Assembly (NCBI RefSeq): GCF_006345805.1
Contig: NC_043005.1
Coordinates: 94,426,001-94,490,000 of the forward strand
Length of the DNA: 64,000 nucleotides
Source: Octopus sinensis
Taxonomy: Eukaryota
Direction of reading: 5' to 3'
Shown here piece after piece: positions 1-64,000 of this stretch (the first letter of the stretch is position 1; every line of letters starts with the position of its first letter). Both the position numbers and the translations under genes were made by a program. The notes below the pieces were generated by a model that was not told where the DNA came from, did no database searches, and worked only from the letters and a program-made list of their open reading frames with translations.

Positions 1-1677
1 AAGAGGACCAATACGTTCAGTTCTTTCGTTGGCGGCACAGTTCCCGCCAACGGTATTCCTTCTCTTGTCGGTGGCACAACCCCAACCGACGTAGTTCCGG
101 GACATTCCGGTGCTACACTGACAGCCGGTAATGTCCCGTTTTTCTTCCTCTTTTTCTTTTTTTTCCCTTTTCAACTGAGGGAGGGTGCGTCTCCTCCGTG
201 GCTGGAAGATTCGCCTTCCTCTCCTCATCCCTATTATCCTTTGGTGAGCACCCATTGTTGCTCACCTTCCTCTTTCGGCCTCTGTTTGAGGAGTCCTCTG
301 CTTTCTCGGCCGTTATCGTTCCCTCTTCTAGAGGGGTTTTACTTAACTGTTCCGGGATCCTATTTTGTTCCCGAGGACAGTTCTTCTTTATGTGGCCGGA
401 CTCCAAGCACCGATGACACTTAGGGGGGGGGGGCGACCTTCAAGCATCACCGGGTACCTGCACCCGGCCATTTTCAAAAAATCTGGAAGAACCAGATTGG
501 CTGATTGGGTCCACAGGGTCAAAATTGCTTTTGACCCAACCCAAGCAGCCGCAGGAAGAACTTTTACATTGAGGAGCTTAGTTTCGCTGTCACCCAGACC
601 CCGGCGGATAGTCTCCTCTATCCACTCGGGTTCTATGTCGGGTGGCAATCCGCAGATCCAAGCTTTCATCAATTTCTTTTTTTTGTACGTGGGCAGGAAT
701 AAGATTTCCTTACCCTCCAGGAGTTTGCTAGCAAATTTGCAAGCCTCTTCAGGGGTGTCAAATAGCAACCACACCGTTGCATATTTGACACCCCTGGAAA
801 TGAATTTAATTGTTGGCAAATACTCTTCCAACTCCTCCTCAATTGCCGTCTTTTCGAATAGGGCGATGGTGTCGAGTGCCTTGGAGTAGGTTCTCAACAC
901 CACCGTCCTATCTTCACGGTCTTTTAACCACTTTTTAGGTGGTATGATTTCCCACTCCAAAATTTTGTTATTTTTCATTGCCATGTTTTTTTTTTTAAAT
1001 ATATTCAAATTAAACTAAAAAAGCAGGAAGAAAAAAGTTCAAAAGTCCAAATAAAATTTGATAGATTTTTGAAAAAACAAAAAAGGAGAAAGCACAACAG
1101 AAGGGAAGAAATCAACGGAAAGTCGCAATAAAGAAAAAAAACAAAAGGGGGGGGGTTAAGTGAAGTTCAAAAGAAAGTTAATAAACAGAAAAAACACAGC
1201 AAAAATATTCTGGCCTTGCGGTACTCCCGGCCTGGGTTGAACCTGGAACGCCGCAACTGCAACACAACCTCCACAAAAATGGGTCCGAAAGGTAATCCAA
1301 TAGTGGCTTATTTTTATAATTTTCTTGCGAAGTAGTAGTTTTCACAATTCATAAAAGTTCTTCACAGCACAATACAATTCTCACAATTACGTGAGAAAAC
1401 TATTTACTCAATTTATCGAGGACAGATACGCCCCGCCAAAATTTTCTCAGCGAGAAAAATATACTTTCCACATGTCGGCAGAATCAGAATTCTGAATCCA
1501 GTAGGACTTCCTGCCTGTAAAAAACAATTCTCAACAAAAACTCCCACTGGACCCAGAAAACAGAATCTTACCTTACATGGGGCTTCCAAAGTTTTCAATT
1601 TAAGACGGCTTCAATAGCACGTCTTCACCGCTTCAGTGCCAAACACAACACTGACTCGCACATGCGCAGAAGCAACC
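1..1677 (-). mobile_element. ORF1-only Tx1-like retroelement, copy A (diverged; 3' part runs off the window)
   Basis: 5' region homologous to copies B and C and begins right after the 15-bp junction at 1678-1692. Carries a diverged ORF1 (LEWEIIPPK..VVLRTYS..ISRGVKYATVWLLF..CHRCLESGHIKKNC). Confidence 0.8.
113..984 (-). pseudogene. Tx1-type ORF1/Gag-like protein (RRM-like + CCHC zinc knuckle), frameshifted
   Basis: ATG at 984. ORF 388..1008 shifts into ORF 113..406 at an 11-G run (423-433) immediately before C-HR-C-LESG-H-IKKN-C. The C-terminus probably continues past 113 in another frame. Confidence 0.8.
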
Positions 1678-1692
1678 GTTAGCAAGCTACTT
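1678..1692 (-). repeat. 15-bp junction / putative target-site duplication AAGTAGCTTGCTAAC
   Basis: Identical 15-mer at 1678-1692, 3659-3673 and 5643-5657. It matches 14/15 to the intact SINE site at 6476-6490 and 37793-37807. Confidence 0.8.
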
Positions 1693-3658
1693 TATTTTAT
1701 ATAATTTGCCACTAGGGCAGCACACAGAGTAGTAGCTACGGGCTGGACAAGGACATTAATGGATGATGGTGGTGGTGGATGAAGATGGTGATGGGAGAAG
1801 CCGAAAGCGCCCGCCGACTTTCGCTTCTCTAAAACAATGTTTCAATAAATACATTTAATAAAATGTTCACAATGATTTAAATTACATAAAAATGTTCAAC
1901 AATTCTTCTCGTCAGGTCCCCGAAGCAAATTGTCTTGACGCCTGCAGACAACTCTGCGACGACAAGTCGGGGCCTGCAAAGAGAAAAGTAAAGTCTTTCT
2001 TTTCAAAGGTCTCTGCGACCCTTGACAAAGTATCTTCTGTTACTTTTTCCGCAGCTACGCACGGAGGCCATAACGGACTCCTTGAGCCGACCGTGCCCTT
2101 ACGTACTCGGGCACCCAAGCCATTCAAGAATCTTTCCACCTCCTCTCCCTTGTGGTAAAGGAGGAGAAGCATCTCCTCTTCACAGGGAGGGACCTCACAC
2201 TGCTCCGTCAGTGGCACACTTCCTACTGGCGGAGCCTTGTCCGCGGGTGGCACACATCCCACCCGCGGCTCCGTCGGCGACACAGAAACGTCAGTCGTCC
2301 GACCTCTCCTTTTTCTCCTCCTTCTTTTGGGGGAGACTGCTGACCCAGGGGACTCCGTCACCAGACACGGGGGATTGCTATCCCCCTTCGCCCCCTGAGC
2401 GTTCTTTGGCGGGAAACCATTGTTGCTCGCCTTTCTCTTTCTTTTCGTGGAGGCAGCCTCCTCCACGACTTCCATCGTCTCCCCCTCCAATGAGGGGGCG
2501 GCGGGCGCCTTTTCCCCTTTCTGCTCCGGGGCACCACCACGGCCCCTGGGACAATTCTTCCTGATATGTCCGGGCTTCAGGCACAGATGACACTTGGGGG
2601 GGCGACCCTCGAGTATCACCGGGTACCTGTGCCCAGCCATTCTCAGGAAGTCCGGGAATTTCATTTCTCCCACGGCTACCGGTGTCCACAGGGTCAAAGT
2701 TGCCCTCGACCCCTCCCAGGCGACCGCGGGAGCCACCTTCACACTCAGCAGTCTGGGTCCGCTATCCCCCAGGCCTCGCCGGATGGTCTTCTCGATCCAT
2801 TCCGCCTCCGTGCCCGGGGGCAGCCCACACACCCAGGCTCTTTTCACTTTTCTGTCACAATACGAGGGGAGGAACAAAATTTCCTCTCCCTCCAGTGGCT
2901 CGCTAGCAAATCTGCTAGCTTCCTCGGGGGTACCAAACAGCAACCACACCGTTGCAAATTTAGTCCCCCGAGAAATAAATTTTATAGTTGGCAGGTAGTC
3001 CCCCAACTCTTTCTCTATAGTATTCCTGTCGAAGAGGGCAATGACTCCACGCGACCTAGAATAGGTTCGCAGGACCACCGTCCTCTTCTCAAGACTTTCA
3101 ATCCACTGCTTGGGTGGGACGACCTCCCATTCCAAAGCGGTGGTTTCTTTTGTTGCCATGTTTTTTTTTTTTTTTTTAAATAAATGTATTTAGAATAAAC
3201 TAAAAAACGAGAAGAAAAGGAAATCCGAAGAAAGTCACAATGAAAAAAGGAGAGAGTCAAATAAAGTTGAAAAGAAAGTCAAAAACACAGCAAAATCCTT
3301 TTGGCCATTTGGTACTCCCGGCCTAAATCGAACCAGGATCGCACAACTTCCACATAAATTGGTGTAAAATTGGTAGTTCTTCACAGCACAATGCAATTCT
3401 CACAATTCGAAGACGGATACGCCCCCAAAAATTTTCTCAGCGAGAAAAATATATCTGCCACATGTCGGCAGAATCAGAATTCTGAATTCAGTAGGACTTC
3501 CTGCATGTAAAAAATAATTCTCAACAAAAACTCCCACTGGACCCAGAAAACAGAATCTTAACTTACATGGGGCTTCCAAAATTTTCAATTCAAGACGGCT
3601 TCAAAAGCACATCTTCACTGCTTCAGTGGCAAACACAACACTGACTCGCACATGCGCA
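1693..3658 (-). mobile_element. ORF1-only Tx1-like retroelement, copy B (complete, about 1.97 kb)
   Basis: Bounded by the two 15-bp repeats. Single ORF, 3' UTR with a GC hairpin, terminal stem-loop and AATAAA. No RT or endonuclease coding sequence. Confidence 0.85.
1912..3159 (-). CDS. Intact 415-aa ORF1/Gag-like nucleic-acid-binding protein (RRM-like N-terminus, CX2CX4HX4C knuckle, K/R-rich segments)
   Basis: Open frame from an A-run-ACATGG start. Contains C-HL-C-LKPG-H-IRKN-C, KRKRK and KRRRRKRRGR. Motifs GTKFATV..F..PEEA..F and YPVILEGRPPKC match the ORF1 relic of the Tx1 element at 62.3-62.7 kb. Confidence 0.85.
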   Translation of the reverse strand: MATKETTALEWEVVPPKQWIESLEKRTVVLRTYSRSRGVIALFDRNTIEKELGDYLPTIKFISRGTKFATVWLLFGTPEEASRFASEPLEGEEILFLPSYCDRKVKRAWVCGLPPGTEAEWIEKTIRRGLGDSGPRLLSVKVAPAVAWEGSRATLTLWTPVAVGEMKFPDFLRMAGHRYPVILEGRPPKCHLCLKPGHIRKNCPRGRGGAPEQKGEKAPAAPSLEGETMEVVEEAASTKRKRKASNNGFPPKNAQGAKGDSNPPCLVTESPGSAVSPKRRRRKRRGRTTDVSVSPTEPRVGCVPPADKAPPVGSVPLTEQCEVPPCEEEMLLLLYHKGEEVERFLNGLGARVRKGTVGSRSPLWPPCVAAEKVTEDTLSRVAETFEKKDFTFLFAGPDLSSQSCLQASRQFASGT

Positions 3659-3673
3659 GTTAGCAAGCTACTT
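3659..3673 (-). repeat. 15-bp junction / putative target-site duplication
   Basis: Same 15-mer, between copies B and C. Confidence 0.8.
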
Positions 3674-5642
3674 TATTTTATATAATTTGCCACTAGGGCA
3701 GCACACAGAGTAGTAGCTACGGGCTGGACAAGGACATTAATGGATGATGGTGGTGGTGGATGAAGATGGTGATGGGAGAAGTCGAAAGCGCCCGCCGACT
3801 TTCGCTTCTCTAAAACAATGTTTCAATAAATACATTTAATAAAATGTTCAAAAAATGTTCAACAATTCTTCTCGTCAGGTCCCCGAAGCAAATTGTCTTG
3901 CCGCCTGCAGACAACTCTGCGACGACAAGTCGGGGCCTGCAAAGAGAAAGGTAAAGTCTTTCTTTTCAAAGGTCTCTGCGACCCTTGACAAAGTATCTTC
4001 TGTTACTTTTTCCGCAGCTACCTGCGGAGGCCATAACGGACTCCTTGAGCCGACCGTGTCCTTACGCTCTCGGTCACCCAAGCCATTCAAGAATCTTTCA
4101 ACCTCCTCTCCCTTGTGGTAAAGGAGGAGAAGCATCTCCTCTTCACAGGGAGGGACCTCACACTGCTCCGTCGGTGGCACACTTCCTACTGGCGGAGCCT
4201 TGTCCGCGGGTGGCACACCATCCCACCCGCGGCTCCGTCGGCGACACAGAAACGTCAGTCGTCCGACCTCTCCTTTTTCTCCTCCTTCTTTTGGGGGAGA
4301 CTGCTGACCCAGGGGACTCCGTCACCAGACACGGGGGATTGCTATCCCCCTTCGCCCCCTGAGCGTTCTTTGGCGGGCAACCATTGTTGCTCGCCTTTCT
4401 CTTTCTTTTCGTGGAGGCAACCTCCTCCACGACTTCCATCGTCTCCCCCTCCAATGAGGGGGCGGCGGGCGCCTTTTCCCCTCTCTGCTCCGGGGCACCA
4501 CCACGGCCCCTGGGACAATTCTTCCTGATATGTCCGGGCTTCAGGCACAGGTGACACTTGGGGGGGCGACCCTCGAGTATCACCAGGTACCTGTGCCCAG
4601 CCATTCTCAGGAAGTCCAGGAATTTCATTTCCCCCACGGCTACCGGTGTTCACAGGGTCAAAGTTGCCCTCGACCCCTGCCAGGCGACCGCGGGAGCCAC
4701 CTTCACACTCAGCAGTCTGGGTCCGCTATCCCCCAGGCCTCGCCGGATGGTCTTCTCGATCCATTCCGCCTCCGTGCCCGGGGGCAGCCCACACACCCAG
4801 GCTCTTTTCACTTTTCTGCCACAATACGAGGGAGGAACAAAATTTCCTCTCCCTCCAGTGGCTCGCTAGCAAATCTGCTAGCTTCCTCGGGGGTACCAAA
4901 CAGCAACCAGACCGTTGCAAATTTTGTCCCCCGAGAAATAAATTTTATAGTTGGCAGGTATTCCCCCAACTCTTTCTCTATAGTATTCCTGTCGAAGAGG
5001 GCAATGACTCCACGCGACCTAGAATAGGTTCGTAGGACCACCGTCCTCTTCTCAAGACTTTCAATCCACTGCTTGGGTGGGACGACCTCCCATTCCAAAG
5101 CGGTGGTTTCTTTTGTTGCCATGTTTTTTTTTTTTTTTTTAAATAAATGTATTTAGAATAAAACTGAAAAACGAGAAGAAAAGGAAATCCGAAGAAAGTC
5201 ACAATGAAAAAAGGAGAGAGTCAAATAAAGTTGAAAAGAAAGTCAAAGAAAGTTAAAAAGAAAGTCAAAAACACAGCAAAATCCTTTTGGCCATTTGGTA
5301 CTCCCGGCCTAAATCGAATCAGGATCGCACAACTTCCACAAAAATTGGTGTAAAATTGGTAGTTCTTCACAGCACCATACAATTTTCACAATTCGAAGAC
5401 GGATACGCCCCCAAAATTTTCTCAGCGAGAAAAATATATCTGCCACATGTCGGCAGAATCAGAATTCTGAATCCAGTAGGACTTCCTGCATGTAAAAAAT
5501 AATTCTCAACAAAAACTCCCACTGGACCCAGAAAACAGAATCTTACCTTACATGGGGCTTCCAAAGTTTCAATTCAAGACGGCTTCAAAAGCACATCTTC
5601 ACTGCTTCAGTAGCAAACACAACACTGACTCGCACATGCGCA
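3674..5642 (-). mobile_element. ORF1-only Tx1-like retroelement, copy C (complete)
   Basis: Near-identical to copy B over its full length (unit spacing 1981 and 1984 bp). Confidence 0.85.
3875..5122 (-). pseudogene. ORF1/Gag-like protein, copy C, two single-base indels
   Basis: ORFs 4808..5122, 4158..4637 and 3875..4216 together reproduce the copy B protein. One G is lost in a G-run near 4830 and one C is gained near 4219. Confidence 0.85.
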
Positions 5643-5679
5643 GTTAGCAAGCTACTTACCACACAGCTACTCCTGCGCC
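5643..5679 (-). mobile_element. 5' head of a tRNA-derived SINE, interrupted by the array
   Basis: Minus strand reads GGCGCAGGAGTAGCTGTGTGGTAAGTAGCTTGCTAAC, matching the SINE starts at 6454 (+) and 37829 (-). Confidence 0.85.
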
Positions 5680-6453
5680 ATAAAATGTCATAAAATGCTT
5701 AATCTCTCTTAAATTATACATCATTGTCTCAAAAACGAAAATCACATTTGTTATATTAGACCCAGCTATATTAGGGTTAACATGAAAGTGCTCACGTTTG
5801 GTTGTAACTTTGTTCATCAGAAACTGATCTTTGAAGCCATGTTCGTCTTTGCATCTACCGCTTCTTTTCTGGAAACAGTTTTTTTTTATGGAGCAGATCA
5901 TATATCTGCCCGATCAGGACTGATCTGGGGTTAAGCAACAGAAAAAAAAGCAACTTTTATTGCAACGTCTCTTATTTCTGGCTGCCATCAAATAATTCTT
6001 TTCGGGACAAATGGTATAAAGTATCAATTATTTCTCGGCAAGATGACTTTTGAACCACTGTAGTTATACTATGGATTCCAAAGAGATACAAGTCGATACT
6101 AGCGTGTTGTGAACCTAGGAAATCCACAGACTCTCTCTTCCGCGCAACACACACACGCGCACACACACATGCACACACACGTACGTATACACACAAATAC
6201 ACACACCCATACACATTCAAGATAAGGAATAACTAAGGATGTTCCATAAGCATTATCAAAACATTCAATTTCCATCGAAGATTCTAGTGGAGTGAGTTTC
6301 AAAGAGTGCATCACAAGTGATAATGAAATGGACCGTGGGTTATTTTAGAAATATAATTCAAGGTTTCAGAAAATCTGTACTGATGTCTTAAAAAGCGTTG
6401 TATTCTTAATTTTCAGAAATTTATTGTGCATCATCTCACAAAACTTAGGTATA

Positions 6454-6845
6454 GGCGTAGGAGTGACTGTGTGGTAAGTAGCTTGCTTACGAACCACATG
6501 GTTCCGGGTTCAGTCTCACTGCGTGGCACCTTGGGCAGGTGTCTTCTACTATAGCCCCGGGTCGACCAAAGCCTTGTGGGTGGATTTGGTAGACGGAAAC
6601 TGAAAGAAGCCCGTCGTATATATCTGTATATATATATATGTATGTGTGTATGTTTGTGTGTCTGTGTTTGTCCCCTCCCCAACTGATGCTGTTGTGTTTA
6701 CGTCCCCGTCACTTAGCGGTTCGGTAAAAGAGACCGATAGAATAAGTACTAGGCTTACAAAGAATATGTTCTGAGGTCGATTTGCTCGACTAAAAGAGGT
6801 ACTCCAGCATGGCCACAGCCACATTACTGAAACGAGTAAAAGAGT
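6454..6845 (+). mobile_element. tRNA-derived SINE (octopus OK/OR-like), full length
   Basis: Head GGCGTAGGAGTGACTGTGTGGTAAG..GGTTCAGTC, internal CA/TA repeat, tail shared with other copies in the window. Confidence 0.85.
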
Positions 6846-7279
6846 ATACTCACACCGATACCTTATAAGGTTGAGTTACGACATTTATAGAAAGAGGATG
6901 AGTGGAAAGTAGACACCCTTCTCTCCGCACATACAAACTTGGAGTAGCAATAGCACGTCACTATGATGAGATCGCGAATAACGATGAAAGGACTCTGACA
7001 AATTGATTGATTAACCGAGCAATTAATCAAACAACCGATTATTTAATTGATTAAGTGGTTTACTACTTGACAAATAATAATAAAAGATGTGAAATATAAC
7101 CAGTGGGCATATTTATAGCATAATGAATCTTTCAAAATCTCTATCATAAACCACGAAACGATGTTTCGTAGCAATATATATATATACATATCAAAACAAA
7201 ATGCTCTTATCATCAAAGAGAAACCTCAAATTATCTTAAAAGGTTATCAAATAAAAATATTTTTAGAAGTACAATAACA

Positions 7280-8560
7280 GTTTCCGAAGAAGCTCAAATT
7301 GTTTCTTATGAACTAACTGGAGCGGCTGCACAGAAAAATCAGTTGCATACTTTGGCAGAGTCGATTATTTTGCATGCATACAGAAAGATTAAAACAATTT
7401 TGGGGGATGAAGCCGAACAAGAAATCAAGTAAAATTCCTTTCTCAAACGACACACTTGATAAACGCATTTTGGAACTGTCTTTTGACATCGAAGAAAATG
7501 TATGCCACGATTAGCTTCAACATTCAAGTTTTGCTTTGAAAGTCGATGAAGCAGCAGATATTACCAGCAAAGCTCAGCTATTGGCATCCATTCGTTTTAT
7601 CGAAGATCAAATAGTAAATCAAATTTTTTGTTGCTACAAAGGAATGCCAGACACTAAAAAAAGGTGAACGCATTATTCCTATTTGAAAAATGAGAGTTAT
7701 TATGAAAGTCACGGTTGGTACTTGTACCGATGGAAGTCTTTCTATGGTTGGCAATATGAAGGTTACAAACACATGTAAAAAAAAAACCCAGCAATATCCG
7801 TATGTTATTAAAACCCACTGCTTTCTAGATAGAGACCTTGATTGTTAAAACATTGGGAGTTGAATTGAAACTAATTTTATATTAAGTTGTTTAATTTAAT
7901 TAAAAGCTCGTTTGTTTGGGAAAATTTGCATTCACACAGCTTCGCAGTACTGACGCTTGTTTTTAACGCATCAAAGTGAGATGGTTGTGAAAGAGAAAAG
8001 GAACTCTGAAAGGAGACTTTTTTTCTTTTGTATTTTTTAAAGAAATTAATCAAAAACACTTTTGAAATGCCTTCAAAGTGAATATATGGTTGTCTTGCCT
8101 GGAATATTTGACAAGCATATTTCAACACCTTAATAGCATGAAAAGGTAAAAAAAGAAAAAAAAAAAAGAAAAAAGAAAAGAAAATATCCTTGACTCTACA
8201 GATAAATTGGCAGAATTTCAGAAATAAATAGTAACTCGGTAAAGAGAAACTAGAGTTGATAATTCTGATATGACTTCCATTATAACTGAGCATTTAACAA
8301 CGCTAGAAGAGAAAGTGAGCATTATTTTCCCTAATTAAACATTGAACAATATGATTGGAATCGACACTCTTTCATGTAAAATCCTGTTATTGTTCATTTA
8401 AAATTATCTCAAGAAGAACAGTGTTTTTTTCTTTATCCAATGCTTACGAATTAATATTTAAACGAAGGAACCGGTTTTTGAAAGTTGCTTATCGCATATG
8501 AAGAGTAAGCGATGTTTTCATCTATGCATTTGCAGAAACATGTCGTATTCGCAGGCAGTG
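7280..8560 (+). mobile_element. hAT (Buster/Charlie/ZBED5-like) transposase relic
   Basis: Broken frames read HTLAESIIL, KIPFSNDTLDKRI, FALKVDEAADITSKAQLL, CTDGSLSMVG and THCFLDRE. Confidence 0.8.
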
Positions 8561-8849
8561 GAATGTTTTAAATGGTGCATTAAAAGACATTGATTTAAAA
8601 CATACATTGCATACAAACAAACATTACTCCTCATAAACGTAAAAATAAGAAACGAAATTTTATGTGGTATACCATATAGTTTAAATGTTTGTTTCAACGT
8701 TGCCGCGATTTTAATAAACCTTATAAATAAGTAGTTATAGCAGTTTTAGGAACACCAGCAGGTTCTATGAGAATCTGGTTATAAGCACGTAGAAACTCGA
8801 TTTTAGAAAAACAGAACAACTATCTGAATAAGTTGAAAAATCTTAAATA

Positions 8850-9400
8850 CTAGCAGGTCCCGTGGAAATTCCACGGTATAAGTCAGTACGTTTGAAAACA
8901 TTATGGTAGTATATTGAACACAAATAAGAAGTTCCAAAAAATTCTTTTGATATCCTCTTTCATAAGGTATTGATTGTTTACCTCCTTGTAATAATTTTGA
9001 CATGTATGATGTGCTTTATAGTTTAAGGAAATAAATGACGAATTAAAAACTTATATATATTAATTAAATGTCTATTATTTAAAATCTTGTTAAATATCTG
9101 TCCCTGTGCCTTATTTATTGGCAGAGAGCAGGACAGCCTTATAGGGAACTGAACTCGTTCCGAAATGAAAGGAAGGTTGGAGTCATTTGGAGCGAGCTTA
9201 TATAATTATAAGATCCAGAAAATAGCGTTGAGTTAGTGTTGTACCAAAACCTTCGCTGCTTCTATAACCAGTAGAAAAAACCCCCATCCCAGTATGAACC
9301 TGTAAAACTCTTCCTGTCTATGTAATTACATTAGCACTTATATATGCTCCTTTAGAGTAATGTGTCTTTCTAAAGCTTTAGTTTGTCGAGCTAAAGTCCC
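8850..9400 (-). mobile_element. 3' fragment of an autonomous Helitron (PIF1-like helicase C-terminus plus terminus)
   Basis: Minus frame NDSNLPFISERVQFPIRLSCSLPINKAQGQIF (about 9085-9195). Hairpin CCGTGGAA-T-TTCCACGG (8860-8876) followed by CTAG|T at 8850-8853. Confidence 0.8.
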
Positions 9401-10023
9401 TTGTGCAATTAGCAATGAAACAAGAATATATATAGGGCTTTAAAAATATGTCTAGAATTTAAAGCATGACAATATTAACAATTATAAAATCTAATGGTAA
9501 ATTGTAGAAGTAACCCTGCAATTAATGGTTCCAACGCGTGTGATCTTTGTCTCTCTTAGAAATACAACACTGTTACAGCATTTTGCAATTGGAACATAAA
9601 ACCAGAATCCGTGAATTCATGCATACACTACCATCGCTATTTCCAAATATCAACTGGTTAAAATAGATTATTTCTTCAAAAGTGAGAAAATTTTAACTTT
9701 TCTGTTGCCGCATGATATTTCAACGCCTTTTCGAAAAGAAATATTTCTTCAACAAATTTTGTGTAACGTTCGAACTTTATTCAGCTTGACAAGTGCTCTG
9801 ATGCAAAAATCTAGACACTTAAGTCACTACACAAACTCACATTCTCACAAACATTAAAATTCATTTATAATATTCTAGTGACGTAGCTGAAGATAAAATG
9901 TTTTTGTGTATCTGTCTATTTGTCCACATACATATATACACACACACGCAAACACACCCACCCAAATATAGAATTCATATATATATATATGTGAATAAAA
10001 TTTATATATACAGTATATATGTA

Positions 10024-10098
<75 letters not shown>

Positions 10099-10439
10099 TG
10101 TGTATAGTGTCTACACGTTTGGTAGTTTATCTCTGTAAGCCTGTCTTTATTTCTGGTTATCTACATCTCTGTAGACAGACTCATACAGAGATAGGTGAAT
10201 TTGAAAGTTAGAATATGAAGATTTTAAGTGATAAATTTAAAATTACCATTAACTTCAAAATTAAAAGTTAATGATTATTAATTAATGATAAAGAATTTCA
10301 GAAATATAAAAAAAGAAAGAAGACACAACACCACCAACAGTACGACGACGACGACGACGATGATGATGATCATGATATAGATATGGAAATTCAAGGAATT
10401 TGATAAAAGCTAACAGTACGTGAGTGGGTACCGTTGTGC

Positions 10440-10590
10440 ATGATAGTCCTGGAATAGTGGATTAGACTAAAGATACATTAGACAGGAAAACTGGAAGTTT
10501 AACTATGCATGGAGTGTTTCTTCCGGAGGCAAATGTCAGTCGTTTGTTGAAGGCTGGAGGGAGAGGACTTCTGACTGTGTGGTTGGTAAT
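10440..10590 (+). mobile_element. R4/Dong-type (RLE) non-LTR fragment
   Basis: Reads LDRKT..LTMHGVFLPEANVSRL..GGRGLL, like LDRKIRKLLTMHRMHHPKADTERLYL..GGRGLL at 40.2 kb. Confidence 0.6.
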
Positions 10591-11201
10591 AAAGATCAGC
10601 AAACCACCCCGTGTGTAAATATATGTGTGTGTGTGTGTATAATATAAATTATATATATATATGCATATATATATATATATATATATATATAGTAATATAT
10701 ATGCGCGCATAGCAGAATTTTGGAGGGAAAATTTACGGTCCCAGTCGTTTACTTAGTTTTAACTTATGCACACTTCCCCCCACTATCTGATGACGCCTGG
10801 TCAGAGGTGGAGGTTGATGGCATTTGATAAATCTATCGAATATGGTGCTGACGAAAGAATTTAGGCAATTTCTAGCGTACGATCTAGAAACATGTTCACC
10901 ATTAACGGTAAGAGATTGTTTTCGTTTATTTACTACTCCGATTTTGCGTATGTGAATCGCAGGGTTGTGTCGTATATGGAGCCTCCACTTGTAGAAAATG
11001 GAATTAAACAGTCTCTGACTGCCATTTCTAATTCTTTCGGTATGCGGCAGAGCAACCTGTTGCCTGCCGTTTTAATTACTACTATATATACTGAACTCTA
11101 CAGAAGTTCCAGACGCTAAAAGTCATATTTACATACCGAATTTTACCGGTAAATAATCGTTGGTTGTCTAAAAAACCACGAAAGAATTTATTTGCCCTTT
11201 T

Positions 11202-11237
<36 letters not shown>

Positions 11238-11246
<9 letters not shown>

Positions 11247-11920
11247 GTAACCGCTAGACAACGTTCAGAGATTTATTATTGCTTGCAGACAGTTTCTCGA
11301 AATATATATAATGGGGAAATTATACAAAATGTATAAATAGACAATGAGTAAAGCAACAGTACAGTTTCAATTACCTGTTGTTATCCGTAGATTTATTGCA
11401 GGAACTTCATAGTGGTGGAAGTGTTAACAGTATTAATAAAATAGTTGGAAAGAAAAAAGATTTTATTGGGTACGACACATGGGTCTGGGTCTCTTCGGGT
11501 ACATCTATAAAAAGTCTTACGAGAGATTTTCAGATTCGGTTTTACATACCGTTATATATCCATCAGCTTCGAGGATATGTAAAAGGTAGAGAAACATTGA
11601 AACGCAAAACCTTAAATATATATTTGCAAACAGGTTTCTCTTCATCGAAAACCGGTGATTACCGTGCGTTGACAAGAGGCAAATACCTCGAAACTGCAGT
11701 CCGTGCGTATCACTAAGGTTTTCGAGAGAGGGATGACCTCCCCTTGCAAATATCATAAGGGCACAGAAAGTGTGCCTAAAGCCAGCTGGAGACGATGATC
11801 TCCTGGGGCTAAAAGCTACAGTAACACCCACCATTAGTGGTTAGCCATATTGAGATGGCTAGTATACTTTACGTTGTCGAGCGGTTACTGTTTACATCTC
11901 GTTCAGAGATTTATTATTGC
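11238..11920 (-). mobile_element. Penelope-like 3' fragment with terminal repeats
   Basis: Minus ORF end HILEADGYITVCKTESENL resembles a GIY-YIG C-terminus. A 21-bp direct repeat sits at both ends, and the duplicate copy holds a degenerate hammerhead. Confidence 0.5.
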
Positions 11921-12031
11921 TATATATATATATATTATATATATATATATATATTTTCCTGAGCGCCTAATAATAATAATACTGTAATTGTTCCACGTGT
12001 TGTTGTTTTTTCTGTTTTCCCGTTTGGATTA

Positions 12032-12035
<4 letters not shown>

Positions 12036-12107
<72 letters not shown>

Positions 12108-12160
12108 CATATATACATACATACATACATACATACATACATACATACTTACATACATAC

Positions 12161-12230
<70 letters not shown>

Positions 12231-12239
12231 ATATTATAT

Positions 12240-12293
<54 letters not shown>

Positions 12294-12300
12294 TATATAT
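12036..12300. repeat. Compound (TA)n/(CATA)n microsatellite
   Basis: Direct reading. Confidence 0.95.
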
Positions 12301-13199
12301 TCATGCGGAGTTGCGTAGTGTACACAAACACACACACACAAACATACATGTATATATGTATATAAATGAGTATCACCGTCTGAAATGAATGACTGTCAGC
12401 AAACTTACCAATTCTCTCCCAGAGATCAGTCTCATTTCAAACAACAGCGCTAGACAACGTTGAATTTAGAACCGCTGGTGATGTTGTAGGTGGTGGTCAA
12501 TAAAAACCTGATCGCATTACAAGTCGGTGAGAATCTCGAGGACAAAATCATTTTCTTTTGAAGTATTGATGAAACATAAACTGTTCATAATATGTTATAC
12601 AATAAACGGAAGGTTGCATAAGAGACAGAACACAACGTTCATTGCAACAATAACTGAGAACAAAAAATATCAAAAAGTTAATGTATTAAATGTTTGCAAA
12701 CTGTTTTTTATTCAATTATTTTCAAAATGGGTCACCGAGCAATATTGATTTGACAAAATGGGTCAAGCGCGGTAGTAAACGATTGGAAAGCGATGATCAA
12801 CACTCTTGACTTTACCATTAGTCCGATGGTGAGTTGGTTCGACTAGGAAAAGATTTCACCTATTTCAAGATTTAAAACGAAATCTGTTCGTTGTTTGAGA
12901 AAGTTCCAACACAAAAAGATGACCTATTTGTAGAGTAATATAACTCTTTTGTTCGTTAATCAACTGAAAAGGATGGTGACTGATACAATACTCCCCCTCC
13001 TCCATTTTTGCATCACTTGATATCCTTTTTCACTCTATTAATGTTTTATCTATAGAGTGGAAGCAATGACATTAAGATTATGACAGAGAAAAAATAAAGG
13101 ACATCGATATATTGAAGACAATACATTACATACACAAACACACAGACATACGCGCGCATACACTTACATTATGTACATACACATATATTATAGACATAC

Positions 13200-13208
13200 G
13201 TATATATA

Positions 13209-13256
<48 letters not shown>

Positions 13257-13271
13257 ATGTGTATGTATATG

Positions 13272-13357
<86 letters not shown>

Positions 13358-13420
13358 AACACACATATACACACATACATATATATATGTATATATATAT
13401 ATATATATTATATATATACA

Positions 13421-13456
<36 letters not shown>

Positions 13457-13465
13457 TATATATAA
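13200..13465. repeat. Compound (TA)n/(TG)n/(CATA)n microsatellite
   Basis: Direct reading. Confidence 0.95.
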
Positions 13466-13760
13466 TGGGGAAATTATACAAAATGTATAAATAGACAATG
13501 AGTAAAGCAACAGTACAGTTTCAATTACCTGTTGTTATCCGTAGATTTTATTGGGTATCATACCCAATAAAATCTTTTTTCTTTCCAACTATTTTATTAA
13601 TACTGTTAACCCACATGTTTCGATCCGTTCTGGGTCTCTTCGGGTACATCTATAAAAAGTCTTACGAGAGATTTTCAGATTCGGTTTTACATACCGTTAT
13701 ATATCCATCAGCTTCGAGGATATGTAAAAGGTAGAGAAACATTGAAACGCAAAAAATTTA
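13465..13760 (-). mobile_element. Rearranged duplicate of the 11.3-11.6 kb Penelope-like segment
   Basis: Near-identical to about 11310-11605 but with an internal fold-back inversion. Confidence 0.7.
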
Positions 13761-13877
13761 AATATGAACTTGAAAATTATACATTTCAGTTTAGAGAAAA
13801 TGGCGTAGTAAGCCTTCGCTGTTATAACTGTTAAGAGAAAGAAAAAGATGTAGAAGTTGAAAGGAAGATAATACTTA

Positions 13878-13898
13878 TATGTATGTGTGTGTGTATGT

Positions 13899-13980
<82 letters not shown>
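13878..13980. repeat. (GT)n microsatellite
   Basis: Direct reading. Confidence 0.95.
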
Positions 13981-13981
<1 letters not shown>

Positions 13982-14716
13982 TGTGATTATGCTTACGGAT
14001 CTTAAACCGGTGTTATGGAAAAAGCATGACTAAGCCATTTTATCGATAAATTTAGTCCCGCAACGAATTAGCATCTTGACATCTGTGCCTCTCAAAATTT
14101 TTTGGACACCTCAGAAACTGCTGAAATAAAACGTGAATATATCAGTCTCTTGCTTGTCCTCAAACATCTAAAACAGTTGGTCTATGATGTAATTGTATTC
14201 TTTGATTCATCATTGGCAACCATTCAATCTATGAGGTAAGGTCAACATTATCATATATATTATAATGAACAAATATGTGCTAATTAATTAAAATTACACC
14301 GGTAACGAAAAGAATGTGTCGCTATTACTAGCACAACGATCAATTCTAGTAAAGAAAGGCAAGAGAAACAGTGATACATCAAAAATAGAATATGGGCAAT
14401 GCACATGGGAGTGAGTCTGATTTTGGCGGTATTGTAACAACTCTAGAGTAACAAATATATTCACACAGTACAGTCTGAAAAATGTGACACTTTCTTTCTT
14501 TCTTCCTTCCCTCCTTTCTTTCATTCTTTCTTTCTCGCTTTCTTTCTTTCTCTCTCTCCCTCTCTCGCTCCTCTCTCTCTTTGCATCTGTATCTACTTAT
14601 TTACGTATGTATATGCATACATACATTATGTATGTATATATATATATAAATATATATTATTCTTTTACTCTTTTACTCGTTTCAGTCATTTGACTGTGGC
14701 CATGCTGGAGCACCGC

Positions 14717-14762
<46 letters not shown>

Positions 14763-14834
14763 TAAATACGTACATGAGGAGGAGGAGACCCCCACTTCAG
14801 TCATGAATGACCATGGGATTGCACTTAGAAAGTG

Positions 14835-14879
<45 letters not shown>

Positions 14880-15767
14880 ACACTTCGTTCAAACTGAAAG
14901 TATTATCTCACATTACAATAGAGACATAATACTGGAATAGTGTATGAGCTAAGAGATTGCAATGGGCTCGCATTAGGCAAGAAGTTGGAAATTTTTTGGC
15001 CAAAGACACTGCATGCACCTTGGCTTTTGTATTTGACGACTGTTGCTTTAAGTATTTTATTTCGATTTTCACTGACGTAGTGGTAAGAATAAATCCTGAG
15101 GTCAATTTTTTCGACTAAAACCGTTTAAGGCGGTGCTCCAGCATGGCTGCAGCCAAATGGCTGAAACAAGTTAAAGAATGCTCACTCACTACCACCCCCA
15201 CTCAAACTAGGCGATATGTATACTTCTTGACATTCTCTGCATGAAAATCAAATGGTATGAACGATGTTGATGCTCGGACAATTAATTTAATGATCCAAAT
15301 AATTAATATTGTCTCTGGGTTTTAATCTATAGGTCTTTCCTCCTGTCACCCGTCTATATTCTGATTTCAAACACAGTTGACTCTTATTTTCTCAGCTCAG
15401 CAGCTTTTTGTCAATATTTGTCCCATATGAACTCTAATTGAGCAGACCAATGAGTAAAGGTGTCCCACGACCAACCCATGTTTTTCTTTTCCCATATGTA
15501 GTTGATTTACGATTAGATTATCCAAAGTGACGTTTGAACGCTGTATGCGATTTGGGGGATATTTGAGTTACTCTCTCTCTCTCTTTTACTTGTTTTAGTC
15601 ATTTGACTGTGGCCATGCTAGAGCACGACCTTTTCAGCCCTGATCAAGTAGACCTGTGATCAAAGGTGTAGCAGCTTTAACTTAGCCCTTGTGTATCTTT
15701 TCACCCTTAAGGCAGTAGGATATAGCTAAAGGGTATTTGGTTGTTATTTCTAATAGGACTCTCTTTG

Positions 15768-16065
15768 TACTCTTTTACTTGTTTCAGTCATTTGACTGTG
15801 GCCATACTGGAGTACTGCCTTTAGTCGAGCAAATCGACCCCAGGACTTATTCTTTGTAAGCCTAGTACTTATTCTATCGGTCTCTTTTGCCGAACTGCTA
15901 AGTTACGGGGACGTAAACACACCAGCATCGGTTGTCAAGCGATGTTGGGGGGACAAACACAGACACATAAACATACACACACATACATATACATATGTAT
16001 ATATACATATATACGAAAGGCTTCTTTCAGTCTCCATCTACCAAGTCCACTCACAAAGCTTTGAG
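15768..16065 (-). mobile_element. tRNA-derived SINE (same family as 6454), 5'-truncated
   Basis: Reverse complement of the body and tail of the 6454 copy. Confidence 0.8.
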
Positions 16066-16726
16066 TACTACTTTTAGCACTCAAACTACCTTCATTTGTT
16101 TCTCTCATTAGTTTATGTTCAGAGAGTTAATGTAACGATGCTTAGCCCTTGCAGCAGAATATTCTAGATTCATCTAAAGTACATTCTATAGAAGTGAAGC
16201 AACCTAGTCAGATTTTGCTCTGGTTAATGCTCTATGAATTGGTGGTTAATCTCCAGACAAAAGAATATCAGGGATTTATCTATTCAGTATAGGATTTACA
16301 AAGATGTAACGCAAAGAAAATTTCAAACATTAAGTTGACAGATATCGTTGCCTGATCATGATGATAGACATAATCCTCATTAAAATTACCAAGTTATCAT
16401 TACCAGAACAAACAGCACCATAACCACTACAACCACCAAGATCATAATTATTCTCATGAGTCAAGATCCTCTTTGTAGTCGCACATATCGTTAGAAATAG
16501 CAGTCACATCTCTAAAAGCACAGCCTACCGTCTTAAAAACTCGAAGAACATAACCCAGCACATGGATGCCCGTGAAAGACAGAGGCCCATAGTTGTAATG
16601 TATTTTGCTTGTCGGCATGTCTGACCAGAGGTGTTGGCTAAACAGTAGCAGCAGCAGTGGAAACAACAACCGAAATAGCAACAGCAACAGCAACAGCAAC
16701 ATGAAAATCTTGGCTGAGTGATAAAG

Positions 16727-17075
16727 AAGCTCGCTTGGAAACCACGTGGTTTCAAGTTGAGTCCCACTGGGTGGCACTTTGAGCAAGCTTCTTCTGCTGT
16801 AGCCCTGGGCCGACCAAGGCCTTGTGAGTGAAAATGGTTGACGGAAACTGTGTGGAACCCTGTCATATGTGTGTTTATTCCTCCTCCTCGCTCGACAGCC
16901 GGTGTTGATTTTGTTTACGCCACCGTAACCTAACAGTTCAGCAATAGAAACCAATAGAATACATACTGATTCTTAAAAAAAATAACTACTGGGGTCCAGT
17001 TGTTTGACTAAAACCCTTTGAACAAGGTACTCCGGCAGAGTCGCAGTCCAATGATTAAAACAAGTGAGCGAAAGA
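16727..17075 (+). mobile_element. Diverged tRNA-derived SINE (same superfamily as 6454)
   Basis: AACCACGTGGTTTCAAGTTGAGTCCCACTG..GGCCGACCAAGGCCTTGTGAGTG..GACGGAAACTG. Confidence 0.75.
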
Positions 17076-17619
17076 GAAATATCATTTTCCCTCGTCATCG
17101 TCTTCTTTTGAATCAAACTCGTACGTATCAAGCCTTCGAACCTTTTATCATCTTTGAACTGTGTTCTTCCTTGACTTCAAAAGCAACAATAGCCATCTCG
17201 ACCTTGTAATGATATTTCTTCAACTTAGTCTCTCCATCCCTCTCCTCCTTTCCCTTCCCTACACCTTCATAACAGGTTTGTTTACTTCTATCTACATTGT
17301 GCTCAACCATAGTATGTAACTGAAATAGAACGATATTGTTTTTCTTACTCCAAAGAACGCCACTATTCATCTATTGACCAATCTATTCAAACACTAAAAC
17401 GATAGATGTCGTTTGTCTGATTATAATGATAATCATAACCATCACTAGTATCACCACACCATTACCACCACTACCACTACCACTACAACCGCCACTACCA
17501 TAGGCTAACACGTATCATCTTCGTGGTCACCCATTCTGCTAGCTAGCTTTCATCGATTTCTCAACACTCCTCTTTCTCTCCGCCTCTCTTGAATTCTGAG
17601 ATCATTCAGAACACGGTAA

Positions 17620-18150
17620 ACGGAACCCATGTTGCTCCTATGGAAAACATTCGTTCTCAGTGACTTGGATTACTGTTCCTAGTTATGGTCGTCACGAAGC
17701 GTCAAACCAATAGGAGAATTCGAAGCAATCCAACACCAATACATCAAGAAGATTGCTTCGGTGTAACAGATGACCTATTGGGAGAAGCTAAAAGAGCTGC
17801 GGTTCTCACATCCGAGAGCGAAAATACGAAAGTAATGTTGTGATTATTACATGGAAGATCCTGGAAGGTCTAGCAACCAGCTTTGGGATTCAAAAGCTTT
17901 ATCAATCCCTGGACAGGATGCCACTGTATACTACCGATGGCACCGCTTTCTCCGCCCTGGGCGAGGACCCAATATTGTAATAGTTTAAGGTTCAAAAGCC
18001 CATAGCTTTTCAATAGCTTGCGAAACGTCCTCGGAGGTCTATGAGGAGTAGATGGGGATGTGTTCAAAGGAGATTTAGACAACTTTTATCTAATAAATCA
18101 GATGAAACGACATCATTGCAAGAAATGAGTCTAAAATAAACGAACATGAA
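17620..18150 (+). mobile_element. CR1/L2-type LINE 3' relic
   Basis: Reads WKTFVLSDLDYC..FEAIQ..MTYWEKLKEL..TWKILEG with stops and frameshifts. Confidence 0.65.
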
Positions 18151-18205
18151 CGCTAATGGCAATGTCCTAGCATGCCCTCAGCCTCTGCTGAAATCAATAA
18201 GTGTA

Positions 18206-18206
<1 letters not shown>

Positions 18207-18236
<30 letters not shown>

Positions 18237-18376
18237 TGTATGTATGTATGTATGTATGTATGTATGTATGTATGTATGTATGTATGTATGTATGTATGTA
18301 TGTATGTGTGTATGTATGTATGTATGTATGTATGTATGTATGTATGTATGTATGTATGTATGTGTGTGTGTGTGTG

Positions 18377-18408
<32 letters not shown>

Positions 18409-18435
18409 TGTATGTATGTATGTATGTATGTATGT
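18207..18435. repeat. (TATG)n microsatellite abutting the RTE 5' end
   Basis: Direct reading. Confidence 0.95.
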
Positions 18436-20067
18436 AGACAGCTTCAGGAGAAGTGTGTGGAAAAGGGTCTGGATTTGTATCAGGTTTTTGTCGATCTGAC
18501 AAAAGCCTTTGATACCGTCAATAGAAAAGCATTGTGGAAAGTCCTCCAGAAACTTGGGTGTCCTGAAAAGTTCCCTGCTTTGGTTAGGTCTTTTCATGAA
18601 GACATGAATGGTAGGGTGAATGTAAGAGAGAAAATGTCGGAGCTCATTTCAATACAAAATGGAGTGAAACAGGGGGATATTCTGGCACCGACCCTATTTT
18701 GCGATGGTGTTGTGTATTGCATTCAGAAACTGGAGATACGGTGTTTACATCCATTATCGAACCTCTGGCAGCATATTTCACATCAGGCGCTTTGCTGTGA
18801 AAACAAAGGTATTTACCTCTATCATGAGAGACCTTTTGTATGCAGATGATTGTAAGCTAGTAGCACACACAGAAATTGATATGCAACACATTTTGAATGC
18901 ATTCTCTGATGCTTGCACCGCCTTAGGATTGACAGTCAATCTCAAGAAAACTGTTGTCATGCATCAACCTGCCCGTGGTAAGCAGTATAGTGTACCAAAT
19001 ATCTATGTGTATGGTAAACGGCTTGATGCAGTTGATCAGTTTGTCTACATGGGAAGCACTATTAATAGATATAGCAATTTGGATGATGAAATTCTTTATA
19101 GAATTAGGAAAGCAAGTGTTCTTTTTGGAAGGCTAGAAAAGCGCCTCTGGAGTCGGCGAGACATATGCAGAAAGACAAAGATAAAGGTGTACAAGGCATG
19201 TGTGCTCCCTTCTCTTCTCTATGCCTGCGAGACGTGGGTCACATATCGATACCACCTTAAACAACTGGAACGTTTCCATCAGCTGTGTCTCAGACGGATC
19301 TATGGCATTGAGTGGAAGGACCGCATCAGTGATCTTGAAATATTGGAAGGCTCTCGGTGTGAAAGTATAGAAGCTCTTGTGTTAAAGCAAAGGCTCAGAT
19401 GGAGTGGTCATCTGGTCAGGATGAAGGATTCAAGGATGCCAAAACAACTCTTTTATGGAGAGTTAGCTAAAGGAGAATGACCTCCACATAAACCAAAAAA
19501 GAGGTATAAGGACTTGCTGAAGGCTTCCTTAAGAGATACTTGCATCTCTCCTGACACATGGGAAGGCATAGCTATTGATCGTAGTAGGTGGAGAAGGATT
19601 GTGCATTAGGGGACAGCCACTTTTCAGAAATCTCGAGTTGCACATGAGAACGTAAGGAGGGATGTCAGGAAGGGCATCGTTGTTACACTTCCAGATGGGA
19701 AGGGTCTTGCTATGATGCTGACATGCAGTGTCAGTAAAGCTGGACTAAAGAGTCATCTTCGTAGTCATAAAGCGAGACAGATGAGTGACAACGTGGCCAC
19801 TGGTGGTGGTGTTACATACCATACTAATCATATCTGTCAGGCATGTGGAAGAGAGTGTAATTCGGCAGGAGGACTTAGGCGACATGCAAAGGTACATGAA
19901 GCCCAGTTACAGCTACAGCCGGCTATTACCGGTAAAGGTTTTAGCTGCCAATTCTGTACAAGACATTGTAGATCTTTGGCTGGGCTAAAAAGTCACATTC
20001 GATCACAGCACCAGTAACAGTTAAGCTTCGTGCAATGGCCATACTCGATAACGAGGGGGCAGCCATA
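18436..20067 (+). mobile_element. RTE-clade LINE, 5'-truncated, RT plus three C-terminal C2H2 fingers
   Basis: RQLQEKC..FVDLTKAFDTV, GVKQGDILAP, LLYADD, LRWSGHLVRM. The finger ORF 19712..20017 is in the same frame as 18704..19480, beyond two stops. Followed by (ATGT)n. Confidence 0.9.
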
Positions 20068-21379
20068 ATGTATGTATGTATGTATGCATATACATATATA
20101 TACACGCAGACACACATACGTACATACATACATACATACATACATACATACATACATACATACATACATACATACATACATTACATTTACGTACATACAT
20201 ACACACGCGCGCACACAACCTTCCCATAATTATATTTTCATTATGAAATCCAGCTGATGCTGAGTCATATTTGACCGGAACATTTTATCCCAATAGCAAA
20301 TTAATGAAAAATGTCATGCTAATGTCGACATCTACTTTTGATTTCCCGAATCCATATTACTAATTAAATATTTTCTCGGATAATACGATTAATTTCATCG
20401 TGGTAGTTTATTGACTCTAGCCCTGTCATCAGCTGATTATTTTTCCCCTTGCCATTTCATATTTGTTTTGTTTCTATTATATTCAATGGTCTGTGTCTCA
20501 GGCTTTTAAAAAAAATATTAGCTAGATTATTGCTTTCAGTTGCTGTAAGTTTGACTAAATATATTGTTGGTTCTTGTTTTATTGCATATGATTAGTGTAG
20601 AAAATTTACTGTAAAGCGTGTGCGTTTTTCTTAGCTTTGGACCTAGGAAGAGATCGGTTTTGTTGAAATATCAAGAATGTCGCTTTACCCAATCGACCCA
20701 TCTGAACCGAGGGGTAACGAGCAGTGCTGTGACGGTCAACACCAGTACCAATATCATCAGAGTAGCAACAACATATCAAAAACAACCAAAAGTTTATAAT
20801 TCTGCAATCATCATCACCACTTGTAAGAAAGCCATCTCCCTTGCTCACCTAAGCAATGAGTTCCTGTGCTGTACACTCACTTGCTAAGGAAAGAGCCTTC
20901 ACTAAAAAATATAGGGCTTTCATTTTCCGGTTTGATGTGCTGACCCTTCCTGAAGTAGAGAGTGAAGTAAAACACCCACATCATGCACAAATGTATAAAT
21001 ATGAAAAGCAAAACAACCACTCCACATCGGTGACTGATGACGCGGAGAGTGCCATATTGCATGTATATAAAAGGATAGCGATGGCATTGTATGCCATTGC
21101 AGAATAAGCTAAGAGGCGTTCGACCATAGCATGTTCCTCCATGGACTATATGCCACTGCCATCATAAATTGGGAGGGAGATAATGAAGGTGATACTGAAT
21201 GGTGTGTCACTGGATAGAAGCATCATTTTTGATAACGATGCTGGAAGAGCATGGGAAGTTTATCGACTCAAATAGCACGAATATCAGAAAAAAGCAACTG
21301 CAATACCTCTCTCACCGCTACCGACGATGTGATGAAGTGTAATTTAATGTGGTTTAGTATTATAATGCGGTGCAAATGA

Positions 21380-21510
21380 AGGCCCGTGGCATAATGGTTG
21401 GAGATGTTCAGCTCATGATCAAAACGTCGTGAGTTCAATTTCTGGATTAGGCAATGACGTGTTCTTGAGCAAGACACTTCATTTTACTTTGTTCCAATCT
21501 ACTCGACTGT
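21380..21510 (+). mobile_element. tRNA-derived SINE fragment (second family)
   Basis: A-box-like TGGCATAATGGTT, B-box-like GAGTTCAATT, then TTGAGCAAGACACTT core. Confidence 0.6.
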
Positions 21511-21844
21511 GACTACCAGTTGGCGGGTGCAGCTCTCTCTTTCTCTTTCCCTCCTCTCTCTCTTCCTCTTTCCCCCTCCCCCCTCTCTCTCCTGGCCTTT
21601 CTCTTTCTTTATAACTGTCACATCCTGTAAATGCCGCTGGGTCAAGAACGAAGAGGCTAAGAAGCTAGATATACCTGCTCGTGATCACATGGGCACCCGA
21701 AACAGTTAACGAAAGTAAGGTACATGTTACTAAGACGTGCTCACTCGTGAGTGACGGTTGGCTGTACGCTAATAATGGTTACTTTTATAAATGTCTGATG
21801 CTCTACCGACTCAGCTACGCGAGAAACAGCAGTGTAATTCTATT

Positions 21845-22160
21845 CTTTACTTGTTTCAGACTGAAGGCCTTAGTCAAACAAATCGACTCCACTATTTGTA
21901 CTTTTTAAAGTCAGGTACTTACTTTATCGGTCGCTTTTGCCGGACCGCGATGCTACGGAGCCATAAACAAACCAACACCGGTTATCAAGCGGTATGGGTA
22001 CAAACGTAAACACACGCACATACATAATACACACACACATGTATACAATGGGCTTCCACACATTTTCTGTTTACCGAATTCAATCACAAGGCATTGGTCC
22101 GTCTAGGATGACATAAAACATTTAATCAAGGTGTTACGCAGTGGGATTGAACCCGAAAAC
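21845..22160 (-). mobile_element. Diverged tRNA-derived SINE
   Basis: Reverse complement resembles the 6454 family head (GGGTTCAATCCCACTGCGT) and tail. Confidence 0.65.
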
Positions 22161-22632
22161 TTGTGGTTGGAGTAATTTCAGAATTCTCATGATTTAAATG
22201 GGTGGCTAATTTATATTTCAAAGCCACCATTCATTTCATAATTCCAGTATGCTTGTGATAAGTCATTTGGAAAAAACATGAACATCACGGCCTCCATTTC
22301 CTGTGCTTTTTAAAACAATAAAGAAAGCATTAGATTATGTGCCATTGAAAAGAAAATGCTATTCTAATATTTCCACACCAAATGTTTCGTTTCCTCGCTA
22401 CTGGCATCATGTGGAAGTGGAATTTTGCCAAACTTTGACTGCTGTAGTTTGTCTTGGCACCAGGTATAGTCATCTCAAGATAATTATCTGCTTACATTGA
22501 TTCCAGAGAAATGTTTAATCAACCAACAAAAGATCAGAAATCAGTGATATCACCCATACTGAAAAATTCTCTGTCTAGAAGTGAATTCAACATCCTCATT
22601 GGCGAATAGTTAAAGCAGTTAGGCTTTAGTTC

Positions 22633-22663
<31 letters not shown>

Positions 22664-23794
22664 TGTGTGTATGTATACACATATATATTCATATATTTTT
22701 CTATCTATATATGTATATATACATAGATACAAACACTCACACCCCTACACACATATATACACATACGCATAAATATATAGGTGTGTGTGTGTGAGCGTAC
22801 GTGTGTGTGAATGTGTATGCGCACAAATACGCTCATATGTGTTCTTATACGATATCTAAATGTAATTCCCTTCACATGAGTTATATCGTTTTTAATTATC
22901 AACAAATTATTTATATTCAACAATGGGAAACAATATGGAGCGCAATATACAGCTCAGCATGATTAAAATAACAGTTCTGTGTGTGTATGTGAAAACATTT
23001 AATGATCATTGCATATTTCATTTGTTAAACAGTTATTACCAGCTTTGGCAAGACAAGGACTGTAATTCCGTGAACTGCTTAAGATATAATTGGCTGCCTC
23101 GTCTGTGGAAAACCGATTATCTAAAGTATAGAGATACTAACAAACAAACCGTATCATACATAATCGCAGGTGTAGATCTGATATTTTTTAGTCACACATT
23201 TATGTATTTAAAGGAATATATTTTTTTGCTGCGTTGCATGAGATACAATAAAATTTTATGTTGTAATCTATTGCTATCAGCAATATTCTAAGTACTCTTA
23301 CAATATTATGAAGTCTCACGACTTTATGATACTGTCAGTTTATTTAATGCCTCTCCGCTAGTATGGCAGCCATAATTTTGCCCTAAACATTTACCCTAAA
23401 CTCTTGAAAGTGATCATGGAATTGTGGTCCTTAGCTTAACTAACTGACTGACTAACTGACTGACTAATTAACTAGCTAACTAACTAACTAACAAATAGCT
23501 AGCTAATTAGCTGACTGATTAGCTAGCTGACACACAAATTAGTTAACTAACAAGCTAGTTAGGTAACTAGCTAACTGAGAATATGTATGTATACATGCAT
23601 CTTTAGCTATCATAGACTGCGACCATCGCCTTGAAGGATTTAGTCGAACACATCAACTCCAGCACTTATTTTTTAGGCCTGGTATCTAATCAGTCGGTCT
23701 CATTGCCGAACCGCTAAGTTACAGGAACGTAACAAATCCAACACCGGCTGTCAAGCGGTTATAGGGGACAAAAGCAAACATAGAGACACATTTG

Positions 23795-23829
<35 letters not shown>

Positions 23830-23840
23830 TATATATATAT

Positions 23841-24712
23841 ACGGCATGCGATGGGTAAATTGTCTCCATTTTATATTTTTTATTTTGTGCATGCACATTA
23901 TTTGTTTTGGATTTTGTCGACTACACAGTATAGTAGCGTCAGTTGGGCACTGTCTGTAAGAAAAACAGCAACATTACGTAATTCACTCTGCAGAAATTTG
24001 GAAACGACATGTTGTCCTGCTCGGCATTCGAACCAGTAGCTCCAATACGAAAATTTCAGAGTTTGGTGGCGTGACTCTGAGGACAGTGCAATCTGAGGGC
24101 ATGAACCGAGAGTGATAAAAATCAAACATGGTGTTTGGAGTAATCACTAGTGATGGCGACGTTATGCCATTCATCTTCCCACGCGAACTCTAACTCAATA
24201 CGGAAGTCAACATCAAATGCCTGGAGGCGGTAGTGTTCCCCTGGGTGAAGAAATTGGCTGTTGGAAGACCCATTGTCTGGCAGCAGGACTCTGCACCATG
24301 CCACACAAACAGAACCCACTCATGATTGTCAGACAATTTCTGCGACCACATAACCCCTAAGATCTGGCCACCTAACTCCCCAGACTGCAACGCCCTTGAT
24401 TATTATGTGTAAGGCGCAGCTGAGCGAGAGACCAACAAAACTCCTTGTAACACACCAAAGATGAACAGAAGGCTAGGATTATGGCAGAATTCACCAAATT
24501 AAACGAGGAAACTGCCCAGAAGGGTTGCAGGAGATTCTGAAGTCGTCTGGAGGCCGTGGTTGGAGTCAATGGCGATTTTATTGAATAAATTCACTCTTTA
24601 GTATTTCAAGATATTTTTATGTCATTTTGGTAAATATATCTATTAAAATAAGACGTCGTTGTTATTTTCATTTTTGCATAATTTAGACGATAATTTATTC
24701 ACCAAACCCTAT
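23841..24712 (+). mobile_element. Tc1/mariner (maT, DD37D-like) internally deleted relic in (TA)n
   Basis: MVFGVITSDG, WQQDSAPCH..WPPNSPDCNALDY with spacing near D37D. TA runs flank both ends. Confidence 0.75.
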
Positions 24713-25199
24713 ATATATATAAATCAAATAAAGGTAGAAATTGATATTAATCAATTAAAACCAGTAGCATAGCATATTTAAAAAGAATCCGAAGATTAAA
24801 AATTTTTCCATGCTAGATATAGACGTCAAAATCGCCATTTTCCACGAAGAATGTGTTCTCAAGAAAAAATTCAGCATAAGACCAAAGTGTAAAATTAAGC
24901 AAGACAAATGAAAATATTCGAAATAAAAAACGATTACCTACGTACTAATTAGTTTCACTTGTTAATATTTACGTAAACATCTGCAAGATCATCAGCATAG
25001 TCTGTCGTTTACGAAACAATTTCCAGAACTAGATACAGGGTGCTTAACCGAAATCCAGCATGTATAAAGTTCCACAAGTTATATTTATGTGTATCTTATA
25101 TATAAAACTTAGATAAAACTTAGATATGTTTCGACCAGAGATTGGTCCAGGCCATGTCTAACTTAATAGCACCACTTGATAGGATTATTCGAATCCTGT

Positions 25200-25539
25200 T
25201 TAAGTCAAGTTTTGTTCAAGTAGTGAGTTCTTGTTGGGTGAGTTGTATCCAATTATGGGTGGCTTATCTGGTATTCTTTGAAGGAATCTATCCAGACTCT
25301 GTTTAAAGTTGATGGGATCCTTTTCCTCTTTGATCTCCCTCGGGACAATGTTAAATAGGGCAGGGCCTGTTGAGGAAAAGAAATTATGTTGCAGTGTACA
25401 TGTATGTTGTGATCTTGAATTTGGCAGGGGACGTATGGCCCGTGGTCCAAGTCTTGGATGGACCTTGAAGCTAATGTTTAGGTCGTTTGGGCAAAGTTGG
25501 CGGTATATTTTCCACATCGTACAAATGATGTACCGCTCA
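25200..25539 (-). mobile_element. CR1-type LINE 3' fragment, cut by a Helitron
   Basis: ERYIICTMWKI..GPALFNIVPREIK..FKQSLDRFLQRIPDKP..GY..NSL. Homology stops at the CTAG of the next element. Confidence 0.75.
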
Positions 25540-25935
25540 CTAGCAGTATCGCCCGGCGTTGCTCGGGTTTGTAAGGGAAATAACTATATAAGCATTTTTA
25601 GAGAGTTATAGCCAAAAAATAGCAAACAAATGCATTAAAAATGGAAAAAAAATTAAGGTAATTTTTTTTTAAATCGTTGACACATCGTAGATATTTTTAG
25701 AGAGTTACTTCCCTTATATAATAGCGAAAAAATGCATTAAAATGGAAAAATATGATGGTCAATTTTTTAAAAATCGTAGACTCATCGTAGACGCGCGCTA
25801 ATACCCAGAAGGGCTCGATATGAATCACGACTATAAGATACCCGCTTTTGGTTAAACTGCACCGCAAAATGTGGGAGTAGTTACGAATCTAAATCGTAGG
25901 AGACAGACACACAACTTCACTTTTATATACAAAGA
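25540..25935 (-). mobile_element. Non-autonomous Helitron, family 1
   Basis: Minus strand 5' A|TC ... CCCGAGCAACGCCGGG hairpin-CTAG|T. Near-identical copy at 27046-27441. Confidence 0.8.
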
Positions 25936-26058
25936 TATAAGCCACGTAGTTATATACACATTCTTAAAAGAAAATGTTATTTTGAGCACAACATTTGTAA
26001 AGAATAAAATATTTTTTGGTTTTTCTTTTAAATGGATGCATACATTTATTAATAACTA

Positions 26059-27045
26059 TATATAAGTGTCGTCTGTTTATACATAAACACTGTTTCATAC
26101 TGCAATTATATATACATATATCTATATATAATATTATATAATATAATATATACAGAATATGTGTATATATTTATGTATGTATAAATATATACTGAAAGAA
26201 GCTCGGCTCGCCAATTAATACTACCAAAATTTAACGACAGAAAGTAAATTAAAAACCAATTTACCTTTTCTGTATTGTTATAGCAATTCAACCGTCCGTG
26301 TGTCTTTGCAAATGTGTTGGAATGAGAAGTGAGTTGTGTTTGGCGCCTTTTTTACTAATAACAAACACACACGTGTCTGTATGTAGTTGTTTGAAACGTT
26401 TGTGTTTGTCACTGTCATATATGTATGTGTATGCGTGTGTGTGAGGAATGACACACACATACTCACGCACGCACACATGTACATCAATGCTTTCGGAGTG
26501 AAATGTTAAAATATTGAGTTTTCTCGAATTTTGTCTTAATTGGGGGTAAAATTGAAAGAAATGTTGTATGGCATGACCCAATGGAAGTACTTTGAAAAAT
26601 CATGGGTAAACTCTAATTGAAGAAATTGTGTGAGGAGTAAATCGTTATGTATTTATTTGTTTCTGTTTGCTGTGTTGTTTTTTAGTAGTGGTTTAAGGTA
26701 CACTTCTCTCGTTTTATAGAAATAGTTTCACTTTAATCGTTGCACACTTGCAAAGAGAAAGGAGTAGAAATTAGAGTGATAGCGTGAGTGAAGCAGATCG
26801 CTCCCTTTTTGTGTGTGTGTGTGTGCGTGTGCCCACACTAAGAAAAGCACTTGCTTACACACCACAATGTGAGTTTTCTCTAAATTTTGCTTAATTGGGG
26901 TTGAAATTTTAAAAACTGGACCTGGCACGACCCGATTTATTCTACTCTTAAAAATGCTAGGTAAATTGTAATTGAAGAAATCCTATATTGTAGATTTCTA
27001 TAAGAGACAAAGGGAGGCAGATAAAATCTGCCTTTTATAATAAGA
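26059..27045 (-). mobile_element. Helitron-like element, family 2 (5' TCTTATTATAAAAGGCAG end)
   Basis: Homologous to 27743-28558. TC start with an AGGCAGAT-TTT-ATCTGCCT hairpin and an internal duplicated block. No CTAG end seen. Confidence 0.55.
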
Positions 27046-27441
27046 CTAGCAGTATCGCCCGGCGTTGCTCGGGTTTGTAAGGGAAATAACTATATAAGCA
27101 TTTTTAGAGAGTTATAGCCAAAAAATAGCAAACAAATGCATTAAAAATTGAAAAAAAATTAAGGTAAATTTTTTTTTAAATCGTTGACACATCGTAGATA
27201 TTTTTAGAGAGTTACTTCCCTTATATAAAAGCGAAAAAATGCATTAAAATGGAAAAATATGATGGTAAATTTTTTTTTAAATCGTAGACTCATCGTAGAC
27301 GCACGCTAATACCCAGAAGGGCTCGATATGAATCACGATTATAAGATACCCGCTTTTGGTTAAACTGCACCGCAAAATGTGGGAGTAGTTAGGAATCTAA
27401 ATCATAGGAGACAGACACACAACTTCACTCTTATATAAAGA
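27046..27441 (-). mobile_element. Non-autonomous Helitron, family 1
   Basis: TC...CTAG ends. Its CTAG is joined directly to the TC start of the family 2 element. Confidence 0.8.
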
Positions 27442-27742
27442 TGCTTTTTTTTTTCAGTCATAGAGTTAGATTTAGAAAATCCTTCGAATTCTGACTCGCT
27501 GCTTGATATAATGAAATTCGTATCCATTTTTTGTCAGAATTACAAATTTTGAAAAGACAATAGGAACAAATTTCGGAAAAAAATCTCCCATAATTCACGG
27601 AATTAAAATTACACTTCGATTTTTGTACAAAACTGTAGTTGAAGTGTTTACGAAGTATAATACGTGTTTTCACGAATGTACTAAAGAGATTTGCTCTGAT
27701 ATTCTCATTTAAATATGAATAGGTAAATTCGGGCGGCTTGGT

Positions 27743-28555
27743 AACTATATATAAGTGTCGTCTGTTTATACATAAACACTGTTTCATACTGCAATTATAT
27801 ATACATATATCTATATATAATATTATATAATAAAATATATACAGAGTAAAATAAAAACCAATTTACCTTTTCTGTCCGTCCGTATGTCTTTGCAAATGTG
27901 TTGGAATGATAAGTGAGTTGAGTTTTGGCGCCTTTTTTACTAATAACAAACACACACGTGTTTGTATGTAGTTGTATGTAGTTGTATATGTATGTGTATG
28001 CGTGTGTGTGAGGAATGACACACACACACTCACACACGCACACATGTACATCAATGCTTTCGGAGTGATATGTTAAAATATTGAGTTTTCTCGAATTTTG
28101 TCTTAATTGGTGGTAAAATTGAAAGAAATTTTTTATGGCATCACCCACTGAAGTACTCTGAAAAATCTTAGGTAAACTCTAATTGAAGAAATTGTGTATT
28201 TATTTGTTTTGTTTGCTGTGTTTTTTTATTTTTTGAGTAGTGGTTTAAATACTTTCACTTTAGTCTTCCTCAAATCACTCTGTCGCTATTTACTTTCATT
28301 TTATTCGTCGCACACTCTGTGTGTGCGTTTGCGTGTGGTGTAAACCAGACTAAGAAAAGCATTTGACACACACACCAGAATGTGAGTTTTCTGTAAATTT
28401 TGCTTAACTGGAGTTTAAATTTTAAAAACTGGACCTGGCATGACGCGATGCATTGTACTCTTAAAAATGCAAGGTAAATTGTAATTGAAGAAATCCTATA
28501 TTGTAGATTTCTATAACTCCCAAAGGGAGGCAGATAAAATCTGCCTTTTATAATA

Positions 28556-28558
<3 letters not shown>
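27743..28558 (-). mobile_element. Helitron-like element, family 2
   Basis: Homologous to 26059-27045. Its 5' end abuts (TA)n. Confidence 0.55.
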
Positions 28559-28629
<71 letters not shown>

Positions 28630-28673
28630 TATTATAAAAGGCAGATTTTATCTGCCTCCCTTTGGGAGTTATA
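28512..28673. repeat. Perfect 47-bp inverted repeat around (TA)n
   Basis: 28512-28558 is the exact reverse complement of 28627-28673. Confidence 0.9.
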
Positions 28674-28710
28674 TATACTTTATTTTAAGCAGCAGAAAAT
28701 TCAACAAAAT

Positions 28711-28748
28711 CTGTTACTCTGAGTTTCTCGTTGCCGTTCATCAGACAG
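28711..28748 (-). ncRNA. Minimal type I hammerhead ribozyme (inverted copy)
   Basis: Exact reverse complement of 31529-31566. Confidence 0.65.
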
Positions 28749-29995
28749 TTTTTGTTAGAATGGAACCGATATATCAATTCAATCTAGACTCTTACAAACG
28801 CTACACCTTTAAAAAGAAATGGACTTGTTTGATTGGCCCTTTAGAAAAAAAACGGTCAATCTTCGAGCGATAAACAAAAAGGTCAAAAATATATGTATAT
28901 ATATAAAAAAGCTTATAAAAATTATAAAATCCGAGGAAAAAAACCTTACATTGAATAAAATACATATTGACATTAATGAAGAAAGTATAAATTAATTCAT
29001 AGGAATTAAAACTGTTATAAATATTACACTGCAATACATATTTTTATTAAAATGTGCATATATATATCAACATACACAAAAAGGATGCGCGCCAACGCCA
29101 TACATATACAGACGTATGAATATAAATCTAAATATACACATAAATGCATGTGTACATATATACACGCAAAACCATCTCGCACGCAAGTTAAAAATCATGT
29201 ATGTAGCGATTCTCATATACTGAGTAAGGGGGGGGACGAAAGAAAGGAAGAGAGAGAAAAAGGAACGAAGGAGGGGTGGGGAAAAAACGAAATAAGAAAA
29301 AATTATGTATACAATCTGTGTAACGGCGTTATTGGCATATATGGAGACAAGTATACAAACAAGTTCGTATGGATACATACATACAGTCGTGTATATGTGT
29401 GCTTAAGCACAAACATACTCTCACTTACACATACACAGATACGCATGCTTACAAATACATATCCTCGGCTATACACATACTTACATCAACATTTTAATTT
29501 TGACAACATTGCTTTTTTTGAAAAAACATTGCTTTTTTTTAAAAGAATGGGTGCATTAATAAAAATATATACGAAAGACATATAAAATAAAATAACACTC
29601 TATTTTGGATCATTTATAAATAATCAAGGTAATATAAATAATCAAGGTAATCCTATACAATACAGTAACCTGAAAACAGGGTCGAAGGTTTTTTCTGATG
29701 TATATGTAGAAACATAAGACTTTGCTATACGGATTAAGATCCGCATAGCTTGGAAAACAAAATCCATTGTAGCGCTCATCGTTCAAGAGTCAAAATCAAA
29801 ATTTCAAAAATCAAAAATACAAAATATATACTCTATCCATATGGTATATTTATATTCGACATTTTAAATTTAGCCGCGTGCCTACATAAGTTCATTAGCT
29901 CGCTTCTTTGATTCAAAGAATTATTGTCTTTGAATAAGATGTACATTTTTCTAATAGACAAAGTTTGCACTTGAAATTATTTTTGTAAGCTCCAT

Positions 29996-30790
29996 AATGC
30001 TGCACCTTATTACGATAGCGCATTAAAGAATAGTGGATTCTCTGAGAAGATCCAGTTCAACCAGCTTAATGCTGATAATAATGTTGCACGAAGAACTAGG
30101 ATCAGGAAAGTTTTGTGGTTCAACCCGGCTTTCAATTTGGCCGTAAAGACTAATATAGGTAAGGAATTTTTGAGATTAGTCTCTAAGCATTTTAAGCAGG
30201 GTCATAAATTCTATAGGATTTTTAATAGAAGAACCCTAAAAGTTAGCTATTCTTGTTGCAGAAATTTCGCCTCTTACATTAGCCAACATAATAGGAAGCT
30301 AATTGAGATTAGACATGGTGCCGAGCCCATTAAGAAATGCAATTGCAAAAACGAAAGCTCCTGTCCGTTAGAAGGGAAATGTCTAGTGAAAGGAGTAGTT
30401 TATAGAGCCAAGGTGCAAGTGGAAGGCTCATCAGAATACAAGACATACACAGGGGCTTCAGAAAATTCATTTAAAACAAGATTTTATTCTCATAAAAATT
30501 CATTTAAGTACCCAGAGAATAGGAAGAAGACCAGCCTAGCAAAATGTGTCTGGGAACTAAAAGAAAAGGAAGCCCCACCTTTCAACGTGACATGGAGCAT
30601 TCTGGACAGGGCGGCACCATACAGGCATGGAGCTTACAAAAATAATTTCAAGTGCAAACTTTGTCTATTAGAAAAAATGTACATCTTATTCAAAGACAAT
30701 AATTCTTTGAATCAAAGAAGCGAGCTAATGAACTTATGTAGGCACGCGGCTAAATTTAAAATGTCGAATATAAATATACCATATGGATAG
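29996..30790 (+). CDS. Penelope RT thumb plus GIY-YIG endonuclease, 5'-truncated open frame
   Basis: NAAPYYDSALKNSGF..WFNPAFNLAVKTNIGKEFL..KVSYSC..CPLEGKCLVKGVVYRA..YTGASENSFKTRFYSH..CKLCLLEK..LNQRSELMNLCRH. Confidence 0.85.
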   Translation, partial: NAAPYYDSALKNSGFSEKIQFNQLNADNNVARRTRIRKVLWFNPAFNLAVKTNIGKEFLRLVSKHFKQGHKFYRIFNRRTLKVSYSCCRNFASYISQHNRKLIEIRHGAEPIKKCNCKNESSCPLEGKCLVKGVVYRAKVQVEGSSEYKTYTGASENSFKTRFYSHKNSFKYPENRKKTSLAKCVWELKEKEAPPFNVTWSILDRAAPYRHGAYKNNFKCKLCLLEKMYILFKDNNSLNQRSELMNLCRHAAKFKMSNINIPYG

Positions 30791-31528
30791 CCATGGCAGT
30801 GTATAGCCGTGGATATGTATTTGTAAGCATGCGTATCTGTGTATGTGTAAGTGAGAGTATGTTTGTGCTTAAGCACACATATACACGACTGTATGTATGT
30901 ATCCATACGAACTTGTTTGTATACTTGTCTCCATATATGCCAATAACGCCGTTACACAGATTGTATACATAATTTTTTCTTATTTCGTTTTTTCCCCACC
31001 CCTCCTTCGTTCCTTTTTCTCTCTCTTCCTTTCTTTCGTTCCCCCCCCTTACTCAGTATATGAGAATCGCTACATACATGATTTTTAACTTGCGTGCGAG
31101 ATGGTTTTGCGTGTATATATGTACACATGCATTTATGTGTATATTTAGATTTATATTCATACGTCTGTATATGTATGGCGTTGGCGCGCATCCTTTTTGT
31201 GTATGTTGATATATATATGCACATTTTAATAAAAATATGTATTGCAGTGTAATATTTATAACAGGTTTAATTCCTATGAATTAATTTATACTTTCTTCAT
31301 TAATGTCAATATGTATTTTATTCAATGTAAGGTTTTTTTCCTCGGATTTTATAATTTTTATAAGCTTTTTTATATATATATACATATATTTTTGACCTTT
31401 TTGTTTATCGCTCGAAGATTGACCGTTTTTTTCTAAAGGGCCAATCAAACAAGTCCATTTCTTTTTAAAGGTGTAGCGTTTGTAAGAGTCTAGATTGAAT
31501 TGATATATCGGTTCCATTCTAACAAAAA

Positions 31529-31566
31529 CTGTCTGATGAACGGCAACGAGAAACTCAGAGTAACAG
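31529..31566 (+). ncRNA. Minimal type I hammerhead ribozyme in the Penelope pseudo-LTR
   Basis: CUGU-CUGAUGA-A-CG(GCAA)CG-A-GAA-ACUC(A)GAGU-A-ACAG. Stem I is CUGU/ACAG and the cleavage triplet is GUA. Confidence 0.65.
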
Positions 31567-31668
31567 ATTTTGTTGAATTTTCTGCTGCTTAAAATAAAGC
31601 ATATTACTCTACCACTGGTATTTGAGTACTCTTTTTTCCACCTTGTTTCACATTTATGTCTTTACTCC

Positions 31669-31700
<32 letters not shown>

Positions 31701-31703
<3 letters not shown>

Positions 31704-32743
31704 TAATCATATCGCGGTTCACCTATCGCGCCCTCTGTGCATCGCGGATTTTTCTGGCTAATACATGTAAATTAATACTGTGGACTCCTCAGTATATCGC
31801 GGGTTTCTGCGGCCGGTAGGTATTTATATTTTTTTAGATTTCAATTATTTCTGTGGTAAAATAAGCATTTTCACGCCTAAAAATTAATAAATACGACCTG
31901 TCGTATGAGGGCGTAAAAATCGAATTCTTACCGCGGAACACACATTGCTGATCCAGCCTATGGATCAAGGTGTTATTCATGCTTTTAAGGCGATCTATAC
32001 AAAAAATTCCCTTCAACACCTGATCGAGGCTATTAGGTCGGATGATAATTTCTAGCTGAAGGAGTACTGGCGTGGGTACACCATTGCAAATATTCAGTAG
32101 GCCATAAAGATGATGTAGAACGAAACTTTGAATGCCAGCTGGAAGAAATTGTGGCCAGAAGCGGTCCACAACTATAAAGGATTCTCTCCTGACGAAATTC
32201 CCCACTCTGCAGTAGATAAGACAGTTGAAGCTGGCAAAATTATTAGGAGATAGCTTCACAGATATGACTACCGAGGACGTTAATAACCTGATCGAGGCTC
32301 ACTCAGGTCCGTTAACGGATGAAAATCTGACAGAGATGATGAAGCCAGCAAAAAGATCCAAAGGAAGAAGACGTCGGCATATCACTAGAACGCCACTCAA
32401 CAAAACAGCAAAAGAACTTTAAAGAATGGCAGAAGATTAGGACCCCAGGTGATTCGTGTGTTGCAGTTCAGAAATGCAATCGACGTAGCCATGGCAGTTT
32501 ATAAAACCCCCCTTACACAGAAGAAAGGCACCGCCAGCAACTGCCTATCATAATGTTCCTCAGACAAAGAGAAGACACGGGTACTCCTAAGAGTTTATAA
32601 AAGTTTAAATATTTAAAAATGATAAAATAAATATATAAAAATAATTTTAAGAAAATATACAGTACATACTGTCTTTATTTCGCGGATTTTCACATATAGC
32701 GGGGAATTTTGGAACGTAACGCGCCATAGTAGCAGGATTACTG
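31701..32743 (+). mobile_element. pogo/Tigger-like DNA transposon relic
   Basis: TA|CAGTAATC ... GATTACTG|TA termini. QPMDQGVIHAFKAIY motif. Confidence 0.8.
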
Positions 32744-32820
32744 TATACACACACACACACACACACATATATATGTGTGTACCGATGGCGATTTTTTTCC
32801 TCTGTCTTTCCTTTTCCTAT

Positions 32821-32855
32821 GTTTCTGACGAAGAGCTCCGCTCGAAACGTTAAAC
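32821..32855 (+). ncRNA. Minimal hammerhead ribozyme in a Penelope pseudo-LTR fragment (about 32780-32940)
   Basis: GUUU-CUGACGA-A-GAGC(UCC)GCUC-GAAAC-GU-U-AAAC with a palindromic AACGUU stem III. A related downstream fragment lies at about 11954-12025. Confidence 0.65.
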
Positions 32856-32938
32856 CCTCCTTCTTTCCTGAGCGTCCAATAACACTATACTTGTTTCACG
32901 TCCTCGCGTTGTTGTGTTTTCTCTTTGTTTGGATTAAC

Positions 32939-32982
<44 letters not shown>

Positions 32983-33864
32983 TAAGCCTCAATATATGGA
33001 TTCCGGTAGTACTCATAAAAAAGACTCCTTGATGTATCATTCTACAAACATATAGAATATATAGTACGATATTTACTTATATATTTGAACCTTTAATCTT
33101 TAATTTAATGTTGTTCATATTTTTCTCTTTAATATCAAACTCAATATTTAGCAAACTCTGTCTCTGTGAATGATAAATATATGATTTTCCTCTTGTTATA
33201 ACGAAACCATCTAATAATTATTTCTTAATATCTGAAATTCCCCTTCTCCTCGAAGAAACCTGACTTATTAATTTATATTAATTTTATTCTTTATTGTCTT
33301 CTACACTTTCTATGAATTCTTAAAAAATCTATGATTTTTCAAAAACAATTAATATCGTTCATATTTTTCTTGTCGATATTAATCCCTGTATTTCGTAAAC
33401 ATTGTCTCTAAATATTTTTTATTAAGTTTCAGCTTGTTATCATTATTTTTTTCTCTCTTCTTTTACTTTTTACGATCTTTTATTTTCTAGATTTTTAGTA
33501 ATAAATATATCTATTTTCTTTTATTATACTAATAATATCTACTAGTCACTTTTTAATTATATTACTAAAATTCCCTTCCATTTATTAGACAATCGACTTA
33601 TCATTTTATATTAATTTTACTATTAGTGACTTCCATAATCTTTAACGTTCTATTTACATATTGACTTTGCGTTCTTTAAACATTACGTCGAGATTTTAGT
33701 ATTTAACAAAGATTTTCTTTTAGTTGTGCATTGTTTTAAAAGTTGCTTTTTGCATTTTGCATAATGCAGACATGGAAGTAATTTATTTATTATCAGATAT
33801 AATAATACAAATTATCTTTATAAGCTTTATGTTACGAAACAATTTGTTATAATATTTGTCCCAC

Positions 33865-34385
33865 TCCCGCACTATACGGCCGTTATATTGACGACTGTAT
33901 CGGTGCGACCTAATTCTCCCGCGATCATCTAGACTCTCCTTCCTCTCTTTCGTCAAATCTTTCCATCCTGCACTATCTCTGACACCTCTGTCTCCTTTCT
34001 TGACATTTCGATCAGCATTCATCACTCCACTCTCACCACCTGCATCCACTACAAACACACAGACTCACACTCATACCTCAACTTCTCTTCTTCCTACTCT
34101 AAACACACCAAGCTTTCCATCCCCTATTCCCAATTCCTCCATCTACTCAGGCTTTGCAGTGACGACCATGACTTTGAGACTCAGTCTCAACTCATGGTTC
34201 ACCACTTCATCATACATGGATATCCCCTCACCACTATCCACACCGCCACAGCCAGAGCACGTTCCGTGGACCGTGCATCTGCTCTCTCCTCCCGCACACA
34301 CCCCTCCATTTCACACATCTTCCCTAACCGACCCCTCCCCTCCTTCAAACGAGCCCACAACCTACGAGACCTCTTGGTCCACCCA
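33865..34385 (+). mobile_element. Penelope-like RT relic
   Basis: YGRYIDDCIGAT..PFLDISI..HYKHTDSHSYL..SIPYSQFL..GYP..FKRAHNLRDLLV. Confidence 0.8.
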
Positions 34386-35376
34386 GACGTAACATCACCC
34401 TGTCAACACCAGGCGATCTCAATTGGTGTTAGCGGGGTGGAGGCGAAATAGCTATGGATACTGTCTTTCTTCGGCAATGTGAAGAATAATATGAACTTGC
34501 TCTTTCTATGGCGTCAACAGAGAAAGAAAACGGTTTTCAATTATCTGAAAATGACCGAAGCAGCACTTCACCGTTCTCTCCTCTATTTCGTTGACATGTT
34601 GCATCATTTTCAAATTTAATTAAGAAGCATTTTTTTCTCTGTATGAGAAATACCTCTTGGAATCAATCGATAAATCAATAAATCAGTAATCAATACCGAG
34701 ACAATATTTATTCTTTCAAGAGCTTAACAACAATTTATACCAAGATATTAATAAATTCATTTCAGTGGTAAAAGAATCAGATTTCATCCGTTTATTTGGT
34801 CTTCGGAGAATTTGGGTGACATATGTTTCATCACCACTAGCAACAATAATTAAGGTGCTGACAATGATGATGATGACAATTGAAATATAAAAATATAAAA
34901 ATCTCTGACAAAGGCTATTTACAACATTTCTAAAAATAGCCCAACAATTGCTGCCTCGGCCAGGGTTAAGATACATGACTCTTGACATGTCCAACAAAGC
35001 GTGACGCCTAAACCAATCAGCTCAACCAACTAATCAGCTTAAGTAATTGAGTGATACTACACACTGATTGGTCAGAATACAGTTTGCAAAACCTAGCAAT
35101 CTGGAGTATTTAAGGCACAGATTCAATCATCTCGCTACAGTCAAAAATTGTGAAGCATGACTGTCACCACTACTACATGAACCTGAAGATTGCAGAATTT
35201 AATGCATGAAAGTACTAATTCAATCAGAATGAACATTTAACATTCTATTATTTTATTTTATTTTATTATATTATATTATCTTATATCATTATAAGATTGT
35301 AAATAAAACGTGAAAATCAGACAAGGCTGGAATTCCTTTTATTAATATATTCTTCTATACACAATCACACACACCC

Positions 35377-35448
<72 letters not shown>

Positions 35449-36343
35449 CATATACGGCAAGAAGAAATTGGAGGGGATCCAGAGGTAGTATGCATCAACT
35501 GTTCGACATTATATTATGTCTATATATTTTAAAGAATTATGAGAATATATATATATATATATATACGTATGTAAAGATTGTGTATTACATACATAAGTAC
35601 CCACCCTTCCTAACGCATGAAATATGTATGTCTATGTGTGTGTATGTATGTTTTTAATTTAATTTAATTATTTTATAATTATTATATGTGAACTAATATC
35701 TAAAAGTATTAAGTGTGATTGTTTTGTAAAATAGTTTGTAACGTAAAATATTATAGCTAGTGAAAAGATATTCTATAGTTTGTTTAATGTTGTTCTCAAA
35801 GCTAAATTATGTCTTCACAGATAAATACATTTTTCTTTTATCTAATCTATTTTTCACCTTAGGTTTTTAACATGATAAATGTATTATAGACACCTGGTCC
35901 TACTTTTTAAGTTTCAAATTTAGTTAACGGAGTTTCTTCTCTTAGAAAAATCATGATTTTATTTCTTCAAGAAATATTGTTTCATTCTATTTGATTATTT
36001 ATTTAACTATTATTGTTATTATTGTTGACCTGAGAAGTGACTATATTTTTAAATAGAATTTAATTGTAATTCGAATTGAAGTCATAGCCACGAAACGTAC
36101 GTAGTTTTTACTTTTTGTGATCTAGTTATATGTTTTATAATATATTTTATTTTTTCTTTATGATTTGGTTTATGTCTATTGATACGAGCAGGTCAGCAGG
36201 GACACTTCTATGACCTACTTTGCTTGGCTTGGAGACTGAAAGTCTACAATGTAAAGTTATAGTCCTTTGTTCACGAAAGAGTGATGGCTTTTGGAAGGAC
36301 CCCTACCCTTTTGCCGGTCAAGGAAGGGTCAAAGAAACTACCT

Positions 36344-36376
36344 TATAAAAAGGAGCTGTAAGTCTGTAGGTCAGTT
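36344..36376 (+). promoter_or_regulatory. TATA box plus TCAGT initiator-like motif (possibly inside a solo LTR)
   Basis: TATAAAA at 36344 and TCAGTT at 36371, with the A at +29. Confidence 0.4.
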
Positions 36377-37343
36377 CCAGCCGAGAGATTGGGGTAGTAA
36401 CATGGCGGACGGGATTACGAGAAAGACAGACACACAGTCATGAGAGATGACAGGCGAGAGTATGACAGTAGAGCGAGGGGATGAGGGGCCGAGGAAGACA
36501 TACGATAGGATTAAGCAGTTAATAGAGATGGACTACGGTGTGAGGCATTGGCTGTTGTATGGTATGTGTTTAATTATGTATTGATATGTGAATTGAGTAA
36601 AGGACTTGTTGATGTGTTCATTATTGAGTTGTGGTATTTATGTTCAGAATTGTTGTGGAAAAGAAATGAGACAGTAAAAAGACATTGTGAATTAAGGAAA
36701 GAAAAAAAGAATTGTATTGATACGTGTTACAAAAAAAAAAAAGAGAAAGAAGAAAGAGAGAAAAAGAAAGACTCTGATATAGTCTTTAAAGACTGAAAAG
36801 AACTCTGAACTGTATCGTTAATGTGTACGTTAATTGTAACGTGAATTATTTGTGACATGAACATTGTATAATGTATTGATTTGTTGTTTTCTTTAAATGC
36901 TGTTGTTATATTGCATCTGCATGCTGTTGATTCTGTTGCTTGTACTTACCTTGATTTACCTGATGTATCACATTGTATTTGTTGTAATAGTCATATAAAC
37001 TAGTAGGTTAAATGTAAGCTGATTGCCTCTATGTCTCTTCCTGCTGCTGTTGTCTCTCTCCTCTCTGAGTTCCGTGGCGAATTCGCCAATCGATCGAGCC
37101 TGGTCAATCGTCGTCGCTCGACTTGTTGGGATCCCGGGTTCGAGTTCGAGCGACGGCAGGTGGGATTCCGTAACAACTTTCGGAGGTCCGTAACCCTATC
37201 ATTGTTTGAATTACATAATAATGGTTTTTCTCTAATTTATATATATTATATATTTATATTGTGAAAATTGATTTAATACTAAATTGAATTTTTCCCTGTA
37301 AGCTTGGAATTATACTCCTTAATATTATATATATTCTTTTATT

Positions 37344-37597
37344 CTTTTATTCGTTTCAGTCATTTGACTGCTGCTATGCGGGAGTACCACCTTTAGTCGA
37401 GTAAATCGACCCCAGGACTTGTAAGCCTAATACTTATTCTATCGGTGTTTTTTACCGAACCGCTACATTACGGGGACGTAAACACAACAGCATTGTTTGT
37501 CAAGCGATGGTGGGGGTACAAACACAGACACACAAGCATATACACACACATACATATGCATATATACATGCATGCATGCATACATACATACATACAT

Positions 37598-37651
<54 letters not shown>

Positions 37652-37829
37652 TATACATATATATATACGACGGGCTTATTTCAGTTTCCGCCTACCAAAT
37701 CTACTTACAGGCTTTGGTCGGCCCGAGGCTATAGAGGAAGACACTTGCCCAAGATGCCACGCAGTGGGACCGAACCCGGAACCATGTGGTTGGTAAGCAA
37801 GCTACTTACCACACAGCCACTCCTGCGCC
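37344..37829 (-). mobile_element. tRNA-derived SINE, full length (same family as 6454)
   Basis: Head GGCGCAGGAGTGGCTGTGTGGTAAGTAGCTTGCTTACC, B-box GGTTCGGTCC, internal microsatellite, tail. Confidence 0.9.
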
Positions 37830-38926
37830 TATATATATATACACACACACACACATATATATTTCTCCTTGCATATATCTTTTCATTTCTACAAAGCTGT
37901 ACTCCTCTCAAACTCTATTGCATACTTCGATTTTACTCTTATTATTTCTCTTATACAATCTTTAATAGAAATATTGTGCTATACCTACTAATATTTGATT
38001 ATTTTGTATGTGTGTACATGCGTATATGTATATATGCATGTTTGTGTGTGTATATATATGTGGGTGTGTATATGTATGTGGGTATAAACTCTTTAGACCC
38101 TCTTATAAACTCTCTGATGAAACCTAGAGGCACACCCGAGTAACCTAATACACTGAAAAGATGGAAATAACATGTGGGGTACTGTGACCTCTTGGCAGAA
38201 ACAGCTGTAAGAAACTGTTCTTTTCTCTCTATTCTAGAAATTACTGGTACTTATGTATGTAAAACACAATCTTTACATACGTGTATATATTCTCATAATT
38301 CTTTAAAATATATAAATAGACATAATATAATGTCGAACAGTTGATGCATACTACCTCATAATTCTTTAAAATATATTCTCATAATTCTTTAAAATATATA
38401 AATAGACATAATATAATGTCGAACAGTTGATGCATACTACCTCTGGATACCCTCCATTTTCTTCTAGCCGTATAAATTAAAAAGGTAAAACCACTTTTTT
38501 ACCCTCGCCCAGTTGTTACGTTCAGTAGTGTAATTGCCACGCAATAACCAACACTTGGGTATTCTACCAGCAGTATTTTGGATAGATACTATCCCTTAGT
38601 TGGTTGGCTTCACAACCTCTAATCTAACTCTCTTTGAATTACATATATATATATATTTATATTTATATATATGTATGTATGTATATATATATTCGTAAAA
38701 AGCTGATGATTCGCTCATTCGTTACTCACGATCAGAAGGAAATATAATGAGTATTGTTTCTTGTTTTTTTTTTATCACTGTGATAAATAGCATGCAGTGA
38801 AAAGCTCTGATCAGTTTCGAACGAATGAATAAAATATACCGCATACATTGACGAGTTTTTCTTTTTTTTTCACCTATTTGTATATCTAAACGTATATGGG
38901 AAAGCAATCTACCATTAATTATGCAG

Positions 38927-38957
<31 letters not shown>

Positions 38958-39156
38958 ACACACACATACATGCATACACACACATACACACCTACGCACG
39001 TACACGTACATATACTCATATATATACACACACATATATATGTATATTTCTGTACACACACACACACACATATATATATATACATATGTACATATATAGA
39101 TACACACATATATATTCATACATACTTATATACACACGCATATACACATATAATAC

Positions 39157-39217
<61 letters not shown>

Positions 39218-39842
39218 CCATTAACACACACGCGCGCACACACAGGTATGCCAAATTACTTTCGCTGTTTACAAGTATTATATACATATGTGTATGTATG
39301 TGTATGTGTGCGCTCGTGTACATAAGATGTTTTCTGATCATGTATATATGTATGTGCTTATAATTTTGAGAGCGATGTTGTCACATTCATTTTAGCGTAG
39401 AATTTATACACCAACATTCTTAAAAGGCCTATTTGTTTGGAAAACAGTTTCGGATTTTTGTTTGAACGTAAAAGATTAGGAATCGGCAAAACACTATTCA
39501 TTTACAACAAAATTATAAAAATTATTTGCATTTTTTTCGGTATCAGAAACTGATTGTTATTTGATGATCTACAGCAGCAGTGGTTTTTCTCTTTCATAAA
39601 AATATTTCCTTTGCATTTGAAGTTGTAAGAATACATTTTGTTTACATTTGTAATTAGATTTTCAGGTTTAATAAATTGAAATTGAAACATCACCATTGAT
39701 AGATCTCCAGAAAGTAAAACAACTCTTGCTTTCAAATGTAAACAAAATACACTACAAATGCAAATGTAATACTATGAAAAACGTACGGCAACCTTAAATT
39801 TATGATTTAAAAAAAATTAAATTGAAAAAAGTTTGTTGTTGT

Positions 39843-39844
<2 letters not shown>

Positions 39845-39906
<62 letters not shown>
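39845..39906. repeat. (AAT)n microsatellite
   Basis: Direct reading. Confidence 0.95.
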
Positions 39907-41559
39907 TACCTTTATCAAAGGAAAAATGACAGAAACATCTAACGTTAACCTTGACCAACAGAATGTCATAAAAGAACTAGACCCAGCGGAGAGCTACAAG
40001 TACCTAGGGGTAATTGAAGGGAACGGAATAAGGCATTCAGAGATGAAGGAAAGGATCAGGAGAGAATGCTATCGAAGAGTGAGAGCAATACTCAAGACAG
40101 AGCTGAATGCAAGAAACAGGATCGAAGCAATCAATGCATTAGCTATACCAGTCGTGACTTACAGTTTCAATATTGTTAACTGGTCAATTACTGAAATATG
40201 TCAGCTCGACAGAAAAATAAGGAAACTGTTGACAATGCATAGAATGCACCACCCTAAGGCAGATACAGAACGACTCTATCTGCCAAGAAAAGAGGGAGGC
40301 CGTGGTCTTTTGCAACTGGCAATAACAATGAAGATTGCTACAATTGGCCTAGACACCTACCTGAAAAACTCTGAGGACTGGATGTTAAAACTTGTCTCAA
40401 AACATGAAAACAAGAAAGCATCATACTCAGTCGCAAAACAGGCAAAGAATATCTAAGTGAATTCCGAATACAACCAATTTCGGAATTAGAGATAGACATA
40501 CAAGAAACAAGCACAGAAAAAGCTAGGCGCATGAAAACCCGTGCCAAAACTGCGGCCTTAGATATTCTGAATAATAAATGGCAAGAAAAACCTCTCTACG
40601 GCAAATACCCAAAGAGAGCGAATAATGCAGATATCGACAAAGCCCTGACCCATCAATGGCTAATGGCCTCTGGCTTAAAATCTGAAACAGAGGGGTTTAT
40701 CATAGCAGCTCAAGATCAATGCCTACCAACAAGAAACTACCAGGCCAACACATTAAAGATCAGAAGCAGTCCAACGTGTCGTGTATGCAAGCAACAAAAT
40801 GAAACCATTGACCATGTGGTCTCCAAGTGCAGTCTTCTAGCGCCTACAGAGTACCTCAACAGGCACGATAGAGCTGCACAATATATTCACTGGGTAATCT
40901 GTAAAAACCTGGATTTGCCCCATGAAAAAAACTGGTGGGAACACAAACCACCCCCAGTGCTTGAAAATGACCACATCTCACTCCTCTGGAACTTCACCAT
41001 TCAAACTGACAGGAAGATAGATGCAAATAGGCCAGACGTCATATTGAAAGACTTCAAACAAAGAACATGCCTCCTCATTGATATGACTGTCCCAATCGAT
41101 ATAAACGTATCTGTCAGGACCTACCAAAAACTGAGCAAATATAAAGATCTTGAAATAGAAATCAGCAAAATGTGGAAGCTGAAGACTAAAACAATACCTG
41201 TTGTCATAGGTGCCCTGGGAATGATAGCAAAAGGGGCTGATAGCTACCTAACTCAGATACCAGGAAACCCAAAATGGCAGAAGTTCAAAAGATAGTGCTC
41301 ATGGGAACTGCTCATATCCTACGCAAAATACTCTCTATGTAACCTCAAGGTTTAAAACAACCATAATTTTCGGTTTAAAAAAAAAAAAAAAAAAAAACTT
41401 TTTTTTTAGACATTCATTAGTACAACATCCCCACCCCCCCAAATATATGGCACACTAGGCATAACAACAACATGAACTTCCAACCCTGTTGTCTCTTGAG
41501 GTCTCTGGGTGAGACTTGGAGCCAACTTGTACAAATATAAAGCAAAAGTCAAACATAGA
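39907..41559 (+). mobile_element. R4/Dong-type RLE non-LTR retrotransposon, 5'-truncated, in (TAA)n
   Basis: YKYLGV, CRVCKQQNETIDHVVSKC zinc knuckle, RPDVIL..IDMTVP..K..KY endonuclease. (TAA)n on both sides. Both frameshifts are single-base losses in homopolymers. Confidence 0.9.
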
Positions 41560-41608
41560 ATAATAATAATAATAATGATGATGATGATGATGATGATAAT
41601 AATAATAA

Positions 41609-41647
41609 TTGCAAACAGCATGAACGTGTGACAGCAATCTACCAAGA

Positions 41648-41729
<82 letters not shown>

Positions 41730-41766
41730 TTGGTAGATTGCTGTCACACGTTCATGCTGTTTGCAA
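41609..41766. repeat. Perfect 40-bp inverted repeat around (TA)n, extended by mirrored AAT/GAT repeats
   Basis: 41609-41648 is the exact reverse complement of 41727-41766. Confidence 0.9.
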
Positions 41767-41777
41767 TTATTATTATT

Positions 41778-41839
<62 letters not shown>

Positions 41840-41856
41840 CATCATCATCATCATCA

Positions 41857-41894
<38 letters not shown>

Positions 41895-42359
41895 GAGTGA
41901 GAGAGCAGTGCATGCCATCAAAGTGACACTGGGGTAAAATATACGAAGCCCAATATACCCATCATGACTACCCGTCTGATAAAGGTACACCAGGCACATG
42001 CATCACAACCATATGTGCGCGACATGGTGATCTCATATCAAGATAAACAGCACATGACTTTGCAGGTGGGGCCCAGTTAGAATTTTCTTCAGCCCATCCC
42101 GCTCAAACGGTCCCTGAATAAGGGTTGTTTAAGGATGTTGAAAGAACCACCCATGTTTCCAGAGGTGAACTATTCAAGCCCCAAAGAATCCCTCTCAACA
42201 CATGGCTATGATGCTCCCCCACTACTTCTGCTCGTGATCAGAGATGCACATATCGTCAGCCACTAAGGGACATGCTCAACTGGTTATGGTCAAACAACTG
42301 ACAAGCAAATCTGTGGTATTGAGCAGAATATTTGCTGTAGCCCATCTTTTATACCAAGA
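41895..42359. mobile_element. 465-bp non-coding element in (ATT)n, copy 1
   Basis: Apparently identical to 42540-43004. ATT/CAT repeats on both sides. Confidence 0.7.
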
Positions 42360-42380
42360 TTATTATTATTATTATTATTA

Positions 42381-42415
<35 letters not shown>

Positions 42416-42422
42416 TATTATT

Positions 42423-42454
<32 letters not shown>

Positions 42455-42539
42455 TATTATTATATTATTATTATTATTATTATTATTATCATCATCATCA
42501 TCATCATTATTATTATTTATTATTATTATTATTATTATT

Positions 42540-43003
42540 GAGTGAGAGAGCAGTGCATGCCATCAAAGTGACACTGGGGTAAAATATACGAAGCCCAATA
42601 TACCCATCATGACTACCCGTCTGATAAAGGTACACCAGGCACATGCATCACAACCATATGTGCGCGACATGGTGATCTCATATCAAGATAAACAGCACAT
42701 GACTTTGCAGGTGGGGCCCAGTTAGAATTTTCTTCAGCCCATCCCGCTCAAACGGTCCCTGAATAAGGGTTGTTTAAGGATGTTGAAAGAACCACCCATG
42801 TTTCCAGAGGTGAACTATTCAAGCCCCAAAGAATCCCTCTCAACACATGGCTATGATGCTCCCCCACTACTTCTGCTCGTGATCAGAGATGCACATATCG
42901 TCAGCCACTAAGGGACATGCTCAACTGGTTATGGTCAAACAACTGACAAGCAAATCTGTGGTATTGAGCAGAATATTTGCTGTAGCCCATCTTTTATACC
43001 AAG

Positions 43004-43004
<1 letters not shown>
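42540..43004. mobile_element. 465-bp non-coding element in (ATT)n, copy 2
   Basis: See copy 1. Confidence 0.7.
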
Positions 43005-43071
<67 letters not shown>

Positions 43072-43095
43072 CATTATTATTATTATTATTATTAT

Positions 43096-43590
43096 TTTTC
43101 AGTAGTTTTATTTTTATAGCGTGCTTTCGCTTCCCTACTGAGCGCAGCTCTGTGTGCTTTGGGTATGTGCTGTGGTTTGTTGTGATGCTCTGATGGTTAT
43201 TGTATGGAAAGTGTTCTGCGTAGGATGTGTGCAGTGCCCAGTAGTGCAATTTTCTGTATGTTATATGTGTTTGTAAGTTATGTTATATGTGTTTATATGT
43301 GTTTTTGTTATGTATTTGTCTGAATATATTTTTATCATGCCTAAAGCGCCTACTATGATAGGAATTGTTTCTGTTTTTAGATTCCACATTCGTGTTACCT
43401 CTATTTCCAGGTCTTTGTATTTTGGAAGTTTCTCCATTTCTTTTAGAGACACGTTGTCATCTGCTGGTATTGATACATCAATTAGAAGGCATTTTTTTCT
43501 TCATGATCTCTGACAACTATATCTGGTCTGTTGGCCTTAATTTTCTATCTGTGTGTATTGGCATATCCCAGAGTATGGTTGCTTTCTGTT
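43096..43590 (-). mobile_element. R4/Dong-type RLE 3' fragment (second subfamily)
   Basis: WDMPIHTD..ANRPDIVV..IDVSIP..KYKDLEIEVTRMWNLKTETIPIIVGALG, followed by (TAA)n on the minus strand. Confidence 0.85.
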
Positions 43591-43884
43591 TTCTTCTTCT
43601 TCTACTTGTTGTTGTTGTTGTTATTATTATTAAGATGGTGAACCGGAAGAATGATTAGCATGCGGGACAAAATGCCGAAATAAATAACCGCAACCGTTCA
43701 ATTTACCCAAAGCTGAAACACTCATCTATTAAGCTACTGCTTCAGTCGAAGGAAACATGAAACTTTCCAAGTTCCTATATTGGAATATGCATAGGCAGCT
43801 TCGATAGTTGGTGCCTAAAGGTTAAATCCATCCTTCGAGATACGTATGAAAGATATAATACTATCTAGTCTATACTACCATTCA

Positions 43885-45545
43885 TTAACCAAATTGCAAC
43901 GTTGGTAGACTCAACAGGCGTATCGATTGAGGACCCTTAGCAGAGGCTTTTTCGACAATTTTCAAACAAGATGATGGTCGTGACGCCCCATCCCATTTGA
44001 TAGATCGGTACCTCCAATGCCTAGATTGGTCATCACTCGTGACGAAGTCGAACGCGTTATTTAAGGCTTCGATGTCAACAAGGGTCACAGCCCTGACGGC
44101 ACACACCCACAGGTTATCAAAGCGTTGGCTCCAGTCATCTGCGAACCTTTAACACTTCTATTCAATATGTCATTGGCGACGGGTGTTGTACCTGCGGACT
44201 GGAGAACAGCGATAATCTGCTTGATTTTCAAGAAAAGGAGCCGCGAAGACCCGCTTAACTACCGACCGGTTTCTCTTATTCAATAATCAGCAAGATGTTC
44301 GAAACCATCCTCAAGAAAAGTATGTTGCTCCACCTCCAAAACACAGCCTCTATCTCTGATTCCCAACACTGCTTCGTGCCGAAGAGATCATGCTTGACTA
44401 AGTTACTGGTAATGGAAGAATTGGTGACACGTATCCTGGATGATGGTGATGCTGTTGACATCGTTTTATTGGACTTTGCCAAAGCTTTTGACTCGGTTAA
44501 CCACCGCCTATTACTTGTCAAGCTTCAAGTATATAGTTTCCATCCGGATATTGTACGATGGGTTGGTTCCTTCCTCTCAGATCGCTCCTTCCAAGTCCAA
44601 GTTAACGTCTCCAGTGCGAGCAGTGGCGTGCCTCAAGGTTCAGTGCTTGGGCCGTTATTGTTTTTAGTCTTCATCAATGACTTGCCCGACGACCTTACGC
44701 AACACACCCTTCTATTTGCCGATGATGTCAAACTGGTCGCTCCTCGCAGTGATATTGATGATCTTCGTCGATGCCTCCACCAAGTTTGGAGATGGTCAAA
44801 CGAATAGGACCTGTGTCTGAACGTGTCAAAGTGCTGTCATCTGCTTGTTGGCTCCTCTCCTGCAACTCAACTTGATTTCGAGTCGGGTCATCTGCTGCTG
44901 GAAAGGACCGACCAGGTAAAGGACCTGGGTATCTTGGTGGATTCTTCCTTTTCGCCTTCGGTCCAATGCGTCCATGCTGCCAACAAAGTACGCGGAGTTC
45001 TGTTTTTGATTCGACGGTCATTCGGAATGCTCACAGCAGCCATATTCCTACCGCTCTATGTCACGCTGGTGAGACCCATGTTGGAGTACGGGATTCAAGC
45101 CTCTTCTCCTTATCTCCTCAAAGACATACATCATCTTGAAAGAATCCAGAAGCTGGCTACCCGCATGGTTCTTGGTCTCAAGCATTTGTCTTATGAAGAA
45201 AGGCTGAAGACGCTCGAAAAACGACGACGCTGTGGTGATCTCATTCTCGCTCACAACATCATAAGCGGAAAGTGTAAACTCTCGAAAGAGCTGTTCTTCA
45301 CTCTTGCTCCAGAGCGTCGGCTGCGGGGTCATTCCGAAAAGCTCTATGCACGATGATTTCATCTCAATCGAAGGCGAGAGGCTTTCTCCGTCCGGGTTGC
45401 GGATCCGTGGAATAAGCTGCCAGACGAGATAGTGAAGATGCCGACGACCGCTCGGTTCAAAGTCTCTCTTGACCAGAAATAGCCTGAACTCTTTGTATGA
45501 CCACCCTCCCTGTATACATAACTCCCTGTCCCCCTCCATGGCCTT
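43885..45545 (+). mobile_element. CR1-type LINE RT region, 5'-truncated
   Basis: PDGTHPQVIK, NYRPVSL, LDFAKAFDSV, GVPQGSVLGPLLF, FADD, LEKRRRCGDLI. Confidence 0.85.
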
Positions 45546-46816
45546 GACGAAAATGACGAAAATTTCCTCACCAAAATGATACGCACCTCAGACAGAACAG
45601 TATATATAATTTCTAAGTGCAGGTAGCAGAACTATTTCATTTACTAGCTTCAACATTGCAAACTTAAATTCAATCATGAAATAAGTAGAAGACCATGGAC
45701 TAACATCTCGTAAGTAGAAATTAACAGTATACCGAACTACATCGACTGAGAAAGGTAGCCATTCTACTATACAGCCCTGTCTGGAAATTTTCCCAAAACT
45801 GTTATATCGAATTCTGATCAACAGTGTGCTGTAAGTTAACACTATAGCCAGATCTATTTCTTTTCGACTAGAGATATACTTTTTAGTTCATAGTAATCAT
45901 AATAACTGCCCCCTCCGAAATCGAAGCGGCATGTATCAAACCGAAAATGAGAGGATGACAGGAGCAAAGATAACTCAAGGAGAATCAATGCATTTTGATC
46001 TGATAGATGGAAAGACAAGTCCATTCTGATGGGTGTTTTTCACTGGATGGATAATCTATCTTGGGTCTGAATTGGTGCTGGTCTCTTAAAAGAGAACTAA
46101 GAGAAGGTAAAGACGTAACGACCGAATTTTCCCATAAATTGAATAAATTGGAATGCCTGCAGTGATTTTCTTAAAAGAATGGACAGATATCGCTGTTTGC
46201 TCTCTGTATTCACTCTATACACATAAGCACTGAGTTTACAACATTTAAGTGGTTTTTCAGAGGACAGCCGGCGTGCAATGTTAACATAAAGAAGACGTAA
46301 AGGGGATCTTTTTGGCCGGCTCGTGTCTTTGACAAAACTACAGTCTTTGGTAACATGTAGACTGAGGATGGTAGTATATTTATTAGTATACTTTATTAGC
46401 ATATTTATTAGTAGACCTGTTCGCTTAGGAAAAGATTTATTTCTTAATTTCCCATGCTTACTGAAGCGTATTTTATTATTTTAACGATCACATTTTCTTT
46501 TTTTTAGTCTGATTATTTATTGTCGTTATATGATAATTAAATTAAAACTTTTTCAATTACGCCTTCAGCTCTGTTTAGCAATTACAATGTGTTAAAGTTA
46601 AATTGTATATGTCTTAATGTGAAAATTAGCATCATGATAATAAGAAATAACAAATGTGAACCAAATTACGTGGAAGACAGGTTGATAATTGTAGTAAAAT
46701 GTGCATATTATGATAATAATGTAATATTATATAATCTGTCTAGTTACTGAATATGTCAGTTTAAAGTTATAGAGAAGCTATTCATTTAATAATTTATCGC
46801 TGTCATATAAATAGAG

Positions 46817-46936
46817 AATACTAAACGAGTTCCCTATGGATATCGTATTTATTACAACGAGTGGCTTGTAAACGTATCTAACGAGCGAAAGTGAGTTGTA
46901 ATAAATACGGTATCCATAGGGAATGAGTTTGGTATT
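46817..46936. repeat. Subterminal inverted repeat of the Crypton
   Basis: 46830-46858 pairs with 46895-46923 at 28/29 positions. Confidence 0.85.
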
Positions 46937-47279
46937 TTATTTATTACACACGAATAAACGACCATATTTTATTAATGTAATAATTAAATTCTTCACATCA
47001 TGTTGAAGCGCGCATGAATACAGCTTGATTTCACGTCAGTGACGTCACAATGTGTAACTGTAAAATATGTCATGCCGCAGGAAGATAGTCCGACTTTATA
47101 GCGCTAAGTTTTCAGGTGAAATGACTGATAACTGATGACTATTTAACATTTTGTTAACATTCAAGTTCACGTTCAAGAAATACATAACACAGATTGAATC
47201 TTCAATAACTTTAATAATACTCAAATATGTTTTCGAGTAGCAATGTCAGTCAGAGTAGAGCACAATAGTCCAGGAAAAC

Positions 47280-48838
47280 TTAACATTCCTCATCATCTGT
47301 GAGACGAGGTCGCTTTGCATCTGAACCAAAGAAGTTCACATTGATTGTTCCCCCATATATTGGAGCCGAGAAAATGGAGTGCAATGAACCAAAGCAAGTG
47401 ACAGCGTTCCGAGGTTGACTCGACGTAACGTTGACGTTCACTTGCACTTGCTGCTGCTGTGTGTGATGGAGGTACAAGCGAACCAGGCTGGTCGTTGTTG
47501 CTACTAAGGATGTTACTGATGGCACGATGACAATCCATGGAAATATTGCTGTAACTATTGATGCTTTGCACATTACGATGTCCAGATATCTGCATGATTT
47601 CAGTTGGAGGAATGTTCTGGTCAGCGAGCTTCTGCACAAGGTATTTGTGTGCTGAATGGTTCGTGAATCTTCGATTGTCCAAACCAGCTGATTTAGCCAT
47701 CCTTTTCATAATTGTACCTAGTTTGTTGACACCGACCGGTTGACGTTTAAACCAGGGATGAGAATGGGAGGCATCTTTGCAGTTGGTGGCCAAATAAAAT
47801 AGTGAATCCGGCGATGAATAATCTGATGGTCTCAGATCAGCAAAACGCTTGTACAGGTTAACTGGACAACGCTCATCATTCGTCGCCCATGCTTTTGGGT
47901 AGATGTTATGTGCATGGTCGAGATTATCACCTTGACAAGTTTTGGACTGTCGCTCCCTAAACTGAAGGAATTCCTTGCCTTCATTGTCAACATGCAAAGA
48001 AACGTCGCCCCATCGCATGTCGTTGTGAGGTTTGACACTCCGGATACCAAAGTGAAGGGTGTTGTTCCACCATAGCGTGTTGAGGATGGATTCAGGTGTG
48101 TTCGGACCGAGCTGGTCACATTCCCATAGCTTGTTGATATCATCGTCGGAGAGAGATTCCGCGCGTCGAGGTAGGTTTCCCATTCCTTCACTTTTCAACA
48201 GCTTTTGCTTCGTTTTTAGTACGTCATGTAGTTTCACGAATGTCCCGTCCGAGAATAGTGACGTCGAGTAGTGTTTTGACTTCAGATATCTTTCAATACT
48301 GGATAACATTCCCCTCAATGATGAAGGTTTAATAGTTGCTACCGTCCGGCTTTCGTAACGAAATAAAGAAAGTACAGAGAATGTCACAAAGTTCGCTTTT
48401 GTCAATAGATTCAATTGGACGCGTGTCGCCATTTGTCGCCATGAAAGCAAACAATCGTTTAACATCATAGTTTGTTTTCCGAAGAGTATTTTTATTTTGA
48501 TTACCTTGAACGAATTTATCTATTCCAGAATGATCATACCTCGGTTGAAATTCAAGATCATTATGGCTATCATCAAAGAAATCGTCACGAAGAAGATCAT
48601 TGTACACCTCATCAGGGATGTTAAATGCAGGGTTCGATGACAATCCACTCGTGGATGACACTGTTTCAGGTACCTTTGTTAACTTGTATCCAGCAACATG
48701 TCGAACTTGGCCAGTATTTATCTTCACATTGAACATTCTATATGTTCCAAGAGGTTGAACAACGGATAATACTCTTCCCCCATCTTTACCATCAATCTTA
48801 ACAAAATCATTCACCTTGATATCGATAACATTAGCCAT
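47280..48838 (-). pseudogene. Crypton tyrosine recombinase (about 520 aa reconstructed, two frameshifts)
   Basis: RKPDGSNY/[E]PSSLRG..SIERYL, HFGIRS..MRWGDV, PVGVNKL, FTNHSAH..ISGHRNVQSINSY. The C-terminus GGTINVNF..KRPRL is in another frame. Confidence 0.85.
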
Positions 48839-49297
48839 CTTGTTGATAGATCTACCTGCACTGCAACAGTATCGACGAGCAGACGATATATGTTGTGATT
48901 TTTTTGGCAACAAAAAATTGAATTACGACCAGAAATGTTTATATTTTATGTGTATATGACTTTAAGTGATATCTGGTATAAAAAAGATAGTATGTTTGTT
49001 TAATTACATGGCTACATTCTACCGGCTCGTGAAAGTTTAGTTGTAACTTATGAATGACAAAAGTAGTGCCGTCACCGTGACCTCGGGTCATCACCATGGA
49101 TTGACCAATCAGAAGCAGCGCTCGCAGTATCTGACATATGTTAGATACCAAAAATATCTCAAAGTGTTCTCACTCACATGTGTGTAATAAACCTATAAAG
49201 TACGTTACATGCATATGCTATAAAGTGAGAGATATATTATAGTAAGAGTCTGTTGTAGCACAGTATATTCATATCGTTGAATCATACTATTGTACTT

Positions 49298-49590
49298 GTG
49301 GAGGCACATGGCCTAGTGGTTAGAGCATCGGACTCGCGGTCGAGGGATCGCGGGTTCAAATCTCAAACCGGGTGATGTGTGTGTTTATGAGCGAAGCACC
49401 TAAGCTCCACGCGGCTCCGGCAGAAGGTGATGGCGAACGTCTGCTGACTCTTTCGCCACAACTTTCTCTCACTCTTTCCTCTTGCAGCTCACCTGCGACA
49501 GACTGGCGTCCCGTCCAGATGTGGAACCTATACGCCAAGGAAACCGGGAAACCCCTATGAGCCAGGCGTGGCTCGAGAAGGAAAGAAGGA
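49298..49590 (+). mobile_element. tRNA-derived SINE (third family), full length with 12-bp TSD
   Basis: A-box TGGCCTAGTGG, B-box GGTTCAAAT, central GCGACAGACTGGCGTCCCGTCCAG domain. TSD ACTATTGTACTT at 49286-49297 and 49591-49602. Confidence 0.9.
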
Positions 49591-52402
49591 ACTATTGTAC
49601 TTCTAGACTTTTGGAATTCTAGAAACTCACAACCATATGAATGTGTTTTCCGTTGTCTTTAGTTCTCGAAACCTCGTTGAAACAGATGAAATAAACACCA
49701 GAGATGCTTTGCCCCACATAGAAACTGCAGGACCTATTCAGAGGTTTTGTAAGCTCTTCTTCATTGAAACAAGCTAATCAAGTATTTGACAATAAAAAAC
49801 GTAATGTTTGCAATATAGTATGCATTCAGTAAAATAAGAGCAGTAGGAAAGAAACGAATTCTCGGGTGCACGATAACGACGGAAAAATGGCGATCTAATG
49901 GATCAGGAAGAGTGACACTCTAGCAGATCGCTACTTAGTGGCAGCGTTCCATCAAGTGATCGACCATATCACCAGAAATGATGGCGATCAATTTTCAAAC
50001 AAATGTGAAATTGTAAAAGACACAGCATATTTTGATCTACGCCGTTTCTAAAATCATTCAAAGAAAACTGCATTGCCATCAGAAACTCTGACAAGCATCA
50101 GCAACCGTTAATATATAGACATACAAGAATTTGACGAAGATTTGCAGTCTATTCTCCGCTTTCAGTTTGTTATAAAGAAGAGTAGTGTTCAGTAATCCGT
50201 TTTCTGTGAACCGAAATTCATCGAAGGAGTTCAGGACAATATGGAAACCGTGCTTTTCCCGTTTAAGAATGAATTGAAAAATGGCTGTTTGTGAATATAT
50301 TGAAAAATACTTAAATTGTCTCAAAGGTATCATTTATCAAAAAACGCCATTCGAACATTCGAATACTGACAACATTGAATAAATCTGCAATGCGGTTCTA
50401 CTGAATGGATGTATGATTAATGTTGAGGTAGCAAATAATATGCAAATTGATCGTGTTTCTGTTTATGAAATCAGCCAAAACATAATTAGCTTTAGTCTGT
50501 TCGAGATAGATCCTAAAATAACTCGCAGAAGTGGGCAAACAAAATCTTTCTGAAACCTGCTATCGACTTCTCTTGAATCATTATGGTAATGGTCACATGT
50601 GGCAAAAGGTTGCCATTCCTGACGATTTCTATGAGGGCATTGCCAATACATGCGTACTGTATGTGTATGTGTGTGTGCGGCGTGTGTGTCTGTGGGATTT
50701 CCTGAGCTGTTTCCTTAGAAATAAATAATTTTATAGCATCGTGTATTGAGTAGGATGGGGCAAAATGGGTAAATGTGTAATTCCTGATTTCTCCGTAATT
50801 ATTTTGTACTGTTGCATTATCTTTGAGAGTAAACATTGGTCAGCATGGTTGTTGTTGAGAGATCTTGAAACATGGTCAGCTGACGACTACATTCAACTTT
50901 GACCCGATTTGTAATTGAAGTTGCAAATAAAATATTTGGGTAATTTCTTTGGTGTTTAACATTCAAAATTATTTTCTCTGCTGGATTCCAAGGCAATGTT
51001 TTCCTCGCACTAATGTCTAATTAGTAATTTTCAATTTACAAAAAAACAAAAAACAAAACAAAACAAAAAAAAAAACTGATATCCAAAGCGGGGCAAAATG
51101 AATATTAATTAATTTCAATAATTCCTTCTCTTTAACTGTACGGTGCGTGAAAATATCAGGAAGAGTGACACTCTAGCAGATCACAAACATGCTACAGAGA
51201 ATATTCTAAGTTGAATTTTTGTATGTAGCTGAGTTTCGTTAATTTCATATTATGTACCATTTTTCCCTGATCCTCTTTCAATCAACCTAGATATTTAAAA
51301 TTTTTGTTGTATTTCTGATCTTTCTGATGTCCAAGGATGAATATTGATGTGAATAAATATTTGTGCAAATGTAATTTTGGAGAATTGAAGAGGCAAATTT
51401 ACTTCATTTTGTCGCTCTCATTTTGCCCAACCTAAATTTGATTTTTGTGTGCTTAAAGAGAACGGAGATAATTTTCTGAAATTGTGTTCTGAAAATTTTA
51501 CAATGTCTTTAAAACATTTAGAGAAGCTAATTTGCTTAACTGATATAGTTTTTGTAAAATACTCATCATTAGTATATAATATTTTTTTCTCAAAGTCAAA
51601 AGTGCAATAAATATTAGTACTTGTGTCTCATACAGCACGTTGCATCTACTTTCGTTTTTAATCTTAAACGTGTATGTGTGTGTGTGTATTTGTATATATA
51701 CATATATACATATATGTATACCTGCATACATATATACATACAAACGTGCATACATACATACATTATACATTATCTCACAGAAGTATGTACATCCCTAAAA
51801 CATTTCTGTAAAATTGCCATTACTCTGATAATATCGAAGGAAATCAAACGAAACTTATACTGAATGAAATATATTATACATTCAAAGATTATACAAATTA
51901 GGAACACAATTAATTTTCAAACGAATCCAGAACCATATGAGTCCTGGAAGTAGAACTATGCCCCGTACTTTCCTGGAAGCCCTGAATTATCAATCCTGAC
52001 CAGCCACTTCACTCAATATGTATATATGTAGTCCTCATCAGCCACGCCCCTATATATGTATAAATTTTTTTTTTCTTACATTTTTGCATTGTTTTTCGAA
52101 ACGTACGTATGCATTGAATCTATTTATAAACAGATGAATTCGACTTAATGGGATTTAAAGTTTCACGGGTCACATTAATAGTAAATGTGTTGAGCCGCCT
52201 TTTCTGTCATTTTCCACTCACTCGTCTACATATGTGTGTGCATGTGTGTGAGTGCGCGCGCACCCCCACCCCTACACACATATACATATATATATGTATA
52301 TGTATATATACATATATATATGCATATGTATATATATATATATGCTTACATTTATATTCATGCATGCATGTATATAAACGCATATATATGTACATACATA
52401 CA

Positions 52403-52828
52403 TGATGGCTGCCCTCTCGTTATCGAATATGACCATTGCACGAAGCTTAACTGTTATTGGTGCTGTGATCGAATGTGACATTTTAGCCCAGCTAAAGACC
52501 TACAATGTCTTGTACAGAATTGGCAGCTAAAACCTTTCCTGGCAATAGCCGCCTGTAGTTGTAACTGGGCTTCAAGTACCTTTGCATGTCGTTTAAGACC
52601 TCCTGCCGAATTACACTTTCTTCCACATGCCTGACAGATATAATTAGTATGGTGTGTAACACCACCACCAGTGGCCAGGTTGCCACTCATCTGTCTCGCT
52701 TTATGACTACGAAGATGACTCTTGAGTCCAGCTTTACTGAGGCAGGGTCTTGCACAGACACTGCATGTCAGCATCATAGGAAGATCCTTCCCATCTGGAA
52801 GTGTAACAGCGATGCCCTTCCTGACATC
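52403..52828 (-). mobile_element. RTE 3' fragment with triple C2H2 fingers, in (TATG)n
   Basis: Homologous to about 19660-20067. (CATA)n on both sides. Confidence 0.9.
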
Positions 52829-52939
52829 TCTACATACATGCATACATACATCCTTACATACATGCATACATACATACATACATACATACATACATACATA
52901 CATACATAAGTATGTATACACGTACATAGATAATCCCTA

Positions 52940-53055
52940 TCACCACCTACAACCACCACCACCACCACCACCACCACCACCACCACACCACCACAACCAC
53001 CACCACCACCACCACCACCACCACCACCAACACCACCACCACCACCACTACCAAC
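52940..53055. repeat. (CCA)n microsatellite
   Basis: Direct reading. Confidence 0.9.
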
Positions 53056-53219
53056 ACCGCTGCCACTGTCCTTAGTTTATCAAATCATCAAAACTGAAAT
53101 CCCTCCCATGTACATTTCAGGCTTCAAGGAAGGAGTCATCATCATGAATCTGAGGATAGCGAACAGGACGACGGTGATGCAGCAGATGATCTGATAAGGT
53201 AATTGTTGATATAGGGTGT

Positions 53220-53377
53220 GTGTGTATGTGTGTGTGTGTGTAAGTATGTGTGTGCATATATCTATACATACACGCATATATATATATATATTATATATAT
53301 TATATAATATATATATATATATATGTATATGCACATATACATATGAGTATATATAAATAAATAAATATAATATATAT

Positions 53378-53463
<86 letters not shown>

Positions 53464-53767
53464 GTGTGTGTGTGTGTATGTATATATATATATATATATA
53501 TGCATGTATATATGCGTCTGTGTGTATATATATATATGTGTGTGTGTGTGTATGTATATATATATATATGTTATTATTATTATTAATTATTATTATTATT
53601 ATTATTATTATTATCATCATTATAATCATCATCAAAGATATATATATATATATATAAATATAAATAATATATATGTATGTGTGTACATATATATATGCAT
53701 GTATATATGCGTCTGTGTATATATTTGTATATATATATGTTATTATTATTACTAATTATTATTATTA

Positions 53768-53821
<54 letters not shown>

Positions 53822-53845
53822 CATTATCATCATCATCATCATCAA
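53220..53845. repeat. Compound TA/TG/TAT microsatellite block
   Basis: Direct reading. Confidence 0.9.
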
Positions 53846-54136
53846 AGATAAAAATCTATTTAGGATTTTATCAGGTAGCTAGCATGTAAAACCTTTTCGG
53901 TATAAATTAATACAGAGTATATAATGTTTTTTTAGAAATTATAATAAGGGCAAACAAAGAAAAAAATCTTTGTTGTTTATTTCCCTCGCTTTCAGCCCGT
54001 GTCTATGTGATAAATAAGGCAGTTTTAGAGCCATTTGACATCATCTTCTAGCATGTGGCACTACCATGTAGTTTGCCTTTATCATAATTATATATATATA
54101 TATGTATGTGTATATTTATGTAGGTATATATATATA

Positions 54137-54177
<41 letters not shown>

Positions 54178-54178
<1 letters not shown>

Positions 54179-54562
54179 TAGCAGTATCGCCCGGCGTTGC
54201 TCGGGTTTGTAAGGGAAATAACTATAAAGCATTTTTAGAGAGTTATAGCCAAAAAATAGCAAAAAAATGGGGAAAAAAATGATGGTAAATTTTTTTTGAT
54301 AGTTAAAAAGGTCGAGTTGCGTCCCCATGACCATCGGTGGTTTGTGTTTCTGATTGTCGACCCCATGTCGAATTTATCGATCTTTTTCAGAACTGGGGGA
54401 ACTTTTCAAAATTTTCGCTGCGTTAGTTTTGAATTATGACATTGGGCTATGTGTGCGTCAAGTTTCATCAGAATCGGTTGAAAGCCGTGGTCAGAGTGAG
54501 GGTACAAGCAAACAGACACACAGAAACACACACAGACAAACTGCCGTTTATATAGAGAGAGA
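54178..54562 (-). mobile_element. Non-autonomous Helitron, family 1 3' end with a different 5' half
   Basis: Same CTAG-hairpin end and first about 115 bp as 25540, then divergent. TC start at 54562. Inserted next to (TA)n. Confidence 0.75.
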
Positions 54563-54805
54563 TATTAGAAGAAATGAGGTAATCAGAAGATCGGATGGTT
54601 TATATTTACAGATATTTATTTATATATTACGTTTTTTATATATATATCATATCACTTAGATCATTAGCGCTTTCTCCCATTCTAGTGGGGTTTTCAAATC
54701 AAAATAATTCCTTTGTGGGGAATTTTAATCATTTTATAGAGTTTCATAGTGGTGGGGAGGAACAAGAGAGCACAAGAGGGTGAGGAGACAGTGAGAGAGA
54801 GAACA

Positions 54806-54836
<31 letters not shown>

Positions 54837-54883
54837 GTGTGTGCGTGTGCGCGTTTGTATCTGAGGCGAGTGCTAAAGATATA

Positions 54884-54978
<95 letters not shown>

Positions 54979-55369
54979 ATGTATGTATGTATGTATGTGC
55001 GTATGTATGTATAAGTGTGTGTGTATATGTGTGCTTGTGTGTTTGTGTGTTTGCATGTATCTATATGTCCACACATATAGATACATGCAAACACAAACAC
55101 ACAAGCACACATATACACACACACTTATACATACATACACACATACGTACATACAGTGTGCCGATCAATTGTCGATGTTGCGGTTATCATAACATATTTG
55201 CCCAGTGTTCTGGCTCAAACGTTATCGGGCCAGATGTTGACATTTCCTCTCTGTAAAGATAAAGTTTATCAAGACTGAAAATAAACCATGTTGGTTTTCC
55301 TCCTAAAAAGATACTTACCATTCCATTGAGGAATCTGGTGTTGTCTTAATGGTATCTGACCGAAGGTAT

Positions 55370-55660
<291 letters not shown>

Positions 55661-56499
55661 AAGTTCAACAGTATTCTATGTCTATGTTTTAGCCTTGTGT
55701 CAGCTTTCAGCTATGACTTCCTCCATGCTAAGAATGCTTCATTGAGAACAGTACATCTTAAAAGTTAACTTAATTTTTGTGGTTCTTTTCTCCTGTTTTA
55801 TCCTTTTCCTATCATGTGTATCACATGTGATACATGAAACATATTTCCCTGGTGCGCATGCATTATATAAGATAAATATTCCCAATTAGTTTTTCAACTA
55901 CCGCAGTAACTTGGAAAGCTATGTATGAAAGGAAAGCTATGTATTTTCTATTGATGGATTGACAAATAAGACATCCTTTCATGACTTTATGTATAGTTTG
56001 GATGTTGTTAGGAATGGATTACCTTTATACGTATTTCAGTCACTCATGTAACGAACAGATCTCCAGATTGGATTATGTTCATATACAGAGGCCGCCACTG
56101 TATTTTAATAACAATTTTTATCTTTCCGTTGGTGAAACAATATTTGTGCAAGTAGTCTTCCAATGGTTATATACCTGCCACCTGCAAATGTTTTGTGGTG
56201 TATTTAATTTAACAAAAGAATCGTGACAAAATAGCGTTGCAAACGTGTTATTAAAAGAATGAAAATGATAGCTAAAAAAAAAAAATGAGAAACACTGTAT
56301 TTAGTTGGTGTTTATTTTATCGGCTCTGGAAGGATAAACGCCAAAAATTAACTTTGTAGAATCTGATCTCTGAACATAAACGATTCCAACTAAAGTTAAA
56401 TAATCATAAGCATCTTGTCCAACGACCTGACAGTTTTAACAAGTCACCGAAAGATATATTTTCGTTGCCAATCACCACCAAGACTCAGCCAAAGCTATT

Positions 56500-56745
56500 T
56501 GCTGTTTGTTCCTTCTCGAGCCATGCCTGGCTCATAAGGACCGGTTTTTCGGTTTCCTTGGCGTATAGGTTCCCTATCTGGTCGGGACGCCGGTCCGTTG
56601 CAGGTGAACTGCTAGATGCAGGAGGAAAGAATGAAAGTTGTGGCGAAGGAGTCAGCAGAAGTTCGCCATTACCTTCTACCGGAGCTGCATGGAGCTTAGG
56701 TGTTAAACATTTCAACTGTGCCTACGATTTGAACACGCAAATGCA
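56500..56745 (-). mobile_element. SINE, same family as 49298
   Basis: Reverse complement of the 49298 body and tail. Confidence 0.8.
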
Positions 56746-57504
56746 GAATAACAGAGACCTACTCCTCCTCCTCTCTCTCTCTCTCTCTCTCTCTTAGACT
56801 CCCCTTCTTCCCCTTCTTCCCCTGTCTATATGTATGTAGTTCTTCATTCAAGCCATTATCTGCCTTGGCGTAAGTGTAACATACGGACAAAACAGCCAGA
56901 AAAACAGGAACGCGTAGAATAATATAAATTATTATACATAAGTGAAGAAAGGAACCTTTATACGAACCAACGTGGACGCCTCAAGCTTAGAACAATTGCA
57001 GGAGCATAGAGACCTGCTGAAAAAATGCATCTTTAATTGTTGAGATTCATAAGTATTTAACTTATAAATTATACAATTCAATTTCAAAGTTTAAGCATTC
57101 TACTTTTTAAATGTGTGTTTTTTTTTCTCTGAAGATTTCATCAGCGAACGGTTCGAAATTTGAATTTGGGCAACATTTCGCACCCATGAGCAATTACATG
57201 CTCAACATAATACTCTGCTGTCTTCCTAAACATTCTTCATTTCAATTCTCCAGGACACTCAGAGTTTTCAGACCATAAATTAGTCACTTCTACTAGATAA
57301 CCTTGCGAACAACAACTCATTCTTCAAAGTGGGAAAGTCTTTTTCCCGATGACATCAATAGCAGACAAAATCTCCTCCCATCCCTCACAACTGACATTTG
57401 TAGATACATGCTTACGTGCTCACATCCCGCATACGCGCCAACACGCTCTGAAACGCGTACGTACATACATAGTCATGTAAACTAACACACACAGTACCTA
57501 TTTC

Positions 57505-57730
57505 TTTACTACCCAGAAGGGGCTAAACACAGAGAGGACAAACAAGGACAGACAAATGGATTAAGTCAATTATATCGACCCCAGTGCGTAACTGGTACTT
57601 TATTTATCGACCCCGAAAGGATGAAAGGCAAAGTCGACCTCGGCGGAATTTGAACCCAGAACGTAGCGGCAGACGAAATACGGCTACGCATTTCGCCCGG
57701 TGTGCTAACGTTTCTGCCAGCTCGCCGCCT
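57505..57730 (-). mobile_element. tRNA-derived SINE with a Nin-like central domain
   Basis: Head GGCGGCGAGCTGGCAGAA..GGGTTCAAATTCC, then CCTTTCATCCTTTCGGGGTCGATAAA. Confidence 0.75.
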
Positions 57731-58413
57731 TCCATCTAACTCACAATACCATCTAACTCTGCTATCATTAACCATTCTTAAATGTTAGAAATTGTAACCC
57801 ACCATCCACCTTCATTCTCATTAACTCAACCAAGTTCGTTCAACCAACGTGTTTGTTTCTGACTTTCATAATTAGTTCTACTCTAGGATGCATTTCATCT
57901 ACAACACACAAAACTCACTCTTCTCTTTCTCGATAAACAGAATGATGTTGAAAGCTTGGTCTTTTCCTTTCCTTGTGGTAACTGCATTTATTTTAATCCC
58001 AACATTTGTAGCCGATGCAGGTCCTCACCGATCTTCAGCGGTTCTCGCTTTTATCTCATAATAAATTAATCAGTTAAAGAGAAATTTGAACTAGAAGTGG
58101 ATATATGTAATTTCACCCATATTTATTTGAATGTTTCCTTTAACAACCTCATTTGTGTCCCATTTATCATTAATCTCTCTCTCCCTGTCTTCCATCTTAA
58201 TTTCTTTTCAGCATTTCATTACATCCGCTTTTTATTTTCCCAAATTTCCAAATTCCAACCACTGAATCTTCCTTCGCAATGAGTTATAACAAATCTCCAA
58301 CTATCTCCCTTTCTACCTCTGTCTTGTTTAAGTTCTAATTCTTAGTATCTTTTCTTGTTCCTTTCTCTTTTCCTTTTTCTCTTCACTTTCCAAATACTTT
58401 CACTCATATCCCA

Positions 58414-58415
<2 letters not shown>

Positions 58416-58495
<80 letters not shown>

Positions 58496-58515
58496 CATCT
58501 ATCTATTTATCTGTC
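58416..58515. repeat. (TATC)n microsatellite
   Basis: Direct reading. Confidence 0.95.
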
Positions 58516-58518
58516 TAT

Positions 58519-59813
58519 AGGCACGGACGTGCACCGTGCCGGGCCGGAGCATCCATGACAATCTCCATCTGATGCGCTACATCATAGACAGAGTAGTTAA
58601 GGAACCTGGCATGGGTGGGGACCTGATCAATTTGGATCAATCGAAAGCCTTCGATACTTGGATGCAGTCCTGAGAGCGGCTGGTTTCGGTCCCGTCTTCC
58701 GTGGCTGGATAGCTGCTTTATACAGAGGCATCCGTTCGGTAATTCGCGTAAATGGACATCTATCGAGACCTTTCGACATTGCACGTTCGCTTCTCGTCGC
58801 TTCTATACGTATTGACTCTTGAGCCACTACTGCGGAAGCTGGCGACTCTGAGGGGCCTCCCGCGAGAATTGGGATGCGGGACGAGCGTGTCTGCATACGC
58901 AGACGACGTCACCGTCATAGTGACAAGCCACGAGCACAACGAGCTGGTCGGCGAGACACTGAAAGACTACGAAGCGGTGACAGGAGCGAAAATCAACCGG
59001 GAAAAGTCAGTGGGTTTGCGGCTCGGCACATGGAGAAGCAAGCCCATGCCGTCCACCAGTACCTCCGTCGTGGGACGCTGGACGAACGGCCCGGTTGAGT
59101 TACTCGGGGTCTGGTTCGGTCCGGACCTCCAAATGGAGAAGAACTGGAACGAGATAACGAGTAGGGTGGTCACTCTCGCCCGGCAATGCGCCGAGAGGAA
59201 ACTGTCCCTAAGAGGTCGGGTGGAGGTGGCGAACACGTACATCGCGTCCATCATCAACTACTGCATGACCGCCGTACCTTGTCCCGACCCTACCATCACC
59301 AAACTAGAACGCATTCTCTTCCGCTTCTTGTGGAAAGGATGCGTCCCGATGGTCAGGCGATCCATTTGCTGTCAACACCCGTTAAAAGGAGGGCTGGGCA
59401 TGCCGTGGTTGATGATGCGCAGACACACGCTGAGACTGCGACATCTCCGGCTCTATGTAGACGACGGTGAACAGGTGTGGTCGCCGTTTGTGAGGCACGC
59501 TTTCCCGCAGCTCGTCTCCATGACCGAACTGCAGTCGTGGATCAAAAAGAGGCCGAGGAAGGGCGAATGGCACCGCGAGTGTCGCGTTGCTCTCAAGCAA
59601 CTTCATATTGACATTTCTGTGATAACGATCCCTATTGATCTATTTTTTTCCTTTTCCTTTCATTTTTATCCCCCTCCCTTTTTTTCTCCTCTTTCTTTCC
59701 TTTTACGATCCCTTTTGATCGAAAACCAAACCCCCTTTTTATCCCCAAAAGAAAAGCTCTACCTTGTAATTTGTCCTGTCTGTGTGCAGCCATGTGTGGC
59801 TAATAAAGAAACA
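58519..59813 (+). mobile_element. Tx1-type LINE, 5'-truncated and internally deleted, in (TATC)n
   Basis: SIHDNL..LDQSKAFD, SAYADDVT, AKINREKS, KGGLGMP. Joins directly to the 3' UTR ending AATAAAGAAA-CA(TATC)n. Confidence 0.9.
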
Positions 59814-59893
<80 letters not shown>

Positions 59894-59894
<1 letters not shown>

Positions 59895-61242
59895 GTGGAA
59901 AGGATGCGTCCCGATGGTCAGGCGATCCATTTGCTGTCAACACCCGTTAAAAGGAGGGCTGGGCATGCCGTGGTTGATGATGCGCAGACACGCGCTGAGA
60001 CTGCGACATCTCTGGCTCTATGTAGACGACGGTGAACAGGTGTGGTCGCCGTTTGTGAGGCACGCTTTCCCGCAGCTCGTCTCCATGACCGAACTGCAGT
60101 CGTGGATCAAAAAGAGGCCGAGGAAGGGCGAATGGCACCGCGAGTGTCGCGTTGCTCTCAAGCAACTCTGCCGTCCTGGGTCGACCTTAAGTGACTTCAA
60201 CACAACCAAAGCATTCTATAGGGGTTTAGTGGAGGGGAGGTACGACGACGAGCTCGGGGCGAACCTGGACGTCGACGAGGAGTACCTGACCCGCCTGTTC
60301 GGGACGACTTTCGGGCCAGGGCCCATGGACAACTTCCAGAGATCCCTGGCCTGGCAGTGCTACCGAGAAGCGCTACCCGTTCGGGATAAGCTCTACAGAC
60401 ACGGCTCGAGAAACACGGGGCCGACCTGCCCGAGATGCGGTCAGAGCGACGAAACCGTTCTGCACGCACTCGTTCAGTGTCCAACAATTTCCGACTGTGG
60501 GCTTATGTCGAACAACTGCTGTCACGTGTGGGACGAGTCGGTTTATCAGCTGAGTCTATCGTCAATATTGTCACGCCTCCTTCCTTCAAACGGGAAGGAA
60601 GAGCTATTTTCATCATCTTGTGGCTATGGCGAAAGAATGTATCTGGTGGACGCGTCTGAAAGGATTGGAGACAAACACTTTCCTCTCTGGTCAATCTCTC
60701 ATCAACTTCTTCAAGTACCACTTGAAAAGGAAAGTGAGAGTAGAGAGGCAAGTTTTGTCTAGCGAATGTTTTTTAAAAAAAAAGATGGGTGAATGTAGCA
60801 AGAATGGCACGTATGAATGACGAAGCCACCTTGAGCATAGTCCTATGAACCCAGAAATCGAAAACAGAGAGTTGCTTATTTGCAAAAAAAAAAAAAAAAA
60901 AAAAAGAAATATAAAATGTGACTTCATTGACCGAGGTTACCGTGGTCTTTTCCGCAGGCTTTTCTTTCCACGGGTAAACCTCACCTGTCCTCCCCTTCAC
61001 ACTTCATATTGACATTTCTGTGATAACGATCCCTATTGATCATTTTTTTCCTCCCCCCCCTTTTTTTTTTTTTTTTTTTAACCCCCCTTATTTTTGTCCT
61101 CTTTCTCTCCTTTTACGATCCCTTTTGATCGAACCTCCCCCTTCCTTTTTTTTTTTTTTTTTTTTTAATACCTTCAAAAGAAAAGCTCTACCTTGTAATT
61201 TGTTCTATCTGTGTGCAGCCCTGTGTGGCTAATAAAGAAACA
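59894..61242 (+). mobile_element. Tx1-type LINE, 5'-truncated, with ORF2 C-terminal zinc knuckle and full 3' UTR
   Basis: ALPVRDKL..CPRCGQSDETVLHALVQC. Same 3' end as the preceding copy. Starts within (TATC)n. Confidence 0.9.
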
Positions 61243-61264
61243 TATCTATCTGTTTATCTATCTC

Positions 61265-64000
61265 TCGACATGGACGGACGCTAGTCAAATGGGCTCCACG
61301 TAAGTTGGTCACTTTGTACGTTGAAAATTGTTTATTGTCAAATATTTTGTGTTTAAAAGTTGTGCAACAACATCCACTGCAAACCTTGATTAATATCTAC
61401 ACAAAATTTCGCCCTTTGTGGGCAAAATTAAAAAAAATTTCATAGCCTTCGTGGTTTCATTTAGCCATTTTATTTTCAAAAATGGCTACTGGTCACCACG
61501 AGGCTGAGATGCAAGTCAAGCGTGACGCCGAGACAAAAAAGCAGGATTCCCTGTCAGCATACGCTGAACCTGACAGTTTGAATGCTACTAACACCACCAC
61601 CACTACCACCACCACCACCATCAGCTTCGACAACTGCAACAACTACAAAACAAAGGTCGCAAGGCCAAGCACCGTCACCGCCACCAATGATTCCACCATC
61701 AACACCGACACCACCACCATAGCAGCTTCTGCTACGACAACTGCTTCCTCTGCTAACGATACCACTACCAACAACAACAAAACCAAGGTCGCAAGGCCAA
61801 TCCCTGTCACCGCAACCAATGATTCTACCATCAACACCGACACCCTCCTTGACAACGCTTCCGACGTTGAGTTCCCCATACTGCTTTCACCACAATTTCA
61901 TAAAGCAGGGGAAATGGGGGAAAACAACACGAACTCAAAAACTGGTAAACAACCCGACTTCACAGTTATCTACTACTACTACAAACGACTCTGCCACAAA
62001 CATCACCACCATCACCACCACCTCCACAAAAAAACAATTTCGCGGAAGCCATACGACCGAAAAGAAGAATCCTAAAATTTACTCACCAACAAATACAAGA
62101 CACAAAGTCCTTGCTCACCAAAGAAGGCGATACAATGCATTTAAATATTCCACGGAACATCATAGAAGAAACACAAAAGAAGACCATCATTTACAGAATA
62201 CTCAACACCAAAACAAAAAGACCAGAAAGCCTACCTAAAGAAAAAATTGAAAAGTGCATCTCTTCCGTGTGGAAATTCCGAAATTATGTGAATTGGGGAA
62301 GTAAATTTGCTACCGTGCAAGTTCGCTTCCATACGGAAGAACTAGCAAAAAGTTTTCAACCCTTACTCTGCGCACAGACCAGGTAATAATGGTACCTAGC
62401 TTCCTTGGGCGCAGAGTTACGAAAATTACAATAAACAAGGTGCCGCCAGTAGTGAATACCCAGTGGCTGGTATCGGCCATCTGAAGAAGCAAATATTTTA
62501 GAAGAAGCAAATATTTTAGAAATAGCTGACATTCCAGAGGAAAGCTGGACTGGTAAAAAACTCGAAATATTGCTTCAAATCTCCCAAGAAGCAATAAACA
62601 ATTTACCAGCCAGTGTTCAACTGGCAAAAGATAAAAATTGTATGTAGTGGTGGAGGGCAGGAGGCCAAGATGCTATTTATGCAACAGTGAGGCACACCTG
62701 AGATATGAATGCCCAACTGCTGTCAGAAATAGGCAACAGCAACAGCAACCACTCCCCAAACCTGGAAGGAAACCCCTGCTACCTACACCACCTTCAACTC
62801 AAAATACAGGAAAAACAGCGGACGATACAAAAACTGTTTCCCCCTCACCAACCACATGACCAAGAAGAGAATTACTCCGACATCGCAACTAACAAAGGAA
62901 ACAACATCACCACCAACATCAAAAGACAGACCAACACCAACACCAGCACCAAGAACAACAACCAAAAAACAAATAACAATGACGAAAAGACAAATTCTGC
63001 CCCTAATACCCCAACAACACAAACACCACACAAAACAACAACACCTTCTACAAACACACATATAGATACAAACGCTTTGCCTTTACCCCCTTCTGATTCG
63101 TCGGACTCGTCGTCCAACGACGAAAGTTCGACAGAATGGCAAATAGCCACAGGGAGTAAAAGGAAAATACCAAAAAAGCCCACCAAACAAGTAAGTAAAG
63201 CAGGGAGATATTTAACTCCGGACAGCATCCCCTTAAACAATAAAAAAAAATCAATGACCCCGAAAAACCACACACACAACTAACAGCAATAGACACGGAC
63301 AATAAAAAAACTAATGGATTACATTGCATCCAACACGAACATCTGCGAAGATGACTTTAAGACAAATAATCATCTGCGCACCACTCCACCGAAACACATA
63401 AGAATTGTACACATAACACAAACACAACACCATACACTGAAAACCATATTTCCAAATGCGGTAGGGGGGTTTCAAAAACACCTCTCAAAAAAACTATTCA
63501 AACACCTCCTCAAAGACACTACAAAAGATGAAGAAAAAACTGAAACTTTCGAAATGAGTAAGTCACCTTCCCTCTTGCCTCTTGTCTCTTCCAGTGTAGT
63601 GTGTGAAACACAAATTTCTTAAACGTCAATTATGCTTAAATTAGGTTGTGTGAATGCGTGTGGCTTGGCGTCGGCTTGGAAACAAGGTTACCTTCTAAAC
63701 GACATCAAGTCACTGAACGTGGATATAGTAGCTATCAGTGAAACCAGACTCAGCAAGCCACGGGCCCTCGCGTCCATGTTTGGCGATCAATTCGACATTT
63801 ATTTTTCTCCCTGTCTGCCGAACATGGGTGGTGGAGGTACCGCGGTGCTTTTTTGAAAGAGTCTAAATGTAAAAGTTAGAACAATATTCCTAAACCCGTA
63901 GGCTGGTTGTCTTGGACGTGGATGGCAGAAATGAGTGTGCATTCCGTCTGATGGCAGTTTATGCACCGTCCTTAACGGGTTGGGCGGATTTCTTTAGACG
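61265..64000 (+). mobile_element. Tx1-type LINE 5' half (degraded ORF1 with CCHC, start of ORF2 AP endonuclease)
   Basis: GSKFATVQVRFHTEELAKSF, YVVVEGRRPRCYLCNSEAHLRYEC. ORF2 at 63632 reads VNACGL..DIVAISET..GGTAVLF..AVYAP. Follows a short TATC run. Confidence 0.85.

What the first reader, a model, noticed from the sequence alone, without database searches (positions are those of the whole stretch)
1..5679. Head-to-tail array of RT-less, Gag/ORF1-only retroelements stacked in one site of a SINE
Seen: three units of about 1.97 kb on the minus strand, each with one ORF1-like ORF and no RT. Every junction is AATAAA of the upstream unit overlapping the 15-mer AAGTAGCTTGCTAAC, then the next 5' end. 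The outermost 15-mer is the natural continuation of a SINE 5' head, and empty versions of the site exist in intact SINEs at 6476-6490 and 37793-37807. Copy A is clearly diverged from B and C and has 9 extra 5' nucleotides. Known: Tx1-clade LINEs are often sequence-specific (U2 snRNA, 5S rRNA, tRNA arrays, microsatellites), and repeated insertion at a duplicated target gives such arrays; Drosophila HeT-A is a gag-only element in head-to-tail arrays. Inference: a non-autonomous Tx1 derivative that keeps its own ORF1, borrows ORF2 and targets an abundant SINE, which is an element parasitising another element. I do not know of a described example.
Basis: partly seen in the sequence, partly recalled or inferred. 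Interest (0 to 1): 0.88.

Follow-up and report, generated by a model that had tools for sequence, protein, structure and literature searches.

The report
ORF1-only retroelements stacked in a SINE
An octopus genome carries a head-to-tail stack of short retrotransposons that keep only the RNA-binding gene of an L1/Tx1-type LINE, have no reverse transcriptase, and sit at one fixed position of an abundant SINE; each ingredient is already known, but this combination was not found described.

Summary
On the minus strand there are three units: C at 5642-3674, B at 3658-1693, and A from 1677 until the window cuts it. Each is separated by the exact 15-mer AAGTAGCTTGCTAAC, and the outermost copy continues a SINE 5' head at 5679-5643. 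No unit has an endonuclease or reverse transcriptase. Unit B has an intact 415-aa ORF with two RRM-like domains, a CCHC knuckle, a basic linker and a conserved C-terminal RRM-like domain. Its distant homologues are ORF1 of octopod two-ORF LINEs that carry APE, RT and zf-RVT. The ORF2 of one of them best matches human L1 ORF2p. Those LINEs also form head-to-tail arrays with a short target repeat at each junction, and one such array lies in this window in a (TATC)n microsatellite. Two further copies of this family in Octopus sinensis, on different chromosomes with unrelated flanks, abut the same SINE-head position. ORF1 dN/dS is about 0.16-0.20. At least two other ORF1-only lineages exist, flanked by 16-bp and 11-bp direct repeats. 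Not shown: the SINE remainder at any 3' flank, the autonomous partner, and a formal RT phylogeny. Tx1 targeting of other transposons, arrays sandwiching a target-site duplication, and ORF1-only LINE derivatives (HAL1) are all published. I rate this a new variant of a known kind.

The parts
5643..5679 (-). 5' head (positions 1-37) of a tRNA-derived octopod SINE. It ends in the first copy of the 15-mer (5643-5657).
   Evidence: Matches positions 1-36 of the SINE at 6455-6850 at 89% identity and breaks off exactly at the start of unit C.
3674..5642 (-). Unit C, 1969 bp. It has a 5' UTR of about 520 nt, an ORF1-type ORF broken by two frameshifts, and a 3' UTR ending in AATAAA.
3659..3673 (-). The 15-mer AAGTAGCTTGCTAAC between C and B, interpreted as the regenerated target-site duplication.
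1693..3658 (-). Unit B, 1966 bp, the only copy with an intact ORF.
1912..3159 (-). 415-aa ORF of unit B. It has two RRM-like domains (about aa 10-185), a CCHC knuckle (aa 190-203, nt 2551-2592), a disordered basic linker, and a C-terminal domain with RRM-like beta-alpha-beta-beta-alpha-beta topology (about aa 330-412).
   Evidence: Pfam gives a weak zf-CCHC match. The AlphaFold2 model has pLDDT 75-90 for aa 10-205. Top Foldseek matches are multi-RRM proteins. It is homologous to ORF1 of two-ORF LINEs. The C-terminal part is conserved in the O. sinensis copy, E=8e-12.
1707..1719 (-). 3'-terminal hairpin motif UGCC[CUAGU]GGCA of unit B, lying just upstream of AAUAAA. The same motif in unit C is at 3688-3700.
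   Evidence: The motif is shared with the 3' ends of autonomous relatives and shows compensatory changes.
1678..1692 (-). The 15-mer between B and A.
1669..1677 (-). Nine extra nt, GGTTGCTTC, at the 5' junction of unit A. They resemble the target sequence GCTTGCTT(A)C.
   Evidence: The same TTGCTTC lies immediately upstream of the 5' end in both O. sinensis copies.
1..1668 (-). Unit A, from a diverged subfamily, cut by the window edge. Its closest relatives are the O. sinensis copies in L001 and L014 (73-75% nt identity).
6476..6490 (+). Empty target site (AAGTAGCTTGCTTAC) inside the intact SINE at 6455-6850.
37793..37807 (-). Empty target site inside the intact SINE at 37340-37828.

Best explanation
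The units are members of a non-autonomous, protein-coding family derived from octopod L1/Tx1-type LINEs. They keep a 5' leader, an ORF1 (RRM-RRM-CCHC plus an extra C-terminal domain) and the family-typical 3' stem-loop with AAUAAA. They have no endonuclease or reverse transcriptase.

Inferred mechanism: their RNA is bound by their own ORF1p and copied by the ORF2 protein of a still unidentified autonomous relative. That relative's endonuclease would nick a fixed site in the tRNA-like head of an abundant SINE, around GGT|AAGTAGCTTGCTTAC|C. Staggered nicks would give a 15-bp target-site duplication, so every insertion recreates the target on both sides.

At least two successive insertions, and probably three (an A-type copy and B-type copies), into the recreated site would then build the array: SINE head-15mer-C-15mer-B-15mer-A. 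Because AAUAAA sits at the very end of the element, transcripts probably run into the flanking target. The extra GGTTGCTTC of copy A suggests that RNAs also carry target-derived bases at the 5' end. Both features would help precise homing.

Shown: the anatomy, the homology, the fixed 5' junction at three loci in two species, and purifying selection on ORF1. Inferred: trans-mobilisation, the nick positions, and the order of insertions.
For: (1) Exact 15-mer at three junctions, with 0.00 expected by chance. The outermost copy is contiguous with a SINE head.

(2) A differs from B/C by 21-38% in the ORF but has the same junction. This excludes a simple recent duplication of one unit.

(3) Independent O. 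sinensis copies are L001 on chromosome CM016886 and L014 on chromosome CM016865. Neither locus shows flank similarity to the window locus, and both 5' ends abut the same SINE-head position within 0-5 nt.

(4) ORF homologues are ORF1 of full-length LINEs carrying APE, RVT_1 and zf-RVT. The ORF2 of one of them matches human L1 ORF2p at 2e-71 over APE and RT.

(5) Those LINEs themselves form head-to-tail arrays with a short repeated target at the junctions. L002 has three units at 99% identity. L003 has units at 73-98% identity. Window 58420-64000 holds an array in (TATC)n.

(6) ORF1-only units flanked by direct repeats exist in other lineages. L003 495-2185 has a 16-bp repeat and sits directly next to a full-length LINE. 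L011 7919-9652 has an 11-bp repeat.

(7) The 3' motif and hairpin are shared with autonomous relatives and show compensatory pair changes: UGCC/GGCA, AGCC/GGCU, GCCC/GGGU and AGGC/GCCU.

(8) dN/dS is 0.16-0.20 across subfamilies and species.

(9) Published precedent exists for Tx1 targeting of transposons and for arrays sandwiching a target-site duplication (PMC4494074).
Against: The SINE remainder downstream of an element 3' end was not seen anywhere. The window cuts copy A, and both O. sinensis copies lack the 3' end and any SINE 3' part.

No autonomous element with the same target or the same ends was found in the window or in the fetched loci.

Only three loci could be examined, and genome-wide copy number and flanks are unknown.

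Both O. sinensis heads read TTCC where the SINE consensus has TTACC. This could mean that part of the 'head' travels with the element.

The hairpin is only 4 bp, and single-sequence folding z-scores are weak (-0.4 to -2.3).

Clade assignment to Tx1, as opposed to other L1-like groups, was not tested by phylogeny.
Confidence: 0.7

Rival explanations
1. The SINE-like head travels with the element. It would be a captured or co-transcribed 5' head, as in Tx1 families with U1/U2 heads, or a template-switch chimera. Under this reading the family does not target SINEs, and the 15-mers are 5'-terminal remnants of that head.
For: Both O. sinensis copies have a complete head but no SINE remainder downstream. 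All A-type copies share TTGCTTC immediately upstream of TGYGCATG, including the 9 extra nt of copy A. PMC4494074 describes Tx1 families with target-derived heads.
Against: B and A would have to be truncated at exactly the same head nucleotide and then inserted exactly at the 3' end of the neighbouring unit. Copy A carries both the 15-mer and its own GGTTGCTTC, which fits 'target plus element-borne bases' better. Related ORF1-only units in L003 and L011 are flanked by ordinary 16-bp and 11-bp direct repeats. The heads differ from each other as independent SINE copies would.
Confidence: 0.15
2. One or two insertions into a SINE were followed by local tandem duplication or unequal crossing-over, so the array says little about repeated targeting.
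For: B and C are 98.1% identical with identical junctions. The first ~250 nt of A are 92-98% identical to B/C, which suggests gene conversion within the array.
Against: A and B/C belong to subfamilies that are 21-38% diverged in the ORF. A is closer to the O. sinensis copies (73-75%) than to its neighbours, so at least two independent insertions hit the same 15 bp. Arrays of diverged units (73-98%) at one site recur in related LINEs.
Confidence: 0.1
3. The units are a tandemly duplicated host gene family domesticated from a LINE ORF1, not mobile elements.
For: There is an intact ORF in B, purifying selection, and an NCBI gene model for the O. sinensis copy.
Against: Two of the three window copies and both O. 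sinensis copies are disrupted. The loci are not syntenic. The units carry LINE-type 3' motifs and direct-repeat junctions and sit inside a SINE. dN/dS below 1 is also expected for active ORF1-coding elements.
Confidence: 0.04

Closest known systems
Tx1-clade sequence-specific LINEs (Tx1L in Tx1D; Tx1-Mar in Mariner-N4_AMi; Keno, Kibi, Koshi), with the co-targeted non-autonomous SINEU-3
   Same: Relatives have APE, RT and a C-terminal zinc domain, with an ORF1 of RRM plus CCHC type. The target is a fixed sequence, often inside another transposon or a microsatellite. Tandem copies sandwich a target-site duplication of about 16 bp, and a non-autonomous passenger shares the target (PMC4494074).
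   Different: Here the passenger encodes a protein (ORF1). The target is a tRNA-derived SINE head, which is not among the targets listed in that paper. The partner LINE is not identified, and clade membership was not tested by RT phylogeny.
HAL1 (half-L1) of mammals
   Same: A non-autonomous LINE derivative that encodes only ORF1p and arose several times independently (PMC5753468, citing Bao and Jurka 2010). Here at least three ORF1-only lineages were seen (window family, L003, L011).
   Different: HAL1 has a Type II (Transposase_22) ORF1 and inserts like L1 without site specificity. This family has RRM/CCHC-type ORF1 with an extra C-terminal domain, has no poly(A) tail, and sits at a fixed site.
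Drosophila HeT-A
   Same: A Gag-only non-LTR element that relies on another element's RT and forms head-to-tail arrays (from general knowledge, not tested here).
   Different: HeT-A is in the jockey clade, is telomere-specific, and adds to chromosome ends rather than to an internal target with a target-site duplication. No sequence relationship was detected or expected.
R1/R2-type rDNA-specific LINEs
   Same: Precise homing that probably uses target-derived bases carried on the RNA ends (general knowledge, used here only by analogy).
   Different: They belong to different clades, are autonomous, and target rRNA genes.

Membership tests
L1/Tx1-type LINE (autonomous) | ORF2 with an APE endonuclease, a reverse transcriptase and a C-terminal zinc domain | tested here: not met
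   The units have no APE or RT. The feature is present in relatives that share the ORF1 family: L002, L003, L013 and window 58519-64000.
L1/Tx1-type LINE (autonomous) | RT groups with the Tx1 clade in a phylogeny against reference elements (RTclass1/Repbase) | not testable with these tools
   No Repbase or Tx1 reference sequences were available. There is only indirect support. ORF2 of the L002 relative best matches L1 ORF2p. L1-Tx1 is the only L1-like LINE class among those listed as recently active in O. vulgaris (PMC13282606).
Type I LINE ORF1p (Khazina and Weichenrieder) | At least one RRM plus a CCHC zinc knuckle | tested here: met
   C-X2-C-X4-H-X4-C at aa 190-203. The AlphaFold2 model shows two confident RRM-like domains, and the top Foldseek matches are tandem-RRM proteins. 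The definition is taken from PMC5203782.
Sequence-specific (target-specific) non-LTR element | Independent copies share the same flanking target at the same position and orientation | tested here: met
   Five of five 5' junctions (window C, B and A; L001; L014) and two of two observable 3' junctions carry the SINE 15-mer. The 3' SINE remainder was not observed.
Sequence-specific (target-specific) non-LTR element | Target-site duplication regenerated at each side, allowing head-to-tail stacking | tested here: met
   Three identical 15-mers bracket C and B. Analogous direct repeats occur in L003 (16 bp), L011 (11 bp), L002 and window 61237-61257.
HAL1-like ORF1-only non-autonomous LINE | Encodes ORF1p only | tested here: met
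   One 415-aa ORF1-type ORF in a 1.97-kb unit, with no detectable ORF2 remnant.
HAL1-like ORF1-only non-autonomous LINE | Shares 5' and 3' termini with an identifiable autonomous parent (origin by internal deletion) | tested here: inconclusive
   The 3' motif and hairpin are shared with related autonomous LINEs. No parent with matching ends or more than 40% ORF1 identity was found.
HAL1-like ORF1-only non-autonomous LINE | Mobilised in trans by a LINE ORF2p | not testable with these tools
   This needs a retrotransposition assay, or a genome-wide dating of copies against candidate partner LINEs.
tRNA-derived SINE (the target) | tRNA-like head with A and B boxes | tested here: inconclusive
   ARAGORN and Rfam call nothing. 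A-box-like and B-box-like motifs (TGGCTGTGTGGTAAG and GGTTCCGGGTTCAGTC) are visible by eye. The repeat occurs as several copies in the window and in every octopus locus fetched.

The most novel reading that the evidence does not exclude
Octopods harbour a guild of 'half-LINEs': protein-coding, ORF1-only parasites of target-specific Tx1-type LINEs. They arose at least three times, remain under purifying selection, and inherit the homing specificity of their partners. One lineage has gained a third RRM-like domain and homes to a fixed site in the most abundant SINE. That would make three layers of parasitism: the half-LINE depends on a LINE and lives inside a SINE that itself depends on LINEs.
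Probability: 0.45. Interest if true: 0.6.

Novelty: new variant of a known kind. Interest (0 to 1): 0.45.

Why it matters
If confirmed genome-wide, this would be a clear invertebrate counterpart of mammalian HAL1, with site specificity added. It would show that ORF1-only derivatives arise repeatedly in the Tx1 group. It would also add a SINE to the list of transposons used as a 'safe harbour' by target-specific LINEs.

It offers a simple system for two questions. One is why a non-autonomous element keeps its own ORF1 (cis-preference of ORF1p, or competition with the partner). The other is how target-derived bases on the RNA ends contribute to precise homing.

It also matters for octopus genome annotation. 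These units are predicted as host genes (LOC115225585) and are easily mis-annotated.

Tried and rejected
ORF2 remnant. tblastn of a related 1132-aa ORF2 against the units, and Pfam at E<=10 on the C-terminal domain, found nothing. A by-eye resemblance between 'RFLN' in B and the APE N-terminus of related ORF2s is not kept in the O. sinensis copy, so I dropped it.

Partner or further copies in the window. blastn of unit B against the whole window finds only 1-5657.

More copies elsewhere. Two word-indexed protein searches and one exhaustive HMMER search give only one close relative, P0001, plus a chimeric gene model, P0020, which led to L014. A scan of metagenome contigs for the junction pattern gave 0 hits. 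No octopus genome could be searched at the DNA level.

SINE remainder. It was not found downstream of the L001 or L014 copies, where only microsatellite matches appear.

Orthology. There is no flank similarity between the L001 or L014 loci and the window locus.

RNA annotation. ARAGORN and Rfam find nothing in the window.

Formal pair counting on the 3' hairpin. MAFFT misaligned the loop-length variants. I therefore tabulated the stems by eye and supported them with single-sequence folds.
Full report
OBSERVATION

The first 5.7 kb of the window, read on the minus strand, is a head-to-tail array. Unit C is 5642-3674 (1969 bp). Unit B is 3658-1693 (1966 bp). Unit A starts at 1677 and is cut by the window edge.

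The exact 15-mer AAGTAGCTTGCTAAC lies at 5657-5643, 3673-3659 and 1692-1678. One-mismatch versions (..GCTTAC) lie in two intact SINEs at 6476-6490 (+) and 37793-37807 (-). None is expected by chance.

The 37 nt at 5679-5643 match positions 1-36 of the full SINE at 6455-6850 at 89% identity. They stop where unit C begins. At both internal junctions the upstream unit ends ...AAAATAAA, overlapping the 15-mer by two A's. Unit A has 9 extra nt, GGTTGCTTC, before its 5' end.

B and C are 98.1% identical over 1945 aligned nt, plus a 22-nt duplication and an 18-nt deletion. A is 92-98% identical to B/C over the first ~300 alignment columns. It is only 62-79% identical in the rest of the 5' UTR and the ORF.

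WHAT THE UNITS ENCODE

Only B has an intact ORF, 415 aa at 3159-1912. C has two frameshifts. A's frameshifts fall in homopolymer runs and may be assembly errors.

Pfam sees only a weak CCHC knuckle. An AlphaFold2 model built on 15 homologues is confident (pLDDT 75-90) for residues 10-205. That region contains two beta-alpha-beta-beta-alpha-beta domains followed by the knuckle. Residues 209-327 are disordered. Residues 330-412 form a moderately confident RRM-like domain. The top Foldseek matches are tandem-RRM proteins such as hnRNP A1 UP1, IMP3 RRM12, NONO/SFPQ and the multi-RRM Raver1. RRM plus CCHC is the 'Type I' LINE ORF1p architecture, which is associated with Tx1-like elements (PMC5203782).

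There is no APE or RT in the units and no detectable remnant of one.

The C-terminal domain is real coding sequence. It is 31% identical (E=8e-12) between B and an O. sinensis copy, although the DNA no longer aligns.

For the N-terminal 200 codons, dN/dS is 0.16 (B vs A) and 0.20 (A vs O. sinensis). Synonymous sites are near saturation.

RELATIVES

All detectable homologues come from cephalopod data or unidentified sequencing runs, and every named one is an octopod: Octopus sinensis, O. vulgaris, O. bimaculoides or Argonauta.

The distant ones, at about 25-30% identity, are ORF1 of full-length two-ORF LINEs with Exo_endo_phos, RVT_1 and zf-RVT domains. The ORF2 of the L002 element matches human L1 ORF2p at 2e-71 across APE and RT.

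These LINEs are themselves stacked head to tail with a short repeated sequence at each junction.
- L002 (O. vulgaris) has at least three 5.27-kb units at 99% identity.
- L003 (O. sinensis) has units at 73-98% identity.
- L015 shows another tandem junction.
- In this window, a 5'-truncated copy at 58519-61236 starts right after (TATC)n at 58420-58518. It is followed by TATCTATCTGTTTATCTATCT and then the 5' end of a second copy running to the window edge.

Sequence-specific insertion and stacking are therefore the norm in this LINE group. That matches the published behaviour of the Tx1 clade (PMC4494074).

ORF1-ONLY ELEMENTS ARE RECURRENT

L003 495-2185 is a 1.7-kb unit with a 463-aa ORF1-type ORF. 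It is 30% identical to B and 37% identical to its neighbour's ORF1. It is bracketed by a 16-bp direct repeat, GGATGTGATATAATGA, and is immediately followed by a full-length LINE.

L011 7919-9652 (O. vulgaris) is a solitary 1.73-kb ORF1-only unit with an 11-bp direct repeat, TGCTGGGTTCG. There is no ORF2 within 8 kb.

SHARED 3' END

The units end with CTCTGTGTGCTGCCCTAGTGGCAAAT..AATAAA. The autonomous relatives and the other ORF1-only units end with the same pattern.

The core is a 4-bp hairpin with a 5-6-nt loop (CUNGU in most), and the stem changes in a compensatory way:
- UGCC/GGCA in the units here.
- AGCC/GGCU in the window LINE.
- GCCC/GGGU in L002 and L003.
- AGGC/GCCU in L011.

Single-sequence folding recovers this hairpin in 6 of 7 cases. 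It also gives an outer stem pairing the CUNUGU stretch with the AAUAAA region, but the z-scores are weak. This is the kind of 3' signal that a LINE RT could recognise. It is the only direct hint of how an ORF2 could be borrowed.

IS THE SINE REALLY THE TARGET?

Two more copies of this family were found in O. sinensis. Both are closest to copy A (73-75% nt identity). They are L001 on chromosome CM016886 and L014 on chromosome CM016865. Neither locus shows flank similarity to the window locus.

Both 5' ends abut a complete SINE head in the same orientation:
- L001: ...GGTAAGTAGCTTGCTTCC|TGTGCATGCG
- L014: ...GGTAAGAAGTTTGCTTCCAC|TGCGCATGTGCGAG
- Window: ...GGTAAGTAGCTTGCTAAC|TGCGCATGTGCGAG

So five of five 5' junctions, at three loci in two species, fall within 0-5 nt of one SINE position. 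In the window, two different subfamilies occupy the same 15 bp.

The weak point is the 3' side. Both O. sinensis copies are degenerate and broken before their 3' ends, and no SINE remainder follows them.

All A-type copies have TTGCTTC just upstream of TGYGCATG, including the 9 extra nt of copy A. I take this to mean that the RNA carries some target-derived bases at its 5' end. A rival reading, that the whole head travels with the element, cannot be excluded for the solitary copies. That rival explains the array poorly, because B and A would need identical truncation points and end-to-end insertion.

MECHANISM

My best explanation (confidence 0.7) has these steps.
- An ORF1-only derivative of a target-specific L1/Tx1-type LINE is transcribed, probably reading past its terminal AAUAAA into the flanking target.
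- The RNA is bound by its own ORF1p.
- It is reverse-transcribed at a nick made by a partner LINE's endonuclease in the SINE head.
- A 15-bp staggered cut duplicates the target, so the site survives each insertion and is hit again. This gives the stack.

The high similarity of the first ~250 nt between A and B/C, against ~70% elsewhere, points to gene conversion or recombination within the array. The O. sinensis 5' leader is only ~71% identical.

Three rivals are scored separately: local duplication, captured head, and domesticated host gene.

COMPARISON AND NOVELTY

Tx1-clade LINEs that home to other transposons are described in PMC4494074. So are a non-autonomous passenger with the same target, and tandem copies sandwiching a 16-bp target-site duplication. 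ORF1-only L1 derivatives (HAL1) that arose repeatedly are described in PMC5753468. O. vulgaris is reported to have 13 recently active L1-Tx1 families (PMC13282606).

Three things were not found in the papers searched. The first is a protein-coding ORF1-only passenger in the Tx1 group. The second is a tRNA-derived SINE as the homing site. The third is the extra C-terminal RRM-like domain. I could not check Repbase or Dfam.

Verdict: a real feature, a new variant of a known kind, of moderate interest.

Noticed in passing
window 58420-64000 (+): A head-to-tail pair of two-ORF L1/Tx1-type LINEs inserted in a (TATC)n microsatellite. A 5'-truncated copy at 58519-61236 (RT and zf-RVT, 55% aa identity to the O. 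vulgaris L002 ORF2) lies right after (TATC)n at 58420-58518. Then come 21 nt of TATC-like repeat (61237-61257) and a second copy, with ORF1 at about 61482-62712 and the ORF2 APE from 63635, running off the window. It looks like a microsatellite-specific LINE in the manner of Kibi/Koshi.
   Followed up: partly
L003 495-2185 (O. sinensis) and L011 7919-9652 (O. vulgaris): Two further, unrelated lineages of 1.7-kb ORF1-only elements, flanked by 16-bp and 11-bp direct repeats. The L003 one sits directly upstream of a full-length LINE at the same target.
   Followed up: partly
window 1-1668 vs 1693-5642: Copy A is a mosaic. Its first ~250 nt are 92-98% identical to B/C, while the rest is 62-79% identical. 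This suggests gene conversion or recombination between neighbouring array members.
   Followed up: partly
window 421-431 and about 140-160 (minus-strand ORF of copy A): Both frameshifts of copy A fall in homopolymer runs, a C run in the sense strand and an A-rich run. They may be assembly errors, in which case copy A could be intact.
   Followed up: no
window 47293-48468 (-): A 391-aa ORF with DUF3504 and a phage-integrase (tyrosine recombinase) domain. It is likely a Crypton- or DIRS-like element or a gene derived from one.
   Followed up: no
window 18172-19480 (+), 40531-41295 (+), 44295-44807 (+): Further fragments of LINE ORF2 (RVT_1, zf-RVT), unrelated at the DNA level to the array units.
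   Followed up: no
L001 10001-10846; L014 6001-32638: O. sinensis gene models are built on degenerate copies of this element. LOC115225585 is one. The chimeric model P0020 also carries a weak rve hit. This is probably mis-annotation of transposon sequence as host genes.
   Followed up: partly
L002 2438-17026 (O. vulgaris): At least three full-length 5.27-kb LINEs in tandem at 99% identity with intact ORF1 and ORF2, joined by ..ACAC|CCGAYAGG|ACGTTAC... They appear very young and potentially active. The target sequence is not identified.
   Followed up: no
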